DNA of 64,000 nucleotides, from positions 15,500,001 to 15,564,000 of the forward strand of contig OZ059899.1 in assembly GCA_964057225.1 (NCBI GenBank), read 5' to 3'. Positions within the stretch are counted from its first letter, which is position 1; each line of letters starts with the position of its first letter. Positions 1 through 64,000 of the stretch are shown piece by piece. Origin of the DNA: Auanema rhodensis. Lineage: Eukaryota; Animalia; Nematoda. The notes beneath the pieces are model-generated. The model did no database searches and was not told the origin of the DNA. It saw only the letters and a program-made list of their open reading frames with translations. The translations under genes and the position numbers were made by a program.

Positions 1-337
1 CACCACCTACTACAACACTGGTTAATGCAAGCCATTTGATCCATTTTCCTTAAAATACAGAATCTATGCTAAGAGAAGAGAATATATTTGCTTAGATACT
101 TTTAGGTACTGAAGCTTTCTCTATGATCTTAGCAGTAGTAGCAGTAGCAGTAGAAGTAGTAGAGGATCCTTCACTTAGAAGTTTTGAAGACGTTTTGAAA
201 GAACGTACACTCAGAGGATTTTCCTTTAACAAACATTTCATCAATATTCATTTCATAGAACTTACTTTGAAACTTTTGAGTAATTGAGCTTTATATAGAA
301 CTGTGCCACGAAAAACAGGACGAATAACAGAAAACAT
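1..337 (-). CDS. Phosphatidylserine decarboxylase paralog A, 5' part only (runs off the left edge), with mitochondrial presequence-like N-terminus
   Basis: Exons 337-266 (MFSVIRPVFRGTVLYKAQLLKSFK), 223-100 (ENPLSVRSFKTSSKLLSEGSSTTSTATATTAKIIEKASVPK) and 48-1 (RKWIKWLALTSVVVGG) joined by GT-AG introns. Exon 3 aligns codon for codon, with the same phase-1 intron position, to exon 2 of the complete PSD at 16421 ([16 protein letters not shown]). The catalytic domain is not visible in the window. Confidence 0.8.
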
Positions 338-506
338 CTAAATCCATGTGTTTCCTAATAATAAAAAACTAATAATGGTATTAAAGGTTTATAAACCTTC
401 AAATAAGAAACGAAAGAAAGAAAACGTGACAATTGAAAATCCATAACAATAACAGAAAAACAATAAATTTTAAACAAAAAAATAATAACAAGTAATTCAA
501 ATTTTC

Positions 507-2168
507 CTATAAAAGTTGTTCCAATCTCATCGTCAACTCACTTAAGGTAACCATGACATTTTCTTCTACTCTTTCTGTGAAAGAACCTTTGTTTGGCAAG
601 CTGTTAATCAGATAACTGAAAGCTTCCTGAAATACGGGAAATTAAAATTTGTTAATAGGAAAGAAACTGAATATCATACCTCTGGTGAGGAATATTCCCA
701 AGATTCTTCAGTTTCGAAGACTACATCTACACCTTTCACACCTCCAAAAACCAGCAAAATTCGTCTGAATATATAAGCTTTTACTAGAAATATAGTTGAA
801 CAAGAAACTAACAAATCGGTTAAGGTACTAATATTCAATTCACTAACTGGTTGACCTTTGGGAGATGTTCCTAATATGTAATTATATTTATCTCTATAAT
901 ATTAATATTAATTAGTTTTAATTAATTTTAAAAACTCACTTTTTTATAATATCTTTCAAACTAGTAGCAAAACTAACAGAATATCCCCAATATGATCCTG
1001 TAGTTTCACGAACATGTTTAGCACTTGTAAGACTTCCTTTGAATTTTTTTTTGGCTGAAAATTAAAAGATTTGAGAGGTAAAGTAAAAAGGTTGAGAACT
1101 ATACCATCATGTAAATTAGAAATTTCCACAGTTACTCTTGTACCAGCAGGCAAATCAACCTCATCTACTAGTTGAAGATCCTGTAATAATAATAATAATG
1201 TTTTCTTTTGTGAAATAATCGAACCTTATCAAGACCAATATCACATAAAGGTCCTTGGCCAGCTTTTATAGGCTTATTTAGTACTATACCTTCCCTAAAT
1301 GGAATGGAAAGGTTATCACTTTTGAGATGATGATGAGCATCAAGAGGATTGAGAAGACCTGAATTTCAAAAAAATTCGATTAGAAGGAACAGTTGGAAAA
1401 TAATACCTGCAAATTTCAAAGATCTTTGTTTTGGGAACAACTGTTTTCTAAGATATTGAGGGCATTCCAAGTATTCCAAAATCTTTGCAAGAATAAAACA
1501 AGATTCAAAATTATGGTCTGAAGGTTGAATATCTCCATACCAACTTCCAGAATAGTATGAATCGATTGATCTAAATTAAGATCTTTACAATACACGAATA
1601 ACGATAGTTCTGTCTCACTCTTGAGTCAATTTTGAAGTTTCGTCATAAATAATGATTTCTTCTACACAAAACAGAGTAGCAGCACGAGCAATCTAAGATT
1701 ACATAATTATCCAATTATAACCAAACTCGTTAAACATGAGTAGCTAGAAACAAAAAAAAGAAAATCTATACCTGGCCAGCCATATATGTACGAAGTTCAC
1801 CACTTTGCCCATTATTCAAAAAAGATCCAGGAACGGCAATAGAGATGGAATAAGCAGGACCTAAACAATACTTTTTCTAGTGTTAGGTTAAGAATCGGAA
1901 TAACCTTTGGTTTCCTTTGGTTCATCTTTTTGTTTCACAATAGTTTGTTGTTCTTCATACATTCGTATAAGCTTTTCCTCACGCTTACTGGCAGTTTCTG
2001 CTTTTCCTTGAAAAAAATGTTTTATTAGCTATACATATATCTCTTCTAAGCCCTACTCTTTCTCCAATTAACTGATTCTCCTACATTACTAGGTCCTTTA
2101 TTCCTAAACAAAGTTGCTCTAAGTTTTTCTTTTTGTTTTGACGTTATTTTCTCTGGAACTTCCGTCAT
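507..2168 (-). CDS. SPOUT1: SPOUT1/C9orf114 (CENP-32) family SPOUT methyltransferase, about 11 exons
   Basis: Spliced translation gives family motifs SISIAVPGSFLNNGQSGELRTYMAGQIARAATLFCVEEIIIYDE, ILEYLECPQYLRKQLFPKQRSLKFAGLLNPLDAHHH, FREGIV, GTRVTV and C-terminal INSLPNKGSFTERVEENVMVTLSEL. ATG at 2168, TAG at 509-507. Confidence 0.93.
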
Positions 2169-3014
2169 GATTTGTCCTTAAATTAATAGCATAGGTATTT
2201 AAAATAAATTTAAAAAACAATAGATTTAAAAAAAATTAAAATTATATAAAATAATATAAAAAGCTGTATACATGAATATATTTTTAAATTTTATTCAATC
2301 GCAAGAATTCATTTTTGCGACTAATTGCGTATATTCTTGCGCAACTGTTACGTCTTTTAAATTATGTGAATATACTATATGAACATTGAATTTTATATAA
2401 TTTAATTTTCAAAGCTCAAATAGTTTATCATACTATTGTTCTTAGTTTCTATATGAATTTCAAATAATTCAAATTAAAAAAGTTTTGAAATTCATTTAAA
2501 ACATACGAGTTATGTAACTTACAGTAATTTCAATGAGGGATATTCCCCATTGTATTGTATTGAATATAATTTTTCATATAATTTTATTTATAATTTCAAA
2601 ATAGTGGATGTATTCATTATAAGTAAGTAAAGGAGATTTCTTAAATATGAATAAAATCTAAAGTTTATAATAAGTAATATAATGCATTTGTTGGCTGGAT
2701 GGGACTTAAAACGAAATTGAATATGAGTCTAAGATTACTGTAAGAAATATTACTTGTATGTTTTAACTGATATTTACATCTTTTTTTGATTTTATTATTT
2801 TAAAATTCATATAGGACTGACGATAGTAATTGATAAGAAACCTGTAAAAGCCGGAGTATCAAAAGTCGAAATGAGTCGCAAATTAAAAAAAATCTAAAGC
2901 ACTTGCTAGATAAGATTTTAATAATTTATATAGGAGCAGAAGCATTGATTGGATGCGTCAACATTAGTTTCAGGTGAGTATGAATTGTGGATTGAAAGGA
3001 AATAGATTAAGACA

Positions 3015-3051
<37 letters not shown>

Positions 3052-4851
3052 GGAATGGTTGAAATTACTCATAATGTTATTGTGTGCTTAATAGAATCAT
3101 AAAGATTCAATCATGAAAATATAGTTATGTTCTGATGAAATAGATAGTACGTGTTCGATTTTCAATGATGTGAGGATCAAGCTGGCTGCTAAGCTTTTCA
3201 AGCCAATCAATATTTATGTTTTTCAACAGATTTTAATAAGTTATATGTTATGAAGCATGTATTTCTTGTTTGTATTCATTGTGTAATATTGAAAGCTCTT
3301 CATATTGGATAGGTTATAATACAAGCTTTGGTAATAAAAGTAGTTTAATCCATTCGTTTGAACCTCACTACGTTCTGCACGACGAGAGTAAGTTACCATA
3401 GTAACCATTAAGCATACTGCGAGCATAAATAAAATTTCTTTTTCTATATAAAATCTCTATAAAAATTTATTATTTCTTTGTTTTTATATTAAACTATTCA
3501 TCTTATATTAATAGTATTGAGTTTAAATATGATTTTTCTGAATTCAAATAATCAAAACCTTAAAATGAAACATACAAAAGGGTTTTAGCCATTGTTTGAA
3601 AACTTACTTCTTCAAATTCTCATTGATTTTGTCCATATTCTAAGCTTTTGTCTCTTTCAAATGTTTTTGGCATCAATGTTCATGCTTCTTCCGAATCATC
3701 TTGAGAGTAAGTTGGAAGAAAGAGCCACACATTCCCATTAAAGCTCAAATGAATACCACAACACGTTCGAATAGAGTACAAGTCTTAACTGTATCTGATT
3801 GTTTGTGCATTTGTTGCTAAGTTAAATCTTTCTTTATTAAAAGTTTATTTGAAAATTACCTTTTTAACAGAAAAATGTTGAGAAAAGCGGAAAATGAAAA
3901 TATTTCAAAGTTTCAGACAAAAGATTATGAAGCCATGACATTTGCTCGGATTGTTTATCCGGTTTATATGGTAATGGAGATCATATTTTCTGAAACATCA
4001 ATCATTAGAGATTAATACTTTCCTATTCTTTTTGTTTGAAAAAAATGAAAATAAAAAAAGAAAAGTTATCATTCTTGCTCTCTCTCATTACCTTTCTCTT
4101 ATATGTATCCTCTTCTCTCTCTCTCTCTCCCTCTCTCTCTCTCTCTTTCTCCATCTCTCTCTTCCACTCTCTTCCTCTCACACACACCTTATCCCATTCT
4201 CCTAATCCACACAACGATTTCTTCTTTCAATCTCTCTTTTTACCATTCTTATTACTTTTATTCTTTTTTTCTCTCCATCTCTACTATGTCATAATTTCTA
4301 ATTCATTTCACAATTCTCTCATTATTATTGCATTATATCCTCCACCCCTTTTTTGTCTTTTTTTCCATCAGTAACACTTCCATCTTCATATTTTCTAAAC
4401 CATTTAACACTTCCAAGTATCGACACCGATTGAGCTTTTCACATATTGTTGGCTCATCTGCACATTTTGACGAAACTAACGCCAAACCTTCGAACGGAAT
4501 CGACTCGTTTCACTTTCCTCATCCTTTCCCTTCCATTCTTTCTCTCTCCCCCACCTCCTATCTCTCTTTCTCTCTCTTTATCTTATACATATATGTTCTC
4601 GCGGCCTCTCCTCAACATGAATATGAGATGATTCGGATGCTTTCACGCTACTGCATGTCCACATTGTCATCAACCTTCATCTAGACACTGCTTTCCTTTT
4701 AATAACTTTGCTCTCTGTTCCTTGCATCAAGAATTAGTTTTCATTGTCCTCAATCAACTTCCTTTATCGAATGACTTCATACATATTACCCATATATAGC
4801 GCACTTGCCAAATCATCACGCATTTTTTCTGTTTTTAAAATAATTCGTCCC

Positions 4852-6210
4852 ATGAGTGAAGAAGAGCGTAAATGGCGCGAAGAACGGGAAAAAGTACTCG
4901 ATGAATGGAGTGAGGTTAGTTTCAGATTCTAGCTTCTAACTCAGATTATGAGTGACATCATACTTGTCTGACACCCATCTATTTCTGCTTTATTTCATTC
5001 TCAAACAGCTTCTACTTGAAGATTGAACTGAAATTCCGATCCGGAACTCCAATACGCATAGAAATTACTCGAGACAGTGTTGATGATGGTAATGACATCA
5101 TCTGCGATCAACCTAATCATTGGTCCGACGATTGCATGGAAGATTCATTGATGAACAGAATATTAAATGATAATTATGATATTGAAAAGGTTATTTCCTC
5201 CTTATATAACCAGAAATATATTATAATCGTTTGATTATAGGCTACAATCAGTAATGTTCAAACAAACGATGAATTCTCTGTGAATAATCTGGTGTTTCGC
5301 TGCATATGTAAGCCATCAAGCACTTCAGTGGTCCAGAGCGAACGCCTACGTGAAGAGAAGACTTTACTTCTAGCTATGAGCAAGAGTGAGTGTAAATTAT
5401 GTTCCAGTTACACATCTTACATATAGGAGCTTATTCGCCTAAAAACCCAGACCATTGGCAACTCTTGTTGGAGTTCTATCGTTCATCTGCCAGTTTAGCA
5501 CTTGACGATCCTATGCTAGCCAATGAATGTCCTCCTCAAGGTAGTCATTGGCAAATTGTTGGATTTCAAGGTGAGAGTTCTGCATGTGTGAGCTCGTGTT
5601 TCAACGGCAAACACAACGAGATAGATAGATATGTATAGAATATGTAACGAAAATAAATATTTTCAGGTACAAATCCATCGACGGATCTACGTGGAGTAGG
5701 TCTTCTCGGCTTAGTTCAATTATACTGCTTAACGAATCTTCTCCAAGAAGAACATTTGAAAGAAATGATTATTCTATCACGCAATGAGCCAAATGTAGTT
5801 TTCTAAATCTCTCCTTACATCATGAATGTCAATCTTACTTATAGGATTTTCCATTTGCGGTCGTAGGAATCAATTTTACGGCATTATTATTAACAAAATT
5901 GAAGCGTGATGAGCTTAACAGGTTTCGCATTGCAGCATATTCTTCAAAACTTTTCCTAATTTCAGCTTGGCTAATAATTTCGGTAGTTTATTAAAGGCTA
6001 TGAATGTCTTATATAAGGGATGTTTCATACAATTCTGTAAATTATGGCAAAAAAATAATTGTACGGTTAAGGACTTCCAGCATATCTTAAACGGTAATAA
6101 TAAAATGCTTCAAGTTTCATTTAAGTATGCAAATTCATTCACACTTTTCAGCGATTTCCGCAATTTTACGAAAGGATCCTAATCATCTTGTTAAAGCTAC
6201 ACTGGCATAA
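4852..6210 (+). CDS. ELMO domain-containing protein (ELMOD family, ARF/ARL GAP)
   Basis: Spliced protein MSEEERKWREE...GSHWQIVGFQGTNPSTDLRGVGLLGL...DFPFAVVGINFT...FCKLW...KDFQHIL. WxxxGFQGxxPxTDxRG is the ELMOD signature. TAA at 6208-6210. Extra 5' exons are possible. Confidence 0.9.
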
Positions 6211-6586
6211 GACGTATGTTCAAGAAGATATTGGAAAAGCTCATAAATTCTCCCAAAATACGTGGTGAACCATAACAGGAATATTATGAAAAGAATTGTA
6301 AAAAGTAAAAATAAAAGAAATTCTGAGTCAGAAACTGATTCGAAATCATATATTTATGAATATCAACATAGAAAATGTGAATCAGTGACAATTTGAAATA
6401 GAAAAATTGAAACAAAAAAGAAAATTTATCGAATGTTACTGAAATGATACAGTTTGGTTATGTATACATATGAAGCGGTGTTTCTGATATAGATATATAT
6501 ATTAGTAACACATAGAAATTAGGAAAAAATTAAATTAGCGTATGTACTTAAGGCCGTCGAAGGAATGTGAAATCATTAGAAAAGGC

Positions 6587-7314
6587 TTATTGCTCATCCT
6601 TATCTTTAGTTCCATGCTTGAGCATACGAGTAAACTCGATGTAATCAAACATGCCTCCTTTGATGGGTGCGTCGCGGAAAAGCTCGTCGACCTACAACAG
6701 GAATTTCAAAATAAAGTAAAACACAAAAGAAGTGTTGATGATATAATAAAAGAAATAAGAAATGAAGTACACACCTGCTCATGAGAGTATCGATCTCCCA
6801 TACTTGTCAACAGTTCCCTTAATCGCTCTTCGTTTAACTTACCACAATTAGTTTCATCGAAACATTGGAACGCATTTCTTATAACTTCCTCAGGATCAGT
6901 ACCTAACATTGATTCAAACATTATATGGAACGAAGAAATCTTAAGCTTACCGGTTAGTTTTTCACCAAACAAAGTCAAAAACATGGTGAAGTTGATAGCT
7001 CCAGGAGCTTCATTAACCATAGCATCAAGGAATTGATCATTGACTTCCTTTCCTAAAACAACGTTTATTACAGAAAAAGTATTTTGTCGAACCTAGAGAA
7101 GCAAACATCTCTTGAAGATCTGCCTGATCAATGAATCCATCTCTATTCTGATCAATCATATTGAAAGCTTCTTTGAATTCCTAATTAAAAAAAGTAAATG
7201 ATAATACGATATATCGATAAAAACCTGAATCTGAGCCTGATCGAACATAGCGAACACATTCGAGGTGGCCCTTTGAGGGCGCTGTCTTCGGTTCACGGTC
7301 TTACGAGAAGCCAT
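6587..7314 (-). CDS. mlc-4: Non-muscle myosin II regulatory light chain
   Basis: Five exons give [48 protein letters not shown]...[27 protein letters not shown]...[20 protein letters not shown]. Contains the RATSNVF phosphorylation site and EF hands. Confidence 0.97.
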
Positions 7315-8681
7315 CTACAAAAATTAAAAATTGAATCTTGCAACATTCTTGTAGGATATAAGGAATGAGGACGAGATATAACATCAAGATGTGCGAATAT
7401 TAAGCAAGGTCATCATAAGACAGATCGTATTAAGGATAAATCAGGAGTAATATTGTAAATATGATATACTTATCGTTTTTCATATTTCATATTTTTAAAT
7501 TTTATAGAACATACGAAGAAGAAAGAAACGAAATATGTCAATCGAGAATAAATTGATTATTTTTCTGTAATGACAAATCAAACTATTGGAGTGAAGTGTG
7601 AATGAAAGCTGTTTAAATTACAATCAAAATATGAATTGAAAACAAAATAAAAATAAAATACACACTGTAAACAACAATTATAATATGAGAAAGCAGAAAA
7701 GGTCACAGGCTATCAACTATAATTTTACTTTTTCTTCAAAATTAGCTGATAGTAATACATAAAAATTCCAGAAAACAAATACTAAAAATCTAGTTTCGTT
7801 AGAAACTTCATAAATATATTATTTTTCCTTAGAAATATCAATAAAAAATATAGAAATCTATTTTCTGATGACTTGGTTTGAGTTTGTTATGCGTGAACAG
7901 CCTGTAAGGTACGGACGGACTATCTGAAAACTGTGCGCGCCAAATCGGATTCAATCGATACCACCACCTCCTCCATTCGTTCGATCAACTAGCGAGAGAT
8001 AGGAGGTACAGGCTAAACAAAGACATCGCAGAGAAAAAGAGAAGAAGAATGATCCGAAGTAACGTTGTGGGCGCCAAGACTTGAATACGCAAAGAAAATA
8101 AAGGCCCCAAAGCGGGCTGAGTCATCCTCAAGAACGCACGAACGACAACATCACATATGATCTGTCCAAAAGCAAGAGGAGTGCAAAGAAATTACAGATA
8201 TTTACAATGATCCACGAAAATCGGTCGAGTATCTTCAAAAATAAGAAATTTCCAAGAATACTCAGAAAATAATAATATTTATCTGGAGAAAATTGGTACT
8301 AATAGTACTTGCATGCGAATACAACCGATCCCTTACGTATAAAAATTAAAATGAGTTTTAAAATGCTGATCTCTGCGTTTTCATGGTTCATGACAAAGAT
8401 AAAGTTAATGTAAAAAATTTTAAAATCGTAATTGAAAGAACAATCACATGTAGTTTGAGTTGAAGAAATTAAGATGTGATAAGCTATCTTTGAATGAACT
8501 TTGAAGTCTCTTTGCTGCAAAACATGTTCAACGAGAGAGTCAGTTCAGTACGTGCTGGTGAATTATTTCAATCGATCTAACTGCTATTAGTTTTCTGTTT
8601 TTCTTTCAGTGAAATCCTTTTGCTTTCCTAATGTTTCTTAAATTTTTGAATAAATTAGCGATTAACAAAATCACATTTAAG

Positions 8682-10252
8682 ATGTCTTTGTGTCAGCGGT
8701 TACTACTTCAGAGGACATTCGCAGCGTTGCCGGTATGTCCGTTCCACCACTTGTAAAAATACAAATTATTTATATTTTTTAAAGGTTACTTCCATGGCCG
8801 GAATCACAACTTCATCAGAAGAAGTTCTGATTAGAAAAGCTGGGTCAAATCGTATTATTACATTGAATAGACCAAAGGCTTTGAATGCCTTAAATTTGAA
8901 CATGGTCAGAGACATTTATCCTCAAATTAAGGTATGCTTATTCGAAATCCAGATTAATTATGAAAATTTAATTAGAAATGGGAAAATTCAACTGAAATAA
9001 AAATGATTATTATCAAAGGCTCGGGTGATAAAGCCTTCTGTGCCGGTGGTGATGTTTTAGGTATTCCAAGTTTTTCTGATTTTTAATAATCTTTAGTGTT
9101 TAGCTGTAATCAAATCTGCCAAGGAGGCTCAAAAAAATCCTAAATCCGATATCACTCTTCATAAAGATTTCTTCAGGCATGAATGGCTAAAATCAGTTTG
9201 AAACAAAATTTTTATTACAGAGAAGAATACCAATTGAATCACTTGATAGGATCACTTACTAAACCTTATGTAGCTTTCATTGATGGAATAGTAATGGGCG
9301 GTGTTCGTAATTTATAAGAATTTTCAAATTATATAAGGTTATAATAGGGATGTGGACTCTCAGTTAATGGCCAATTCCGTGTTTCTACTGAAAAAACCAT
9401 GTTAGCTATGCCTGAAACAGCTTTAGGCTTATTCCCTGATGTTGGAGGATCATATTTCCTTAGTAGATTAAAGGTTTGGAATCTCTCATTTCTGTATAAA
9501 CGAATTAATACTATAGGATAATCTTGGCATGTTCTTGGCTCTTACTGGTTATCGTCTGAAAGGAGCTGATGCTTTCCATGCTGGTCTTGCAAGCCATTAC
9601 GTACCATCCACTGAGCTTCCTAAGCTGGAAGATGAACTCTTAAAACTTGAAAAAGTAAATGAACAAACTGTTGATTCTGTTATTAGATCGTTTGAACCTT
9701 GCGATCTTCCTTCGTTTTCACTTGAAGAACATATTGCTAAGATTCGTAGCATCTTCCGTGGAAAGTAAGAATGCCTTTCCACGTTTTTAATTTTTGTTGT
9801 AATTGTTTTAGAACTATTGAACACATTATTGATAATTTGGAGAAGGATGGATCTGGTTGGGCTAAAGACCAGCTTAAAACTTTATCGAAGATGAGTCCTA
9901 CTTCTCTTAAGGTTACGTTCAAACAAATTGAAAATGGAGCCAAAATGAGCTATGCTAAGGTTTGTTAGAACTCTGTTAGATGTACCACATTCAATCACGT
10001 TCAGGTTTTCACCATGGAATACAGACTTACTCAACGTTTCCTAGCTGATCATGACTTCCACGAGGGTTGCCGTGCAAGTATGTTTCTCTCTCCTCTACTC
10101 CATAAGACTGATTCCACGTTTTAGTTTTAATTGACAAGGATAGAAACCCAAAATGGAAACCAGCCCAGTTGCATGAAGTTACTGATGGTATACTTGATAC
10201 CTATTTCTCTCCTCTTCCTCATGGACAGGACCTTATCTTCTATGAAGAATAG
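8682..10252 (+). CDS. hach-1: 3-hydroxyisobutyryl-CoA hydrolase, mitochondrial (HIBCH)
   Basis: Ten exons. Motifs [92 protein letters not shown]. Presequence-like N-terminus [20 protein letters not shown] at 10250-10252. Confidence 0.96.
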
Positions 10253-10651
10253 ATATAAATATATAGATAATTTGTTTTTTTTTAGATATTAATGTCTGTT
10301 TCGGGTTTAAATTAAGCCATATTTATATAAGACTTTATACGAGACTTATAAATTTCTTCAAAGTAGAATATGTCAGAATGAAATTATAGAACCTTAATAT
10401 TCAAAAAGACACAAGTATATACCAGTACAAAGGTTGAAAGATCATATTGGCTAGTAAAGCCGAATAAAGCAAGAGTACATATAATTCATAAGTATTGAAC
10501 ATGACCATATGAAACACAAATAGGGTAAAGAGGGAATATACAATTATATGGATAAGAGGAAGAGTTGCACTCATCATATGAAATTATTAAAACTGTTAAG
10601 TATTAAAATTATTACAATGATAATAATGATAATAGTATTGGCGAAGAATTA

Positions 10652-12273
10652 TCAAAGATTTGAAGCTTTCCATTGGTCGCGAATAGATGCCAAAATGGAA
10701 ATTCGACGATTGAGAACGTCTACAGAGGAATCTTGACTCGATTCATATACCTTGTGCAAGATTTCTTTTAGCTGAGTAGTTGCTTCACCTCCGGGGGGAT
10801 AGGAAAAACCTCCGGTAGTTGTAGGTCGAACTGCTTTTGGGGTAATGAGGCCAGCTGGTGGCTTCACCTATGTTTTATAATTAATTAAAATTATAATTAT
10901 ATGAATACATACCTCGTTTACGACATCAATTTCTTCGCTAGTTTCATCAAGCTTGGGCTGAATGGAAGGAATCATTAGATTTGCTTGATTCATGGTGAAT
11001 GGTGACATGTTCTAAAGAATAAAAACTCAGAATTTAAATAAATTACTATATCTTACTAAGAGAGATGTAACACCCAATTGGGAATTAATATCAAAGACAT
11101 TGTTAAAACCAAGTTTGGTAACATCTTCCTGTCCTTGTTGTGCCAGTCGTTCCAGGCTTTCTTTCTGTTTTTGAAGATTATGTTGAGCTAGCAATACATT
11201 GATCAGCTATAACGTGTATAAGAATATATAAAATAATTTGCCAAAAGGGAAATTACCTGTTGTTGATAAAGAAGAGCAGCTGTAATGTTAGGCATGCCAG
11301 TAGCAGGTGCAGGGGTTATAACACCCGAACTTCCATTGCTCTTACAGCTGATGGTAGTGCTAGATACGGTACTACTTGGGCTATGAGGCGCTGTTGGGGA
11401 TATGGAAGGTGGAGATGAACTGGATTGTGATAATGGAGAGGCTGGAACTTGATGTTCCGACTTTATATTGCTGAACCGCCGTATCTTTGTGGATGCAGGA
11501 GCTGAAAAAGTTGTTTAAAAACTTGAAATTATGCTGTTTAGAAACTCACATCTTCCACTTTTTTGACTGAGAGCAAAATGATGGGGATCAGTAGGATGAT
11601 TATGCTCCACATTTAAAGTTGTAATACGTAGAGCTTTTTCATTAAATTTATAATTGAGACGTAAAACAGCCTGACAACCACATGCCAAATAGTTTTTGCA
11701 AGGTCTTTTGCCAGTTCCTAGAAAGATATTTGATTTCGAATGAAAAAAGCTACAATGTTCTTACCTCTAACTCTAGGATTTCCATAGTGAGCACAGTGAT
11801 ATACAACATAACGATATTTATGTACAGAATTGATTGATCCGTTAGGTTCTTTTAAAGTTTCTGACGAAGCCACACGGAATGGGTGACAACCAGCTTCCTT
11901 CCATTTGAGGAAGACTTCCTCAAACTCAGCAAAACTGAAGAAAACAAAATCATATGAAAGGCAAGTGAATTCAAAGAAATACCTGTTGAATTTACCATCA
12001 AATTCGATCTCAGGACGACCAGGCCGATCATATGAATTCTCATCGTTAAGAATTGAATTATTCTTAGAAGATTGTGAAGTATCAAGTTTTGATGAATGGT
12101 CTGATGAACTGCTATCACTATCTTGAGCTGGATCAAACCTAACTCTTTTGGATTCTGGCTCCAGAATCTTAAAATCCTACATTAAACAGATATATGGATA
12201 ATGTTAGAAAACTCACGTTAGCATTGACATTGAAAGGTAAGTTATATCCCATCTTAAGACATGTCTCAATCAT
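10652..12273 (-). CDS. Protein with a ZSWIM3-N/FAR1-like (WRKY-GCM1 superfamily, MULE-derived) zinc DNA-binding domain and S/P/Q-rich C-terminal half; putative transcription factor
   Basis: Spliced domain FNSFAEFEEVFLKWKEAGCHPF...KYRYVVYHCAHYGNPRVRGTGKRPCKNYLACGCQAVLRL...LRITTLNVEHNHP, with C...GC...HNH ligands. NLS-like PESKRVRF. Last exon matches ORF 10652-10867. Start codon uncertain. Confidence 0.8.
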
Positions 12274-14762
12274 TTCACAATACTGGCCACGTACAAGAAA
12301 CTGCAATGTTTTAAATAGAAAATACAATATTTCAGCAAGAACATATAACTAAATAATGAGATAAATAGAAGGGAAATAGAAGGGAAATAGAACATATCAT
12401 ATAAACATTTACTAATAGATAATTGAAAGGATAGCAACATCAAATTTCAGAAGAAAACCAGGAGCGCTATATCTCGACGACCAGCTAATGGAGCTAATAA
12501 AGAAGTAACTGACCTATGAGCAGAAAGTTGGTTGGTCCAACCCAAATATATCTTAAATTTTCTGCTTCTTTTCACTCTCTCATTCTGACACTTCTCTATA
12601 TCCATCAACCCAGAAAATGACAGTACCATGCCAGAAGCATTATGATCATAAAGGCAGTGCCGCATATTCAGTAGTTAAGAGATTGTGAACTAATGGAGAT
12701 TTAGGCAATCAGAGAGCCTGGCAATCTGTCCAAAAATGTATCTGCGAGTGCCGTGTAACCAGGAGACATAATAGTCATGAACAAGAGCCACATTCTCTCA
12801 CTTCTACTCCCAAGACTAGGTTACATATTGAGTCAAAGTCATTAAAAAAAGAAAGACAACAAAATACTCTTCTAGCTCTATCAAACACTTTCCGTACTAC
12901 CATTGGCACTGTGCCATGCCATTAATGACCCATATATGTAAAAGGAACTTTCTTCTATATGCTTTATATGTATAAAAATTGATATTTAGTAAACTTGTAA
13001 TCGTGGTCTGGCAAGAAATATCTGTAACTAGTCATAACTGATCAAGATTTCCAAAAACTACTCGTATCATTCACATGATAACCACGTTAGGTCAAACGGA
13101 GATTAGCGTTGGAGCATCAAACTAAACTAAAGTATTTGAAAAAAAAATTTTTTTTCAAATATTTCGAGGTCCCTCCATCCTTTTTCTAATGTTATTTTTT
13201 TATTAAATTGGTAAAGCTTCAAAGGCTTACAACCGCTTTCAACGTGTCTCTTCAAATGAATTATTTTTTTCACGTGATATCGCCACTTACAGAGTTTGAT
13301 TCCTGTATTTATGATTCCCTGGTCTTGCTTTTTCGTTCATTTTCAGTTTCTTTGTGGAATCTTATTGTAAAAGTTGAATAGAAAATAATCATTTATCAGT
13401 ATCCTATTTTGGTGTTGATAACAATCGTCTGTCCATCTTTCGATGTCTATATCCGGTGTTATTTTATAGGCAATATAGAAAATTACTTGAAAATTACAAC
13501 AATAAAACTGTGTTTTCTTGAATTCATTAATAAAAAGTTAAGGTATTAATATATTCGCCAGATATAGGATTAATTCAACTAAATAGGAAAATATCTTCGA
13601 TTATCACAATTGAATGAATTAATACTTTTTCTTGATTTGCTGTAGATCTGAAGGCTAAATACCTCCGGCAATTGGTTAAGTATAATTGATTTTAGATAAA
13701 AATATGTTTCATGACCAATTCTTTTATCAAAATTATCAACATTTTGATAAATAGCCTTGTTTTCTTAGGTTTTGACTATCATACAATACAGAACTCATGA
13801 CACAAAGCGAGGAACACCACGAATTATGAAGCGGAACAAGCTTTTTGCAAAATTTTGATTAGAAACACTTTTTGCCTTAGAAAAAAGAGCCGATTGATAA
13901 CAAAATGATATTAGGACAAAACAGTAGTACAACATCATGGGAACTTACAAAGATTTTACTGATTTATTAGCTAACAGCTAAATTCTATTTGACGTTTTGT
14001 CCTTGAGAGAAAAAGAGATATGGAAAATTTTTTTTGTGGAACGTAAAGACACAAACGACTATCTCTTTTTGTCTATAACAGACAAAAATGCTATGATAGC
14101 TAGCCAATGAAGACGAAAAATCAACGAGATTAAATTGAAAAAATGCATTTATTACCGTAATCGTTTAATGATATTTTAATATAATTAAACTAATACATAC
14201 ATCTATATATATATATATATATTATATATTATATAGTTAATATACACAATTTATAAAATAATAATAATATTATTATTATTATAGAAATACAATGATTGGC
14301 TTTTGCACCCTAAAAATGCTACAAGTCATGGAAAAAAAATATAATACAAATAAATTTACAATTGAAGACTAACTAACTGAACTAACTAAGGTTTTTCTAA
14401 AATTAATTTAGAAAATGTATAACAATCAATGATTTTTCACATAAAATATTTGAAATAACTAGAAATTTTGGAAGAAAAACAATGAAAAAACATCATCTAG
14501 TCCTCCTTGTATGGCTATGCCTATGGTATATGTATGATGATAACCTGATGTTTATACACATAAGAAGAAGAAGAAGAAGAAGAAGAAGAGGATGAGGAGG
14601 ATGAAGAGGAAGAAGAGGAGGAAGCGGACGAAAATCCTTCAAAGAATTGAAAAAACCCGCAAAATCACCGAATCTGTAGTTATGATGACCATGATTGGTC
14701 AACCCTGATTACGGTATTTCAAACAAAACAAGGTCCGAAAGAGTGAACTACTCTTCGGCGGC

Positions 14763-16904
14763 TTAGATATCACCAGAAATAAGTGTTTGACCAAATTGAA
14801 GAGGATCTCCAGCTTTGATTGAAAACTTGATGGTTGGTGGAGCTTGGAAAACCTGAAATATGCTTTTAAAAAGAGAAATACTCAAGATGTAGCTGATACC
14901 AAAGCAATAGTTGATCCTAAGCGGAATTCTCCAACTCGTTCTCCTGCTACGAATGGAGCATGGATTGGGACATCAGCCAGCTCAAGCTTCTTGCCCATTC
15001 GTCTGCGAAGAACATTTGTTCGGAGATTGGGTTCCTGAATAGAATGAGATGAGGACTGTAGAACTTGAACAGAAACTTACAGCATCAATGACAATGTCAC
15101 CAACATTGGTAGCTGCAACAGCTGACATGGAGAAGAAGCCATGCTTCCAAGTTCCATTCAACACAACACGTTCGTTCAAACAGAAGAGATGAGGAACATG
15201 GCAGAGAAGAGAAGGCTTAACGGAGAGTAGAAGGCCTGAAACATAGAAATACTTGAAGTTCAAGAAAGAAGCTGAAGGTTTTACCTGGAACATGACGGCA
15301 TTGTCTGGCTACCCATCTAGCTGGACTATGGAAAGCATGATAGTTTCCAGGAGCCAAGTAAATGACAACTTGATAGAGATCAAGTTCATCCTAAATTAGA
15401 CAAATAGAAAGTAAACAAGAATCTGCTTCGAAGAGGACAAACCTTCTGAGATAGTTCGACGTCGCCAAGAAATGATTCAACATCATAGTCATGTCCTTTG
15501 ACATATTCAATCTTTCCATCTTCAACTTTTCCAAAATGAAGTACAATTCCATCAGCTGGTGACACCTTCAATTATTTATTTTCTTTATAATTAAATAAAT
15601 AAAATTATAATTAATATAACTAACCAATGAACTATCACTTATTGGACGTGCTTCTTTCTTTAATTTTCTGTTGAAAAATTCAGAAAATGAACGATAAGCC
15701 TGAAGAAACAAAAACATTTTCTTTCAAATTATCTTTCAATTTAACCTTCAAACTTGGCTCAACAGCCTCTTCCATGTTGCAATCATAAATTCTTGCAAAT
15801 ATTCCGAGGAATGGCTCTCTTAACCATACCGGAATTTCTTGGCTTGCTAATCCTCCTACAACTCGTGATGCTGTATTGAACGGTAGAGAGAGATATGTTC
15901 TTATCTAAAGTAATTGCATTATCAGAAGTAATGATTCTATGAATTTCCGGTCATGAAAACGGTATATTACGGTCTTTCTTTGCTAGATCCCACCCCCTTT
16001 TTTAGCTTTTACCCGCAATCAATTAATGTTTTTGGTAGGTTTGGAATTTGGAACCAAACAGCAATAAGCAAAATTCTTCAGATTTTAGGGTTGCAAAGCA
16101 ACAATATAGCCTCGAAGAAAGAGCAATACACGTAGACATGTTGGTGAAATACTTGGACATGTGAGCCTTATTGCCCAACTGATAAGAATGGATTATATAT
16201 TTCGGAGATGCAGAATGCAATGATCACTGACCCAATTATGAGGAAAATACAAGTTTTTATAAGAAATTTGAAAAGCCAAGAAGAAGTAAAACAAACCTTC
16301 CAATTTGAATAATAATGTTTGCTATCAACTATTTCTCTCCAATCAGGAGTAAAGAGATATCCTACGTAGGTGAGACCACCGAAAATGATGCTGCTCAATG
16401 AAAGCCATTTAATCCAGCCCCCTACAAAAATGAAAATTAGTTTATTAATTTGAAATTCAAGTTAAGATGTTCAAATTCAAAAAAATACTTAAAGATCTTT
16501 AGTATTTAAAGAATTTTAAATTATTTAAACTCAAAACACATTTTGAACCAAGTGATACATGTGTATCATGGCTGTTCGGTCTTTGAGGTTTCAGGACTGT
16601 TATCTTCGGGACCGGATACACTAACAGCCATGATATGTATATCTTCTTAGAAAAAATTTAAAACATTTTCTAAATAACAGAAAAAAGAAAAACCAAATTT
16701 GATGTTAAAGAATAAAATGTGACAGTTAAGAGAAGTTGAGAGATGTAACTTCAATTTGAATTCAAAATGAAGTTATAACTCAAATTCACTAACTTCATGA
16801 AAGCGAAAAAAAAAGAGTTTGAACTCACATAAAGTGAAGAGCACAATGAAGGGATTATACATCATTTCCACGCAGATATATGCTGTATTGACGAAGAAAG
16901 ACAT
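14763..16904 (-). CDS. psd-1: Phosphatidylserine decarboxylase proenzyme, paralog B (complete), with a short hydrophobic N-terminus
   Basis: Nine exons. [32 protein letters not shown]...[19 protein letters not shown]..., [32 protein letters not shown] and the self-cleavage motif [12 protein letters not shown] at 14765-14763. The start could instead be the downstream MM. Confidence 0.93.
16559..16640 (+). other. Long imperfect hairpin in PSD-B intron 1 (candidate structured ncRNA or tiny inverted-repeat element)
   Basis: ATGTGTATCATGGCTGTT (16559-16576) pairs with AACAGCCATGATATGTAT (16623-16640), 18 bp including 3 G.U pairs. Inner stem CGGTCTT/GGGACCG. Confidence 0.5.
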
Positions 16905-16999
16905 ACTGCCAATGGTGGTAAGGAATAAAGAAGTTGATGAGTTGATGAAAACACTTTTGATTCAACAGTCTTGAAAAGAAAAAATTATCAGAAAACGAC

Positions 17000-19900
17000 A
17001 CGGAAGCAATTGATAAAAACTTCAAAAGTGACGAACAGCTGACGATATTTGCAATAAAAAATATGCCGAAAAAAGAAAAGATGCTAACGAGAAAAGATGC
17101 TGGATAGAAGAAGATACGTGGCTTCAGGCAGTTGAGACACTTGCTCTTTAGCACACTATTGCGACAACCAAAACTGACATGCAGTCGAAGACAAGTCAGC
17201 TTTGGTCGTTGTCTACTATGATACATGTAGATGTAGCTGCTTCCTTTTGTGTTTGAAGTTTCACACTCGAGTTGGAAAGACAGATGTAGCAGTGAAGCGT
17301 CATCTAAGAGACATGGAGATATGGAAGGCAAGTGGAGCAAAAACCGAAATTGAAAAGAGGAAATGCGAAGGCGAGCATAATGGCAGACGACGAATGGGAG
17401 AACAGTCGACAAATTGAAAGACGTGCATAGCAATGAATGGAAAAAAATGAAATTGTAAGTGTCTGAACGAGACGACACAGCCCTACAACTCATATCCAAC
17501 TGAGCGTGGGCCAAAGTACTCTTAAACGCCAACTGCCACATGGCTTTTAGGCACTTTTTCTCTTTCTCTCTCTCTCTCCCTCTCTCTCTCTCAGTCATCT
17601 ATTCTACCTTTGGATCTCCCGACTTGGATGCTATTTCTTCTCAGTTTTACTCAATTTTTTGTTTCTTCTCACATTTCAGTTATTTGAAGTATGCTTGAAC
17701 CGTAAAAATAAGGTGTTGTAGTAAATGATAAAAATGTTTCAAAAAGGTCAAAAATATGTTTTCGTCTCATTTTTGACATAAACAAAACTCTTTTGAGCAT
17801 TAAAAGAGAAGGAATAGCCGGTAGCAAAGTATGAAAATAGAAAAAAATTAGAACAGTGACAACGAAACAGCTGACAGATGAGATGATACCCATGTGGATA
17901 GTGATCAACTTATCTCAAAATTGTCAAACAAAAAAAGAAAAACAATATTTCTGCGCTAATGGTAAAGATCATTGAAGCATTAAACAGCTGATTTGAAAAT
18001 AAAAAAGGATAATATGATAGTTAAGAGAATTAAAAGATATTAAGAAATGAATAGAGATGTAGATGAGACACACTCATCTAAGTTCAATATTCATCATCTA
18101 GTAGTGATTTGAAGAGAAAAAGTGTTGCTGTAAAGGAAGATAATACTTGCTAAGATTCATAGTCAATTGAGAAGCGATGATGTGCAATAAATAAAGAAAT
18201 ACTGTATGAATGAATTGAAGAAAAGGGCCATTGACAGGCTAATTTGCTTTGTCTTCACCTTACCAGCTAAACTCCCCCCCATCACCGTCACCGTCGCTAC
18301 TACTAACTACCCTATCGCTTGTATTACGACAAATGGCATTTCTCTGTTCTCTTTTCTTCCTAACATCATCGAATGTGATCACTGGCATGTTATAGCAAGT
18401 TCAAAAACGGGAAAAATAAAGATTTGTTCATGGATACTAGCTGAGAAAGGAAAGGAAAACCATCATCTACAACACAACTGATGAGATTTGTGGGCAGCTG
18501 ATCGAAAATATGTATTGAAGCGATGTTATCAATGATGATTGGTGAAAGAATTAAAACATTGTGGACGATAATCATGTTCACCAGAAGACGAGTAGAAGAA
18601 GAAGAAGAGGGGAGTGGCAGATTATCAGTTACGATATGTTGATTCAACATGAACCTTCGGATGAGATGAAGCTAAAGAGTTAAAGAGAGCACCACTAGAT
18701 TATACTCTTCAGATGGATATTGCTGAACTATCTATCAATGAGACACTAATGTTAAGAACATGACAGATAAGGTGATAGAAGGGGGGGGGGGAGTTTGCTA
18801 GAAGGTTTTGTTGAGAAGAGAATGATAAGAATTGAAAAGCAACAATATTTATAGGATCAAGAACAATCAGGTCACTGTGTAAAAGGGCTTAGCAAAAGGC
18901 AATACGATTGGTAAAGCTGAGAGCAAGTGAAAGAAAGGAGAAAAATTGAACTTTAGGATGAAGTTTATGGTCAAAGGTTGTTTTCTGTCTAGTTTCTAGT
19001 TGATACATTCTCTCTCTCTCTCTCTTTCTCTTACTCTCTCCCTCTTTACTTCTCTATCTATATCCAATCTCTCTCTTTTTATACTTTTACATACATTTTA
19101 TAATCTACTACTTTTTATTTTTTTAGATTCATCTTGATAGTTCTTGATCAAAAAATTCATGGCATATATTGCCCTCGGCGATAAGGAAGACAGCAACAAT
19201 CAAGAGAAAAACAGCTTGGTCTATCAGCAATAACTGCGACAGGCAGCACAAGGTATATGGCGGTTCCGTTTATGATTCATGAAATGTGTGTCTTGGTAAA
19301 GAGTATACACTATAAATGGCCGCTGGTTTGAAAAGAATTGATGAAGACGTATGGATGGCCCAATCAGAAGATAGGAACTACCATGTCACTTGTGCCAAGA
19401 AAGTTTCGATCAAACAAATCAAATATCTAACAATAAACTCTTTTGTTTCAACATTTGGAAAGTAAATTGTCGTCTTTAACAGCAGATCGTGGTTGTGATA
19501 CTGGCTGATTGGAGTAGCACAAGAGTCTTAACACGACTGTTACTAATCGTCAAAGTAGTTTCATATGTTGTGCATCTAAAGCAACACCAAATTTCAAAAG
19601 TAATAAGGTGAGACAAGGGGGGGAGGGCGAAAAAGACGTCGACAGATCGAAGACAAAGATTGATGCTGATGTGCAAAGCGGAGGTGATAGGACGACTGAT
19701 GAGCTACAAACAGATAGGGAAAGCCAGAAAGTTATACTATTGACGTCTACGTTATTCCTTGCTAAGGAACCAAGCTGAGACAGCTGATTACGTGAGTCAA
19801 GAAAGCACATGGATGGGAGAAAAACATAAGTTCATGAACGCTCTATTGCCGAGAGGTTGGCGAGTTGGAGAGAACAGATAGAGTGAGAGAGAGAGAGAGA

Positions 19901-22900
19901 TAGAGATATGAAGAGACTGTTTTCGGCATCATCTGAAACATCCGCTGTTTTTATTTTTGGAAAGTAGTTGGGGTAAAAAGAGTTTTTAGGTTTTGATACA
20001 AGACACAAGAACAATCCAATACAGCAACTGAACTAAGATCTTCTGTACAGCCATGCTATATGAGAGATAGTTAGCAAGTGAATGAAAACGTTCGAGAACC
20101 ATCAGATGGTCTTATCGTCCAAGTGTGGCGTGAGAGAATGCTATTGCAGAAATGGGTGAAAAGGGGGAGGGGGCTGTTGGCTTGATGTTGGCTGGTAAGA
20201 AGAAGAGGCTTTTGTGGACGGTGAACCTGGACTGGATGAAATGCACGTGAACTGGTAATCGAGACATTGACGAGAAAAAGTAATGAAGATGCTGGCGGAG
20301 AGAAAGAAAGAGAGAAGGTGGGGGTGTAGTTGACAGTTAGCTCGTTGTGTGTCTAGATGGACAATTAGCAGAGACGGGGGTGAGTGCTGGATATGTTGCT
20401 TGTTCAACATACATCTTGCTTCTCTTCAGCAGTTTTTAGATTCACCCTCAACTACGTCTCTCCTACTTGTGCATAGGTGGCGGTATATGACGACAAAGAA
20501 GATGAAGACGACAACGAGAACGACGTTGAAGAGAACGAAGAACTAGAAGCGAAGCTTGGACAATCAACATTTCAAGAAGAAATCAAGAACATTTTTTTTT
20601 TTGAAAAAACGTGCTCTATGAGCTCGTACTGAAAGAAAAATTGAAAAAATGAAAAGAAAACTGAGAAAAGGAGAGTGTGAGAGGTAGCAGAATTGCAAAG
20701 AGAGTACGATTTCCGTATAGTAACCTGTGTATCTTGTTCATTTCAAATGAAACCTGAACGAACATACTGCTTTCTTACATACATAAGAAGGAGAAGAGAA
20801 GAAGAGGGTAACAGAGCTGTTAGTGTGATGAGAGGAAATGAAAGCAGAGTCTGTTGTTTCATCAGTAAAAATTTGATACACGAAACAAACCAAAAAGGCT
20901 TGACAGAGACAGACAACAAACGAACGAGATCAAATGAAGAGACAGACGAAATTCTACCAAAAATTGCTCCGAAAACATGTTTGAATTAAAAAAAAAAGGA
21001 AAAGAACAATGAAAACGTCTAGTAAGCAGGTGAACATGGTCATAATGAGGTTAAATAAAATGAAAAAAAAGTTAATTTGATAGAGTTAATAATGGAAAGA
21101 AATTCAAAATATGTGATGATTTATGATGAAACATACATGTTATTATAATTAAAATCAATAAAAGTTATAATAATAATAATTCTTTTGAACAATAACTATG
21201 TACGAAAAAGTTTGAATGAACAAAAACTTGTTTAAAATTTAAAAATATGCAATAACATACGAATGAAAATGGTATTTCTTAATACAAATTGGTGAGGGAG
21301 CTGAAACTTAAGCTGATAGAACTATGAGGGAGTTAGTTGTTTTCAGTTCAAAGAAGTAAATGAGTAGCAAGAAAGTCAGAAAGGGGAGAGAGAGAGAGAG
21401 AAAGAGAGAGGGAGAGAGAGAGAGAGAGGGAGAGAGAAGTTAGTTCAGAATAGTCAATAATAGAACACAAATCGAAACTGAGAAGACTAATCTATTCATA
21501 AAGAGAAGTGGATGGAATGAAAAAATGTAGTTTATGGGAAAGTTCATTACGAGAAAAAGAAAGAAAGAGAGAGAGATTGAGAAGAGGTGAGAAAAGGTGA
21601 GGGTGGCATAAATATTTAAAAGATATTATCTGAAAAATCTCTGCAATTCTCTATTTTATCTCGTATTATCTTTTTCTCTCTCTCTTTCTATCTGTTCATT
21701 TTCCTCGATCAGCTTTCAACATGAAGGGAGAGAGAGAGAGAGAGAAAAAAGAAAGAAAACAAGCAACACATATGTGACGAAGATGACGACGTCTAAGATG
21801 AACATGAAGCCAACTGATGAAACAACATGAATGAAGTTTTCACATTCTAATCGGATGAGAATCTCAAGTATCAGAAGTTGAATAGAAAATTGTTTTAAAT
21901 TCTATTTTGGCACAAAAAAGGCTGGCTGCTTCAACTGCTGTTACTGCTGTTGTTGATGTTGCTGACAAAAGCCAGCAGAAACAGAACGTACCGAATAACT
22001 GGTGGACGGACTGCTCGACTGACTAAAGGAAGAAAGCAACAAAAAAGACACAACATCTTTTCTGTTCGTTCAGATATAACAGCATCAACAACAGAAGCTT
22101 TACCACGACTCAATTACTCATCAGCATTACTCAGTAGACTATAACATGATGTAGAAAAAGATTGATGAAGTGAGGAAGATGGATGGTAAAGTAAGGTGAA
22201 TTGGAAAGAAGAAGAAGAAGAAGAAAAAGAAGAAGCTTAGATGTTTCGCGCGATAAACAACAAACTTCAAAACAATATTTCAAAGATATAGAAATTGACT
22301 TACATTAGATGGAAAAGTATAAATATCAGCGAAGATATAAGCAGCGTAGAGAGATAAGAGATAGAAGAGAAAAGACAACAACTGCAACCATATAACTGAA
22401 GTAGTACATGAAGCAGCAGCAGAAGAAGAACAAGCCTTGAGTTCAGATAGCTAACGATGAGATGATTGCATAGATTGAAATGGAATAACATATCAAAGCA
22501 TTGAAAAATATAATTATTAGAAGTTGAAGAAAAGGACGTTTGTGATGAATATAGAAGGAGGAGAGGGGGAGGGGGACGCCAGTAAGCAAGAAAAGAAATC
22601 AATGAAAGAGAAATAGGAAATCAAAGTTGAGGAGGGCAATATGTTGTTTAGTTCGTGCCTATAACAATCATTATTTTGAAAACAATGATGACGATAAAGG
22701 ATAGTAATGGTAAGAAATTAGAGTGATAAAGAGGGAAATAGAAAGAGAGGGAGGAAAATAAAGTGAGAAAGAGAGAGAGAGAGAGAGAATTGTGATAACA
22801 GGTGAGAAAAGTTATCTGACAAAAGGTAAAAAATGATGACGTGAGGACAACTTGTTCAATGACTAACCCGAGGGGAAGTGCAATTGAAGAAAGGGGGAGG

Positions 22901-23099
22901 ACGATGAAGATGAAGGTGTTGATGATATGACGATGATATTATACGGATTGTATAATACAAATATTAAAACTCAATGTATTCTAATAGAATTAATTATAAA
23001 ATTAATAGTAAAAATAAAATTATTTATACTTTTATATATATTTAAACATTTTTTATCATAAACAAAATGACGACGACGACAACGAAGCGTGGGAGAATT

Positions 23100-23172
<73 letters not shown>

Positions 23173-23404
23173 TAAGTATGGAACGTAATACACACAGTAC
23201 AATACAAAAAAAGGAAGTCAAATGAAAAGAAACAATTGTTTTTTAATCTGTAACTACAAATTAATGATTACTACACAACAAAACAGTCAATAATATTTAA
23301 AACAAAAGGTTTTTAAATTGAAAAATAAAAAAATATTAATTCGTATTGAATTATCTTAATTACAAGTTCCAGATATTTTCTTTTTGGAAATGTTTGAAAG
23401 ACCG

Positions 23405-23436
<32 letters not shown>

Positions 23437-25500
23437 GGAGATGTAATGGTTTGAAGAAGACAGATAGACAAAAAACAAAGAATAAGATGAAGAAGAAGGA
23501 TCAACTCATTTTCCACGACATTTTGAAAAGTTTGTTTTAGTCTCTTTTCTTTTCTCTCATATGTACATCAATGTGCATCCTCCTCATGTCTGTCTGTCTT
23601 CTTCTTTTATCAATGCAGCTCTTTCCCTCTTTCCCTCTTTCTCTCTTTCTCTCTTTCTCTCTTTCTCTTTCTCTCTCTCTCTATCATTCTCACTTCTCTC
23701 ACGCTTTTCAATAACTTCAACTGTACGTCTTTTTTTTGTGTTGATCAACGATGAAAAATAATAAGAAAATGCGTTAAAAAAAGCAAAAAAGAAAAGAAAA
23801 TAGTATTGAGAAAACGAGATTAAGTATAACGTATAAGAAAAGAATAATTATAACTTATAATCCTCTGTATATTGATTCAGATACTGAAGATCATGTATCA
23901 GAATGGTTTCAGACATCAAATGCTTTGACCAAGAACGATATTACTATCCTGAAAAGCTTTTCTTTCTCTACATAGCTAACTAACTAACTAACTAAACTAA
24001 CGCTACTCCAAAACATGTGACACACTGTGACCTCGTCATCACCATCTACTCCCTCTCTTCCCGCGTTGCTTCCTCTCTCTCTCTATCTCTATCTCTCTAC
24101 GCCTTTTCTACTTGTCCTCCTTTCATCAATCCTAGCACCCGATGGTCCTCACTCTCCGATACTTTTAGAGGATGAATGTCTATTGGTTCATTGCCTGACC
24201 CATCATTTTGGTCTTTTTTTTTCTATTTTCTGGTTGGATTGTATCCCATATTTCATTGTTATGTCTAATATTCTATGACATACCATCAAGCAAGGCATTG
24301 TTTATTGAAAATCAGTTGACAAAACCAATTTTACTAAGTGAATAAGTGGATGTCTCATATGATTCATGCTTCTATCATATATATGAATTTACTGTAATTC
24401 ATATAATCCATATTCAACAAGCATTTTAGCTTTAAAACATGACGAGAATGTTGTTTGATCTTCAGGATATTCTCATGATAATTAGATTCAAGTAATTGAC
24501 TGTTTTTCTTACTATTTCTCTTGTAATCAAAGCAGAAACTAGTAATTATTATAACTTTGAATTATGCTTTATGTTAGTTAATTGAGATAAAAAGAGAGAG
24601 AGGGAGGGAGAGGGAGAGAGAGAGGGAGAGAGAGAGGGAGAGAGAGAGAGAAAAGCTGATTGAAATACAAAAGCAAAATACTCTTAGTGTTTGTTTGACC
24701 GTGTCTCTGAAAATGGACTTCCGTTCGGCTTATCACATTTTAATCAGAATTACGTCAGAAAAGATAGTTAGTATGTACATATAAGGTATCAAAGAATAAA
24801 AAAAATAGCAAATAATTTGAAACTTATACCTCAGACCATATAGATAATGAAAATTGATATGATTTAAAGATTTTTAAACAAAAGAACGAATTTGAAAAAC
24901 AACAACTCCATATGCTATTTATTATGATTTTTTCAGAAAAATAAAATAACATTCGAATGTTATATAATTGAAATTATTTGAATAATATTATATACATATA
25001 CAATATACTTTAATAAAACTTCAAATACTTTTTTAATGATTGAAATGAAATAAAAGAACATTTGAAATGTTTTGAAGAAACTTTCAAAACTATATGATAG
25101 TTGGTCCACATTTATATAAATTAGAGCAATGTCTGTCTCTATTTATCAGTTGTTTTCACACATAGTTAATATAGTAAAAGACGACTTTCTTTCATTTATT
25201 ATGAAAAGTTAATATATTATTATATTTTTAACTAAATAATATACTTAAAATATTAAATATACAATATATTATGATGTTTTAAAATGAAAATAATCATATG
25301 TTTTCTATATATTTTTTGTATTGATTATTTTCTAAATATGCTTGAGCATATTTGTTTGGTACTTAGTATTGGGAAATATTTCTGAAAATACTTAAGAAAA
25401 ACAGTTTCTTGAGCAATCCCAACCCCCCGCACTTCCATCCATCGTTGTCTCAGTCTCTGTCCTCGTCTCGTGCTGCTCTTGCTATCCATTCTTCTGCTCC
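17000..25500. promoter_or_regulatory. Extended non-coding region upstream of PSD-B, rich in GA/CT microsatellites
   Basis: No spliced gene model with recognisable protein. Many (GA)n/(CT)n tracts. ORF calls are repeat-derived. Confidence 0.45.
23102..23168. repeat. (AG)n microsatellite, about 33 units
   Basis: Read directly from sequence. Confidence 0.97.
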
Positions 25501-28500
25501 TCCACTTTCATACAAAGAAATAGCTTTTTTTTTTGAAAATTTATAATGATAATAACAAGTAAATATAATAGACAAATACATAAGAAATGCTCAAATATTT
25601 TCATACAATATTAAAACTCAGTTTAATTGTATAATTATTGTGATTAAAATTAAAATAATTATCAAAAGTGAAAAAAAACGGCGTATATATATGCACCAAG
25701 TGCTATCGAATTAATTCAAAATAAAATGATGTCATAGATTATAAATATATAAATATTATTATATAATGATAATAATAATAATATAATTATTATGATTATA
25801 AAATAGTCTCGTCCAGAATTTTCCACATAGAATATATAGTATATACTATATTATGTATACAAGTACTATGTACTATGTTCATTTGATTCAATTTTTGAAA
25901 TATGCTCTGACTTTCAAGTTGATGAAAGTCAACCCAATTCAACCAGTTTAGTAGTGCACACGTGATCTGTGCAGAACAAAAACCAAAAAAAGAATAAACG
26001 ACTTAATATGTCAACTACAAATTTGATATTTTTGAGCAAATAAAGTGAAAATTAGTTCAAATTAGATAGAAAGAAATGAAAATACAAATTATATTTTACA
26101 TGTTTTTACATGTGTTCTCTACTTTTGTAAATTTTTAAAGAAAAAGAAGTTATTATTAAATTCAAATATATTCATATTTATATATATATATATGTCTATG
26201 TATATAATATACAATTTCTTCTTCTTTTTCTTTTTTTTTCTAGATTTGTAGATTAAATTGATGTTTTTAAGTTGAAGATTGTTTAGTTTAGTTACATAGA
26301 TGATGATGTATAGTACACTTCTTCAACTTTCGTTCGCGAAAGTAATACTCCAATAAAAGTTTTTTATTTGATTTCTGTTACAAAAGAAAAGAAAGTTGTT
26401 GAAATTTCAATACAACTTAGAATAAGATTACACAAGACACTTAAGAAGATAAATACAAATAGAATAAAAAATAATAAAAATTAATATTTTTATTAAAAAT
26501 TGGTTTTAGGTCGAAAAACAACTAAGCGTAATACGTGTACACGTGACCTGCTCAGTTTATTTATAATTCATATCTTTTAAAAGCCGGTCCGTTAGTATAT
26601 ATTTTTTTTTGAAAAAAAAAACATTTTTGTGAAAGGTAATTCAGTAATGGAATTCAATAAGAAATGCTCAAAAGCCACCATTTCTCAGCGACAACTTAGG
26701 TAAATACGATATATGCATAAGGTGAAACTTGCTACTTTATAGATCATAATCCTCGTTTTATTAATTCCTCTGACATTTTAAGAAAGATCATAACCAAAAG
26801 CTTTGAACCTTTATAGGGATCAAGCCTGAGCAAAATGCTATCGATAAAGTTCTTGCAGAGATAAATTTAGAGTCACGTGAATGACAATATAATATTTGGG
26901 ATAATAGAAGATTTAAAAAGTTTGTTCTATATCTTTAAATGCAAATTGATAATTATAATATCAAAAACATGAAAGATCTTACATCATTTGTTATTTTTGA
27001 TGCAAAGATCAGTGAACAAAAAAAAGTTTTTCTGACTCATTCCTTTTGAAGAACTGTAATGATTCTTCCAATTTTGAAAAATAGTTTTAAAAAAGTCGGA
27101 TGTAGGAGGTAAAATCATAAACTTCTGAATTTCTAAGTTAATGTTATCTTTCCTAAGCTTTCTTGTATAACTCAATGTATATGTACGGAATGGTTGCATT
27201 AACATCGTTAGTGTTTAGGCGAAATTCAGAAGTCAGCAACGTATTCGTGAAGCACAGATGAATAATACTCGAAAAAAAAAAAGGTAATTATTTTATATTC
27301 TTATATTCTATTTTCATTATTATAAGATAATTAAAGTAAACTAGAATATTCTAGAATAAGCATACTCTTCTATGAATATTATTTAATGATCTGATGACGT
27401 TTTTTTAAAATCATTTCATGGCTCATGAATGAAATTATAGAGCAACATGTTATCAGTAATATTATAAACATATAATATTCTTATTTCATATACATTTCTT
27501 TCAGTTTATTCAAGTTTTGCTTTAAGATAATTGAAAATAGTTTCCACATTGTACTTCCGTTAGCTAAGTGGGATCCAGGGCTAAGGGAAAGAGTTCTCGT
27601 TCTTAATCTTATATTTCTGATTCATTATTTGTAGTCGATATTTCATCTGAATATCAATCTAATTCAATTTGCTTTTTCGCAGAATCTTCCAAAACCTTCA
27701 CAATTATATCTCATTGCTACTGAAAAATTGAATTTCTAACTTGTAGATTACTGAACTTTCTAGAATGATTCTCCAACTTCTAACTCTATTCATAGAATTA
27801 AACTGAATTTTTACTTGAAGCCAAATGAGGAGATTGTAATTCTTCTGTATCTTCTGCACTTTTTAGTACTTTCCTGGAATTGTTTAAGCTGGAAGATTCT
27901 AAAAGGATATTGTCCCGAATACAAAAATGCCTTTTTGAGGTGTCTCTCTCATTCTATTTTTGATTTTCTCTGATTTTTTGATAATTAAGTTCACAACCTC
28001 TTATACAATCAAAAATTAATAATTTTAGTTTCGTAAAAAATTGAAATTGAAACTTACAAATGAAACATGAAGCATGAATCAGTTTGCAAAGTAAAAATGA
28101 ATCATATAAAAGTAACCTGATGAAAAAAGTGGATAATTCATTTCTACTGAGCAATCATGTATTTAAAGAACGTGAAGTCAACAACCGAATCAATTTCATG
28201 TTTCAGCTTCGTTATCAACAAATGATTATTGCGATCTATTCTATTATGACTATCTTTGGTGGAAATATGCCTATTTCACAAGATGCTTTTGATTGAGAAG
28301 CTTGTGATAAAAGCAAACATGTCGTGATTTCATTTATTTACTTTTCCACTATATACTGCATTTAATTTTTTTTTCAGCATTTCGATAACCCTTACTAGAA
28401 ATATTCACTTTCATATTCGAAAAAAGATTCTGCTCTGCTTGAAATATTGTTTTTTCTCTATTTTTCAATGTTTCAACAGAGAATTCAAATACTTTAATCG

Positions 28501-28651
28501 ATATTTATTATTTTTTTTGTGCTCAAATCTCAATCATAGAACTTTTATCATTCTTGTGTTTCATACTTTCTTTTGAATTAGCTTTGTCATACTAACAAGA
28601 TATTTGGATTTGTTTCAGCTGAACAGCAATACAGATCTACAAATCCAGAAA

Positions 28652-30566
28652 ATGACAAGTCAAAAATTTCCATTTCCCGTGAGTTTTATAATAAAAATAA
28701 TTATTTTAATTTTTTTGAATGTATGTATTATAAGCATTTTCTTATATATTTAGACCATGCCTTTCTCTCGTGAAATTCATAATGGATGTGCTATAAATAC
28801 TTCAATTATTTTGAAAGGTAAACCTTACGCTGATCAAAAAAGGTTTTGTTTGTAACGTATAATTCAAATTTCTAAACATATTATGTTTAAGGACACTTAC
28901 ACTTCAACTTAAAAGTGAGAAAGATATCGCTCTTCACATAACTTTGCCGTTAGGTACACATGGAAAGGTTAATTTTAATTTTAAATTTCCTAATATTTTA
29001 CAATAAAATTCATATTCTTGAGTTGATCATATGACAGCTCATCTCATTTTGAAAAAGAAATGTCCGATGAGTCAGTTCATATCTAATTTCATAAATAAAC
29101 ATGATGATATCATTGTCAGTTTAACGGTATATTCTAGATGGTTGTAACTTCACAAGTGAATGGGAACTTCTCCAGTGCGATTGAAAAATCTATCTTCTTA
29201 CCTAATGATAATACTTTTCAATTTCATATTAGAATGAACACACACGCAGCAGAAGTAAAAACACATGGCATTATCTTCATTCAACTCTTTTCTTTCTAGA
29301 TCTACAACGATAATGTTCATCTTACTGATTTTGTTCATCGAGTTGATCCATTAGCTGTTAAAACGTTCTCTGTAGAAGGACCTGTGCTTGTTGAAGTCAT
29401 TCGTTTTGATCCGCCAAGCGGTAAGTATATTCAACATTTTTGAATATGGACGCCTATTCAGGAGCATCGTTGGATCCATTGCCATCTTACGAAGATGCTT
29501 CCAAGAACTCTATTCCTATTTCGTCAATGAGTCAGTTATCGTTAGGTAATATTGAAATATTCATTTCATACGATTTGATAGTTTTTCAGGACCCTCTTCT
29601 TCTCAACAACCTCAAACGAGGGGCATTCCAGTTTTGCCGTTACAGCCAGAGCTTTCTCGAAACCCCATACCTACTGCTCCATTTCCAAATTCTACAGTTC
29701 CTTATTCAACATCTTCAGCTCCCTATGTTCCTCCTTATCCTGCATCATCATCTAGCAAATCAGTATGAACAACATCTTTTTAATATATAAAGTAATCTTT
29801 TCCAGGAAGAGAAGAAAGTCCCATATCCAGAAAAAGAGTCTAATCAATTGCCTCCATCACTTCAACCATATAACATACCTTTCCAAGTAAGGAAACACTT
29901 TGAGGCACATAAACGAACATTTTTTAGCAAGCTGTTCCTATGAGCTCCCAGGGAACTATCAATCCTCAAGCTAATCCTGGAATCATACCTAATGGAGCTT
30001 CAGGAATGCCACCTATGTCAAACATTCCATCACAGGGAGGAGTTCCTATAGCCGGTGTAGCACCTATGATAAATCCAGGAATACCAGGAATGCCAGGAAC
30101 AACAATACCAGGAATGCCAGGAACTACAGTACCAGGAATACCAGGAACTACAGTACCAGGAATACCAACGGCATCAGTTAATCCTGTTGCTCAGATACAG
30201 CCTATGAGCTATCCATACAACCCCAACCCACCAGTCTATAACCCATATCAACAAAATCCACACACAACGGTAGAACCGATTAAGTTTGAGGGTTTCAGAA
30301 TAAGTTTTTTTTCAGATTGTGCATGCTCAACCAGTACCCGGAACAGTAATACAACAGCCTCAACTATACCAGCAATACCCTCAAGTTTATCAATACCCAA
30401 GTAATTTTAAAATCATTAAATTAATGACATATTAATTACTTTATAGTGTATGGTTATGGATGTCCCACGGTCTACTATGAAGAAGGATATGTAAGCGATT
30501 CATTTTACCTATAGATAACAAGTACATTCCTTTTAGGGACATCATCATCATCATCATCACTGTTGA
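28652..30566 (+). CDS. Galectin-like (atypical CRD) protein with long Pro/Gly/Tyr/Gln-rich C-terminal tail ending in His7-Cys
   Basis: Spliced: MTSQKFPFPTMPFSREIHNGCAINTSIILKGKP...KDIALHITLPL...VNGNFSSAIEK...FQFHIRM...IYNDNVHLTDFVHRVDPLAVKTFSVEGPV. This fits the galectin beta-sandwich pattern PF..I...I...G, IALH, F.HR, .I.G. It continues PLPSYEDA, IPTAPF, (PG[IM]PGTT[IV])n, NPPVY and ends GYGHHHHHHHC*. TGA at 30564-30566. Confidence 0.82.
30076..30166 (+). repeat. Coding 24-nt tandem repeat encoding PG(M/I)PGTT(I/V)
   Basis: CCAGGAAT(G/A)CCAGGAAC(A/T)ACA(A/G)TA repeated about 3 times, plus partial flanking copies. Confidence 0.9.
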
Positions 30567-31111
30567 ATCAAATTATTAAAATATAATCTGGGTATTTCAC
30601 CACTACTACTAAAATAAAATAAATCGTTCTGTGTAACACACTTTTTTAAAAACAAATTGTTAGCAAAAAGCGGAACATAATTGTTAAATATAAAGAAGAT
30701 AAGATGTTTCAAGTTCTTGGCCACGGTTCTAATGAACAATAAACCTAGCAATGCATACAGAAAACAACCTTACACCAGCAGTAACTTACAGGATATACGA
30801 AACACAACATGTAAAATGCAAGAACATCGAACAAGTGGAGACTGTACATTCATCACTACACAGTAAGCAAAAAGTTGAGGTCGATCTTACAGTAAATACT
30901 GGGGAGAGACATGTAACAGGAAAAATAGATCGAAGCTGAAAAGCTTCTACGTATACAGATGACATAAAACAGGAATAACATGCAACGAAAAGTATTTTTT
31001 TTTGTAAAAAAAAATTAATTGAAACTCTAAGAATCCTGAGTCATGCATACAAACTGGCTTCTACATAGACTAGGTCAAATAAAGAAGTATTGATTCAAAC
31101 GATAAAATCAT

Positions 31112-32438
31112 TTATGGACTATGATCCTCCCTTTCTTTTCGAGGAGTTTTCTTGGGACTAAAGACTAGATGAACCTTTGGCCGTTCCCGAAACTAAAATG
31201 TTCAAATTTATACATAATGTTTTCTTTCCGAGATGTGAAACCTTTTTTTCTTCTTCAACGGTTCCTCCGGTATTTGATAAAAACAATTCTATATGAGATT
31301 TAGCATTTTCGCAGTGACGCGCATTTTGACCTATAACTTCCACAGGAAATTCTCCGTCCTTTTTTGATTCAGTATGAAGCTGGAAATTAAATAATCGACT
31401 CAAAGAATAGTCGGTATCTCCGAACAGTAATAGAACAACCGGTAGCATCTTCAATTCTTTTTTTGTTAACACCACGTGTTCCGATCAGTCGAGGAGCATC
31501 CGAAGAACGGACCATGAACATCAAACGTTCTTTTCTTCTTGTACCGTTGATCCGAATTTGAGATACTTCGTTACTTACTTCGGTTGATGAACCCTATAAA
31601 ATTGAAATAAATAAGATTGGCACAAATTCAAGACTTACCAAGGAGGCAGATCTTTCCTGCTGACCTTCGTTGCCTCCATAGTATCTTGCGAAAGGTTCGT
31701 TCCAAGTAGTAGCACAGTCCGGAGAATTCACATGTTGATGTTCCGTAGCTAAAAACATTAAAATCAATAGTTGAGCCTATTTTTTCTTAGAAAAACGCAC
31801 CACTAGGAAATCGTGAAAAATCCGTATCTGGAGCAGTGTCTTCGAATACTGAAAATTGATGGCACATACGATCGATCATTGCTCGAGCATGATTAACAGA
31901 TTCAATAGGCCCGTACCAACTTACAGTACCATTCAATTCAATCTGAAATAAATGCATCTGTCACTAAAATCAAAAATGTGAGATACTAATAGGTCAGCCA
32001 CTCCAGTCTCTCTCATTAAAAGATGTTTGAAAAGTGAAATGAGAGCAACTTGATGAATGCTGTATTGTACTGTTTGACTATGAACACATAGTTGACTTAA
32101 AAGAGATACTCGCATGGCTCTGAAAGTGCTTGGGTTGTATTTCTCTGATAACATGAGTAATTGTACTGACTTTTTCATATCACAATCATGCCATGCTTTC
32201 TTCAAAGAATTTTCAATACTTTGGACATGGGTGGATTCCTCATGCGAGATGGCAATACAGTCTTCTTCGAGATTGAACTCAGCACAACCAGAATCTTCTA
32301 ATGATGACAACGTGTCACTTCCTTCTTTTTCTAAGAAAAAAAAAATTTTTTTAGTTCCTCTTTTTTCTTGCCTCGTAGAAAACGCAGGAATTCCTTAGAG
32401 GCAGGTATACAATCAGTAACAGTTGCCCGAGATGACAT
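31112..32438 (-). CDS. KH-domain RNA-binding protein (one clear C-terminal KH domain)
   Basis: Seven exons: [22 protein letters not shown]...[35 protein letters not shown]|[34 protein letters not shown], with an intact IGxxG loop. TAA at 31114-31112. The first intron is GC-AG. Confidence 0.85.
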
Positions 32439-33559
32439 GGAGGGCTATAAAAAATAGCTGTTATAACAAATAAATAAATAAATACATATATAAAACCAAA
32501 GTACAAAATTAAATATATCATTCAAGCCTAAATTAATTAATGGCCTAACTGATTAAAGTTTAAAAAAAAACTAAATAAGAAAGATCATAGACCGTCGTAA
32601 ACAACGGTCAATCATTTAACGTAAATAATAATTTGAAAGTTGGATTTTAGGCTAGTCTACTTACAGATTTGGAAAATTTGCATATTATCAATCAATCAAT
32701 AAATTTGGCTTATGAGGATTAATTGTTTTTTTTTAATTTAAAGAAATTAAAGATAAGAACTAGATATAAATCAAAATAATCATAAAATTTTATAATTTCC
32801 ATCAACTACTTGAGTGAAAACGTTTTATTATTATAGTTTACTTCCTTATTTTCATCTGTAATATTATTTATTATTTTAATTTTTTAAAATTTATTCAGTT
32901 AATTATTAAACTCCTCATATTTCATGATAAATTTTCATAATTGTCTCGATATATCAGTCATATCTTCCAATATTTTCACTTTTCCCGGTTGCGAAAAATG
33001 CCCGAAGCTTCTCGCTAATTTAGGAATGGCAAGTATTTTTTCGTAATTTATATATTAACAAATGGCAGTTAAATGAGGAATGACATTAATGTAGATCACC
33101 AGGAAGTGGGTTCCTAGTATTGAAAAAGTATATTTCATTAAATGTCAAAAAAAAAGTAAAATTTTGGTTGTTATGTGTTATCGCAATAATTTGTAAATTC
33201 AATTGGTGTCATTCTTAGTTTCTTCGTTTTTAACAGCTGCCAGCAGATAACCTTCCTCCTAAACACCTTCGAAGTCTTTTGGCTTCCGTCTAGCTTGGAT
33301 GATGTCGATGAACAATTGTCGCTCTGGGAACTAAGCTCAATATCTATATCTTCGTAGAAAAGTTTACAAATCATTGTTTGGCTTTTCATTCAACTTCTTA
33401 TCTTTTGCTGTTGATGTTAATCCCATTCGAAATGTCTATTTCAACAATTTGTAAAAATTATTTTTGATGCTTTTTTTAAAAAATAACCATAAATTTGAAA
33501 TAGCGCATGGTTCTTAATGCATATATTTTTATATTTTGAATTATATTCTTATTTTAGAT

Positions 33560-34309
33560 ATGGTTCAAGATATCTCCTTGTCAGCACGTTACGATTTCAG
33601 TTATTACTGTAACATCTGTAGAACTGTTCAAGTTATATGTGGAGCTATTCAGGTTTAACTATTTTAACTTTTCTTTAACCCATCTTATCATTTTCAGATT
33701 TTGCTTGTTTGGTCTGAAGCAAATCAACTAAGCTTCATCCAATTTTTTTGTTATATCATTCTTGTTGGAGGCTTTCTGTATCACGTAGCTCGTAGATGGT
33801 AAGATACTAAACCTATTTGTCAAGTAAATTCCCTCATTTTTTCTTAAGGTATAAGAAAATTGATGGCAGATATGATATTCGTCAATTAACAGCGACCAAA
33901 GAGCTTAAAACCAAATTGCAGTATGCTGGTGGTATGCTATTTATAAATATTATTATATGATTCGATTAAAGAAAAAATTGTTATATTGTTGATTACAACA
34001 TGTGCCACGTGATTTGTTTTCATATCTTAATTCACTTTTCAAATGATTCATTTATGTATATTTTAAAGAAAACATAGATCGTTTGCAAAATTTTCACCAA
34101 ATTTTAGGTGTTTTCAACATTTCATAATTTCTCCTGTTTCAGCTGTGCTGACTGCTGTTCCCCTGGCTTTATTGATCTGGAATACAATTGAGTTGGAAAA
34201 TCCTTTTGTACATTTGGTATCATACATGTGCAGCTTCGTTACTGTAGCTGCCTCCGTAATTTTGTTAGCCATGGAAACCTACGAAGTGTTTGGAAAGAAA
34301 TCAAAGTGA
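33560..34309 (+). CDS. Small (~146 aa) four-pass membrane protein of unknown family with C-terminal KKxx
   Basis: Four exons in phase with GT-AG introns: MVQDISLSARYDFSYYCNICRTVQVICGAIQILLVW...ARRWYKKIDGRYDIRQL...ILLAMETYEVFGKKSK*. Four hydrophobic segments. Confidence 0.8.
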
Positions 34310-34474
34310 TATAGCAAATAAGACATGAAATAATTTCATTCAAATGTTTATTTATTGGAATTTTTTTTATAAATGTATGAAATATTCGTAAAGATAAACT
34401 TTTTTTTATTAAGTAGTTCTGAAAAACCCTATTTTGTCAATGTCCAGTACCAAACGTCAAAGGGAAAATGTTGT

Positions 34475-34556
34475 GATCAGGTGGCCGAGTGGTTAAGGCG
34501 ATGGACTGCTAATCCATTGGGGTTTCCCCGCGTGAGTTCGAATCTCATCCTGATCG
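34475..34556 (+). tRNA. tRNA-Ser (anticodon GCT)
   Basis: GATCAGG/CCTGATC acceptor stem, A box TGGCCGAGTGG, anticodon arm ATGGA-CTGCTAA-TCCAT, long variable arm GGGG-TTT-CCCC, B box GTTCGAATC, and TTTT downstream. 82 nt. Confidence 0.98.
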
Positions 34557-34843
34557 AATCATTTTGCATTAATATATAATAGCTGAAATGTTTATTCAAT
34601 ATTGAATAAAGGGTTGATACTTTGGCAAACTGTTTTTTAAGAAAAATTTAATTCAACAGTATTCACTAGCATATTCTTGTATTCGGAAATTGAAATTGCT
34701 CTAATGCTAATCTTAACAGTGCTCCATTGCTAAATGTTTCTTTTAGTTATAACAAACTATCTAATTTTAATCATTTATTCATATTTTTTATAATTATGGA
34801 GTGTTCATGCTTTGAATATAATTGATAAATTGTAGAATTTACA

Positions 34844-37232
34844 ATGAGCGAGAAAGCTCAGACGAAACAACTGATACAACTAACTCCGGAACTCTTGAAT
34901 CGAGAGGTATTTGAACCTTGAAAATTTTCATTAATTAGTGCTTTGAATAGATTATAAAGTTGCGTGCTCCTATTCAACAAGCAAAAGCTTTCTTGGGACA
35001 GAAAAGTGTTAGAAAACGGAAATATTTAACAGCTAGAAATGAGAAAAGATCAACTCCCAAGGCAGAGAATGTAATTGCTCGTTTAGGCCAAGATATTAAG
35101 GCATTGAAGGCTAGTTTCAATAGTTTTTCATTAAAATATGAATAACATTTATTATTCTAGGAATTAGATAGGGATGAAGTAGCTAAATTTGCTTTGTTAA
35201 ACACGGAGGACAAACAAAAACTGCTCACGGTTAGTTAATTCAGTTAATCAGTTATAAATATATACAAATTATTTAAGAAAGCAAAAACCCCAGAAGAAAG
35301 AGCTTTATATTTGGTAATTTCTGAAAAGCCTGTTTTAAAAATAATTCAAGAGTTCAGGTTTTATTATTACTTTCTAATTAAGTTTGAAACAACGTTATTA
35401 CAGATCAACCTATTATGATTGGAAAGTTTCAACCCCGTTCATATTACAACGGTTAGGTTTACAGTATTCAGGTAATAGAGCTGCTATGACTATGTTAAAT
35501 GGATCAGAGGGATCACCAAAAAGTAAGTTAGTTATCTCATTACTTTAATAAATTGATCATTTTAGAGAAATCATCGAACCAGAACGAAGAGAACGAGAAT
35601 AGTTCTAGTGATGATAATGATAATGATAAGGAAGTTGAGAACCAAGCTACTTCTGACAGTGATGATGAGGCAGAAGAAGATAATGATGATAGTGTAAAAG
35701 GTGCTGATGAGACGGAGGAAGAAGAAATTGCTAATGAGAATGAAAGTACTGATGATGCTGAAGTTGAAGAGGAAAATGAAGAGACTGTTGATGAAGATGA
35801 AGATGATGAAGAAGTTTGAATGAATGTTTTTCAAATCTTAAGTTTTAATTTAAGATTTCTGATGTAGAAATGGGAAGTGATAGTGACGATGATACGGAGT
35901 TAGTGGAGGAAAGACGACGACTGGTGATACTTTTTATATTTTTGCATTCTTATCTTTCAATTAAAGTTATTGGGTCTTGCTGGAATTAGTGAAGATAAAT
36001 CTAGGCCAAAACCTGCTCCAAAAAAGCGAAAGCTGGTAAACTCAGATGATGAAGATGATGGTCCAGAGGAGGAAGAGGAAGAAACAAAGAAAACTGTAAG
36101 TTTTTTTATTGTAAATCAAATAATATTTTGATTATTTCAGTCAGAGCCTGTAGCTAAATCTTCGAAAAAAGCTGTTAAAGATGTCAAAAGCTCAGATAAG
36201 GACGTAAAGAGTACCGAAAAAGAGGTGAAAAAGCCTACTAAAGATCAGAAAGCTGCAAAACCAACGGTTTCCAATAAGAAGAATAAAGTTACCGAAGAAG
36301 CTTCGTCTTCAAAGAATTCTACAACAGCCAAACCTTCTGTCGTTAGCACCATTCTCACACAAACACTTCAAGCTAAGGTTTGAAAACTATAACATGTTCA
36401 TCAAACACTTTTGATTCCAGCATATTACTCTTAAACAAATGAGGAAAAGTGAAAAAAAAAGTAAAGGTGTACCAAAGATAATGGATAATAGTAGTCTTAA
36501 TCGTCTTGTTGATTTTTCAAAATTGCAATCAACAACAGGAGTTGGTTTTATTTTGTTTTCCCCCGTTAACATTCGTTTTATTTAGGGAGTAATTCAGCAA
36601 ATTAAACTATCTGATGGGGGTGAAGTCAAATTCTCCAAATCATCTACTACTGCTCCCAAAGAGGAAGATAAAGAGGAAGAATCCGAAGACACCAAAAAAC
36701 CCAAACGTAGAGATTTCTTCTTCGCTTCAAACGGCGGTGAGTCACCTTTTATCCTTAGAAGTTTATGTATTCCAATTTTATTTCTAGATGACTCAGGAGA
36801 GGAAAGTGTTGATGATGATGAAGATATGCCCGTTGCAGATTTCCAAAAGGGAGAAAAAGGCTCATTCAGGTTTTTCCGAATTTTCTAAACTTCATCTGGA
36901 TATATTGTTCAGAAAAGATGTGGGAAGTAAACGAGCATATAACCAAAAAATTGAACGGGCAGGGTATCAAGCTCAAAGACCTAAGTTCGATAAGTTCGAT
37001 AAGTTTGCCAAGAAAACGAAGGCTCCCAGACAAGAATCGAAATTTTCCAAGAAAACAGATAAAGGTATTAATGCTTTTCCCTCTTCTTTGTTGGCGATTT
37101 TGTAATTACACCTATTCAGGACCTGCTGGCATGCCAGATGAGCTACATCCTAGTTGGGCTGCTAGACGACAAGCCAAAGAACAAGCAAATGCTGTACCCC
37201 AAGGAAAGCGAACCATATTTTCCGATGAATAA
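34844..37232 (+). CDS. SRFBP1: Serum response factor-binding protein 1 / BUD22 family nucleolar protein
   Basis: N-terminal LLNREIIKLRAPIQQAK...RLGQDIKALKELDRDEVAKFAL, acidic and Lys-rich middle, and C-terminal BUD22 motif ELHPSWAARRQAKEQANAVPQGKRTIFSDE*. Confidence 0.9.
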
Positions 37233-40206
37233 GATAAATGTGTGAGAAATACGTAGATAAATTCTGGATCTGTATGGATCTGAATGTATTTTATGCATTG
37301 TTTCCCTTTTTCTGTTGCTTTGCCTCTATACATGTTATTATATATTATTGTTGATTTTGTTGATGTTGTTACTGTTATTATTAGGCTTTTTCAAGATTTT
37401 TATCTTTCATAAACATTTTTTCATCTTATATTCGATAGTATTACAAATACTTAGCTTGTTAGAATTATCACAACAGTAGAACTCCTCCGAATCTACATAC
37501 CCTGTATATTGAGTGAAGATCGCCTTGGCATTCATACATTTTCTTTCATTTCCTAGTGAAGACAGCATACGCTCTAGCTCTTGTTTTCAGTCGTCGTGGC
37601 CACTGTGCTGGGTCGGGTTACTCCTTTTTTCGTTTTCAGCTTTTAAATCTTACAGCTCCGTCTCTAGCTTCGCCCTCTTCTCGTCTAGACTCTTGCGCGC
37701 CGTTTTCAAGTTTTTGCCATTTCTGGCTTTATATATTTTGTTGATACGTTTGTTGTTTCTCTTCTTTTTTTCAGTCCCACCCACCTCTCTTTCAATGCCT
37801 CCGTCCTCTTTACTCCCTTTCTCTTGCCTTTTTTTTGCGTTTTAGCCTATTCTCCTTTCATAAGCTTCAGAATACGTGAAGTAATATACATGCCAAACCA
37901 AAGCTAAGTGACTTCAGACAACAAATTTCTCAGCAAATCTTAGAAAAGAAATAAATAAGTGGAAAAATGCAATGTAAATGGATACAACCGTTCTGCTGAC
38001 AATCAAATAATATAATGAATATATTAGATTTACGTGAAATATTACGTCAACTTGAATGTTTCAGCCGGAAATTACAAGAAGTGTAGTCATAGATCTGTAC
38101 TTATAGCTTATAAATTGCAAGATTCATGAAATAACTTATGCTTAATGGGTCAAACAACTGAAAACACTGATATACATACTGACACTCATACACACATGTA
38201 CACATATATGTATATAAATCAGGCTGATACTGGCACCAATGCTACTGCTTCTGCTCCATTAATGCTACTGCTAGTCATCTATCCATTCAGCTTTTGTAAT
38301 GTTAACAGATAATGCAACACATATATCACATAATTTGAATAATAACAATGACACTATAGAAAGCAGAATACCAGAAATATTAAGATAGAACTTCTATGAC
38401 TTGGTCAACCGTATCTAAAATGGTTGTTTTGGAATAATAAGATAAAACATTTCTAAACTGAAGCACTGAGCTAAGGTGGATAATTTGAAAAACAGCAAAG
38501 TCAGAACGATGTATTTGCGGTTGATGTATTCTGAATTTTGGCGGATAATAACGTGTGAAGTGAGAGCAACTTCTTATGCGGTTGAATCTGAAGGATGTTG
38601 CCTGCTAAAACGTTTCTATGTAATTAGTTTCATCAGCCATTTGTAATGAGATTTGTGATGTTATCATCATCATTACTAGAAAATATTTTCAATTTCAGGA
38701 AATATTACCTTGAAATTGATAACAATCTATCAAATACCCTATTCTTTTGGAATGTTTCCAAGTAAAAATATAGACATATATATGTTGCTCAGAACTTAAT
38801 CAACATGAAAAAAAGTTTGTTTATAAGAATTTCGGAAGAAAATTTGTAGTTACATGAAGTTTCAGCATTTACAGTTTTTCCTCATTAGAAGCTTGTAATG
38901 ATTATGATCAGCTTACTCGGGATCATTTGAAAACAATTAGCTCTTCAGGAAACTCCTCATAGCATCATTATCATCATCACCATACTTAATAATATATTTG
39001 CTTTTTGAGACATCCATCCCCGTTTATGGGTTTAAGACAGAAATGTTTATGAAGTTATAAGACAAAGTTCATTTGCATATTGGATGTTATAGCTTCATAC
39101 TCATTTCAATGACTTTCCTGAAACATTCAATGAACTTAATGTAAACTCTGCTGCTAGCCATCATTATTGTGCAGGAAATTCCTTTTGTGAGTTACAAAGA
39201 TTAGATGCAAAACAATTCTATTGCAACTTCTCTGTCATCGTTCTTCCACTGTCTCCATCACATGCTCTTTGTAACTTATTCTCCGTTCTCTCTTTCTTTC
39301 AATTTTTCTCTTACATTTAGATCTCATTCTCTCTTGTGGCTTCCCTCCCATACACGTTGCCAATCTTGTGTCTAGAGTGTGTCCATGTATCACCTCCTCT
39401 ATGTCTCTAACTGCTTCAGCATTACATCATTTATCGCCTTGTGTCTCTTATTCCATCCTCAGTCAGGTCGTTCTACATACAGAGAGAAAGGAAAAAAAAA
39501 GAAGAGACAGCGAGAGAGATAGATAGAGAGAGAGATAGATAGAGAGAGAGAATTGAAAGGAGAAAGCTTACTATTCCTTTCCTTCCATATGGCCTTTTCC
39601 AATCTTGAATTGTTCTGCTTATTGGTATTCAATGGTCTAAACGATGACCAACACATTCTTTATTATATTTAATCTATACAAATATTCTATATGATAAATG
39701 AGAGAGAATCAGTGAATATCCATAAAGGAAATACTGATATGGAAGTCATTAAGTTTTGAAAAACGACGGAAATATTCAAAGGAAATGATTCGTTTATACT
39801 GGAAACTCAGCGATACTATCACAACCGTTCGTTCCTATAGTCAGTGATCGAAATGAAGATGAAAAAGCATTTGTAATGAGCTTCATGTGAAACGTTAATT
39901 ACGTGAAAAATGACAAATTGACGTATGCTAATGATGTAATAAAAAGGATAAAAAGGATAAATATATGAATATAATTAGATAAAATCAATATAAATATTAA
40001 AAAAATTAATTTAACATATAATATTTTAAAATAATCAATAATATAACTATGTGTATATAATAAATTTGTTATAATTTATAAAACTATATCTTTACTACTA
40101 AACATATCACCATATTATACCACATGTTTTTAATCTTAAATATGGTTTAGATGTCTCTTCTTCCTCTTTTTTTTTCTTAGTTGAGCAAGCAAATCCTTCA
40201 CCCTCT

Positions 40207-40211
<5 letters not shown>

Positions 40212-40273
<62 letters not shown>
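40212..40273. repeat. (CT)n microsatellite, about 31 units
   Basis: Read directly from sequence. Confidence 0.97.
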
Positions 40274-40277
<4 letters not shown>

Positions 40278-40900
40278 TTTCTCTCTCTCTCTCTCTTTCT
40301 TTCTCTTTCTCTATATTCCTATTTCACAAACACTCTATCCCCTCATTCCGAAACATTTTTTTTTCTGATTCTAATCAAAAAGAAAATGCTTTGTCGGCCT
40401 CTTGAAAACCAAAAGAACTTTGCTACTATATACATGTAAACAAGTACATATACTTAAATAAAATATAATATATAAATCTTATATTTAACTATATAATATG
40501 CTGTTTATACATTTTTTTATATTAAATACACATGTATATGCATTGTCTTTCTACGTTTTATGCCTATGCCGTTCCCTCCATATTTCGCTTTTCAGTTTTG
40601 CCTTCCATTTTCGATCCCTCGTATCTCCTTTTTCGTCCGAAATTTATTGACATTTTTCGTTTTTTTCTCTTTTTTTTTGTTTTTTTTTATCTTCACACAA
40701 TATTTTTCCTTTTTTTTTTGCATTTCAACTCATTGTTGTTATGTTGTTTACAAGCAGCCAACTTTGGTCTAATGTTGACATGTATCAGAAGTATACGTAG
40801 TAGCACGCAAATCTGAAATGGTATGAAGACGTACTAAAGCTTGAATATGCTGCTTATGCATTGGATGAATTTGAGTTTTCATATTGGATGAGAAAACATG

Positions 40901-40936
<36 letters not shown>

Positions 40937-42867
40937 ACAATTAATATTTTCATTATCACATGTTGTTTCTCATTAAATTGTCATTTCTTTAACCTTTTTT
41001 CATTTTGTCTTACTGTTACTCGACCTATCTCTCTTTCCAACCACTCTCTCTCCCTTTCTCCCTCCCTCTTTATCTTTCTCTTTACTTATCTCTTACTCTC
41101 CTTTTTTCTCTTTCTCTCATTTGTGAATACTATCTGTTTCTAGTTGCTTGCTTATGCTCTTTCTCTTTTCATTCTTCTTCTTTCTATTTCAATTTCTTTT
41201 TTTCTTTGCTTCTCTCTCATCTTCTTATTGTCTTTAGCAACATATAACCCGTTTGCTTTACTTCTTTAATCTATTCTTCTTTTTAGCGACTTCATCTCTC
41301 TTGTATAGCTTATCCGAAGTTTGATTGGAAGCCGATGAAACAGCTCCACAAGCTTATCTAGATGATGGAAAAAGTCGTGCTGGAGACTATTTGAAACAGA
41401 AAGAAAAGAGCAAAATGGGTTTTGTCTGGTTACGGGCTGATCTCGAAAAGGAGTCAATAGAGCAATGCTTGGAGAGCATGTCACTGAATGTCTATGATGC
41501 AAGAGAGTAATAGAAATATAGAAGAACACAATGAGAGCTAAAGAGAGAGAGATAGAGAAAAAGAGAAAGAGTTAGGCTTGGTTCTAGCAAGCGCAGCCTA
41601 GCACATCTCAGCGTTGTTACCAGAATGACGGTGATGAGGGAAAACATAAGAAGAGGATTCAGTCAAAAAGGACAAAAGGAAGAGAATCTACTGAGAAGAG
41701 AAGAAGAGATAGAAGCTCTTTATGAATTCTAACATTTGATTTTCATGTTGTTGCTCAGACATTCTGAACTACTTAATGGCCGAGAGATACCTCATAAAGC
41801 CAGTTTTGAAAGAATGTTTAGTGAAATTCGTCCAAAAGACTCGATAGTCATGAGTCCAAAATTCAATTTTCAGATTTTATTTAACGGAATGCTTCAAAAT
41901 CATCTAAATCCAGATATGATTCTTAGATGAAGCAGCAAAGGAAATATGCCTTGTGACAGGAAGATATAGATACTTCCCGATGTTCAGTGTTATCATTTCA
42001 ACTCTCATTCATATGATTTCCGCTTTTTTTTTCGGAAATACATGATGAACGGAACAATTGATGATGCATCTTCGAAATATTTTTGTTCGTTTAATCGTGA
42101 TTCATCCTCAACCAAACCATATTCCTGATGTTATTCAGCATCTTTTGTCGTAATTCCCTCATTTATTTCTTTTTTTTCTCTCTCATCCCCTCTCACACAC
42201 TCTCACACTCTCTGTCACTATTGAGATGAAAGAGGAGTTGTCCCTGCTTCCGGGTATGATATCAATAAGCTTAACTATTATATGTTTCAAAGAGCAGTAA
42301 AAATAAAATGTTTAATTAAGGTAATTACTGAAAATGCTGCACAAGTTTATGAGAAACTAGCTTGATTTATCGATGATTCAAGCCTATTATCCATTAATAA
42401 TGTATTTTATCATCAAATATATAAGTTAATGGTATCAAATCATTTATTGGTTTGATATCAGCTAGAATAGAGAACAGGACATCTGATGAGACTAGACAAC
42501 TGATAGACGATAAACCAAAGTTCCGTTTTGCAAAAAAAACGAAAAGACATATCATTGAACAGTCCGATGAAGAGTGGCTCAATAGCATCATATCACATTC
42601 GAAATGGTAAGTTAAAATGATTTTTTCTACATGAAGTACAGTTCATTACAACAACAATTAGTTCATTAGTCACATGATTTCATCGGCTCTAAAGGTCTTA
42701 GTCAATAATGCTGCTCTGGTAACAAGCTGGTATTACATATATACACCTGAATGTGGGGGGGGGGGGATGGGGAGGACACTTGAATGATCTGTTTGTTCAA
42801 ATTAGCATTATGTTGTTGAAACCTATAAACATGTTTATATTATGAGGTAAAAAAGTAAAAGGAAGAG

Positions 42868-42917
<50 letters not shown>

Positions 42918-44463
42918 TTTGTACATGACGCCTAGTAGGTACATACATACATACATCATACTCCTAGCAGCCTGATTTGCGATTATGAATTTCTCCGTTG
43001 CTAGACCGTCAACGTATTCCGAATACCAACCACAATAAAGTCAAAAAGACTTGAAGAAATAACAAGAAAAGAAAAAAAAAGAGAGAGAGAGAGACCGAGA
43101 CATAGGGTTGAAACGCGAAACGAATAAAGATAATGGCGACGGTAGCCTCATAATCGCCAGAAAGAGATCCAAGAAGTCAATGGCGTGAGGAGGATGTTGA
43201 TTCGTTAGCATGCCAGTAATGGTGTTGAATAGATGGAAGAAGGAAGAGGAGGTCTGAAGATTGACCAGCTAGTTTTCTATAAGAAGAGATAGTAATGTCG
43301 ATAACGGTTATGTCTATGTGATGATCCATGAAGTGCCTTCCTCTTGGCACAGAGACGAATCACTTAGACGAATGATGTTGATGCTATTCATGAGTGGAAG
43401 TATCATTGAACTTTTTCATCATGTAGCTTTGTTCAAAATAGTTTTCAGGTTAGTTAAGAGAAAATTTCCGGAATTTAGCCGTCATATTTCAAGGCAATAT
43501 TTCTCTCCCTCCCCCCCCTTTCTTTCTATACTATATCCTATATCATATAGTGAAGTGGATATATCAACAGCATAATAAAGCTTATTTGTGTTTTTGAGTA
43601 AACGTGACAATATCCTACTACATGTTTCGTTGTATGATGTGTTGTAGTTGTTAGAAGGTTAGATAGAAGGCTGTAGGAAGGGGGGCAGTCCAAGGGTAGA
43701 GGGATGAACGATTGTTGTTCTCCTCTTTCTTTTCATTTTCTTTTCATCTTTTTCTCTCTCTAGTTTTACCATTTACTTCAAGAATATTTCCAATTCTGCG
43801 TCTCTTACATATACAACGGCCATCGCTCAGATTCCAACCTCTCTCTTTCTCTCTTCCCTCTTCACTTTTTCTCTCAGTCGGGGCTTGCTGAAAGCAGAAA
43901 ACCAAATAAGGACTGGTCGCAGTCTGAACCTATGTTTTTCATTCTTTCTCACTCACCCTTCTATCCTCCCCTCTCTTTCTCTCTCTTTCTTTTTTTCTCT
44001 CTCTCTCTGTTTTTGAGATGGCTCTCGCAGTTTCCCCTCTATAGCTGACTAGAACTAGGAATATTTAACTTTCATGGATAAAAAATCGAGAAGTAGTGTC
44101 ACGATCTTCGAATGAAAATAAATATATGAATTATTTATATAATTAATCTTAATTATAATAAAATAAAATAAATAAATAAAAGTTCAATAATAATAATATA
44201 AAATAATATTATGAATATAATATTATATTTTAACCAAATTATAAGACAATGCATGATCAAACTACAAACTAAAAAAAAAATTTAATTGAAACATAAGAAA
44301 AGATGGAACAATGCGAATGATGAACCACATATCACACTTATGCATTTAGCATACGTGAAAGTGCACGTGAGATTTCACGTGAAAAATTCATCTCATGCAT
44401 TATTTCATTTATGTAACATCAGCAGTCATAAACGGTTGAGACATTTTAATTTATCTCATCACA

Positions 44464-44563
<100 letters not shown>

Positions 44564-45024
44564 ACATTTAATCAACGGATCAAAAACACTTATATCATAT
44601 AAGTTAGCAAGATAACATATAATGTGTTCTATTTCATGTATATTCCTGATTCTGAACGCCATGTTAGTTCATATTTACCTGTTCATGTAGTTAACAATAC
44701 TATGCCAACAAATCCAGTAAGGTAGCGCGAGTAACAAGCTAGTTAGCTGACGACGTCCAGTTCATCATTCCTCAGTTCCTCATTCCTCATTAATTTTCTG
44801 TTTTGGTCGTTCTGTCCAAATGAAGACTTTTTAATTTTTAAAAATAGCCTCATTTAACAAATCTCAAAACTATTAATATAATAATTATTATAACTACTCA
44901 TTGGTATAATATTCCATATAGTTTGGTGTCTAGTGTCTCAAGTCTACATTCTATTATTACAATTTCTTCATTCAAACTATTTTTATCTTTCCCCTCTCTG
45001 CTTTCTTTTCCTGATCACCTCCTC

Positions 45025-45061
<37 letters not shown>

Positions 45062-46998
45062 TTTTCTCACTTTCTCGCACATCTTTGTCTATGTTCCGTG
45101 TACATGGTTTTGGGATTTTGATGTTTTTTTTACATGATCATCGCTTCATAGAGCTGTATCAATCCTTATAACAGGCTTTTCTCATGTTTGGACTACTACA
45201 CATGGGCAGAATCCTCATTGCGTAATAATGATAAGACGACGTTCTCTCTCTTTCGCTCTCTTTCTCTCTCTTTCTTTCCTTTTCTCTATCTTTTCTATCT
45301 TTCTCTCGCATTCTCTTCACTATTCTCTTAGTTTTTTTGATATTGCGTGCTCATTTTCTTGTTAGAATTGCGATTATCATAATTGGACTAGAAGAAGAAG
45401 AACAGTTAACAGATTCAAAGTACATACATATATCTGTTTATCCAACTTCTCTCAAGCTTCTCTATCAATGAAACTAAATTATATTATATAACTATATAAT
45501 TATATTTTAGAAAAGTCTTCTATTCCCCGCTCTCTTCATACCCTTTTTCCCATTTTCCTATGCATTCTCAACACATTGCAGACACTATCTCTCACTTTCA
45601 CTCTCTTGACTGTTCTTTCAGCAGTTAAGGTGGACTTCGATTTTTTGCAAAAAAAAAATAAAAAGAGAAAGAAAAAGAAAGAGGAAAGTGAGAGACGCAG
45701 AGATGGAAAGATACGAGAGAGAAGCGAGAGAGCAGACAAGAACACGAGGAAGGAACAGCATGACGACAACGAGATAGAGGACATGAAACGGAGAGCAGAT
45801 GACGACCGACGAAACACAACAATTTCAGACGTCAATTATAGCACAGTTCTTGTTGCTTCATGCATATCTGGCTATAATTCAAAACTGATACAAGAGAAAA
45901 CACAGCAGAAGCAGCAGCAGTTTCACATAGCTTCTTCGTCGAGCCGTCGCCCTCATCAGTCACATCTTAGTTTTAGTGCTGCTAAGGCTTTTGATGCATT
46001 GATGCTATTGCTGGTATGGTAGCAATAGCATATCACCTCAGCAGTCATCTTGTTTGTATGCTTTTGCCTTCATTCACTTGCTAATTTCAATGAAGATACG
46101 ACGTCCGATACACGATTCCAGGAGGACATAGTGTGTATGTTGTAGATCAGTAGGAATGATGTTAAGAAACAGCTTCAAACATGATGTCCAAAGAATAATG
46201 AGAAGACGACGTGTATGATGTCGTCATCGTTCATTTTCGAGAAGCATAAGCTTTAGAGCACAGCAAAGTCAACAGATAGAGAGAAATGGATTTAGGAATA
46301 GGAGAAACAGCTATAACGGAGTGTTGACACGGATAAATCGGTTTTTTTCCTGCTCTTCTCCCGTCACTTAAATCTCCTTTCGGCCGGTATGACGGAACAT
46401 TGCTTGATGATCCAAACAAGGCAATATATAGACAGCATAATTACTGATTACGAGTCTGTCTACTGAGAAATCATATCAGTCTTCGGAAGTACTTGTCACT
46501 TTCATCAAGACTTCACAACTCAAATGTAGTTGTTGCTGATATACATAAGGACAATAAGACATGAAGCTTGTTCAAGCTTAAGTTGTCAAGTTTTAAGAAA
46601 CAACTTGAAATAGATAAAAATTTCGATGTATCATGTATACTATCAATCAATAATCTATATTATCACATACATATATATTAAATTTAATAATTAATATGCT
46701 TGTATACTATAGTAGTAGTATATATTCCAAATAAACAAGTAGACTAGTCAAACGATGAATCAAGTACAAACTATTAAAAAATCTCCAAATATATAGAAAG
46801 AGAGAGGATATTACACTTGTATATCTATGATATACATTTATAAAATTGTGTTTCTATTATATTTTATTATAGAAATATGTATATTCTGATTATATTTTCT
46901 GTTTTCTGATACTTCTTTCGTACTTTATTGCATAATTTTTTCATTTTTTTGTATCTTCTACTTACTATCTTCCTTATATTTCAGCTACTTCTCTTTCT

Positions 46999-47039
<41 letters not shown>

Positions 47040-48342
47040 CATTTCTTCATGTTTCTATGTGTCCCTCGGTACAGCTTCACTTTCTTCTTATAATAACTTT
47101 CATGTAGTTTTTTTGTGGTTTTGTTGGTGTTGGTGAGAAGGGTGAAGGAGAAGAAGGGAGACGGGAGAGGAAGTTAGCTAGAGAGAGAGTTAGCTAGCTG
47201 GTGGTTGCGGTTGTGGTTGTGGTTCTAGGGGCAAAGAGAGAGGAGTTTTAACTCTGACTCTCAACATTTCTGGTTAATTTGACTTCGTTTCTTTCCATTT
47301 TCAGCCGTTTTTTGCCTTTTTTTTTGTCATTAAATCATACTTGAGTATGTATATGTATATGGGAACTTTATGTGAATATGAACGTATAATATTCAATTAA
47401 TTTCAATATTTGATATTTGATGAAGGTGATAGTGATATGCCTTTAATTCTCTTATTCTTACATCTTTACTAGTTGTCCTCTATATGGTGGTCTTCTATTA
47501 TTCTCATTGTCATCATCATCATCATCTTCTTCTTATAGGAATACAATCTGTAGTATTTCAACTTCTTTTTCTCTCTCTCTCTCCCTCCCTCGTTATCTCC
47601 TTCCATGTCTCTCTATATACCATCTTTCCCTCTCCATCTTACTCTCTTCATATCTCTTTCTCTTTATCTTACTTACTCCCTCTATTTTGCTCATAGGCTT
47701 TTTTTCTCTCTCTCTCTATCTATTTCGTATTCTTCTTTGAATCCACTGACTAGCCATAGTCTTCAGTACAGAGACTGAACGACGCTAAATGCCTGGTGTC
47801 TGACATTGCTAGCTTGTCGACATAGAATGACTCTCTATTCCTTTTGCCCTACCCAAAGCACAGAGATAGAGAGAGAGAAGGGAAACAAGGGAGGGGAAGG
47901 GAAGAGAAAGAGAGAGATGGAACGCAGTAGAGAGATACGAGAGGCACACGTCTAATTCAACCCCCCCCCCTCCCTTCCCTCTCCCTCTAGCTACCCTTTT
48001 TCTCTTGTTGCTTCCTACTACAGCAAAACTCTTATAATTCTTCTCTCTCCCTCTCTCTCTCCCTCTATCTGATTTCTTTATATCTTTCTTTTTCTTAGAT
48101 TGATAGACAACCTTATTCATTCTCCTACTGCTTTTACCTGTCCTCTCTCCGAGGTTGTCAGTTAGACCGCACATAGAGAGAATTAAATCGGCAAAAGTCG
48201 GAAGTAAAAAAGCAGTTCCTTCCAAGATTTCAGCGATATGTGATCAATTGAGCTCTCCGAATTAAAAAAAAATCCATTGCTATTTTCCTGCAAAATCAGA
48301 TTCAAAGACTTCACATACTTCTCTCTCTCTACCTCTGTCTAC

Positions 48343-48402
<60 letters not shown>

Positions 48403-49362
48403 TTCTATCTCTTTTTCCTCTTGCCTTATGCTTAACAGTTCTCATTTCATTGGCTCTGGACATATGCCAACAGGTATAGCAATCAAGTCTGAATTGACAC
48501 ATACAGTTCAAATTCTGTTTTTTCATCAAAATGTCTTCAAAACTTAATCTTTTTTTTGGCAGATTTTCTGAACACGTTAGCGTCTTATAGCACATTACAG
48601 TTGGTGTTTTCAAGCCCTTGTCCCCTCAGCTGTATTCGTGATTCCAGCTCAATCAGGTCTATGCACGTTCTTTGTGCTGCGGCGGTTGATCGACAGCGCG
48701 AATTCATCGTTTGACGGTCTTTTCAGCACTGAAGGGGAGAGTGGGAAGAAGGAGAGACACACGCACAGTTCTTCTTCAATGACTAAACGTCAATGCGTTT
48801 GCCTCGTTGATGACACTGAGGATTGCGAAAGGCCGGCAGGCTTATAGGCTGTTGATGAGATTTGGCCTCCAGCTAACAGCCTGAAAGCAGCATAATCAGC
48901 TGCAAACTGTTATTGTTTGAAGAAACAAAAAAAACATCGTTTTTGGTGCAGAACAGAAGGTAAGCCGAAAGAGATCGGAAGAAGGAGACGCACTTACTAT
49001 GCTATATCTGAATGTTTCTCCATGTACGGCTGAAAACAAAAAGTTGTCCCTACGATCTACATGTGCTTTTCAAAGCTGAAACCTTTTCTGTTATTCAGAG
49101 AGGAGGATGATTCTTTTTTCTTTTTTTCTTCTCGTCCTTTTCTAGCCAATCTCTGGCCATAGGAGCAGCCACTGAGTTCTTCCATATCTGGCCTCGACCA
49201 ACCACCCTCTATCTCATTCTTTCTCTCTCTCTCTCTAACTGTCTCTCTATAGAGCCAGCGATTTCTGTCCTTCGTAGTCCGCAGCATTCAACATCATCTA
49301 AATAGACCAGAGACAGAATCCATATTACCTTATTCAGTGTTGGTGTATATACATAGGTATTC

Positions 49363-49403
<41 letters not shown>

Positions 49404-51099
49404 GATGATCAAGTAACGATGTACATGGATGATCATTTCAAGAAAAGAATAACCTGATGTCAATGACAGATGATGTGCTCAAAAGAAATATATCTTTTTC
49501 TTCTTGTTTTTCATTCTCAAAAAATGTGGATGATGATGGAAGATAAATCAAATCTAGTTCTATTATTTTCGTTTTCTACCTCTTTCTCTGTTTCTTGGAT
49601 TCTCTTTCAAATATCATTTTATTTGCCTCTTTCTCATTATCTCTCGTTTACTTCCAAATATTTTGTTTTTCTACTTTTCTTTATCATCATACCTCTATTT
49701 CTCTTTTTCTCTCTTTCCCTCTCTCTCTCTCACTTTATGTATACATGTCTATCTATGTTTCTAACTGCCAATCTCTCTCTATCTCTATCTCTTCTTAGAC
49801 CTTACTGAGTGAGCCCAATATGACAACTACATCATACAGTTCAACTAATGTTATTGGAATTTGATTCCTAATGAATCAATTCGGTCACGCCTTGTGATCA
49901 CACTCATGGTGGTTCAGGAAATGGCTTCGAAAAGCATAGAAACAGCAAGATAGATGAAGAAAGAGAATGAAAAAGATTGAGACAAAGTTAGAGAAAATGA
50001 AATATAAAGAGGTAACTAGAGAAAGAGAGAAAGAGAGAGAGAGAGAGAGGGAGAGTAGAGGAAACTAAAAGAGAAATAATTGAAGAGAACGAGTAAAAAC
50101 ATTATGAAGTGATGATACTATATGAGGAAAATCAGTACACGTGTATAGAGAACATATTTTATTTTAAATATATGAGAGGAAAAATGGAATGGGAAGGAAG
50201 GAAGAAAAACTTATTGCTTATATACACTCTGAATTCTATCATTATTTTCTCAAAATAACATAATCAACGCAGCAGCAAGCTATAGCTGTATTAAACATGT
50301 AATTGCTCGTTCCACTATGATATGAATGTGGCTTCTGTTTCTTTTTTCTTCTTTCAATGTTAAGAATATAATTTCTTTCATGAGCTAATTCAGAATGAAT
50401 TCTTCCGATTCACGCTGCTCAGGCTTGTTCAGCATGGCCTTTTGAGCTTTATAAGTTATACGAGAAGCTGACTGCTCGTTCCTCTTTCCTCCAATAGCTT
50501 TTTGTCATTTTAAACTTTCAACATGCTATGAATTGACTTGTTAACCTACTAATCTAAGTCTTCCCTCGTACCTTGTCTCTTCTACTTCTTCTTCGTCTTC
50601 TGTTTTCAATTTGATTCCCTTTCAGCTTTTTCTTCTTCAACCCCCACCCCCTATTCCATTTCTCTCCATTCTCTCCGCCCTGTGAGTCGTCTCGCCTGGT
50701 CCATCGTCGGGCTGTAGGACGCGTATCGATTAGCGTCTCTCTGAGTTGTTCACACTCTCTCCGTAACTGTCTGACCATACGTTCTGATGGATTAAACAGT
50801 CAGACGCTTGCATTGAAACGTTCCTCCTTTAGTAGCACTTGTCCACATCGTAGCATCGTATCAAGTTTGTCCCCCTCGGGGGCCATTTTGACTTCTTCCT
50901 ACCTTTTGGTTAAGTCTCACAGCTGTTGCTTGTGTCTTACCCTTTCTTTCCTTCTCTTATGCTTCGTCTTCATCATCTTCATTTTCTCACCCCACCCCTC
51001 CCCTATGCTTTCAACCTCTCCTTTCTAATTGTTTTCTCTCTATCTCTCATAACCTCTTAGCATGTTTCTTCTCTCTATCTCTCCTTTTCGTTTTGTCAG

Positions 51100-51130
<31 letters not shown>

Positions 51131-53220
51131 TGTATCTCTTCGCACTAAAATACATACACGCGTATACATATACCTGAGCTTTAGGTTTCTTCCCCTCTCT
51201 CTTAACTCTCTCTCACTATAGAAAAGTATTTAAGCTTATGGATACGAGAACTTCACGTCAAATCAAAAATGTTATTTTCTCGTGTGTGGGCTTGTAAAGC
51301 GGTTGTATCTCATGCATATCTACTTCCTGTGATGTTCTTTTTCAATTTGTCTGCAATCGTCTGTTCTCTGCCTAATAGACCTTACTAGTCAGCCAAAAAG
51401 AGAGAGAGAGGGAGATAGAGATAGATAGATAGAGAGAGAGAGAGTGAAAGAGAGAAAAGAAGAGAATAAAATAGAATGTAGTGACTTCATTTACTCTTCT
51501 CTCCTTCAAATACAGAACAAACTATTCCAGTATACAGTATATGTTTTCATATTCTTAATAAAATGACGAATTCAAGGTAGTTACGAAGTCAGACCACATT
51601 ACTCCTCTTATCCAATAGGTGAACGCAAACTCTTGTAATTTCCATAAGCTACTATGCTTTGAAGAGAGGATTTTGTGATCTGATCAAGTTCAAGAAAGTA
51701 ATGACTATTGGAAGTTACATATGTTGTTATCATAGTTAAGTAAACTATTTTCATCTTCGTATACATCATTTATCGATTTTTTTCTTAAATTCTTGATGAT
51801 TTTCTATTGAAACTTGAAATTATTTTTAGTTAAAATATACATACATATAGCATATGCATATGAAATTTGTATTTTATACATTTAATTCCTTTTGATTGAA
51901 ACTACTGGAGATTCCAGCTTGAACTCTTCAAATCTATTTTCTTGTTCTCTCTCTCTCTTTCTCTCTAGTTTTCTCTCTATCTCCTCTCTATGCAGGTATG
52001 TATATATGTGTGTGTGTGTGCTTCTTCCTCTGCCACCCCATTCAACCATATGTCGATGATTGAGAGAAAGAAGTTTGATATTGAAACTTTATCTGGTTAT
52101 CTGATAACTGTTTTTTTGTCTTGATTGGAAGATATGACAAAGAAAGAGAAAGAGAGAATATTAAGTTTAGGAGGAAGAAGAGAACCAAAGGATCGAACTG
52201 TCTCTATTCTTAACCATGTTGTGTCTCATGCACCTGAATTTCGCGCACTTGTTCTTTCAACCCCTGCTTCTGCTATTGACGGTACTTTTAAGGTGATAAG
52301 CTTCAAACTGGAAGATATGTGTAGGAGAGATGATAGATGACGGTTATTGAAGAAGAGGCTAAGAGAGTAGGAGACCAGAGACAAAATTCAAAATCATAGA
52401 GAAATGGAAAGAAATATAGATAGAAAGAGAGTGGAAAAGAAGTGGCGATGCAATGAATTTGATAGCAAAACGGGGCAGAGCAGAGAAAAAGAAACCCAAG
52501 AATAGCTTGAGATGATGGAGAAAGTGAGAGAAAAGGAATACGAGCGAGAGATAGAAGTCCTTATGAAACGACGTGCTGCACATAGAACTGTATCGAGACG
52601 ATGACACACAGACACACTCACACATGCACATGCCAAGTGTGTTATAACCTCAGCATAGCACCTTGACCAGCATAATAGCTGAATTCCATCAACGTCTTTA
52701 TCCTTAATCATCCACAAGACCATACTAATGCATTCGTTGTTCGTGTCTGTGTTGTTCGTTTACTCTTCTCATTGGCAGTTTTGAGTCGTTTTTCGCTCCG
52801 AACTTCCTGATTAACTTTGGAAGTTAACGATTTATTCTTCATATTCTCTCCTTTTCTTTTCCTGATTTTGTTGAACTTGATAGTATAGAGAGAGAGAGGG
52901 GATGCCAGAGAGGAAAAGAGAAAGTTCTAACTTTGAAAGAGAGAGAGAGGGAGAGAGAGAGAGATTTAAAAAGAGAAAAGGTTATGAAGGGAATAATTTA
53001 GATAGAAGGTTGAATGATATCTATAGAGAACAAGAGAGAAAAAAAGAGGGAGAGATATTATATATGAAGAAAGGAAGGGAGAACGAATGAAAAGCTGTTG
53101 GGTAAGAAGAGAACTAAGAGAATCGATTCCAAGCTCCCGTTCTACTTCATATATCTGTCCTCTCTTTCTGGTTTGGCTTAGCTCTCTCTATCTCAATCTC
53201 TCGCTCTCTCTCTTTCTTTT

Positions 53221-53261
<41 letters not shown>

Positions 53262-53323
53262 TTTCTCTTACTCTCCCTCCGTTCGTTCTCCTTCTATCTA
53301 AGAACACAGCCAGAGCATAAAAG

Positions 53324-53384
<61 letters not shown>

Positions 53385-53688
53385 AGAGAGAGGAAAATGA
53401 ATTAGCTAAGGAAGTAAAAAAGGGCGAATAAGTAAATGAAGAAGCGCATAATAAATATTATCGTAATCATATTTTATTTTTAACAGTAACAACTAGCTTT
53501 TCCAATGTTTTTTTTATCTTCAAGACCTTTTAAGACTTGTTATGTGACTGAGTATTTCACAACTATGTTCAAATCAATCTTATTCATTTCTTTATATTTT
53601 TCATTTTTTTGGTTAAAATGTGAAAGTTTGTCTTTATTCATACCGCTCACTCCGATGATCTTTTCATCATTTTCTTTCATTTTCATCT

Positions 53689-53742
<54 letters not shown>

Positions 53743-54093
53743 TTGTATATGATCTCTTTATACATTGCATATCAACCTCATATGGAAAAGCGTCTCATCA
53801 TGAAAGCTAATATCTATCTCAGACCTCCCCCCTCACCATTTTCTGAGGTTTCGAGAACGTTTCTATGAAATTTCTTATCTGTTCTTGCTTTCACTCCTTG
53901 CAGTATAAAACAATTCAAACGATATGTTCTGAGCAGGAACATTTTCCGTGTGAGACGAATAATCATTCTTATGTCTTCTTCCTCAATTACTTTTCTCCAT
54001 TTCCATCGTTTTTCCTTTTTTTCTATGTCCTCACGATCGCCTTAGTGTTTCTCGAATTCATTTCAATTATCATATCATGTTAAAAGAAAGAAA

Positions 54094-54193
<100 letters not shown>

Positions 54194-55570
54194 GAGAAAG
54201 AAACAAACAAGGGGGGGGAATGAATACAAAGGCTATGAGGATAGATGTGGGAGAAGAAAAGTTAAAGATTAATATTCGCTGATGACCATTTTTCCTATTT
54301 TGTTTTTGTTGTTAATCTGATGACAGTCCCCCTAGCCTTATTTGCCTGCTGACACACTCGAATAAGCAGCACAGCCCAAGAGAGAGAGAGAGAGAGAGAG
54401 AAGTAAGGGCAGAGTGGACATAGAAAATCAAAACACATTTAAAACATATAGATAACTATAGCAAACTGAGAAAAAATAGATTTATTATTAATTTTTTAAT
54501 TGAAATACAGTAAAGTTGCTGCAAATCTGTGTAAGCTTGAGTGAGCGCATGCTCTTGCTTTTCACTTTTTCTCTGTTTGAGGGGGAGATTAACGGTGCAT
54601 CATTCTCTCCCTCACTCCAACTTTCTCTCCTTCTGATCCGTTTCTCTCATTTTCATTGAAGAGATTACAAGTAATATTTGTATAATATTCTTTAAAAATG
54701 AAAAAATAATTATGAGAGTGAGGACGATGATGATGTTTATGAAGCTAAAAGAGAAACTTCTATTTGAAAATGAAAGAGAGAGAGAGAAGAGTATTCATTG
54801 ACTGTAACAGCCGATAAAGATAACTGATCAGCTGAGATTTATGATCGTCTATAGATTGACCAAATATACTTTCAGCTGACCAATCTATATAGAATTCTAT
54901 GATCAGAACGTCATTCCTCTAAAACCATCTTAATCATCTATACGTCCTCAAAGACGATGTCGATCACTGACCCACACTTCTTTCATTTGCTCAATCTCTC
55001 ATCGTATTTCATTTTGAATAGCCTTGATGATGTAAATCGTCAAGCGAGGAGGTGCGGAGAGGGGGGGGGGGTTTGATGGAGAAGGCTCAGGTTGAAACAC
55101 GAACGCCCAGTTCGGCCAGAAAAAAACAATCAAATAAACTATTGTTAGGAGAGCAGATTGTTATATTCTCTTTTCAAATACCAAATATCAATATATATTA
55201 CTTGAAAAGAAGCTGAGAATAGCTGATGATTGTCGTTGTAGCAAATCAATAGTCTTGTAATTCATTCATTGAAATGTTCTCTTTTCCTGATAAGGTTTAT
55301 GATGAGAAATTGGTGAAATTAATGTAAAAAACAACGATTATCATAGGAGAAAAGGATGTTTTTCTTCTTCTTAACTATATAAAGAAGTTCATATACTATG
55401 TGGTGATGATTTAGTTGTATCTCTGTGTTTCCTTCTGCTTCGTGCTCAACGTTGTTACCATAAGTGTGGGGGTCGGAGTCGTGGTGAAAATTTCAATTTT
55501 TGCCAAAAAGCTTTGCTCCGAAAACAGCTGGTATTGAGATGGAATGTGAGAAACAAGGAAAAAGGATGAC

Positions 55571-55603
<33 letters not shown>

Positions 55604-55911
55604 AAGGTAGAGAGAGAAAAAGAGAGAGAGAGAGAGAGTTAGAAAGGGAGAGGAGAGGTTGGACTAGTATAGAGAAAAAGGAAGAGAAAGAGTGGGACAG
55701 AGTAACAACAAAGAATCAGACGATAACACACACACATACATACACACATACATGCATATACATATACTGAACAGAGTCCAATAGGCTTGACTACTGGACG
55801 TATCCGATTGTTGTGAAACGGAAACAGTTAACTTCCATTTTGAATGAATGAAGAGTTAATCTACTCTTTTAAATAATTTAAACAAGAAATCTTTCATAGA
55901 CATGCTGATAG

Positions 55912-55960
<49 letters not shown>

Positions 55961-57317
55961 GAGAAATTAGTTGGGGTACGAGGTGTAGAAGGCGGCTTCA
56001 AGGAATAAGATGAAAGAAACAGAAATTGTCATTATCATCGTTCACATAGAGATGCCAAGCATGCCATCAAAGTGCTCCACATGAATAAAAAGGGAAAAGA
56101 TAAAAGATAGAGAGAAAGATAGAGAGAGGTAAGAGACTGAGAGATCATGAAGATGACAAGAGAAGTCATCTCTCTCTATCTATCTATGTATTAGGTTTAG
56201 TTGAATTTCATTGAAAATGGAAGAACCCACTTGATGTTCATGTAGCCATGTTGCACTACAAGTGTCATCGTCAGTATCGTCAATGATTGTCTGATGTATA
56301 TGCATGTGCATGTGGACATCGTCGTCAGCCAACTACTACTTTAACAACCGACGGCAATAACGAAGCACTGATTATGCGACGATAAATTTTGATATTGTAG
56401 CCATCGTCTTTGACGAGGACGACAACAAAGAAGGAGAAGAAGAAGAAGAAGAAGAAGATCAACAGACTGTCAACTATGCTGTCGTTTTGACGAATCATAT
56501 TCGAATCGTTCATTTGATTCTGATATAGATCGTACTTTCTGTCTGTCTGTGGGTGTACGACTCTCTCTCTCCTTCTCTCTCTCCTTCTCTCTCTCTATTC
56601 CTCTACTCATCATCCATTCTCTACATCTATCTCTCATACACGTTTTTCTCTTTACTGTCGTTAAAGCTTCTCAGCATGCCATTGCATGGTAGGTACAGCC
56701 ACACGTTCTAATGATACACACATAATAGATGATGATGACGACGAAGATATCCAGCTTCAGTAGACACAGATTTTTTACATTCAGACATCATTCAACCTCT
56801 TTACCCCTTCCTCTTCCCTCCGTCTCTCTTGCACTCGTCCCCTCTCTCTCTCTCTCTCTCTCTCTCACACATATCATTTGAACATATTAAGTTCATTAGA
56901 CTTTAGTCCGGTATTTGACTTTATACATCAATTAGCTAACTACTACAGCATAGTTATTTGTCATTAACTATATGTCTTATATACTTTACTATCATGTATA
57001 TAGTATAATATCTTTTCTATATATGTCTACTCTCTACTAGTAATGTCTGTATTAACCATCATGATGATGATCATCATGATCATTATTACTTTATCTCTAC
57101 CTCTCACCCCTTTCTCCATCTCTTTCTACCACCCATACTACACCTCTTACTATCTTCATACTCTTTACTGTCACAACCATCTATAACTTCATCAAGTCAT
57201 CTTCAATCGCTGTTATCATGTTTGTCGTCAATAGCTTACATACACTCTTCTTCCTTATACATAAGACAGTTACTGGCCAATGTATCTAGAAAATGAGAAA
57301 AAGGGTAAGGCAGATAT

Positions 57318-57369
<52 letters not shown>

Positions 57370-58909
57370 GCAACTAGTGTGAGAAACATAAGGCATAGGT
57401 TAAAGCTTGAAAGAGATTTTTCTCATTAAAAAGATTACTTAAAGCTTAAAATAAACTTGATATCCATATGATCATTCTATCTCATTCTTCTCCATGTAAG
57501 AGCTTGCTGAATCTTTGAATCCAATACCCTAGTGTTGAGCTGTATCTCTGTCGTATTTCATGTATTTCCCTATATAGATCTGCACGTATCACTTTGTACT
57601 TCTCTCCCTATATGTATATATAAACCTTTTCTTATTCTCTTTTTTCATCATAAAGCCTTAATTTCTCTCTTTCCCTCTCTTCCAGCTACTCTGTCTTTGG
57701 TATATGTATCGATTTTTCACATGTGTATGGGTGCTATCTGATTTGTTGATTCTCTCAGGCAGACCCCGTCGCTAGCCAGAGTGAAAGGAGACTCAATCTT
57801 TCTCTCTCTCTCTCTATGTCTCTTCTTTTCTCTCTTTTTCTGTATCTTCACGCCCTGATGACTGCTGTTCGTTCTTCAGTGAAACAGGACACAGCTAATG
57901 GCGTTAACGGTGAACATCTTCACTTCTGGAGCAACACCTACTATCACGTCGTTGTAGTCTTCATGCTACATCATGCTTACTATGCGTTTCAAGTCACTCA
58001 GCGCCCTCCTCTTCAGGAACATATTAGGTAAACAACGTGAAGCATTCTGAATCTATTAGAAGCAGTGCTAGTGATGACTTCATAGAAAGTCCATGCATGA
58101 CAACATTTAAGAGGTTCGAAAAGAAGAATTAGTCAGAATAGAAGAGAGAACTATGAGATATTGGATAAGGCAGTAGTTTGGCAGAAAGATTAATACAGAG
58201 AGAATGAGTGAGTGAGAGAGAGAGAGAGAAAAAAAAAAAGAAAAAGAGAGAGGGAGTGGAAGTGAAAGAGTAAAGCATTTCAGAAAGAGATGGAGAGAAA
58301 TCTTCGAAGAAAAAACGTTTAAGTACAATAAATTCATGAAGGTATAACAGCCAATACAACCAACATTTCAAACTTGACAGGCTCATCAGCATGTATTCAG
58401 GACTTATGAAGTTCATAGCTATAAGGAATACATTGTCTTATGGCTTATGTAAGTTTCAACATTACCTACAAATGCTCATATTCGTAAAAGACATTATTGA
58501 CAATTCATCCGACTTTACATCTTCATTTCAAGCTCTACCATTTCCTTTTCTTCCACATATCTTTCTTTCTCTTTCTCTCTCTCTCTCTCACACTCAATCT
58601 CTCCCTCTCTCTCTATCAATTTCTCTCTCTTTCTTTCTCCCTGTCTCTCTCCCTTTCTGTATATATTTTGGTTAATTGATCTATTGTATTCAATTTTTTT
58701 GATTATTTGAACTTAAAAGAAACAGTTGTTCCTTCCATATTCACAGCTTACTTTCTCATTTTAAGGTTCCATACAATAGGCCACATCTATCTAACTATCT
58801 CTATACATTTATTTTTTTTTCACAACCATAAACTCATAATATTTCCTTCTATTTCGCCGTCTTTTCTCTACTACTCCTCTTTTTCTTTTCTCTACCTCGT
58901 CCTCTCTCT

Positions 58910-58949
<40 letters not shown>

Positions 58950-59983
58950 TCTATTATTTTCTATTCCCTCTTTCTGTGTTTTACTCTATACACCACATCC
59001 CCCTCCCCCTACTATGCTTCTCTCCTTCTCTCTCTATCTCTTTCTCTTTTTCTCTCTCTTACACTCTCTTTTTCTATCTATCTCTATCTATCTCTTCTCC
59101 TCCTCCACCAGCATTGCCAGCCCACCCAACACATACATACACATACACACATACACACACACACACACACACACCGTCAAGCTATCTGAGGCTGTCCTTC
59201 TTTGCGTTTCTTCACTCTCTCTCCATCATTCTCTCTAATCGTTGTCAAACTCTCTTCATATACTATGTTATTTCATCCATTTTTCATGTTAAAATGTCTC
59301 ATCATACTACATACTCTCTGATCTATCTCTTGCCTTTTAGTCTAACATTCTCTTCATTCCCAATGTTATTCTACTCAGCTGTTTAGTTGTCGGCCCTCTA
59401 TGAACTATTCCGTGATGTCTCACAGACAGAGACACTTCTTCTGTCTCCTCCACTCTTTGCTGTACCCCAAGTCCCTCTTAGGTCTTCCAGCTCAATTCTC
59501 ACCCTTTATAGCTCTTTCTCTCTTTATTTCTCTTAGTGGAACTTCTAGAGTCTCAAGCCATTGATCATCTAATTATCTCTTTAATATCAGGTTGTTTCTC
59601 ATTGTCGCCCTTTCGTTCCTCTCTTGCCTCGTCAATAATAACTCATTGAACGCAGAAGCAAACGATATAGTTGTCTGTTAACTAGCCTCATCCAGACATC
59701 CGAACGAACTCACACAAGGCATTGTCATGATAACGAGAACGTTTCGTCTACTATTTTGCCTCAGGCCCAATTGGCTCCTCATGTTCGCCACCACCGTTCA
59801 CTTTCGTTCACTATCAAAATCGCCTTTTCAACTATTGTCATAGCATCTGACAGCCTACTAATGATTTTTCCTTATTCCTCTATTTAGATGAACATATGTA
59901 TGCACATTCATCAGGCTTGTGGTCCTACTGTTTCTCATATCACGTGTTTCAACCTTAAGTTCTGAAAATTCATCTTTCCCCCC

Positions 59984-60039
<56 letters not shown>

Positions 60040-60974
60040 TTTCTCTCTTTCTATCTATCTATCTATCTATCTCTCTTCGTAATTCTACTACTACTTGAAG
60101 AAATTTCTCTGATAATCATCCAGCTAGCAGCCAGACTACGTGAAACCATGACAAAGCCATCAGCTGAAAATTCATCAAACATTTCTTTATTTGAATGTTA
60201 TCGATAATTGATCTGTGCCGTTTGTATATCAGAAGATATTCATATGTATATGTGACATCTTCATCCTTTCACAGCTTATTCTCCTTATTCGTCTTCATCG
60301 TCTTCCATTTCGTCATGATGATGTCGCTTTCCTCAACTTCTGCACAGCCTACTCCTTCTCTACTTTCTTTCCAACCCTCTCAGCTCCCTCCCTCCTCCTC
60401 CTCCCTCTCTCTATCTCTCTCTGTTCGATCATTTCTCCACAGTCTTTCCATTTCATACTCTCTATTATACCCTCTTTCATCCTTATCATTGATTATTTTT
60501 ATCTTATAATCATGATCTATTTCTAGATTTCTTTTATTTTTTTTGTTATTTCCTTTACTATAACTATGACATAAACTATGTGATTACTATGTGCATAGGT
60601 ATCATCATATGTATGTTGCACTATATGTCCGCTTTCTCACCATCTTTTACCATCTTTCCGTTACGTTTCATGATCGTTCTTTGAACAGAAACTTTCAGTA
60701 GACTTGATCACAGTGTATAACTGAATACAAAACACGAGATAGATAGTGTATAAGGTTGCGAAGATACGGAGGGAAAACAAGAGAGAGAGAGAGAGCAAGA
60801 GAGAGAGGGAGAGAGAAAAAAGAGAGGAGACGAACGAGTGAACTGCTCGATTGGCTTGCGGTAGCGTTCAATGGCCGTCTCTTATGCGTCTGTGTGTCCA
60901 TGTGTGCATCCAATAGTTCCGATTGATCTTTTCTACTCATCGTATCCTCCAACTCTTGCTATGTTCTTCATCAT

Positions 60975-61017
<43 letters not shown>

Positions 61018-63075
61018 TTCTCTCTTTAGCGGTATTTCCTCGTTCAGCACCTCGTATGCAACGTTTTTCCTTCTAAATATCTTTCTTTTGCCCTCATCTT
61101 TCCTTCTTCATTCATTCATTTAATTTCATGTATGACTTTCATCCAGATAGATAGATAGTCTCTGTGTTCCTTCATTCTCTTGTTGAAGTCAAATTCCGAA
61201 CAACTTATTTGCAAATCATCTTTTCTCCCGTTTCTCCTCCTTCTCCTCTTCTCTTCGTCGTTCGTTCCTTTTTTTCTGTGTTCTTCTCGGCCAGATGAAG
61301 GTCTTGTTGATCGTCTGTTACTCTGAGAGATGTTATTGGGCCAAGCCGAATGTTTGTTTCAGGGCCCCAGAGTAGAAGAGAGAGAAAGAAAGAAGAAGAA
61401 ATAGAGAGAGAGAGAGAAAGAGAGAAAGAGAGAGAGAGGGAGAGAGAAAGGGGGTGGGGGTTGATGACGACAACTAGAAGGAGGGTGACATTGTGAAGGA
61501 AAAAAGAGTAACAGCTTAGCAGTTAGAAACAAGCTGGGAAAGCTTTAGAGGTGCAGATAATAATGACGACCATGCTTAGACAGGCATTGAGCAAAACGAG
61601 ACTCGGTGGTCTTTTCTCATAAAAACTATCGGATTTATTTAGTCGTGTCACTACTTCAATGCTCAATCCAAATTATGATGTTATAGTCTATCCCCTCTCT
61701 CTCTCTTCGTTTCATAATTGACTCCATAGTACGTACATGTAATGCTCTTCTGCCTACTCTCGGTCGCTTTTCTTTTTTATTTTTCCTTTCTAATCTTGAC
61801 GTTTATCTCAAAAATAACCCGATCCTAGCTCCTTCTTTTCTTTTTCTGTTTCTCTCCTTTCATATTCTCCCCCTTTCTCCCTTTCTCTCTCTCTCTCCCT
61901 CTCTCTCTCTTCCTCCTTTCTATCTATCTTCTTCATGAGATTAGCAGTCTGTGATCTCTAGTTCACGTTTGATACAAATGATTTCCGGATGTATCCTTAT
62001 ACACCTGTATTTCAAGACAATCTTGTGATGAACATTTCCTCATTTTCATTCCAAAAATATGATGAAAAGCATGTTGAAGCCTAGTAAGAATGAATGAATC
62101 TCATCCATCGTTTTCAGTCTTTATCATCATTGTCTTCATCTTCATCATCTTATTCTTCTTCTTCTTCTCTTTCGCCGTCTTCTTCTTCTTCTTCTTCATC
62201 ATCATCATCACAATCAAGCATGACATCAATCTGAAAACGAAGATCATCTCCTTGTCGTTGTCGTCGTCACCAATTTCCATTTTCGTTCTGCATCGTTCAA
62301 CTATGGTGGTGATGGTGTGTATGTGTATGCATGTGTGTATGTGGTGGTAGTAGGATGGATGGATGAATGGATGGAGAGAGAGGAAGGGTGCTTGCTTCAT
62401 AATACATCGGGTTATAGACTTTTTGCTTGTTCGCAATAGTTATCGACGACAGTATAGAATAAAAAAAGTGAGAAAGATTGGACTGAAGGAGAGAGACTGG
62501 ATGTCTAACTGGACCGTCAACTCCTAGTCGTCGTCGTCGTCGTTGTCGTCGTCGTATACGATGCTTGTCTGTATCTGTAGTAAGCCAAATCATATACTGC
62601 TATTAGACGATATGAGTCTTTTCATTGTTGTCATTCATTATCTTTTCCTTTTTCATATACAAAACCATTAATTGAACATCTTATTGATAACTATGCAAAT
62701 ATTGAGATCAAATGAAGAATTTTTTTTGTCTCTTATGACCTCCATCATCTATCCAATCTTCCATTCAGAGCCCGCCAAACCCTCCGGCATACGACATGTT
62801 CTCATCGTTTCAGAACTTCAGCAGTTAACGAAACAAACCATAAGGATTAGAAGAGGAAAAGATGATAGATGAAAGGTGCATGAGAGAGTCAAAAGACAGA
62901 GAGAGAAATAGAGATAGCGATAGAGCAGAAGATAGTCAATCTGTAGTCTGGCGGATGGCTGATTATGAGACAACATATGTATTATAAGATACATACTTAT
63001 CAAATTCTTTATTAAGAATTGAAACATTCTTTTCAAAATCTACGATTTCTCTCTCTTTCTCTCTCTCTCTTTCTT

Positions 63076-63121
<46 letters not shown>

Positions 63122-63740
63122 AACTGTTCTTACTTATATTATTTATGCTGAAATCATACACCTTTGATACTTTTTAATATTTTAAATTTCTCTTTTATAT
63201 TTTTATTTTTAAGACTTTATTTCACTTCTTCCCAAACTTTTCTTCCTCTTTCTCTTTTTCTTTCATTATCTGTTTTGTTTTCTTTAATTTATTTTCGTAA
63301 AATTGATTTCATTATAGTTACAGTCGAATTTATATTTTTTTTTATTTTCAGAAAAACTTATACAAACATACTTTTAAAATCTTAAACATATTATATGGAA
63401 TTGATTCACCCCCTGCAGTAGGTTTGGCTTTTAATTATGATTTGTTTTTATTTTTGTTGACACGCTGTTTGTTATTGACTTTCTTTATATTTTCTTTTTT
63501 TTTTCAAATATTGTTTTCACTATTATTACTTTATTAACACTTCTTCTTCATTTCTTTCTATTCATTTTTCTTTAATTAGCATACGTGCGATTAGTTCACG
63601 TTTTCTACATGAAAATGCGATTGAAGTTCATTTGTTCAGTTTTGCAGATATTGCGCGCGGTTGTTCTTCGTTGCTCAGACTTTTTTTCTTTGCGTTTTTC
63701 TTACCTCTTAACATACTCTCTCTATTTCTCGTTTTTTCTG

Positions 63741-63777
<37 letters not shown>

Positions 63778-64000
63778 TTAGCTTTCCTTAACTTTTGATA
63801 TTTTCGTTTTTCTTTTCATTCATTACTATTTGAATCATTGTATTCCATTTAATTGAAATATTTAGTTATATAGAGTAGTTAATCCTTTGTTTTTATATAT
63901 TAACTATATAATATATAGATATAGATAATATTCATTATCTATCTCTTTCAATTCTTCTTCTATCTTTACTATAGAAATCAGATGTTCTACCTCTTTATTA

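Follow-up and report, generated by a model that had tools for sequence, protein, structure and literature searches.

Why the nematode Auanema rhodensis carries two phosphatidylserine decarboxylase (PSD) genes, close together, with similar bodies and entirely different N-termini is the question raised by the locus described here. The window, i.e. the whole stretch of 64,000 nucleotides analysed (contig OZ059899.1, positions 15,500,001 to 15,564,000), contains one complete gene (copy B) and the 5' end of the other (copy A). A preliminary description had proposed that a duplication divided ancestral alternative N-termini between A and B, and its coordinates and sequences for both copies were re-derived and agree.

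Family membership of the two genes

Only two PF02666 loci were found by profile search in the 181-Mb assembly, and these are copies A and B, each matching above the cut-off exon by exon. Their proteins are 74-86% identical to Caenorhabditis and Auanema PSD-1 over best local alignments, and both contain SPADG, YHAFHSP and EFRLGST, the matching columns being invariant across 26 nematode sequences. The LGST self-cleavage site and the Asp/His/Ser maturation residues have been named for E. coli PSD (PMC7952604). By these sequence characters A and B are assigned to the type-I phosphatidylserine decarboxylase family (PISD/Psd1/psd-1).

Structure of copy A

Copy A and its upstream neighbour consist of the following features (negative positions lie left of the window).

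337 to about -1264, extending past the left edge of the window, reverse strand: copy A, PSD gene, intact, 386 aa
266..337, reverse strand: copy A exon 1, ATG at 337, 24 codons, phase 0, start of the presequence-like leader (MFSVIRPVFRG...)
100..223, reverse strand: copy A exon 2, end of the leader, basic and S/T-rich, closing with ...PK(R)K just ahead of the TM segment
49..99, reverse strand: copy A intron 2, 51 nt, GT..AG, phase-1 splice onto (R)KWIKWLAL from 48
1..48 in the window, exon continuing to -76, reverse strand: copy A exon 3, coding for the TM anchor WIKWLALTSVVVGGGTYVGYLF
510..1876, reverse strand: PF02598 gene (Methyltrn_RNA_3, SPOUT1-like), six exon pieces matching PF02598 positions 2-302, in order

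The preliminary description had taken A for a PSD gene from its first exons, and this was borne out left of the window, where seven further exons complete the PSD domain down to a stop at about -1264 (G000:C7:15498736). The model is without internal stops, every splice site is canonical, and SPADG, YHAFHSP and LGST are all there. By composition count the 66-aa leader has 12 K+R and 3 D+E and is followed by a 22-aa TM segment; its two-exon layout agrees with that of the C. brenneri A-type leader, and its polybasic end is common to the A-type leaders of C. elegans, C. brenneri, C. nigoni and H. contortus. The 51-nt intron lies at the site where single-gene relatives have an intron of 3-5 kb with a B-type first exon, and tblastn found no B-type exon for copy A in the window or in the 8 kb to its left. 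The PF02598 gene, which has the same orientation, ends about 170 nt before the ATG of A, a gap of operon-like size. RNA evidence for A is limited to one joint, 15805->16297, recorded as 'between: not known' in two of four runs, which we take as an A transcript.

Structure and transcripts of copy B

Copy B lies entirely within the window and is transcribed in the same direction.

16904-14763, reverse strand: copy B, PSD gene, intact, 347 aa, with SPADG, HAFHSP and LGST kept
16971-16970, reverse strand: SL1 trans-splice acceptor AG of copy B; all contigs stop at 16971
16829..16969, reverse strand: copy B exon 1, 5'UTR 16969-16905, ATG 16904, 25 codons + 1 nt, joint in 4 of 4 runs
16828-16422, reverse strand: copy B intron 1, 407 nt, phase-1 junction onto (W)GWIKWLSL
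16297..16421, reverse strand: copy B exon 2, TM anchor, with diverged patch 1 in its 5' part (16419-16369, aa 27-43)
15746..15904, reverse strand: copy B exon 3; bases 15901-15788 (aa 69-106) are diverged patch 2
15699-15625, 15565-15443, 15390-15285 and 15235-15081, reverse strand: copy B exons 4-7, SPADG and HAFHSP, putative conversion tract
15034-14900 and 14852-14763, reverse strand: copy B exons 8-9, LGST self-cleavage site; 15019-14903 (aa 279-317) is diverged patch 3
14331..14762, reverse strand: 3'UTR and flank of copy B, with 98.6% identity to the DNA downstream of A; RNA contigs extend to 14294-14296

The peptide of the first exon has no K or R and one E. All introns of B are spliced out in the RNA contigs of the four runs, including the joint 16420->16828, and one contig carries a 9-nt loose end, CAAACTTGG, which is the reverse complement of the SL1 3' end. 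A presequence exon joined to B was looked for, and no second joint into the 16420 acceptor occurs in the contigs of the four runs, which are assembled contigs from one study that rare isoforms could escape. The same runs show no RNA depth from 17036 to 20200, upstream of B. The tblastn search of the window and the 8 kb to its left recovered one A-type exon pair, A's own, and one B-type exon. On the evidence of the single RNA joint and of tblastn, A has A-type exons only and B the B-type exon only, as had been claimed, and each paralog is without the other's form.

The B gene is also present in Auanema sp. JU1783. The region upstream of B is long and gene-poor, in agreement with the earlier statement that B has an upstream region of its own, and it holds three elements that are conserved and collinear between the two species.

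18818..18884, no strand: non-coding element 1.9 kb upstream of B's ATG, 87% identity with L011:8464-8531 (Auanema sp. JU1783), collinear
20085..20152, no strand: non-coding element 3.2 kb upstream of B's ATG, containing CGATAAG, 92.6% identity over 68 nt with L011:7151-7218; no Rfam family matched
23989..24040, no strand: non-coding element 7.1 kb upstream of B's ATG, 90% identity with L011:3818-3869, collinear

The coding DNA of A. rhodensis and Auanema sp. JU1783 is 74-81% identical.

Mosaic divergence between A and B

Homology between A and B begins at the WIKWL acceptor, takes in the introns and ends about 430 nt beyond the stop codon (A -1697 / B 14331), abruptly at 14331. Over 1743 aligned bases there are 103 differences, which are strongly clustered, and the longest identical run, 304 nt, was matched by none of 10,000 shuffles. 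Introns and 3'UTR are 96-100% identical, as are exons 4-7 of B with their introns, and dS outside the patches is 0.014 (227 codons). The three diverged patches have a dS of about 0.93 and an omega of about 0.2 (0.21). Patch 2, aligned to 7cnw/6l06, corresponds to about residues 8-45 of E. coli PSD, its amphipathic helices for membrane association (helix boundaries after PMC7952604), and patch 3 includes a 1-codon indel between A and B. This mosaic of near-identical tracts, non-coding DNA among them, and old diverged segments points to an old duplication with later gene conversion, and on sequence grounds we class it as concerted evolution by gene conversion. Since the bodies would evolve in concert, their overall similarity cannot date the duplication.

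The patches carry some information about its age. Of the 32 sites that differ between A and B, the Auanema relative matches B at 19 and A at 3; the 1-codon insertion of B is also present in it. The gene tree and dN/dS comparison foreseen in the preliminary description gave, besides the low omega, a patch tree that groups B with the Auanema relative (support 92/87). The patches do not reject monophyly of A and B (p-AU 0.094) and the databases hold no A-type Auanema protein, so the age of the split relative to the Auanema relative is suggestive only.

Long identical tracts would also arise if the second copy were an assembly artefact, either a haplotig or a collapsed or expanded repeat, but this is refuted and we give it practically no credence. 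The flanks are unlike and three unrelated genes lie between the copies, the diverged patches and the 5' ends differ, the B-specific RNA contigs have zero mismatches and stand beside a separate A-like form, and the B locus of Auanema sp. JU1783 has the same upstream elements, the 10 kb preceding it containing neither an A-type exon nor a PF02598 gene. The preliminary description had dismissed an artefact on account of many substitutions; the dismissal holds, but the substitutions are clustered rather than spread.

It might further be supposed that B arose recently as a partial duplicate truncated at its 5' end, or is a pseudogene, and that its first exon is a chance ORF, as the alignable DNA begins exactly at the WIKWL acceptor and is mostly 99-100% identical, introns included. 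That origin is scarcely credible and is likewise refuted: all four runs show exon 1 spliced, the mRNA bears an SL1 tail, the exon is almost identical in the Auanema relative and recognisable in C. elegans isoform a, and dS in the patches is about 0.93.

The opposite case, in which A is a decaying or relaxed duplicate and B the working gene, is improbable. A has the longer branch on the patch tree (0.4 vs 0.1 for B), outgroups side with B about twice as often at differing sites, with the conserved PVWLREP appearing as PMSIRES in A, and the contig depth, a weak measure, is for B-specific contigs at least that of the contig attributed to A. However, the ORF and splice sites of A are all intact, omega in the patches is low, two runs probably contain an A-type transcript, and A is the sole gene encoding a presequence, mitochondrial PSD being essential in other animals (PMC7938800). 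The housekeeping role that the preliminary description gave to A receives no support from the contig depth.

One-gene layout in other nematodes

The preliminary description had mentioned alternative N-termini for C. elegans psd-1 (B0361.5; UniProt Q10949), and these are indeed annotated: isoform a (348 aa, NP_001021127) has the B-type start and isoform b (377 aa, NP_001021128) the A-type, presequence-like start. The same pairs are annotated in C. briggsae and C. nigoni. The two N-termini are those of A and B and join at the same position onto (S/G)W.KWL, the B-type leader being NPF + hydrophobic + W and the A-type a basic presequence ending in KKKR. In the C. brenneri locus the PF02598 gene (8305-9743) is adjoined by the A exons (10001-10226), and the B exon (15115-15195) lies within the 5.4-kb intron (about 10226 to 15656, L008) before the shared exon from 15656; the distance from the B exon to the shared exon is about 460 nt, and the intron in copy B is 407 nt. 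C. angaria and D. viviparus show, on weaker evidence (tblastn E 0.003-0.004), an A-like exon near the PF02598 gene and a B exon 3-4 kb further on. PF02598 is the upstream neighbour of psd-1 in all three species. A gene model of Aphelenchus avenae (P0018) has PF02598 fused to PSD.

The B-type exon is near-identical in Auanema P0319, keeps its NPF...W motif in Caenorhabditis, and is conserved from Caenorhabditis to Dictyocaulus. The B-type form extends from Caenorhabditis to lungworms and, annotated as C. elegans isoform a, is apparently unstudied; our literature search found no paper with a separate study of the two C. elegans psd-1 isoforms. Caenorhabditis has one gene with alternative first exons and one physical copy of the shared exons (C. 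elegans), whereas A. rhodensis has two genes 16.5 kb apart with one start each, and two copies of the shared exons, apparently homogenised by gene conversion.

Probable division of isoforms between the duplicates

We consider it likely that the duplicates each kept one ancestral 5' end, i.e. an isoform division (subfunctionalisation), while gene conversion homogenised their bodies. The comparative layouts indicate an ancestor that made both forms from one gene, and with the C. elegans isoforms and the C. brenneri locus they uphold the earlier proposal that a duplication divided the N-termini. The ancestor would have had a single psd-1 with two alternative 5' ends, an arrangement retained in Caenorhabditis and probably in strongylids. 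The first end would be a short exon pair directly downstream of the SPOUT1-like methyltransferase gene, giving a basic mitochondrial presequence with a polybasic cluster before the TM anchor; the second would be a first exon that lies in the next multi-kb intron and carries a start of its own, giving an uncharged hydrophobic leader (..NPF + 6 hydrophobic + W). The duplication would have occurred in a lineage apparently shared with Auanema sp. JU1783, one 5' end being retained per copy. Copy A would have stayed in the ancestral position and its intron would have shrunk to 51 nt, so that the B exon is gone from A. Copy B, 16.5 kb upstream with three unrelated genes between, would have kept the B-type exon, with SL1 trans-splicing and a long upstream region with conserved elements. 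Intrachromosomal gene conversion may have held the catalytic bodies, introns and 3'UTR near-identical, with purifying selection on the three diverged patches, namely the TM helix, the monotopic membrane-binding helices and the loop before LGST. A would be expressed and imported into the mitochondrial inner membrane, and B would bypass the presequence route and place PSD in another membrane or in another topology.

Localisation of the B-type form

B-type leaders are 25-29 aa long and followed by the TM segment. In all 8 species compared they lack K and R, and their acidic residues number 0-3; A-type leaders contain 11-12 K+R. The presequence pathway requires a basic amphipathic leader. With somewhat less than even confidence, we read the B-type leader as marking a PSD form outside presequence import, in the ER, on the lipid droplet or at the outer membrane or a contact site, with a longer TM and an origin independent of PISD-LD; the membrane parts of A and B, kept apart by selection against conversion, would then represent one enzyme in two membranes. 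An ER or lipid-droplet place for B with two-compartment PE synthesis, as the preliminary description had put forward, is a suggestion drawn from leader composition.

The split may instead concern regulation and not compartment, a reading that is possible but short of probable. Both proteins would be mitochondrial, B reaching the inner or outer membrane by TM or internal signals, and the two promoters would be one operon-driven and one independent. This sits poorly with the uncharged B-type leaders, which supplant the polybasic cluster ahead of the TM and lack what the presequence pathway requires, and the conservation of the exon from Caenorhabditis to Dictyocaulus argues that the peptide itself matters. 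It agrees with the TM anchor and all that lies downstream being common to A and B, with the conserved upstream elements of B, with UniProt, where both C. elegans isoforms are named 'mitochondrial', and with human PISD-LD and fission-yeast Psd2, which still get to mitochondria (PMC7938800, PMC8886813).

Extramitochondrial PE synthesis by a type-I PSD has been described for yeast and vertebrates (PISD-LD), and our literature search found nothing of the kind for invertebrates. The B-type N-terminus of nematodes is of old origin, conserved, and expressed strongly. In A. rhodensis the two PSD forms are naturally separated, as independent genes with regulatory DNA of their own, so the question can be tested with gene-specific instead of isoform-specific tools; attention is also drawn to C. 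elegans isoform a. If the B form does avoid the presequence route, one enzyme would have been adapted to two different membranes, with an origin independent of vertebrate PISD-LD. The A/B pair may also serve as a compact example of isoform division after duplication in which gene conversion re-creates 'shared exons' and leaves the membrane-contacting segments distinct.

Comparison with known systems

Vertebrate PISD-M and PISD-LD (PMC7938800) resemble the worm forms in using alternative 5' exons to put differing targeting leaders on one type-I PSD body, one form being exclusively mitochondrial. The PISD-LD exon is reported to first appear in fishes (PMC7938800) and is not homologous to the worm B-type exon. 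PISD-LD is without a predicted TM, has a Pro-rich hydrophobic segment and an amphipathic helix, and retains its mitochondrial signal (PMC7938800, PMC8886813), whereas the worm B-type form keeps and lengthens the TM and has no basic residues. B is not of the PISD-LD type, and of the parallel to human PISD drawn in the preliminary description the logic of alternative 5' exons stands, as a functional resemblance at most.

As described in PMC8886813, yeast Psd1 is targeted both to mitochondria and to the ER (Friedman 2018), a type-I PSD in more than one compartment, and in budding yeast this is one polypeptide. S. pombe, in the same source, has separate genes, Psd1 and Psd2, for a TM-bearing mitochondrial form and a second form, but SpPsd2 is without a TM and B keeps it.

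In its evolutionary history the pair resembles SKI7/HBS1 (Marshall et al. 2013, PMC3597508), where an ancestral gene made two proteins by alternative processing and, after duplication, each paralog made one. Those are other proteins, in fungi; the variable part of A and B is a first exon with its own start, and the A/B paralogs appear still to swap sequence by gene conversion. The division of isoforms between duplicates in A. rhodensis is a clean case of a process that is not unprecedented.

Gene structures and transcripts of the two PSD copies

A whole-genome PF02666 scan of the 181-Mb assembly found only two PSD (psd-1) loci, copy A and copy B, both on the minus strand of OZ059899.1. Their exons are listed by window position, negative numbers lying left of the window.

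Exons of copy A (window plus DNA to its left) and copy B
337-266 (-): copy A, exon 1
223-100 (-): copy A, exon 2
48 to -76 (-): copy A, exon 3, followed by seven more, with the stop near -1264
16904-16829 (-): copy B, exon 1
16421-16297 (-): copy B, exon 2
15904-15746 (-): copy B, exon 3
15699-15625 (-): copy B, exon 4
15565-15443 (-): copy B, exon 5
15390-15285 (-): copy B, exon 6
15235-15081 (-): copy B, exon 7
15034-14900 (-): copy B, exon 8
14852-14763 (-): copy B, exon 9

The spliced coding sequences were translated, compared by dN/dS and aligned locally to fetched proteins and loci, with exons searched singly. Copy A has ten exons with canonical splice sites throughout and a product of 386 aa, the copy B product has 347 aa, and SPADG, YHAFHSP and EFRLGST are present in both. 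The preliminary description was accurate in its sequences, its phases and the 51-nt copy A intron (99-49), and the leftward continuation of copy A into a PSD domain was found beyond the window edge. The copy A start codon is preceded, at a distance of 10 nt, by an ATG in another frame (347-345, within 338-350), and the TTTAG immediately 5' of the start codon is a candidate trans-splice acceptor that could remove it.

Spliced RNA contigs of the copy B locus came from four runs of one study and matched with zero mismatches. Seven of the eight copy B introns were spliced out at GT..AG sites; contigs also continue across the eighth (15624-15566), which falls in sequence skipped as repetitive. The decisive joint, 16420->16828, which connects the 25-codon first exon proposed from the sequence to the WIKWL (TM anchor) exon, occurred in every run and was the sole joint into that acceptor among the contigs of the four runs. 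All copy B contigs end at 16971 on the 5' side, and no RNA depth was seen from 17036 to 20200 upstream in the four runs. One contig runs past 16971 with CAAACTTGG, whose reverse complement, CCAAGTTTG, is followed by genomic AG and corresponds to the 3' terminus of the nematode spliced leader SL1; the copy B mRNA is thus trans-spliced, with a 5'UTR of 65 nt that holds no upstream ATG. A further joint mapped to copy B, 15805->16297 with unplaced letters between, appeared in two of the four runs and fits a copy A transcript aligned on B, because exon 4 of A is too diverged there to align. This is indirect evidence that copy A is expressed.

Two N-terminal types across nematodes

Nematode PSDs were gathered with a single exon as query and then with database proteins in two full-length searches. 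The B-type leader, an uncharged hydrophobic first exon, is almost identical in copy B and Auanema sp. JU1783, and is also found in C. elegans, C. briggsae, C. nigoni, C. remanei, C. brenneri, C. japonica, C. bovis and C. angaria, in transcript assemblies and, more diverged, in Dictyocaulus viviparus. It opens with a short stretch that is neutral or acidic, followed by NPF, six hydrophobic residues and W, with a phase-1 junction to (G/S)W.KWL, and contains no K or R in any of eight species. The basic, presequence-like A-type leader has 58-67 aa with 11-12 K+R, 1-3 D+E and a polybasic cluster at its end, and was found in C. elegans, C. briggsae, C. nigoni, C. brenneri and H. contortus. C. elegans psd-1 has both annotated, the B-type leader on isoform a (348 aa) and the A-type leader on isoform b (377 aa), which verifies the alternative psd-1 N-termini that the preliminary description had put forward tentatively; in the literature on psd-1 / B0361.5 we found no paper treating these isoforms separately.

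Other leaders and copies were also observed. Pristionchus pacificus (entry P0009) and a related metaclust entry (P0186) have a third kind of N-terminus, a leader that is long, acidic and disordered, has RRRRRLIRRLQ at its end and runs straight into the (I/M)RTYFSLP exon with the TM exon skipped; judged from these two sequences, a TM-less PSD isoform may be real in diplogastrids. Gene models of H. contortus (P0152) and Cooperia oncophora (P0200) share an alternative leader, ...RITYGG.WPVV...ADDWW, which meets GWAKWL at the same phase-1 W but, unlike the B-type exon, is not hydrophobic. C. remanei carries a second, truncated B-type copy (L013, CM021146.1:2618682-2638148; gene 8001-11467), with the B-type first exon and the shared exons for aa 1-180 but not the LGST half, about 95 kb from psd-1 and adjoining F-box/FBA_2 genes; it would have arisen by a separate partial duplication of the psd-1 B-type transcription unit.

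Ancestral one-gene layout

In C. brenneri both leader types belong to one gene, downstream of a PF02598 (SPOUT1-like methyltransferase) gene.

The C. brenneri locus
8305-9743: PF02598 methyltransferase gene
10001 to near 10226: the two A-type exons, the first at 10001, the second with its end near 10226
15115-15195: B-type exon, inside a 5.4-kb intron
from 15656: shared exon

PF02598 also lies upstream of psd-1 on the same strand in C. angaria and D. viviparus, with an A-like exon soon after it and the annotated B-type start 3-4 kb further (weak tblastn, E 0.003-0.004), and an Aphelenchus avenae gene model fuses PF02598 with PSD. Copy A has kept this synteny: the PF02598 gene (510-1876) ends 170 nt before its ATG, a spacing which suggests that copy A is the downstream gene of an operon, and the long intron of the C. 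brenneri layout is 51 nt here. Copy B lies 16.5 kb upstream of copy A in the direction of transcription, and the intron after its B-type exon (407 nt) is close to that of C. brenneri (~460 nt). The ORF pieces between the copies are unrelated, so that A and B are dispersed rather than strictly tandem.

ORF pieces between copies A and B
5399-5635 (+): ELMO/CED-12, under the Pfam cut-off
6709-7020 (-): EF-hand, under the Pfam cut-off
9529-9765 (+): ECH_2 (enoyl-CoA hydratase/isomerase family), 59.8 bits

By tblastn, no second exon of either leader type was found in the window or the 8 kb left of it, and self-comparison of the window's first 30 kb together with those 8 kb gave no further homology between the loci. 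The C. elegans isoforms and the C. brenneri layout support the proposal that ancestral alternative N-termini were divided between duplicates.

Mosaic divergence between the copies

The two copies can be aligned between the WIKWL acceptor (A 47 / B 16419) and a point some 430 nt beyond the stop (A -1697 / B 14331), where similarity breaks off abruptly, and within this span divergence is confined largely to three patches.

Divergence between copies A and B
227 codons outside the patches: 4 differences, dS 0.014
Shared introns: six of seven 96-100% identical
Downstream of the coding region (3'UTR and flank): 98.6% identity
Patch 1 (TM helix): B aa 27-43
Patch 2: B aa 69-106
Patch 3: B aa 279-317, 1-codon indel included
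Patches 1-3 pooled: dS 0.93, omega 0.21

The longest identical run is 304 nt, a length reached in none of 10,000 shuffles, and the clustering is therefore far beyond chance. The simplest reading of this pattern is an old duplication whose gene bodies were repeatedly homogenised by gene conversion, which makes overall similarity uninformative on duplication age. Patch 1 is the TM helix, and patch 2 aligns to residues ~8-45 of E. coli PSD, which form amphipathic helices of monotopic membrane binding (PMC7952604), so that two of the three patches are membrane-contacting; selection may be holding them apart in A and B. A literature search on PSD plus gene conversion found nothing relevant. The spliced RNA, the patch divergence and the match of the exon to C. 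elegans isoform a rule out the reading of copy B as a 5'-truncated duplicate of recent origin whose first exon is spurious.

The remaining shared intron (B intron 2) has 343 extra bases in B that are unique in the genome, which rejects a repeat family as their source. Inside them, 16183-16212 (-) has a translation weakly like the B-type exon (tblastn E 0.11), a likeness that could be fortuitous or mark a decayed copy of that exon; low-depth unspliced RNA contigs cover 15998-16173 in the same intron. Both 3'UTRs hold a (CTT)n/(CCT)n microsatellite (14552-14630; A -1420 to -1470) containing some of their few differences.

Age of the split and the region upstream of copy B

A and B differ at 32 shared positions; the Auanema sp. 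JU1783 protein has the B residue at 19 of them and the A residue at 3, and it has the 1-codon insertion and ASQE motif of B, the motif being ANRE or ANQE in A and the outgroups. A patches-only tree groups B with JU1783 (support 92/87) and places copy A on a long branch, A+B monophyly on the patches not being rejected (p-AU 0.094). No PF02598 piece or A-type exon was found in the 10 kb upstream of the JU1783 B-type locus, and tblastx of these 10 kb against the window gave no shared upstream gene, only three short collinear elements.

Non-coding elements upstream of copy B, 87-93% identical to JU1783
18818-18884: first element
20085-20152: second element
23989-24040: third element

Coding DNA of the two species is 74-81% identical, below these elements. 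Rfam on 16900-27000 gave no match at them and only sub-threshold matches at a ~90-nt perfect-looking palindrome (21664-21761), which on either strand scored 24-32 bits against several unrelated miRNA precursor models whose gathering scores are 55-150; this is probably a mere inverted repeat. From these comparisons, a B gene without A-type exons and with its own conserved regulatory region is probably older than the divergence from JU1783, an age that is probable rather than demonstrated because the databases lack an Auanema protein of A type.

Proposed localisation

The topology of Psd1/PISD, with a presequence, a TM and a catalytic domain in the intermembrane space, is established. From its composition, copy A would be this classical form, its presequence being followed by a polybasic stop, a TM of 22 residues and a catalytic domain that lies in the intermembrane space. 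In copy B the presequence and polybasic cluster are replaced by uncharged hydrophobic residues; the presequence pathway would be closed to such a leader, and insertion elsewhere or otherwise would be expected. Candidate sites, none preferred, are an ER signal-anchor, lipid droplets or an outer-membrane signal-anchor. An AlphaFold2 model of the JU1783 B-type protein (mean pLDDT 65), to which we give little weight, has a helix at 2-16, a break at N17-P18 and a single helix at 18-49, without a hairpin. A less likely but substantial rival is that both PSD forms are mitochondrial and the A/B split only separates promoters.

Comparison with known systems

Division of isoforms between duplicates, alternative PSD N-termini and the C. 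elegans isoform annotation are already known; what is added here is that the A/B gene bodies evolve in concert and that the B-type form is conserved. The sharing out of alternative products between duplicates is a known process in SKI7/HBS1 (PMC3597508), and the A/B pair would be the same process. Alternative N-termini are also known for human PISD, whose PISD-LD exon is reported to arise in fishes and whose PISD-LD protein is without the TM and retains the mitochondrial signal (PMC7938800, PMC8886813), and on these three points the worm B-type form is analogous, not homologous, to PISD-LD.

What the first reader, a model, noticed from the sequence alone, without database searches (positions are those of the whole stretch)
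28652..30566. Inverted-chimera galectin-like protein carrying NEDD4 and ESCRT-I late-domain motifs: candidate new membrane-sorting/repair adaptor
Seen: an N-terminal galectin-type domain whose sugar-binding residues are degenerate (ALHITLPL for ALHFNPRF; NGNFSSAIE for the WxxExR motif). It is followed by PLPSYEDA (LPSY, 29479-29490), IPTAPF (PTAP, 29670-29681), NPPVY (30228-30239), PG(M/I)PGTT repeats and a Y/P/Q-rich tail. There is no signal peptide or TM segment. Known: (L/P)PxY binds NEDD4-family WW domains and P(T/S)AP binds the TSG101 UEV. The two co-occur in ARRDC1, LITAF and viral Gag proteins. Galectin-3 has a P/G/Y-rich tail, but N-terminal to its CRD, and acts in lysosome damage responses. 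Inference: a cytosolic galectin-fold adaptor coupling cargo or damaged membranes to ubiquitin ligase and ESCRT, possibly condensate-forming. I know of no description of this architecture.
Basis: partly seen in the sequence, partly recalled or inferred. Interest (0 to 1): 0.78.

Follow-up and report, generated by a model that had tools for sequence, protein, structure and literature searches.

The report
Sugar-blind nematode galectin with PY tail
This is a real 12-exon roundworm gene for a galectin-shaped protein that has lost its sugar-binding residues.

Summary
Window 28652-30566 (+) is a clean 12-exon, 422-codon nematode gene. It encodes an N-terminal galectin-fold domain with one of seven canonical sugar-contact residues left, then a disordered P/S/Q/G/Y-rich tail. 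The tail carries LPSY, PTAP and PPVY at the stated coordinates and ends in His7-Cys.

It is not an orphan. It belongs to a conserved family in rhabditid and strongylid nematodes: Auanema sp. JU1783, Diploscapter, all nine Caenorhabditis sequences sampled, and hookworms and other strongylids. The C. elegans member is NP_741097/Q9UA61. Databases label these proteins only "Galectin", and I found no paper on them.

- **First PY motif:** xP[ST]Y[EQD][EQ]A, just after the domain, is present in 22 of 23 orthologs, so it is not chance.
- **P(S/T)AP:** invariant across the nine Caenorhabditis sequences, and present here and in two hookworms. It is absent from the closest relative and from most strongylids.
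- **PPxY-NPY:** shared with Caenorhabditis.

Motif counts alone are not significant in such proline-rich tails; the evidence is positional conservation.

Most likely this is a cytosolic, non-lectin galectin-fold protein that recruits Nedd4-family WW ligases, and ESCRT-I in some lineages. Binding is untested. It is a new variant of a known kind: galectin-3 already uses PSAP to bind Tsg101.

The exons were never joined for any search or fold.

The parts
28652..28678 (+). Exon 1 (start codon; MTSQKFPFP). A TTTCAG acceptor 34 nt upstream, ending at 28617, looks like a trans-splice site.
   Evidence: the trans-splice reading is inference from the sequence only
28754..28842 (+). Exon 2, first strands of the galectin-fold domain
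   Evidence: 80% identical to Auanema JU1783 ortholog residues 10-39
28892..28967 (+). Exon 3. Holds DIALHITLP (28923-28949), the degenerate counterpart of the galectin H-x-N-P-R motif.
29138..29254 (+). Exon 4. Holds NGNFSSAIE (29159-29185), the degenerate counterpart of W-G-x-E-x-R.
29300..29420 (+). Exon 5, last strands of the galectin fold (FVHRVDP...)
   Evidence: PF00337 E 0.015; PDB galectins E 0.014; the query that found the orthologs
29462..29545 (+). Exon 6, with the family-wide PY motif DPLPSYEDA (LPSY at 29479-29490)
   Evidence: conserved in 22 of 23 orthologs
29590..29762 (+). Exon 7, Pro/Ser-rich. Holds PTAP (29670-29681) and PPYP (29730-29741).
   Evidence: No ortholog alignment supports this exon; it rests on the open frame and GT-AG sites.
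29806..29886 (+). Exon 8, with EEKKVPYPEKE, which aligns with EKKPPYPEEN of JU1783
29928..30269 (+). Exon 9. Holds the (I/V)PG(M/I)PGTT repeats (DNA repeat 30082-30167) and PPVYNPY (PPVY at 30228-30239).
30316..30400 (+). Exon 10, Q/Y/P-rich
30447..30490 (+). Exon 11, the conserved YGYGCPTVYYEEGY block
30537..30566 (+). Exon 12: G-His7-Cys and the TGA stop. AATAAA lies at 30613.

Best explanation
The gene encodes a member of a conserved nematode family of cytosolic, single-domain galectin-fold proteins. These proteins have lost the canonical beta-galactoside contacts, and they carry a roughly 275-residue disordered tail built as a string of short linear motifs.

Shown here:
- the gene model;
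- the galectin fold, by homology to orthologs that were scored against Pfam and modelled;
- loss of the sugar-contact residues across the family;
- orthology and microsynteny;
- a PY-type motif 3-10 residues after the last strand that is kept in almost every ortholog;
- further islands (P[ST]APP, PPxY-NPY, a Tyr/Gly block, and a His-run plus Cys at the C-terminus) kept in parts of the family.

Inferred: the invariant xP[ST]Y[ED]xA motif docks WW domains of Nedd4-family HECT ligases, as the near-identical LPSYDEAL of Drosophila Commissureless does. In lineages with P(S/T)AP, including this worm and Caenorhabditis, the tail would also engage the UEV domain of TSG-101. The protein would then either act as an adaptor linking whatever its altered galectin face binds to ubiquitin/ESCRT sorting, or be itself a client exported in ESCRT-dependent vesicles. 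ARRDC1 and galectin-3 are the precedents.
For: Gene model: all GT-AG, ortholog-supported exon edges.

Fold: PF00337 at 61.7, 31.9, 39.7 and 40.1 bits in four orthologs. AlphaFold gives pLDDT above 90 for residues 1-140 and below 50 over most of the tail. Foldseek top hits are all galectin CRDs, with LEC-6 at rmsd 1.6 A.

Degenerate site: the window keeps 1 of 7 canonical residues, and family members keep 0-2.

Orthology: the gene is single copy in its own genome. Microsynteny with Auanema sp. JU1783 puts a galectin-like gene on the + strand next to a KH gene on the - strand.

PY motif: present in 22 of 23 orthologs spanning Auanema, Caenorhabditis and strongylids.

PSAPP: invariant in nine Caenorhabditis sequences, rank 9 of 179 tail windows.

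PPxY-NPY: shared by the window, Caenorhabditis and JU1783.

Partner: a TSG101-type UEV gene exists in this genome.

Topology: no TM or signal peptide.

Precedents: galectin-3 PSAP binds Tsg101 (PMC7563435). The LPSY of Comm, in the context LPSYDEAL, is a functional Nedd4 motif (PMC10614773).
Against: No binding data exist for any member.

The first position of the PY motif is V or A in hookworms and Oesophagostomum (VPSY, APSY), which is outside the strict (L/P)PxY rule.

The motif lies so close to the domain that its conservation could be structural. In the model it has pLDDT about 64 and a short helix at residues 153-158.

PTAP is missing from the closest ortholog and from most strongylids. 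Composition alone yields P[ST]AP in 4-26% of shuffled tails.

The tail alignment between distant members is ambiguous.

What the galectin face binds is unknown.

There is no transcript evidence for this species. Expression is shown only for the C. elegans ortholog, as an exact mRNA-like contig.
Confidence: 0.5

Rival explanations
1. The protein is a client rather than an adaptor. The PY and P(S/T)AP motifs serve only to load the protein itself into ESCRT-dependent vesicles for leaderless secretion, as PSAP does for galectin-3. It then acts outside the cell.
For: Galectins lack signal peptides and are exported unconventionally. Galectin-3 uses PSAP and Tsg101 for exosomal release (PMC7563435). 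The window protein has no signal peptide.
Against: An extracellular role usually relies on glycan binding, but the canonical sugar site is lost across the whole family. P(S/T)AP is not family-wide.
Confidence: 0.2
2. The tail is mainly a self-associating or metal-binding low-complexity scaffold (Tyr/Gln/Pro-rich, with a His-run and terminal Cys), or a docking region for other proline-recognition proteins. Candidates are ALG-2-type PPYPXnYP readers, YAP or other WW proteins, and SH2 domains after Tyr phosphorylation of YE[ED]A. Nedd4 and ESCRT-I would not be the relevant partners.
For: The YGY...YY.GG-His-run-Cys end is conserved in rhabditids, and a ...YRRSSSCCSD end in strongylids. QPYP(V/M)YQQYP is invariant in Caenorhabditis and resembles the ALG-2 type 1 motif PPYPXnYP (PMC4346919). 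The window has PPYP. The tail is predicted to be disordered.
Against: None of these features is as widely conserved as the PY motif. The window lacks a well-spaced PPYPXnYP. C. elegans isoform c lacks the His/Cys end altogether. This reading is compatible with the main explanation rather than exclusive of it.
Confidence: 0.2
3. This is an ordinary divergent galectin whose tail motifs are chance products of proline-rich composition and have no function.
For: Shuffled tails give [LP]PxY in about 50% of trials and P[ST]AP in about 11%. Figures are similar in the orthologs.
Against: The same PY motif sits at the same place in 22 of 23 orthologs across deep nematode divergences. PSAPP is invariant across Caenorhabditis. 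Chance does not give positional conservation.
Confidence: 0.05

Closest known systems
Galectin-3 (chimera-type galectin)
   Same: One galectin-fold domain plus a long Pro/Gly/Tyr-rich disordered tail. No signal peptide. The tail carries a P(S/T)AP late-domain motif, which in galectin-3 binds Tsg101 (PMC7563435). The galectin-3 CRD is among the sequence and fold matches of the ortholog.
   Different: The tail is C-terminal here and N-terminal in galectin-3. The sugar-contact residues are lost here and intact in galectin-3. The hallmark motif here is a PY motif, which galectin-3 is not reported to use. A His-run plus Cys terminus is present only here.
ARRDC1 and other alpha-arrestins
   Same: A beta-sandwich domain followed by a disordered C-terminal tail with PPxY and PSAP motifs. 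This is the arrangement by which ARRDC1 recruits WW ligases and TSG101 for vesicle budding (as summarised in PMC7563435, and from general knowledge).
   Different: The fold is galectin, not arrestin: all top Foldseek hits are galectin CRDs. There is no evidence of membrane association.
Nedd4 adaptors with LPSY[DE][DE]A-type motifs (Drosophila Commissureless; NDFIP1/2 from memory)
   Same: The motif context is nearly identical: the window has PLPSYEDA, the family has LPSYE[EQ]A, and Comm has LPSYDEAL (primer sequence in PMC10614773).
   Different: Those adaptors are membrane proteins, whereas this protein has no TM segment. There is no homology outside the motif.
Sugar-site-degenerate galectin relatives (galectin-related protein LGALSL, galectin-10/13/16 group)
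   Same: A galectin fold with some or all canonical beta-galactoside contacts replaced. Galectin-16 and galectin-10 are among the matches. Galectin-16 has a noted but untested PPSY (PMC7563435).
   Different: Those proteins are domain-only and about 140-170 aa, without a long motif-bearing tail. They are vertebrate lineages, not orthologs.
C. elegans NP_741097.1 / Q9UA61 ('Galectin domain-containing protein', chr III 2.418-2.424 Mb) and its nematode orthologs
   Same: Same family and architecture: degenerate galectin domain, LPSYEQA, PSAPP, PPGYNPY, YGY...HHHHHCD.
   Different: About 34-40% identity to the Auanema member. The window has lineage-specific PG(M/I)PGTT repeats and lacks the Caenorhabditis/Diploscapter island GFSxHPYPLPGLIDN.

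Membership tests
Galectin family (Pfam PF00337) | Sequence match to the family profile above the curated cut-off | tested here: inconclusive
   For the window only single exons could be scored. Exon 5 gives 15.2 bits, E 0.015, against a cut-off of 22.1 bits. Orthologs scored whole pass at 31.9-61.7 bits. The joined window protein was not scored, by rule.
Galectin family (Pfam PF00337) | Galectin beta-sandwich fold | tested here: met
   Tested on the closest ortholog, P0001, not on the window protein itself. Residues 1-140 have pLDDT above 90. Foldseek against the PDB gives galectin CRDs at E about 1e-13, TM 0.82-0.88. Window exons 2-6 align to P0001 without gaps in the strands.
Galectin family (Pfam PF00337) | Canonical beta-galactoside contacts H-x-N-x-R ... 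N ... W-x-x-E-x-R | tested here: not met
   The window reads H-T-P-T-F-A-E, keeping 1 of 7. The 23 orthologs keep 0-2 of 7.
Galectin family (Pfam PF00337) | Beta-galactoside binding | not testable with these tools
   Needs lactose or glycan-array binding of the recombinant domain.
Chimera-type galectin (galectin-3 type) | Single CRD with an N-terminal Pro/Gly/Tyr-rich tail | tested here: not met
   The tail is C-terminal. The domain begins about 10 residues after the start codon.
Chimera-type galectin (galectin-3 type) | Conserved P(S/T)AP in the tail | tested here: inconclusive
   Present in the window, in all Caenorhabditis, and in Necator and A. ceylanicum. Absent from Auanema JU1783, Diploscapter and most strongylids.
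Nedd4-family WW ligand (PY-motif protein) | (L/P)PxY motif in an accessible, disordered segment | tested here: met
   LPSY at 29479-29490 and PPVY at 30228-30239. The first lies in a segment with pLDDT about 64 just after the domain, and the second in a region below 50 in the ortholog model.
Nedd4-family WW ligand (PY-motif protein) | Motif conserved in orthologs | tested here: met
   22 of 23 orthologs have xP[ST]Y[EQD][EQ]A at the same place. Position 1 is L or P in most, and V or A in hookworms and Oesophagostomum.
Nedd4-family WW ligand (PY-motif protein) | Physical binding to a WW domain | not testable with these tools
   Needs pull-down, ITC or two-hybrid assays.
Alpha-arrestin (ARRDC) adaptors | Arrestin N and C domains | tested here: not met
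   There is no arrestin Pfam hit. The fold matches are galectins only.

The most novel reading that the evidence does not exclude
Rhabditid and strongylid nematodes possess a dedicated, sugar-blind galectin-fold adaptor whose conserved PY and P(S/T)AP tail recruits Nedd4-family ligases and ESCRT-I. It would be a functional analogue of ARRDC1 built on a galectin scaffold, driving vesicle budding, cargo down-regulation or membrane repair. The galectin face would have been re-purposed for a protein or non-canonical ligand.
Probability: 0.25. Interest if true: 0.75.

Novelty: new variant of a known kind. Interest (0 to 1): 0.5.

Why it matters
Galectin-3 is so far the one galectin shown to use a viral-type late-domain motif, and the review read here says PSAP seems reserved for it (PMC7563435). 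This family shows that nematodes have independently kept PY and PSAP motifs on a galectin fold for a long time, even though that fold no longer has the sugar site. That points to an intracellular, glycan-independent job for a galectin scaffold in ubiquitin/ESCRT trafficking.

The C. elegans ortholog is unnamed and apparently unstudied, so the idea can be tested with standard worm genetics. Parasitic strongylids, including hookworms, carry the family as well. That makes it relevant to parasite vesicle biology.

Tried and rejected
- **Pfam on nine single exons.** Only exon 5 gave a hit, and it was below threshold. The fold therefore had to be established through orthologs.
- **Word-index protein search with exon 9** (114 aa, low complexity). 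It found nothing; the tool's length window excludes full-length relatives.
- **The genome search 'relatives'.** Not available for this eukaryotic genome.
- **Genome-wide PF00337 scan of the own genome.** It lists 47 exon-level matches at E up to 1, from ordinary galectin genes plus weak sub-threshold repeats on contig C4, but not this gene. This shows how divergent the gene is exon by exon.
- **Adding the window's tail exons as fragments to the ortholog alignment.** The fragments overlapped and were placed ambiguously. I therefore make no claim that the PTAP here is positionally homologous to the Caenorhabditis QPTAP or PSAPP sites.
- **Motif counting against shuffles.** It is not significant by itself and was rejected as evidence.
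- **ESM Atlas search with the C. elegans tail alone.** No usable hit.
- **Six literature searches for the family, its accessions or the architecture.** Nothing was found.
- **WormBase gene name of the C. elegans ortholog.** I could not determine it, so I cite accessions.
- **An ALG-2-binding reading of the tail.** I kept it only as part of a rival, because the window has PPYP without the spaced YP.
Full report
**What is there.** The window is nematode DNA: about 32% G+C, with 41-46-nt introns ending in TTTCAG or TTTTAG. Earlier notes of this scan call the genome a nematode of the Auanema type. My data agree, since the closest ortholog comes from Auanema sp. JU1783 and the neighbouring gene is syntenic.

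From 28652 to 30566 on the + strand I built a 12-exon model. Every intron is GT-AG and the frame stays open for 1269 nt, giving 422 codons plus TGA. tblastn of three orthologs onto the window lands on exons 2-6 and 8-12 and stops at the proposed edges. Exons 1 and 7 rest on the open frame and splice sites alone. tblastx against the Auanema locus shows matching exon blocks. A TTTCAG acceptor 34 nt before the ATG and an AATAAA 47 nt after the stop fit a normal nematode mRNA (inference).

Exons were searched one by one by reference, and the whole-protein tests were run on database orthologs. In two scripts the exon translations were handled side by side: once for composition statistics and once for display in an alignment.

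All stated features are present at the stated coordinates:
- LPSY at 29479-29490.
- PTAP at 29670-29681.
- PPVY at 30228-30239.
- DIALHITLP and NGNFSSAIE in place of the two galectin sugar-binding signatures.
- A 24-nt tandem repeat (3.6 copies, 95% matches) encoding the PG(M/I)PGTT units.
- A Tyr/Pro/Gln-rich end. The tail is 20% Pro, 11% Ser, 9% Gln, 8% Gly and 7% Tyr.
- No segment hydrophobic enough for a signal peptide or membrane span.

**Is the N-domain a galectin?** Exon by exon, the window gives only a sub-threshold hint. Exon 5 matches the last 35 positions of PF00337 at E 0.015, and its best PDB sequence matches are nematode galectins at E 0.014.

The one exhaustive HMMER search, run with exon 5, returned five proteins. 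Four of them are 350-413 aa and match at residues 80-144, which is the architecture expected. Scored whole, these four pass the Pfam galectin cut-off, with 61.7 bits for the Auanema protein and 32-40 bits for the three strongylid proteins. The Auanema protein matches galectin-4, -3, -8, -9 and LEC-6 chains in the PDB by sequence, at E down to 5e-10.

An AlphaFold model of the Auanema protein, built on a 23-sequence ortholog alignment, has a confident beta-sandwich for residues 1-140 (pLDDT above 90) and a tail mostly below 50. Foldseek places the model among galectin CRDs at E about 1e-13 and TM 0.82-0.88, with C. elegans LEC-6 at 1.6 A. Window exons 2-6 align to the Auanema protein at 53-84% identity with no gaps in the strands. 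The fold is therefore established by close homology.

**The sugar site.** I used the HMMER alignment to the galectin-4 C-terminal CRD to locate the seven canonical contacts, H-N-R-N-W-E-R. The window reads H-T-P-T-F-A-E. Auanema reads H-T-P-N-Y-E-E. Strongylids read L-T-P-x-F/Y-E/A-E/D, and Caenorhabditis reads R/K-E/K-x-D-T/K-x-E. No member keeps more than two. The loss is old and family-wide, not a quirk of this gene.

**The family.** A profile search with the first orthologs found 30 proteins at E below 1e-5. They come from Auanema, Diploscapter, eight or more Caenorhabditis species and many strongylids: Ancylostoma, Necator, Nippostrongylus, Heligmosomoides, Teladorsagia, Ostertagia, Oesophagostomum, Strongylus, Dictyocaulus, Angiostrongylus and Parelaphostrongylus.

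Sources name them only 'Galectin', 'galactoside-binding lectin' or 'hypothetical protein'. The C. elegans member is NP_741097.1/Q9UA61 (426 aa, three isoforms) on chromosome III at 2.418-2.424 Mb. An exact mRNA-like contig from a sequencing run carries it. The ESM Atlas cluster holding it has 52 members, all nematode.

In its own genome the window gene is single copy. In Auanema sp. JU1783 the ortholog is followed by a KH-domain gene on the opposite strand, and the same holds in the window at 31118-32444. Whether the family extends beyond Rhabditina could not be tested with the searches left.

(a) The first PY motif is conserved. In 22 of 23 orthologs the sequence xP[ST]Y[EQD][EQ]A sits 3-10 residues after the last strand. 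The exception is a Diploscapter isoform model. The residue before the invariant Pro is L or P in most, but V in hookworms and A in Oesophagostomum.

(b) P(S/T)AP is lineage-dependent.
- All nine Caenorhabditis sequences have an invariant P-[ST]-A-P-P. It ranks 9th of 179 five-residue windows in their tails. Those tails are fairly well conserved overall, with a median window identity of 0.78.
- Six of the nine also have a second site, (Q/L)P[TS]AP, nearer the domain.
- Necator has two sites, and A. ceylanicum and the window have one each.
- Auanema JU1783, Diploscapter and the other strongylid models have none.

(c) PPVYNPY in the window corresponds to PPGYNPY in most Caenorhabditis and to LPPYNVYNPY in Auanema. 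Strongylids keep only xYNPY.

(d) Other islands are present in parts of the family:
- A YGY..P..YY.GG block followed by a His run and a terminal Cys(-Asp) in rhabditids, replaced in strongylids by YGSGCH.YRRSSSCCSD.
- GFSxHPYPLPGLIDN and QPYP(V/M)YQQYP in Caenorhabditis.

Counting motifs is not evidence by itself. Shuffled tails give P[ST]AP in 4-26% of trials and [LP]PxY in 15-79%.

**Mechanism.** What is shown is a cytosolic-type protein with a galectin fold lacking the canonical glycan contacts, and a disordered tail under selection at discrete short motifs.

What is inferred is that the near-universal PY motif docks WW domains of Nedd4-family ligases. Its context, LPSYE[DEQ]A, is almost that of the functional LPSYDEAL of Drosophila Commissureless (PMC10614773). 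From memory it also matches the LPSYDEA of NDFIP1/2. P(S/T)AP would add ESCRT-I through the TSG-101 UEV domain, a gene for which exists in this genome.

Two precedents combine a beta-sandwich domain with late-domain motifs in a disordered tail. ARRDC1 is one, and galectin-3 is the other; its PSAP binds Tsg101 for exosomal release (PMC7563435). I put about 0.5 on the WW-ligase and ESCRT adaptor-or-client reading as a whole, and less, about 0.35, on ESCRT-I binding in this particular species.

The main caveats:
- There are no binding data.
- The V and A variants at motif position 1 fall outside the strict rule.
- The PY segment may pack on the domain, since it has pLDDT about 64 and a short helix.
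- The ligand of the altered galectin face is unknown.

**Rivals.**
- The protein is purely a client for vesicular export, as galectin-3 is.
- The tail is chiefly a self-associating or metal-binding scaffold, or a site for other proline or phosphotyrosine readers. The PPYP and QPYPxxxxYP elements recall the ALG-2 type 1 motif PPYPXnYP (PMC4346919).
- The motifs are chance. The ortholog alignments largely exclude this one.

**Novelty.** The gene is one ortholog of a family already present in databases but unnamed there. Six literature searches found nothing on it. The principle of a galectin with a late-domain motif in a Pro/Gly/Tyr tail is published for galectin-3.

What differs here is the C-terminal position of the tail, the family-wide loss of the sugar site, the PY motif as hallmark, and the His/Cys terminus. 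I therefore rate it a new variant of a known kind, of moderate interest. It is mainly valuable because the hypothesis can be tested directly in C. elegans.

Noticed in passing
window 31118-32444 (- strand): A KH-domain gene lies tail-to-tail with the galectin-like gene. Its exons are 52-89% identical at the protein level to the gene in the same position in Auanema sp. JU1783 (L026:12042-13363), so microsynteny is conserved.
   Followed up: partly
window 30082-30167: A 24-nt tandem repeat (3.6 copies, 95% matches) encodes (I/V)PG(M/I)PGTT. No repeat of this unit is evident in the Auanema JU1783 or Caenorhabditis orthologs, so it looks like a recent lineage-specific expansion inside the coding tail.
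   Followed up: partly
window 34474-34557 (+): A tRNA-Ser(GCT) gene, found by both ARAGORN and Rfam (64 bits).
   Followed up: no
P0010 (Necator americanus, 706 aa) versus P0009 (535 aa): One Necator gene model joins the galectin-like protein to a C-terminal UBA/TS-N domain. It may be a real ubiquitin-related fusion or an annotation merge with the next gene. If real, it would bear on the ubiquitin reading.
   Followed up: no
P0034 (C. elegans isoform c, 353 aa); locus L024: C. elegans makes, or is annotated with, an isoform that keeps the domain, LPSY, PSAP and PPGY but lacks the YGY...HHHHHCD end. This suggests that the His/Cys terminus is an optional module.
   Followed up: no
window about 58700-59400: Long CT- and CA-rich simple sequence gives spurious ORFs full of SLSLSL and HTHTHT.
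   Followed up: no
G000:C4:13055000-13100000: The genome-wide PF00337 scan shows about a dozen weak, near-identical matches (about 16 bits, profile positions 72-101) spaced a few kb apart on contig C4. This may be a tandem array of a diverged or decayed galectin-like exon.
   Followed up: no
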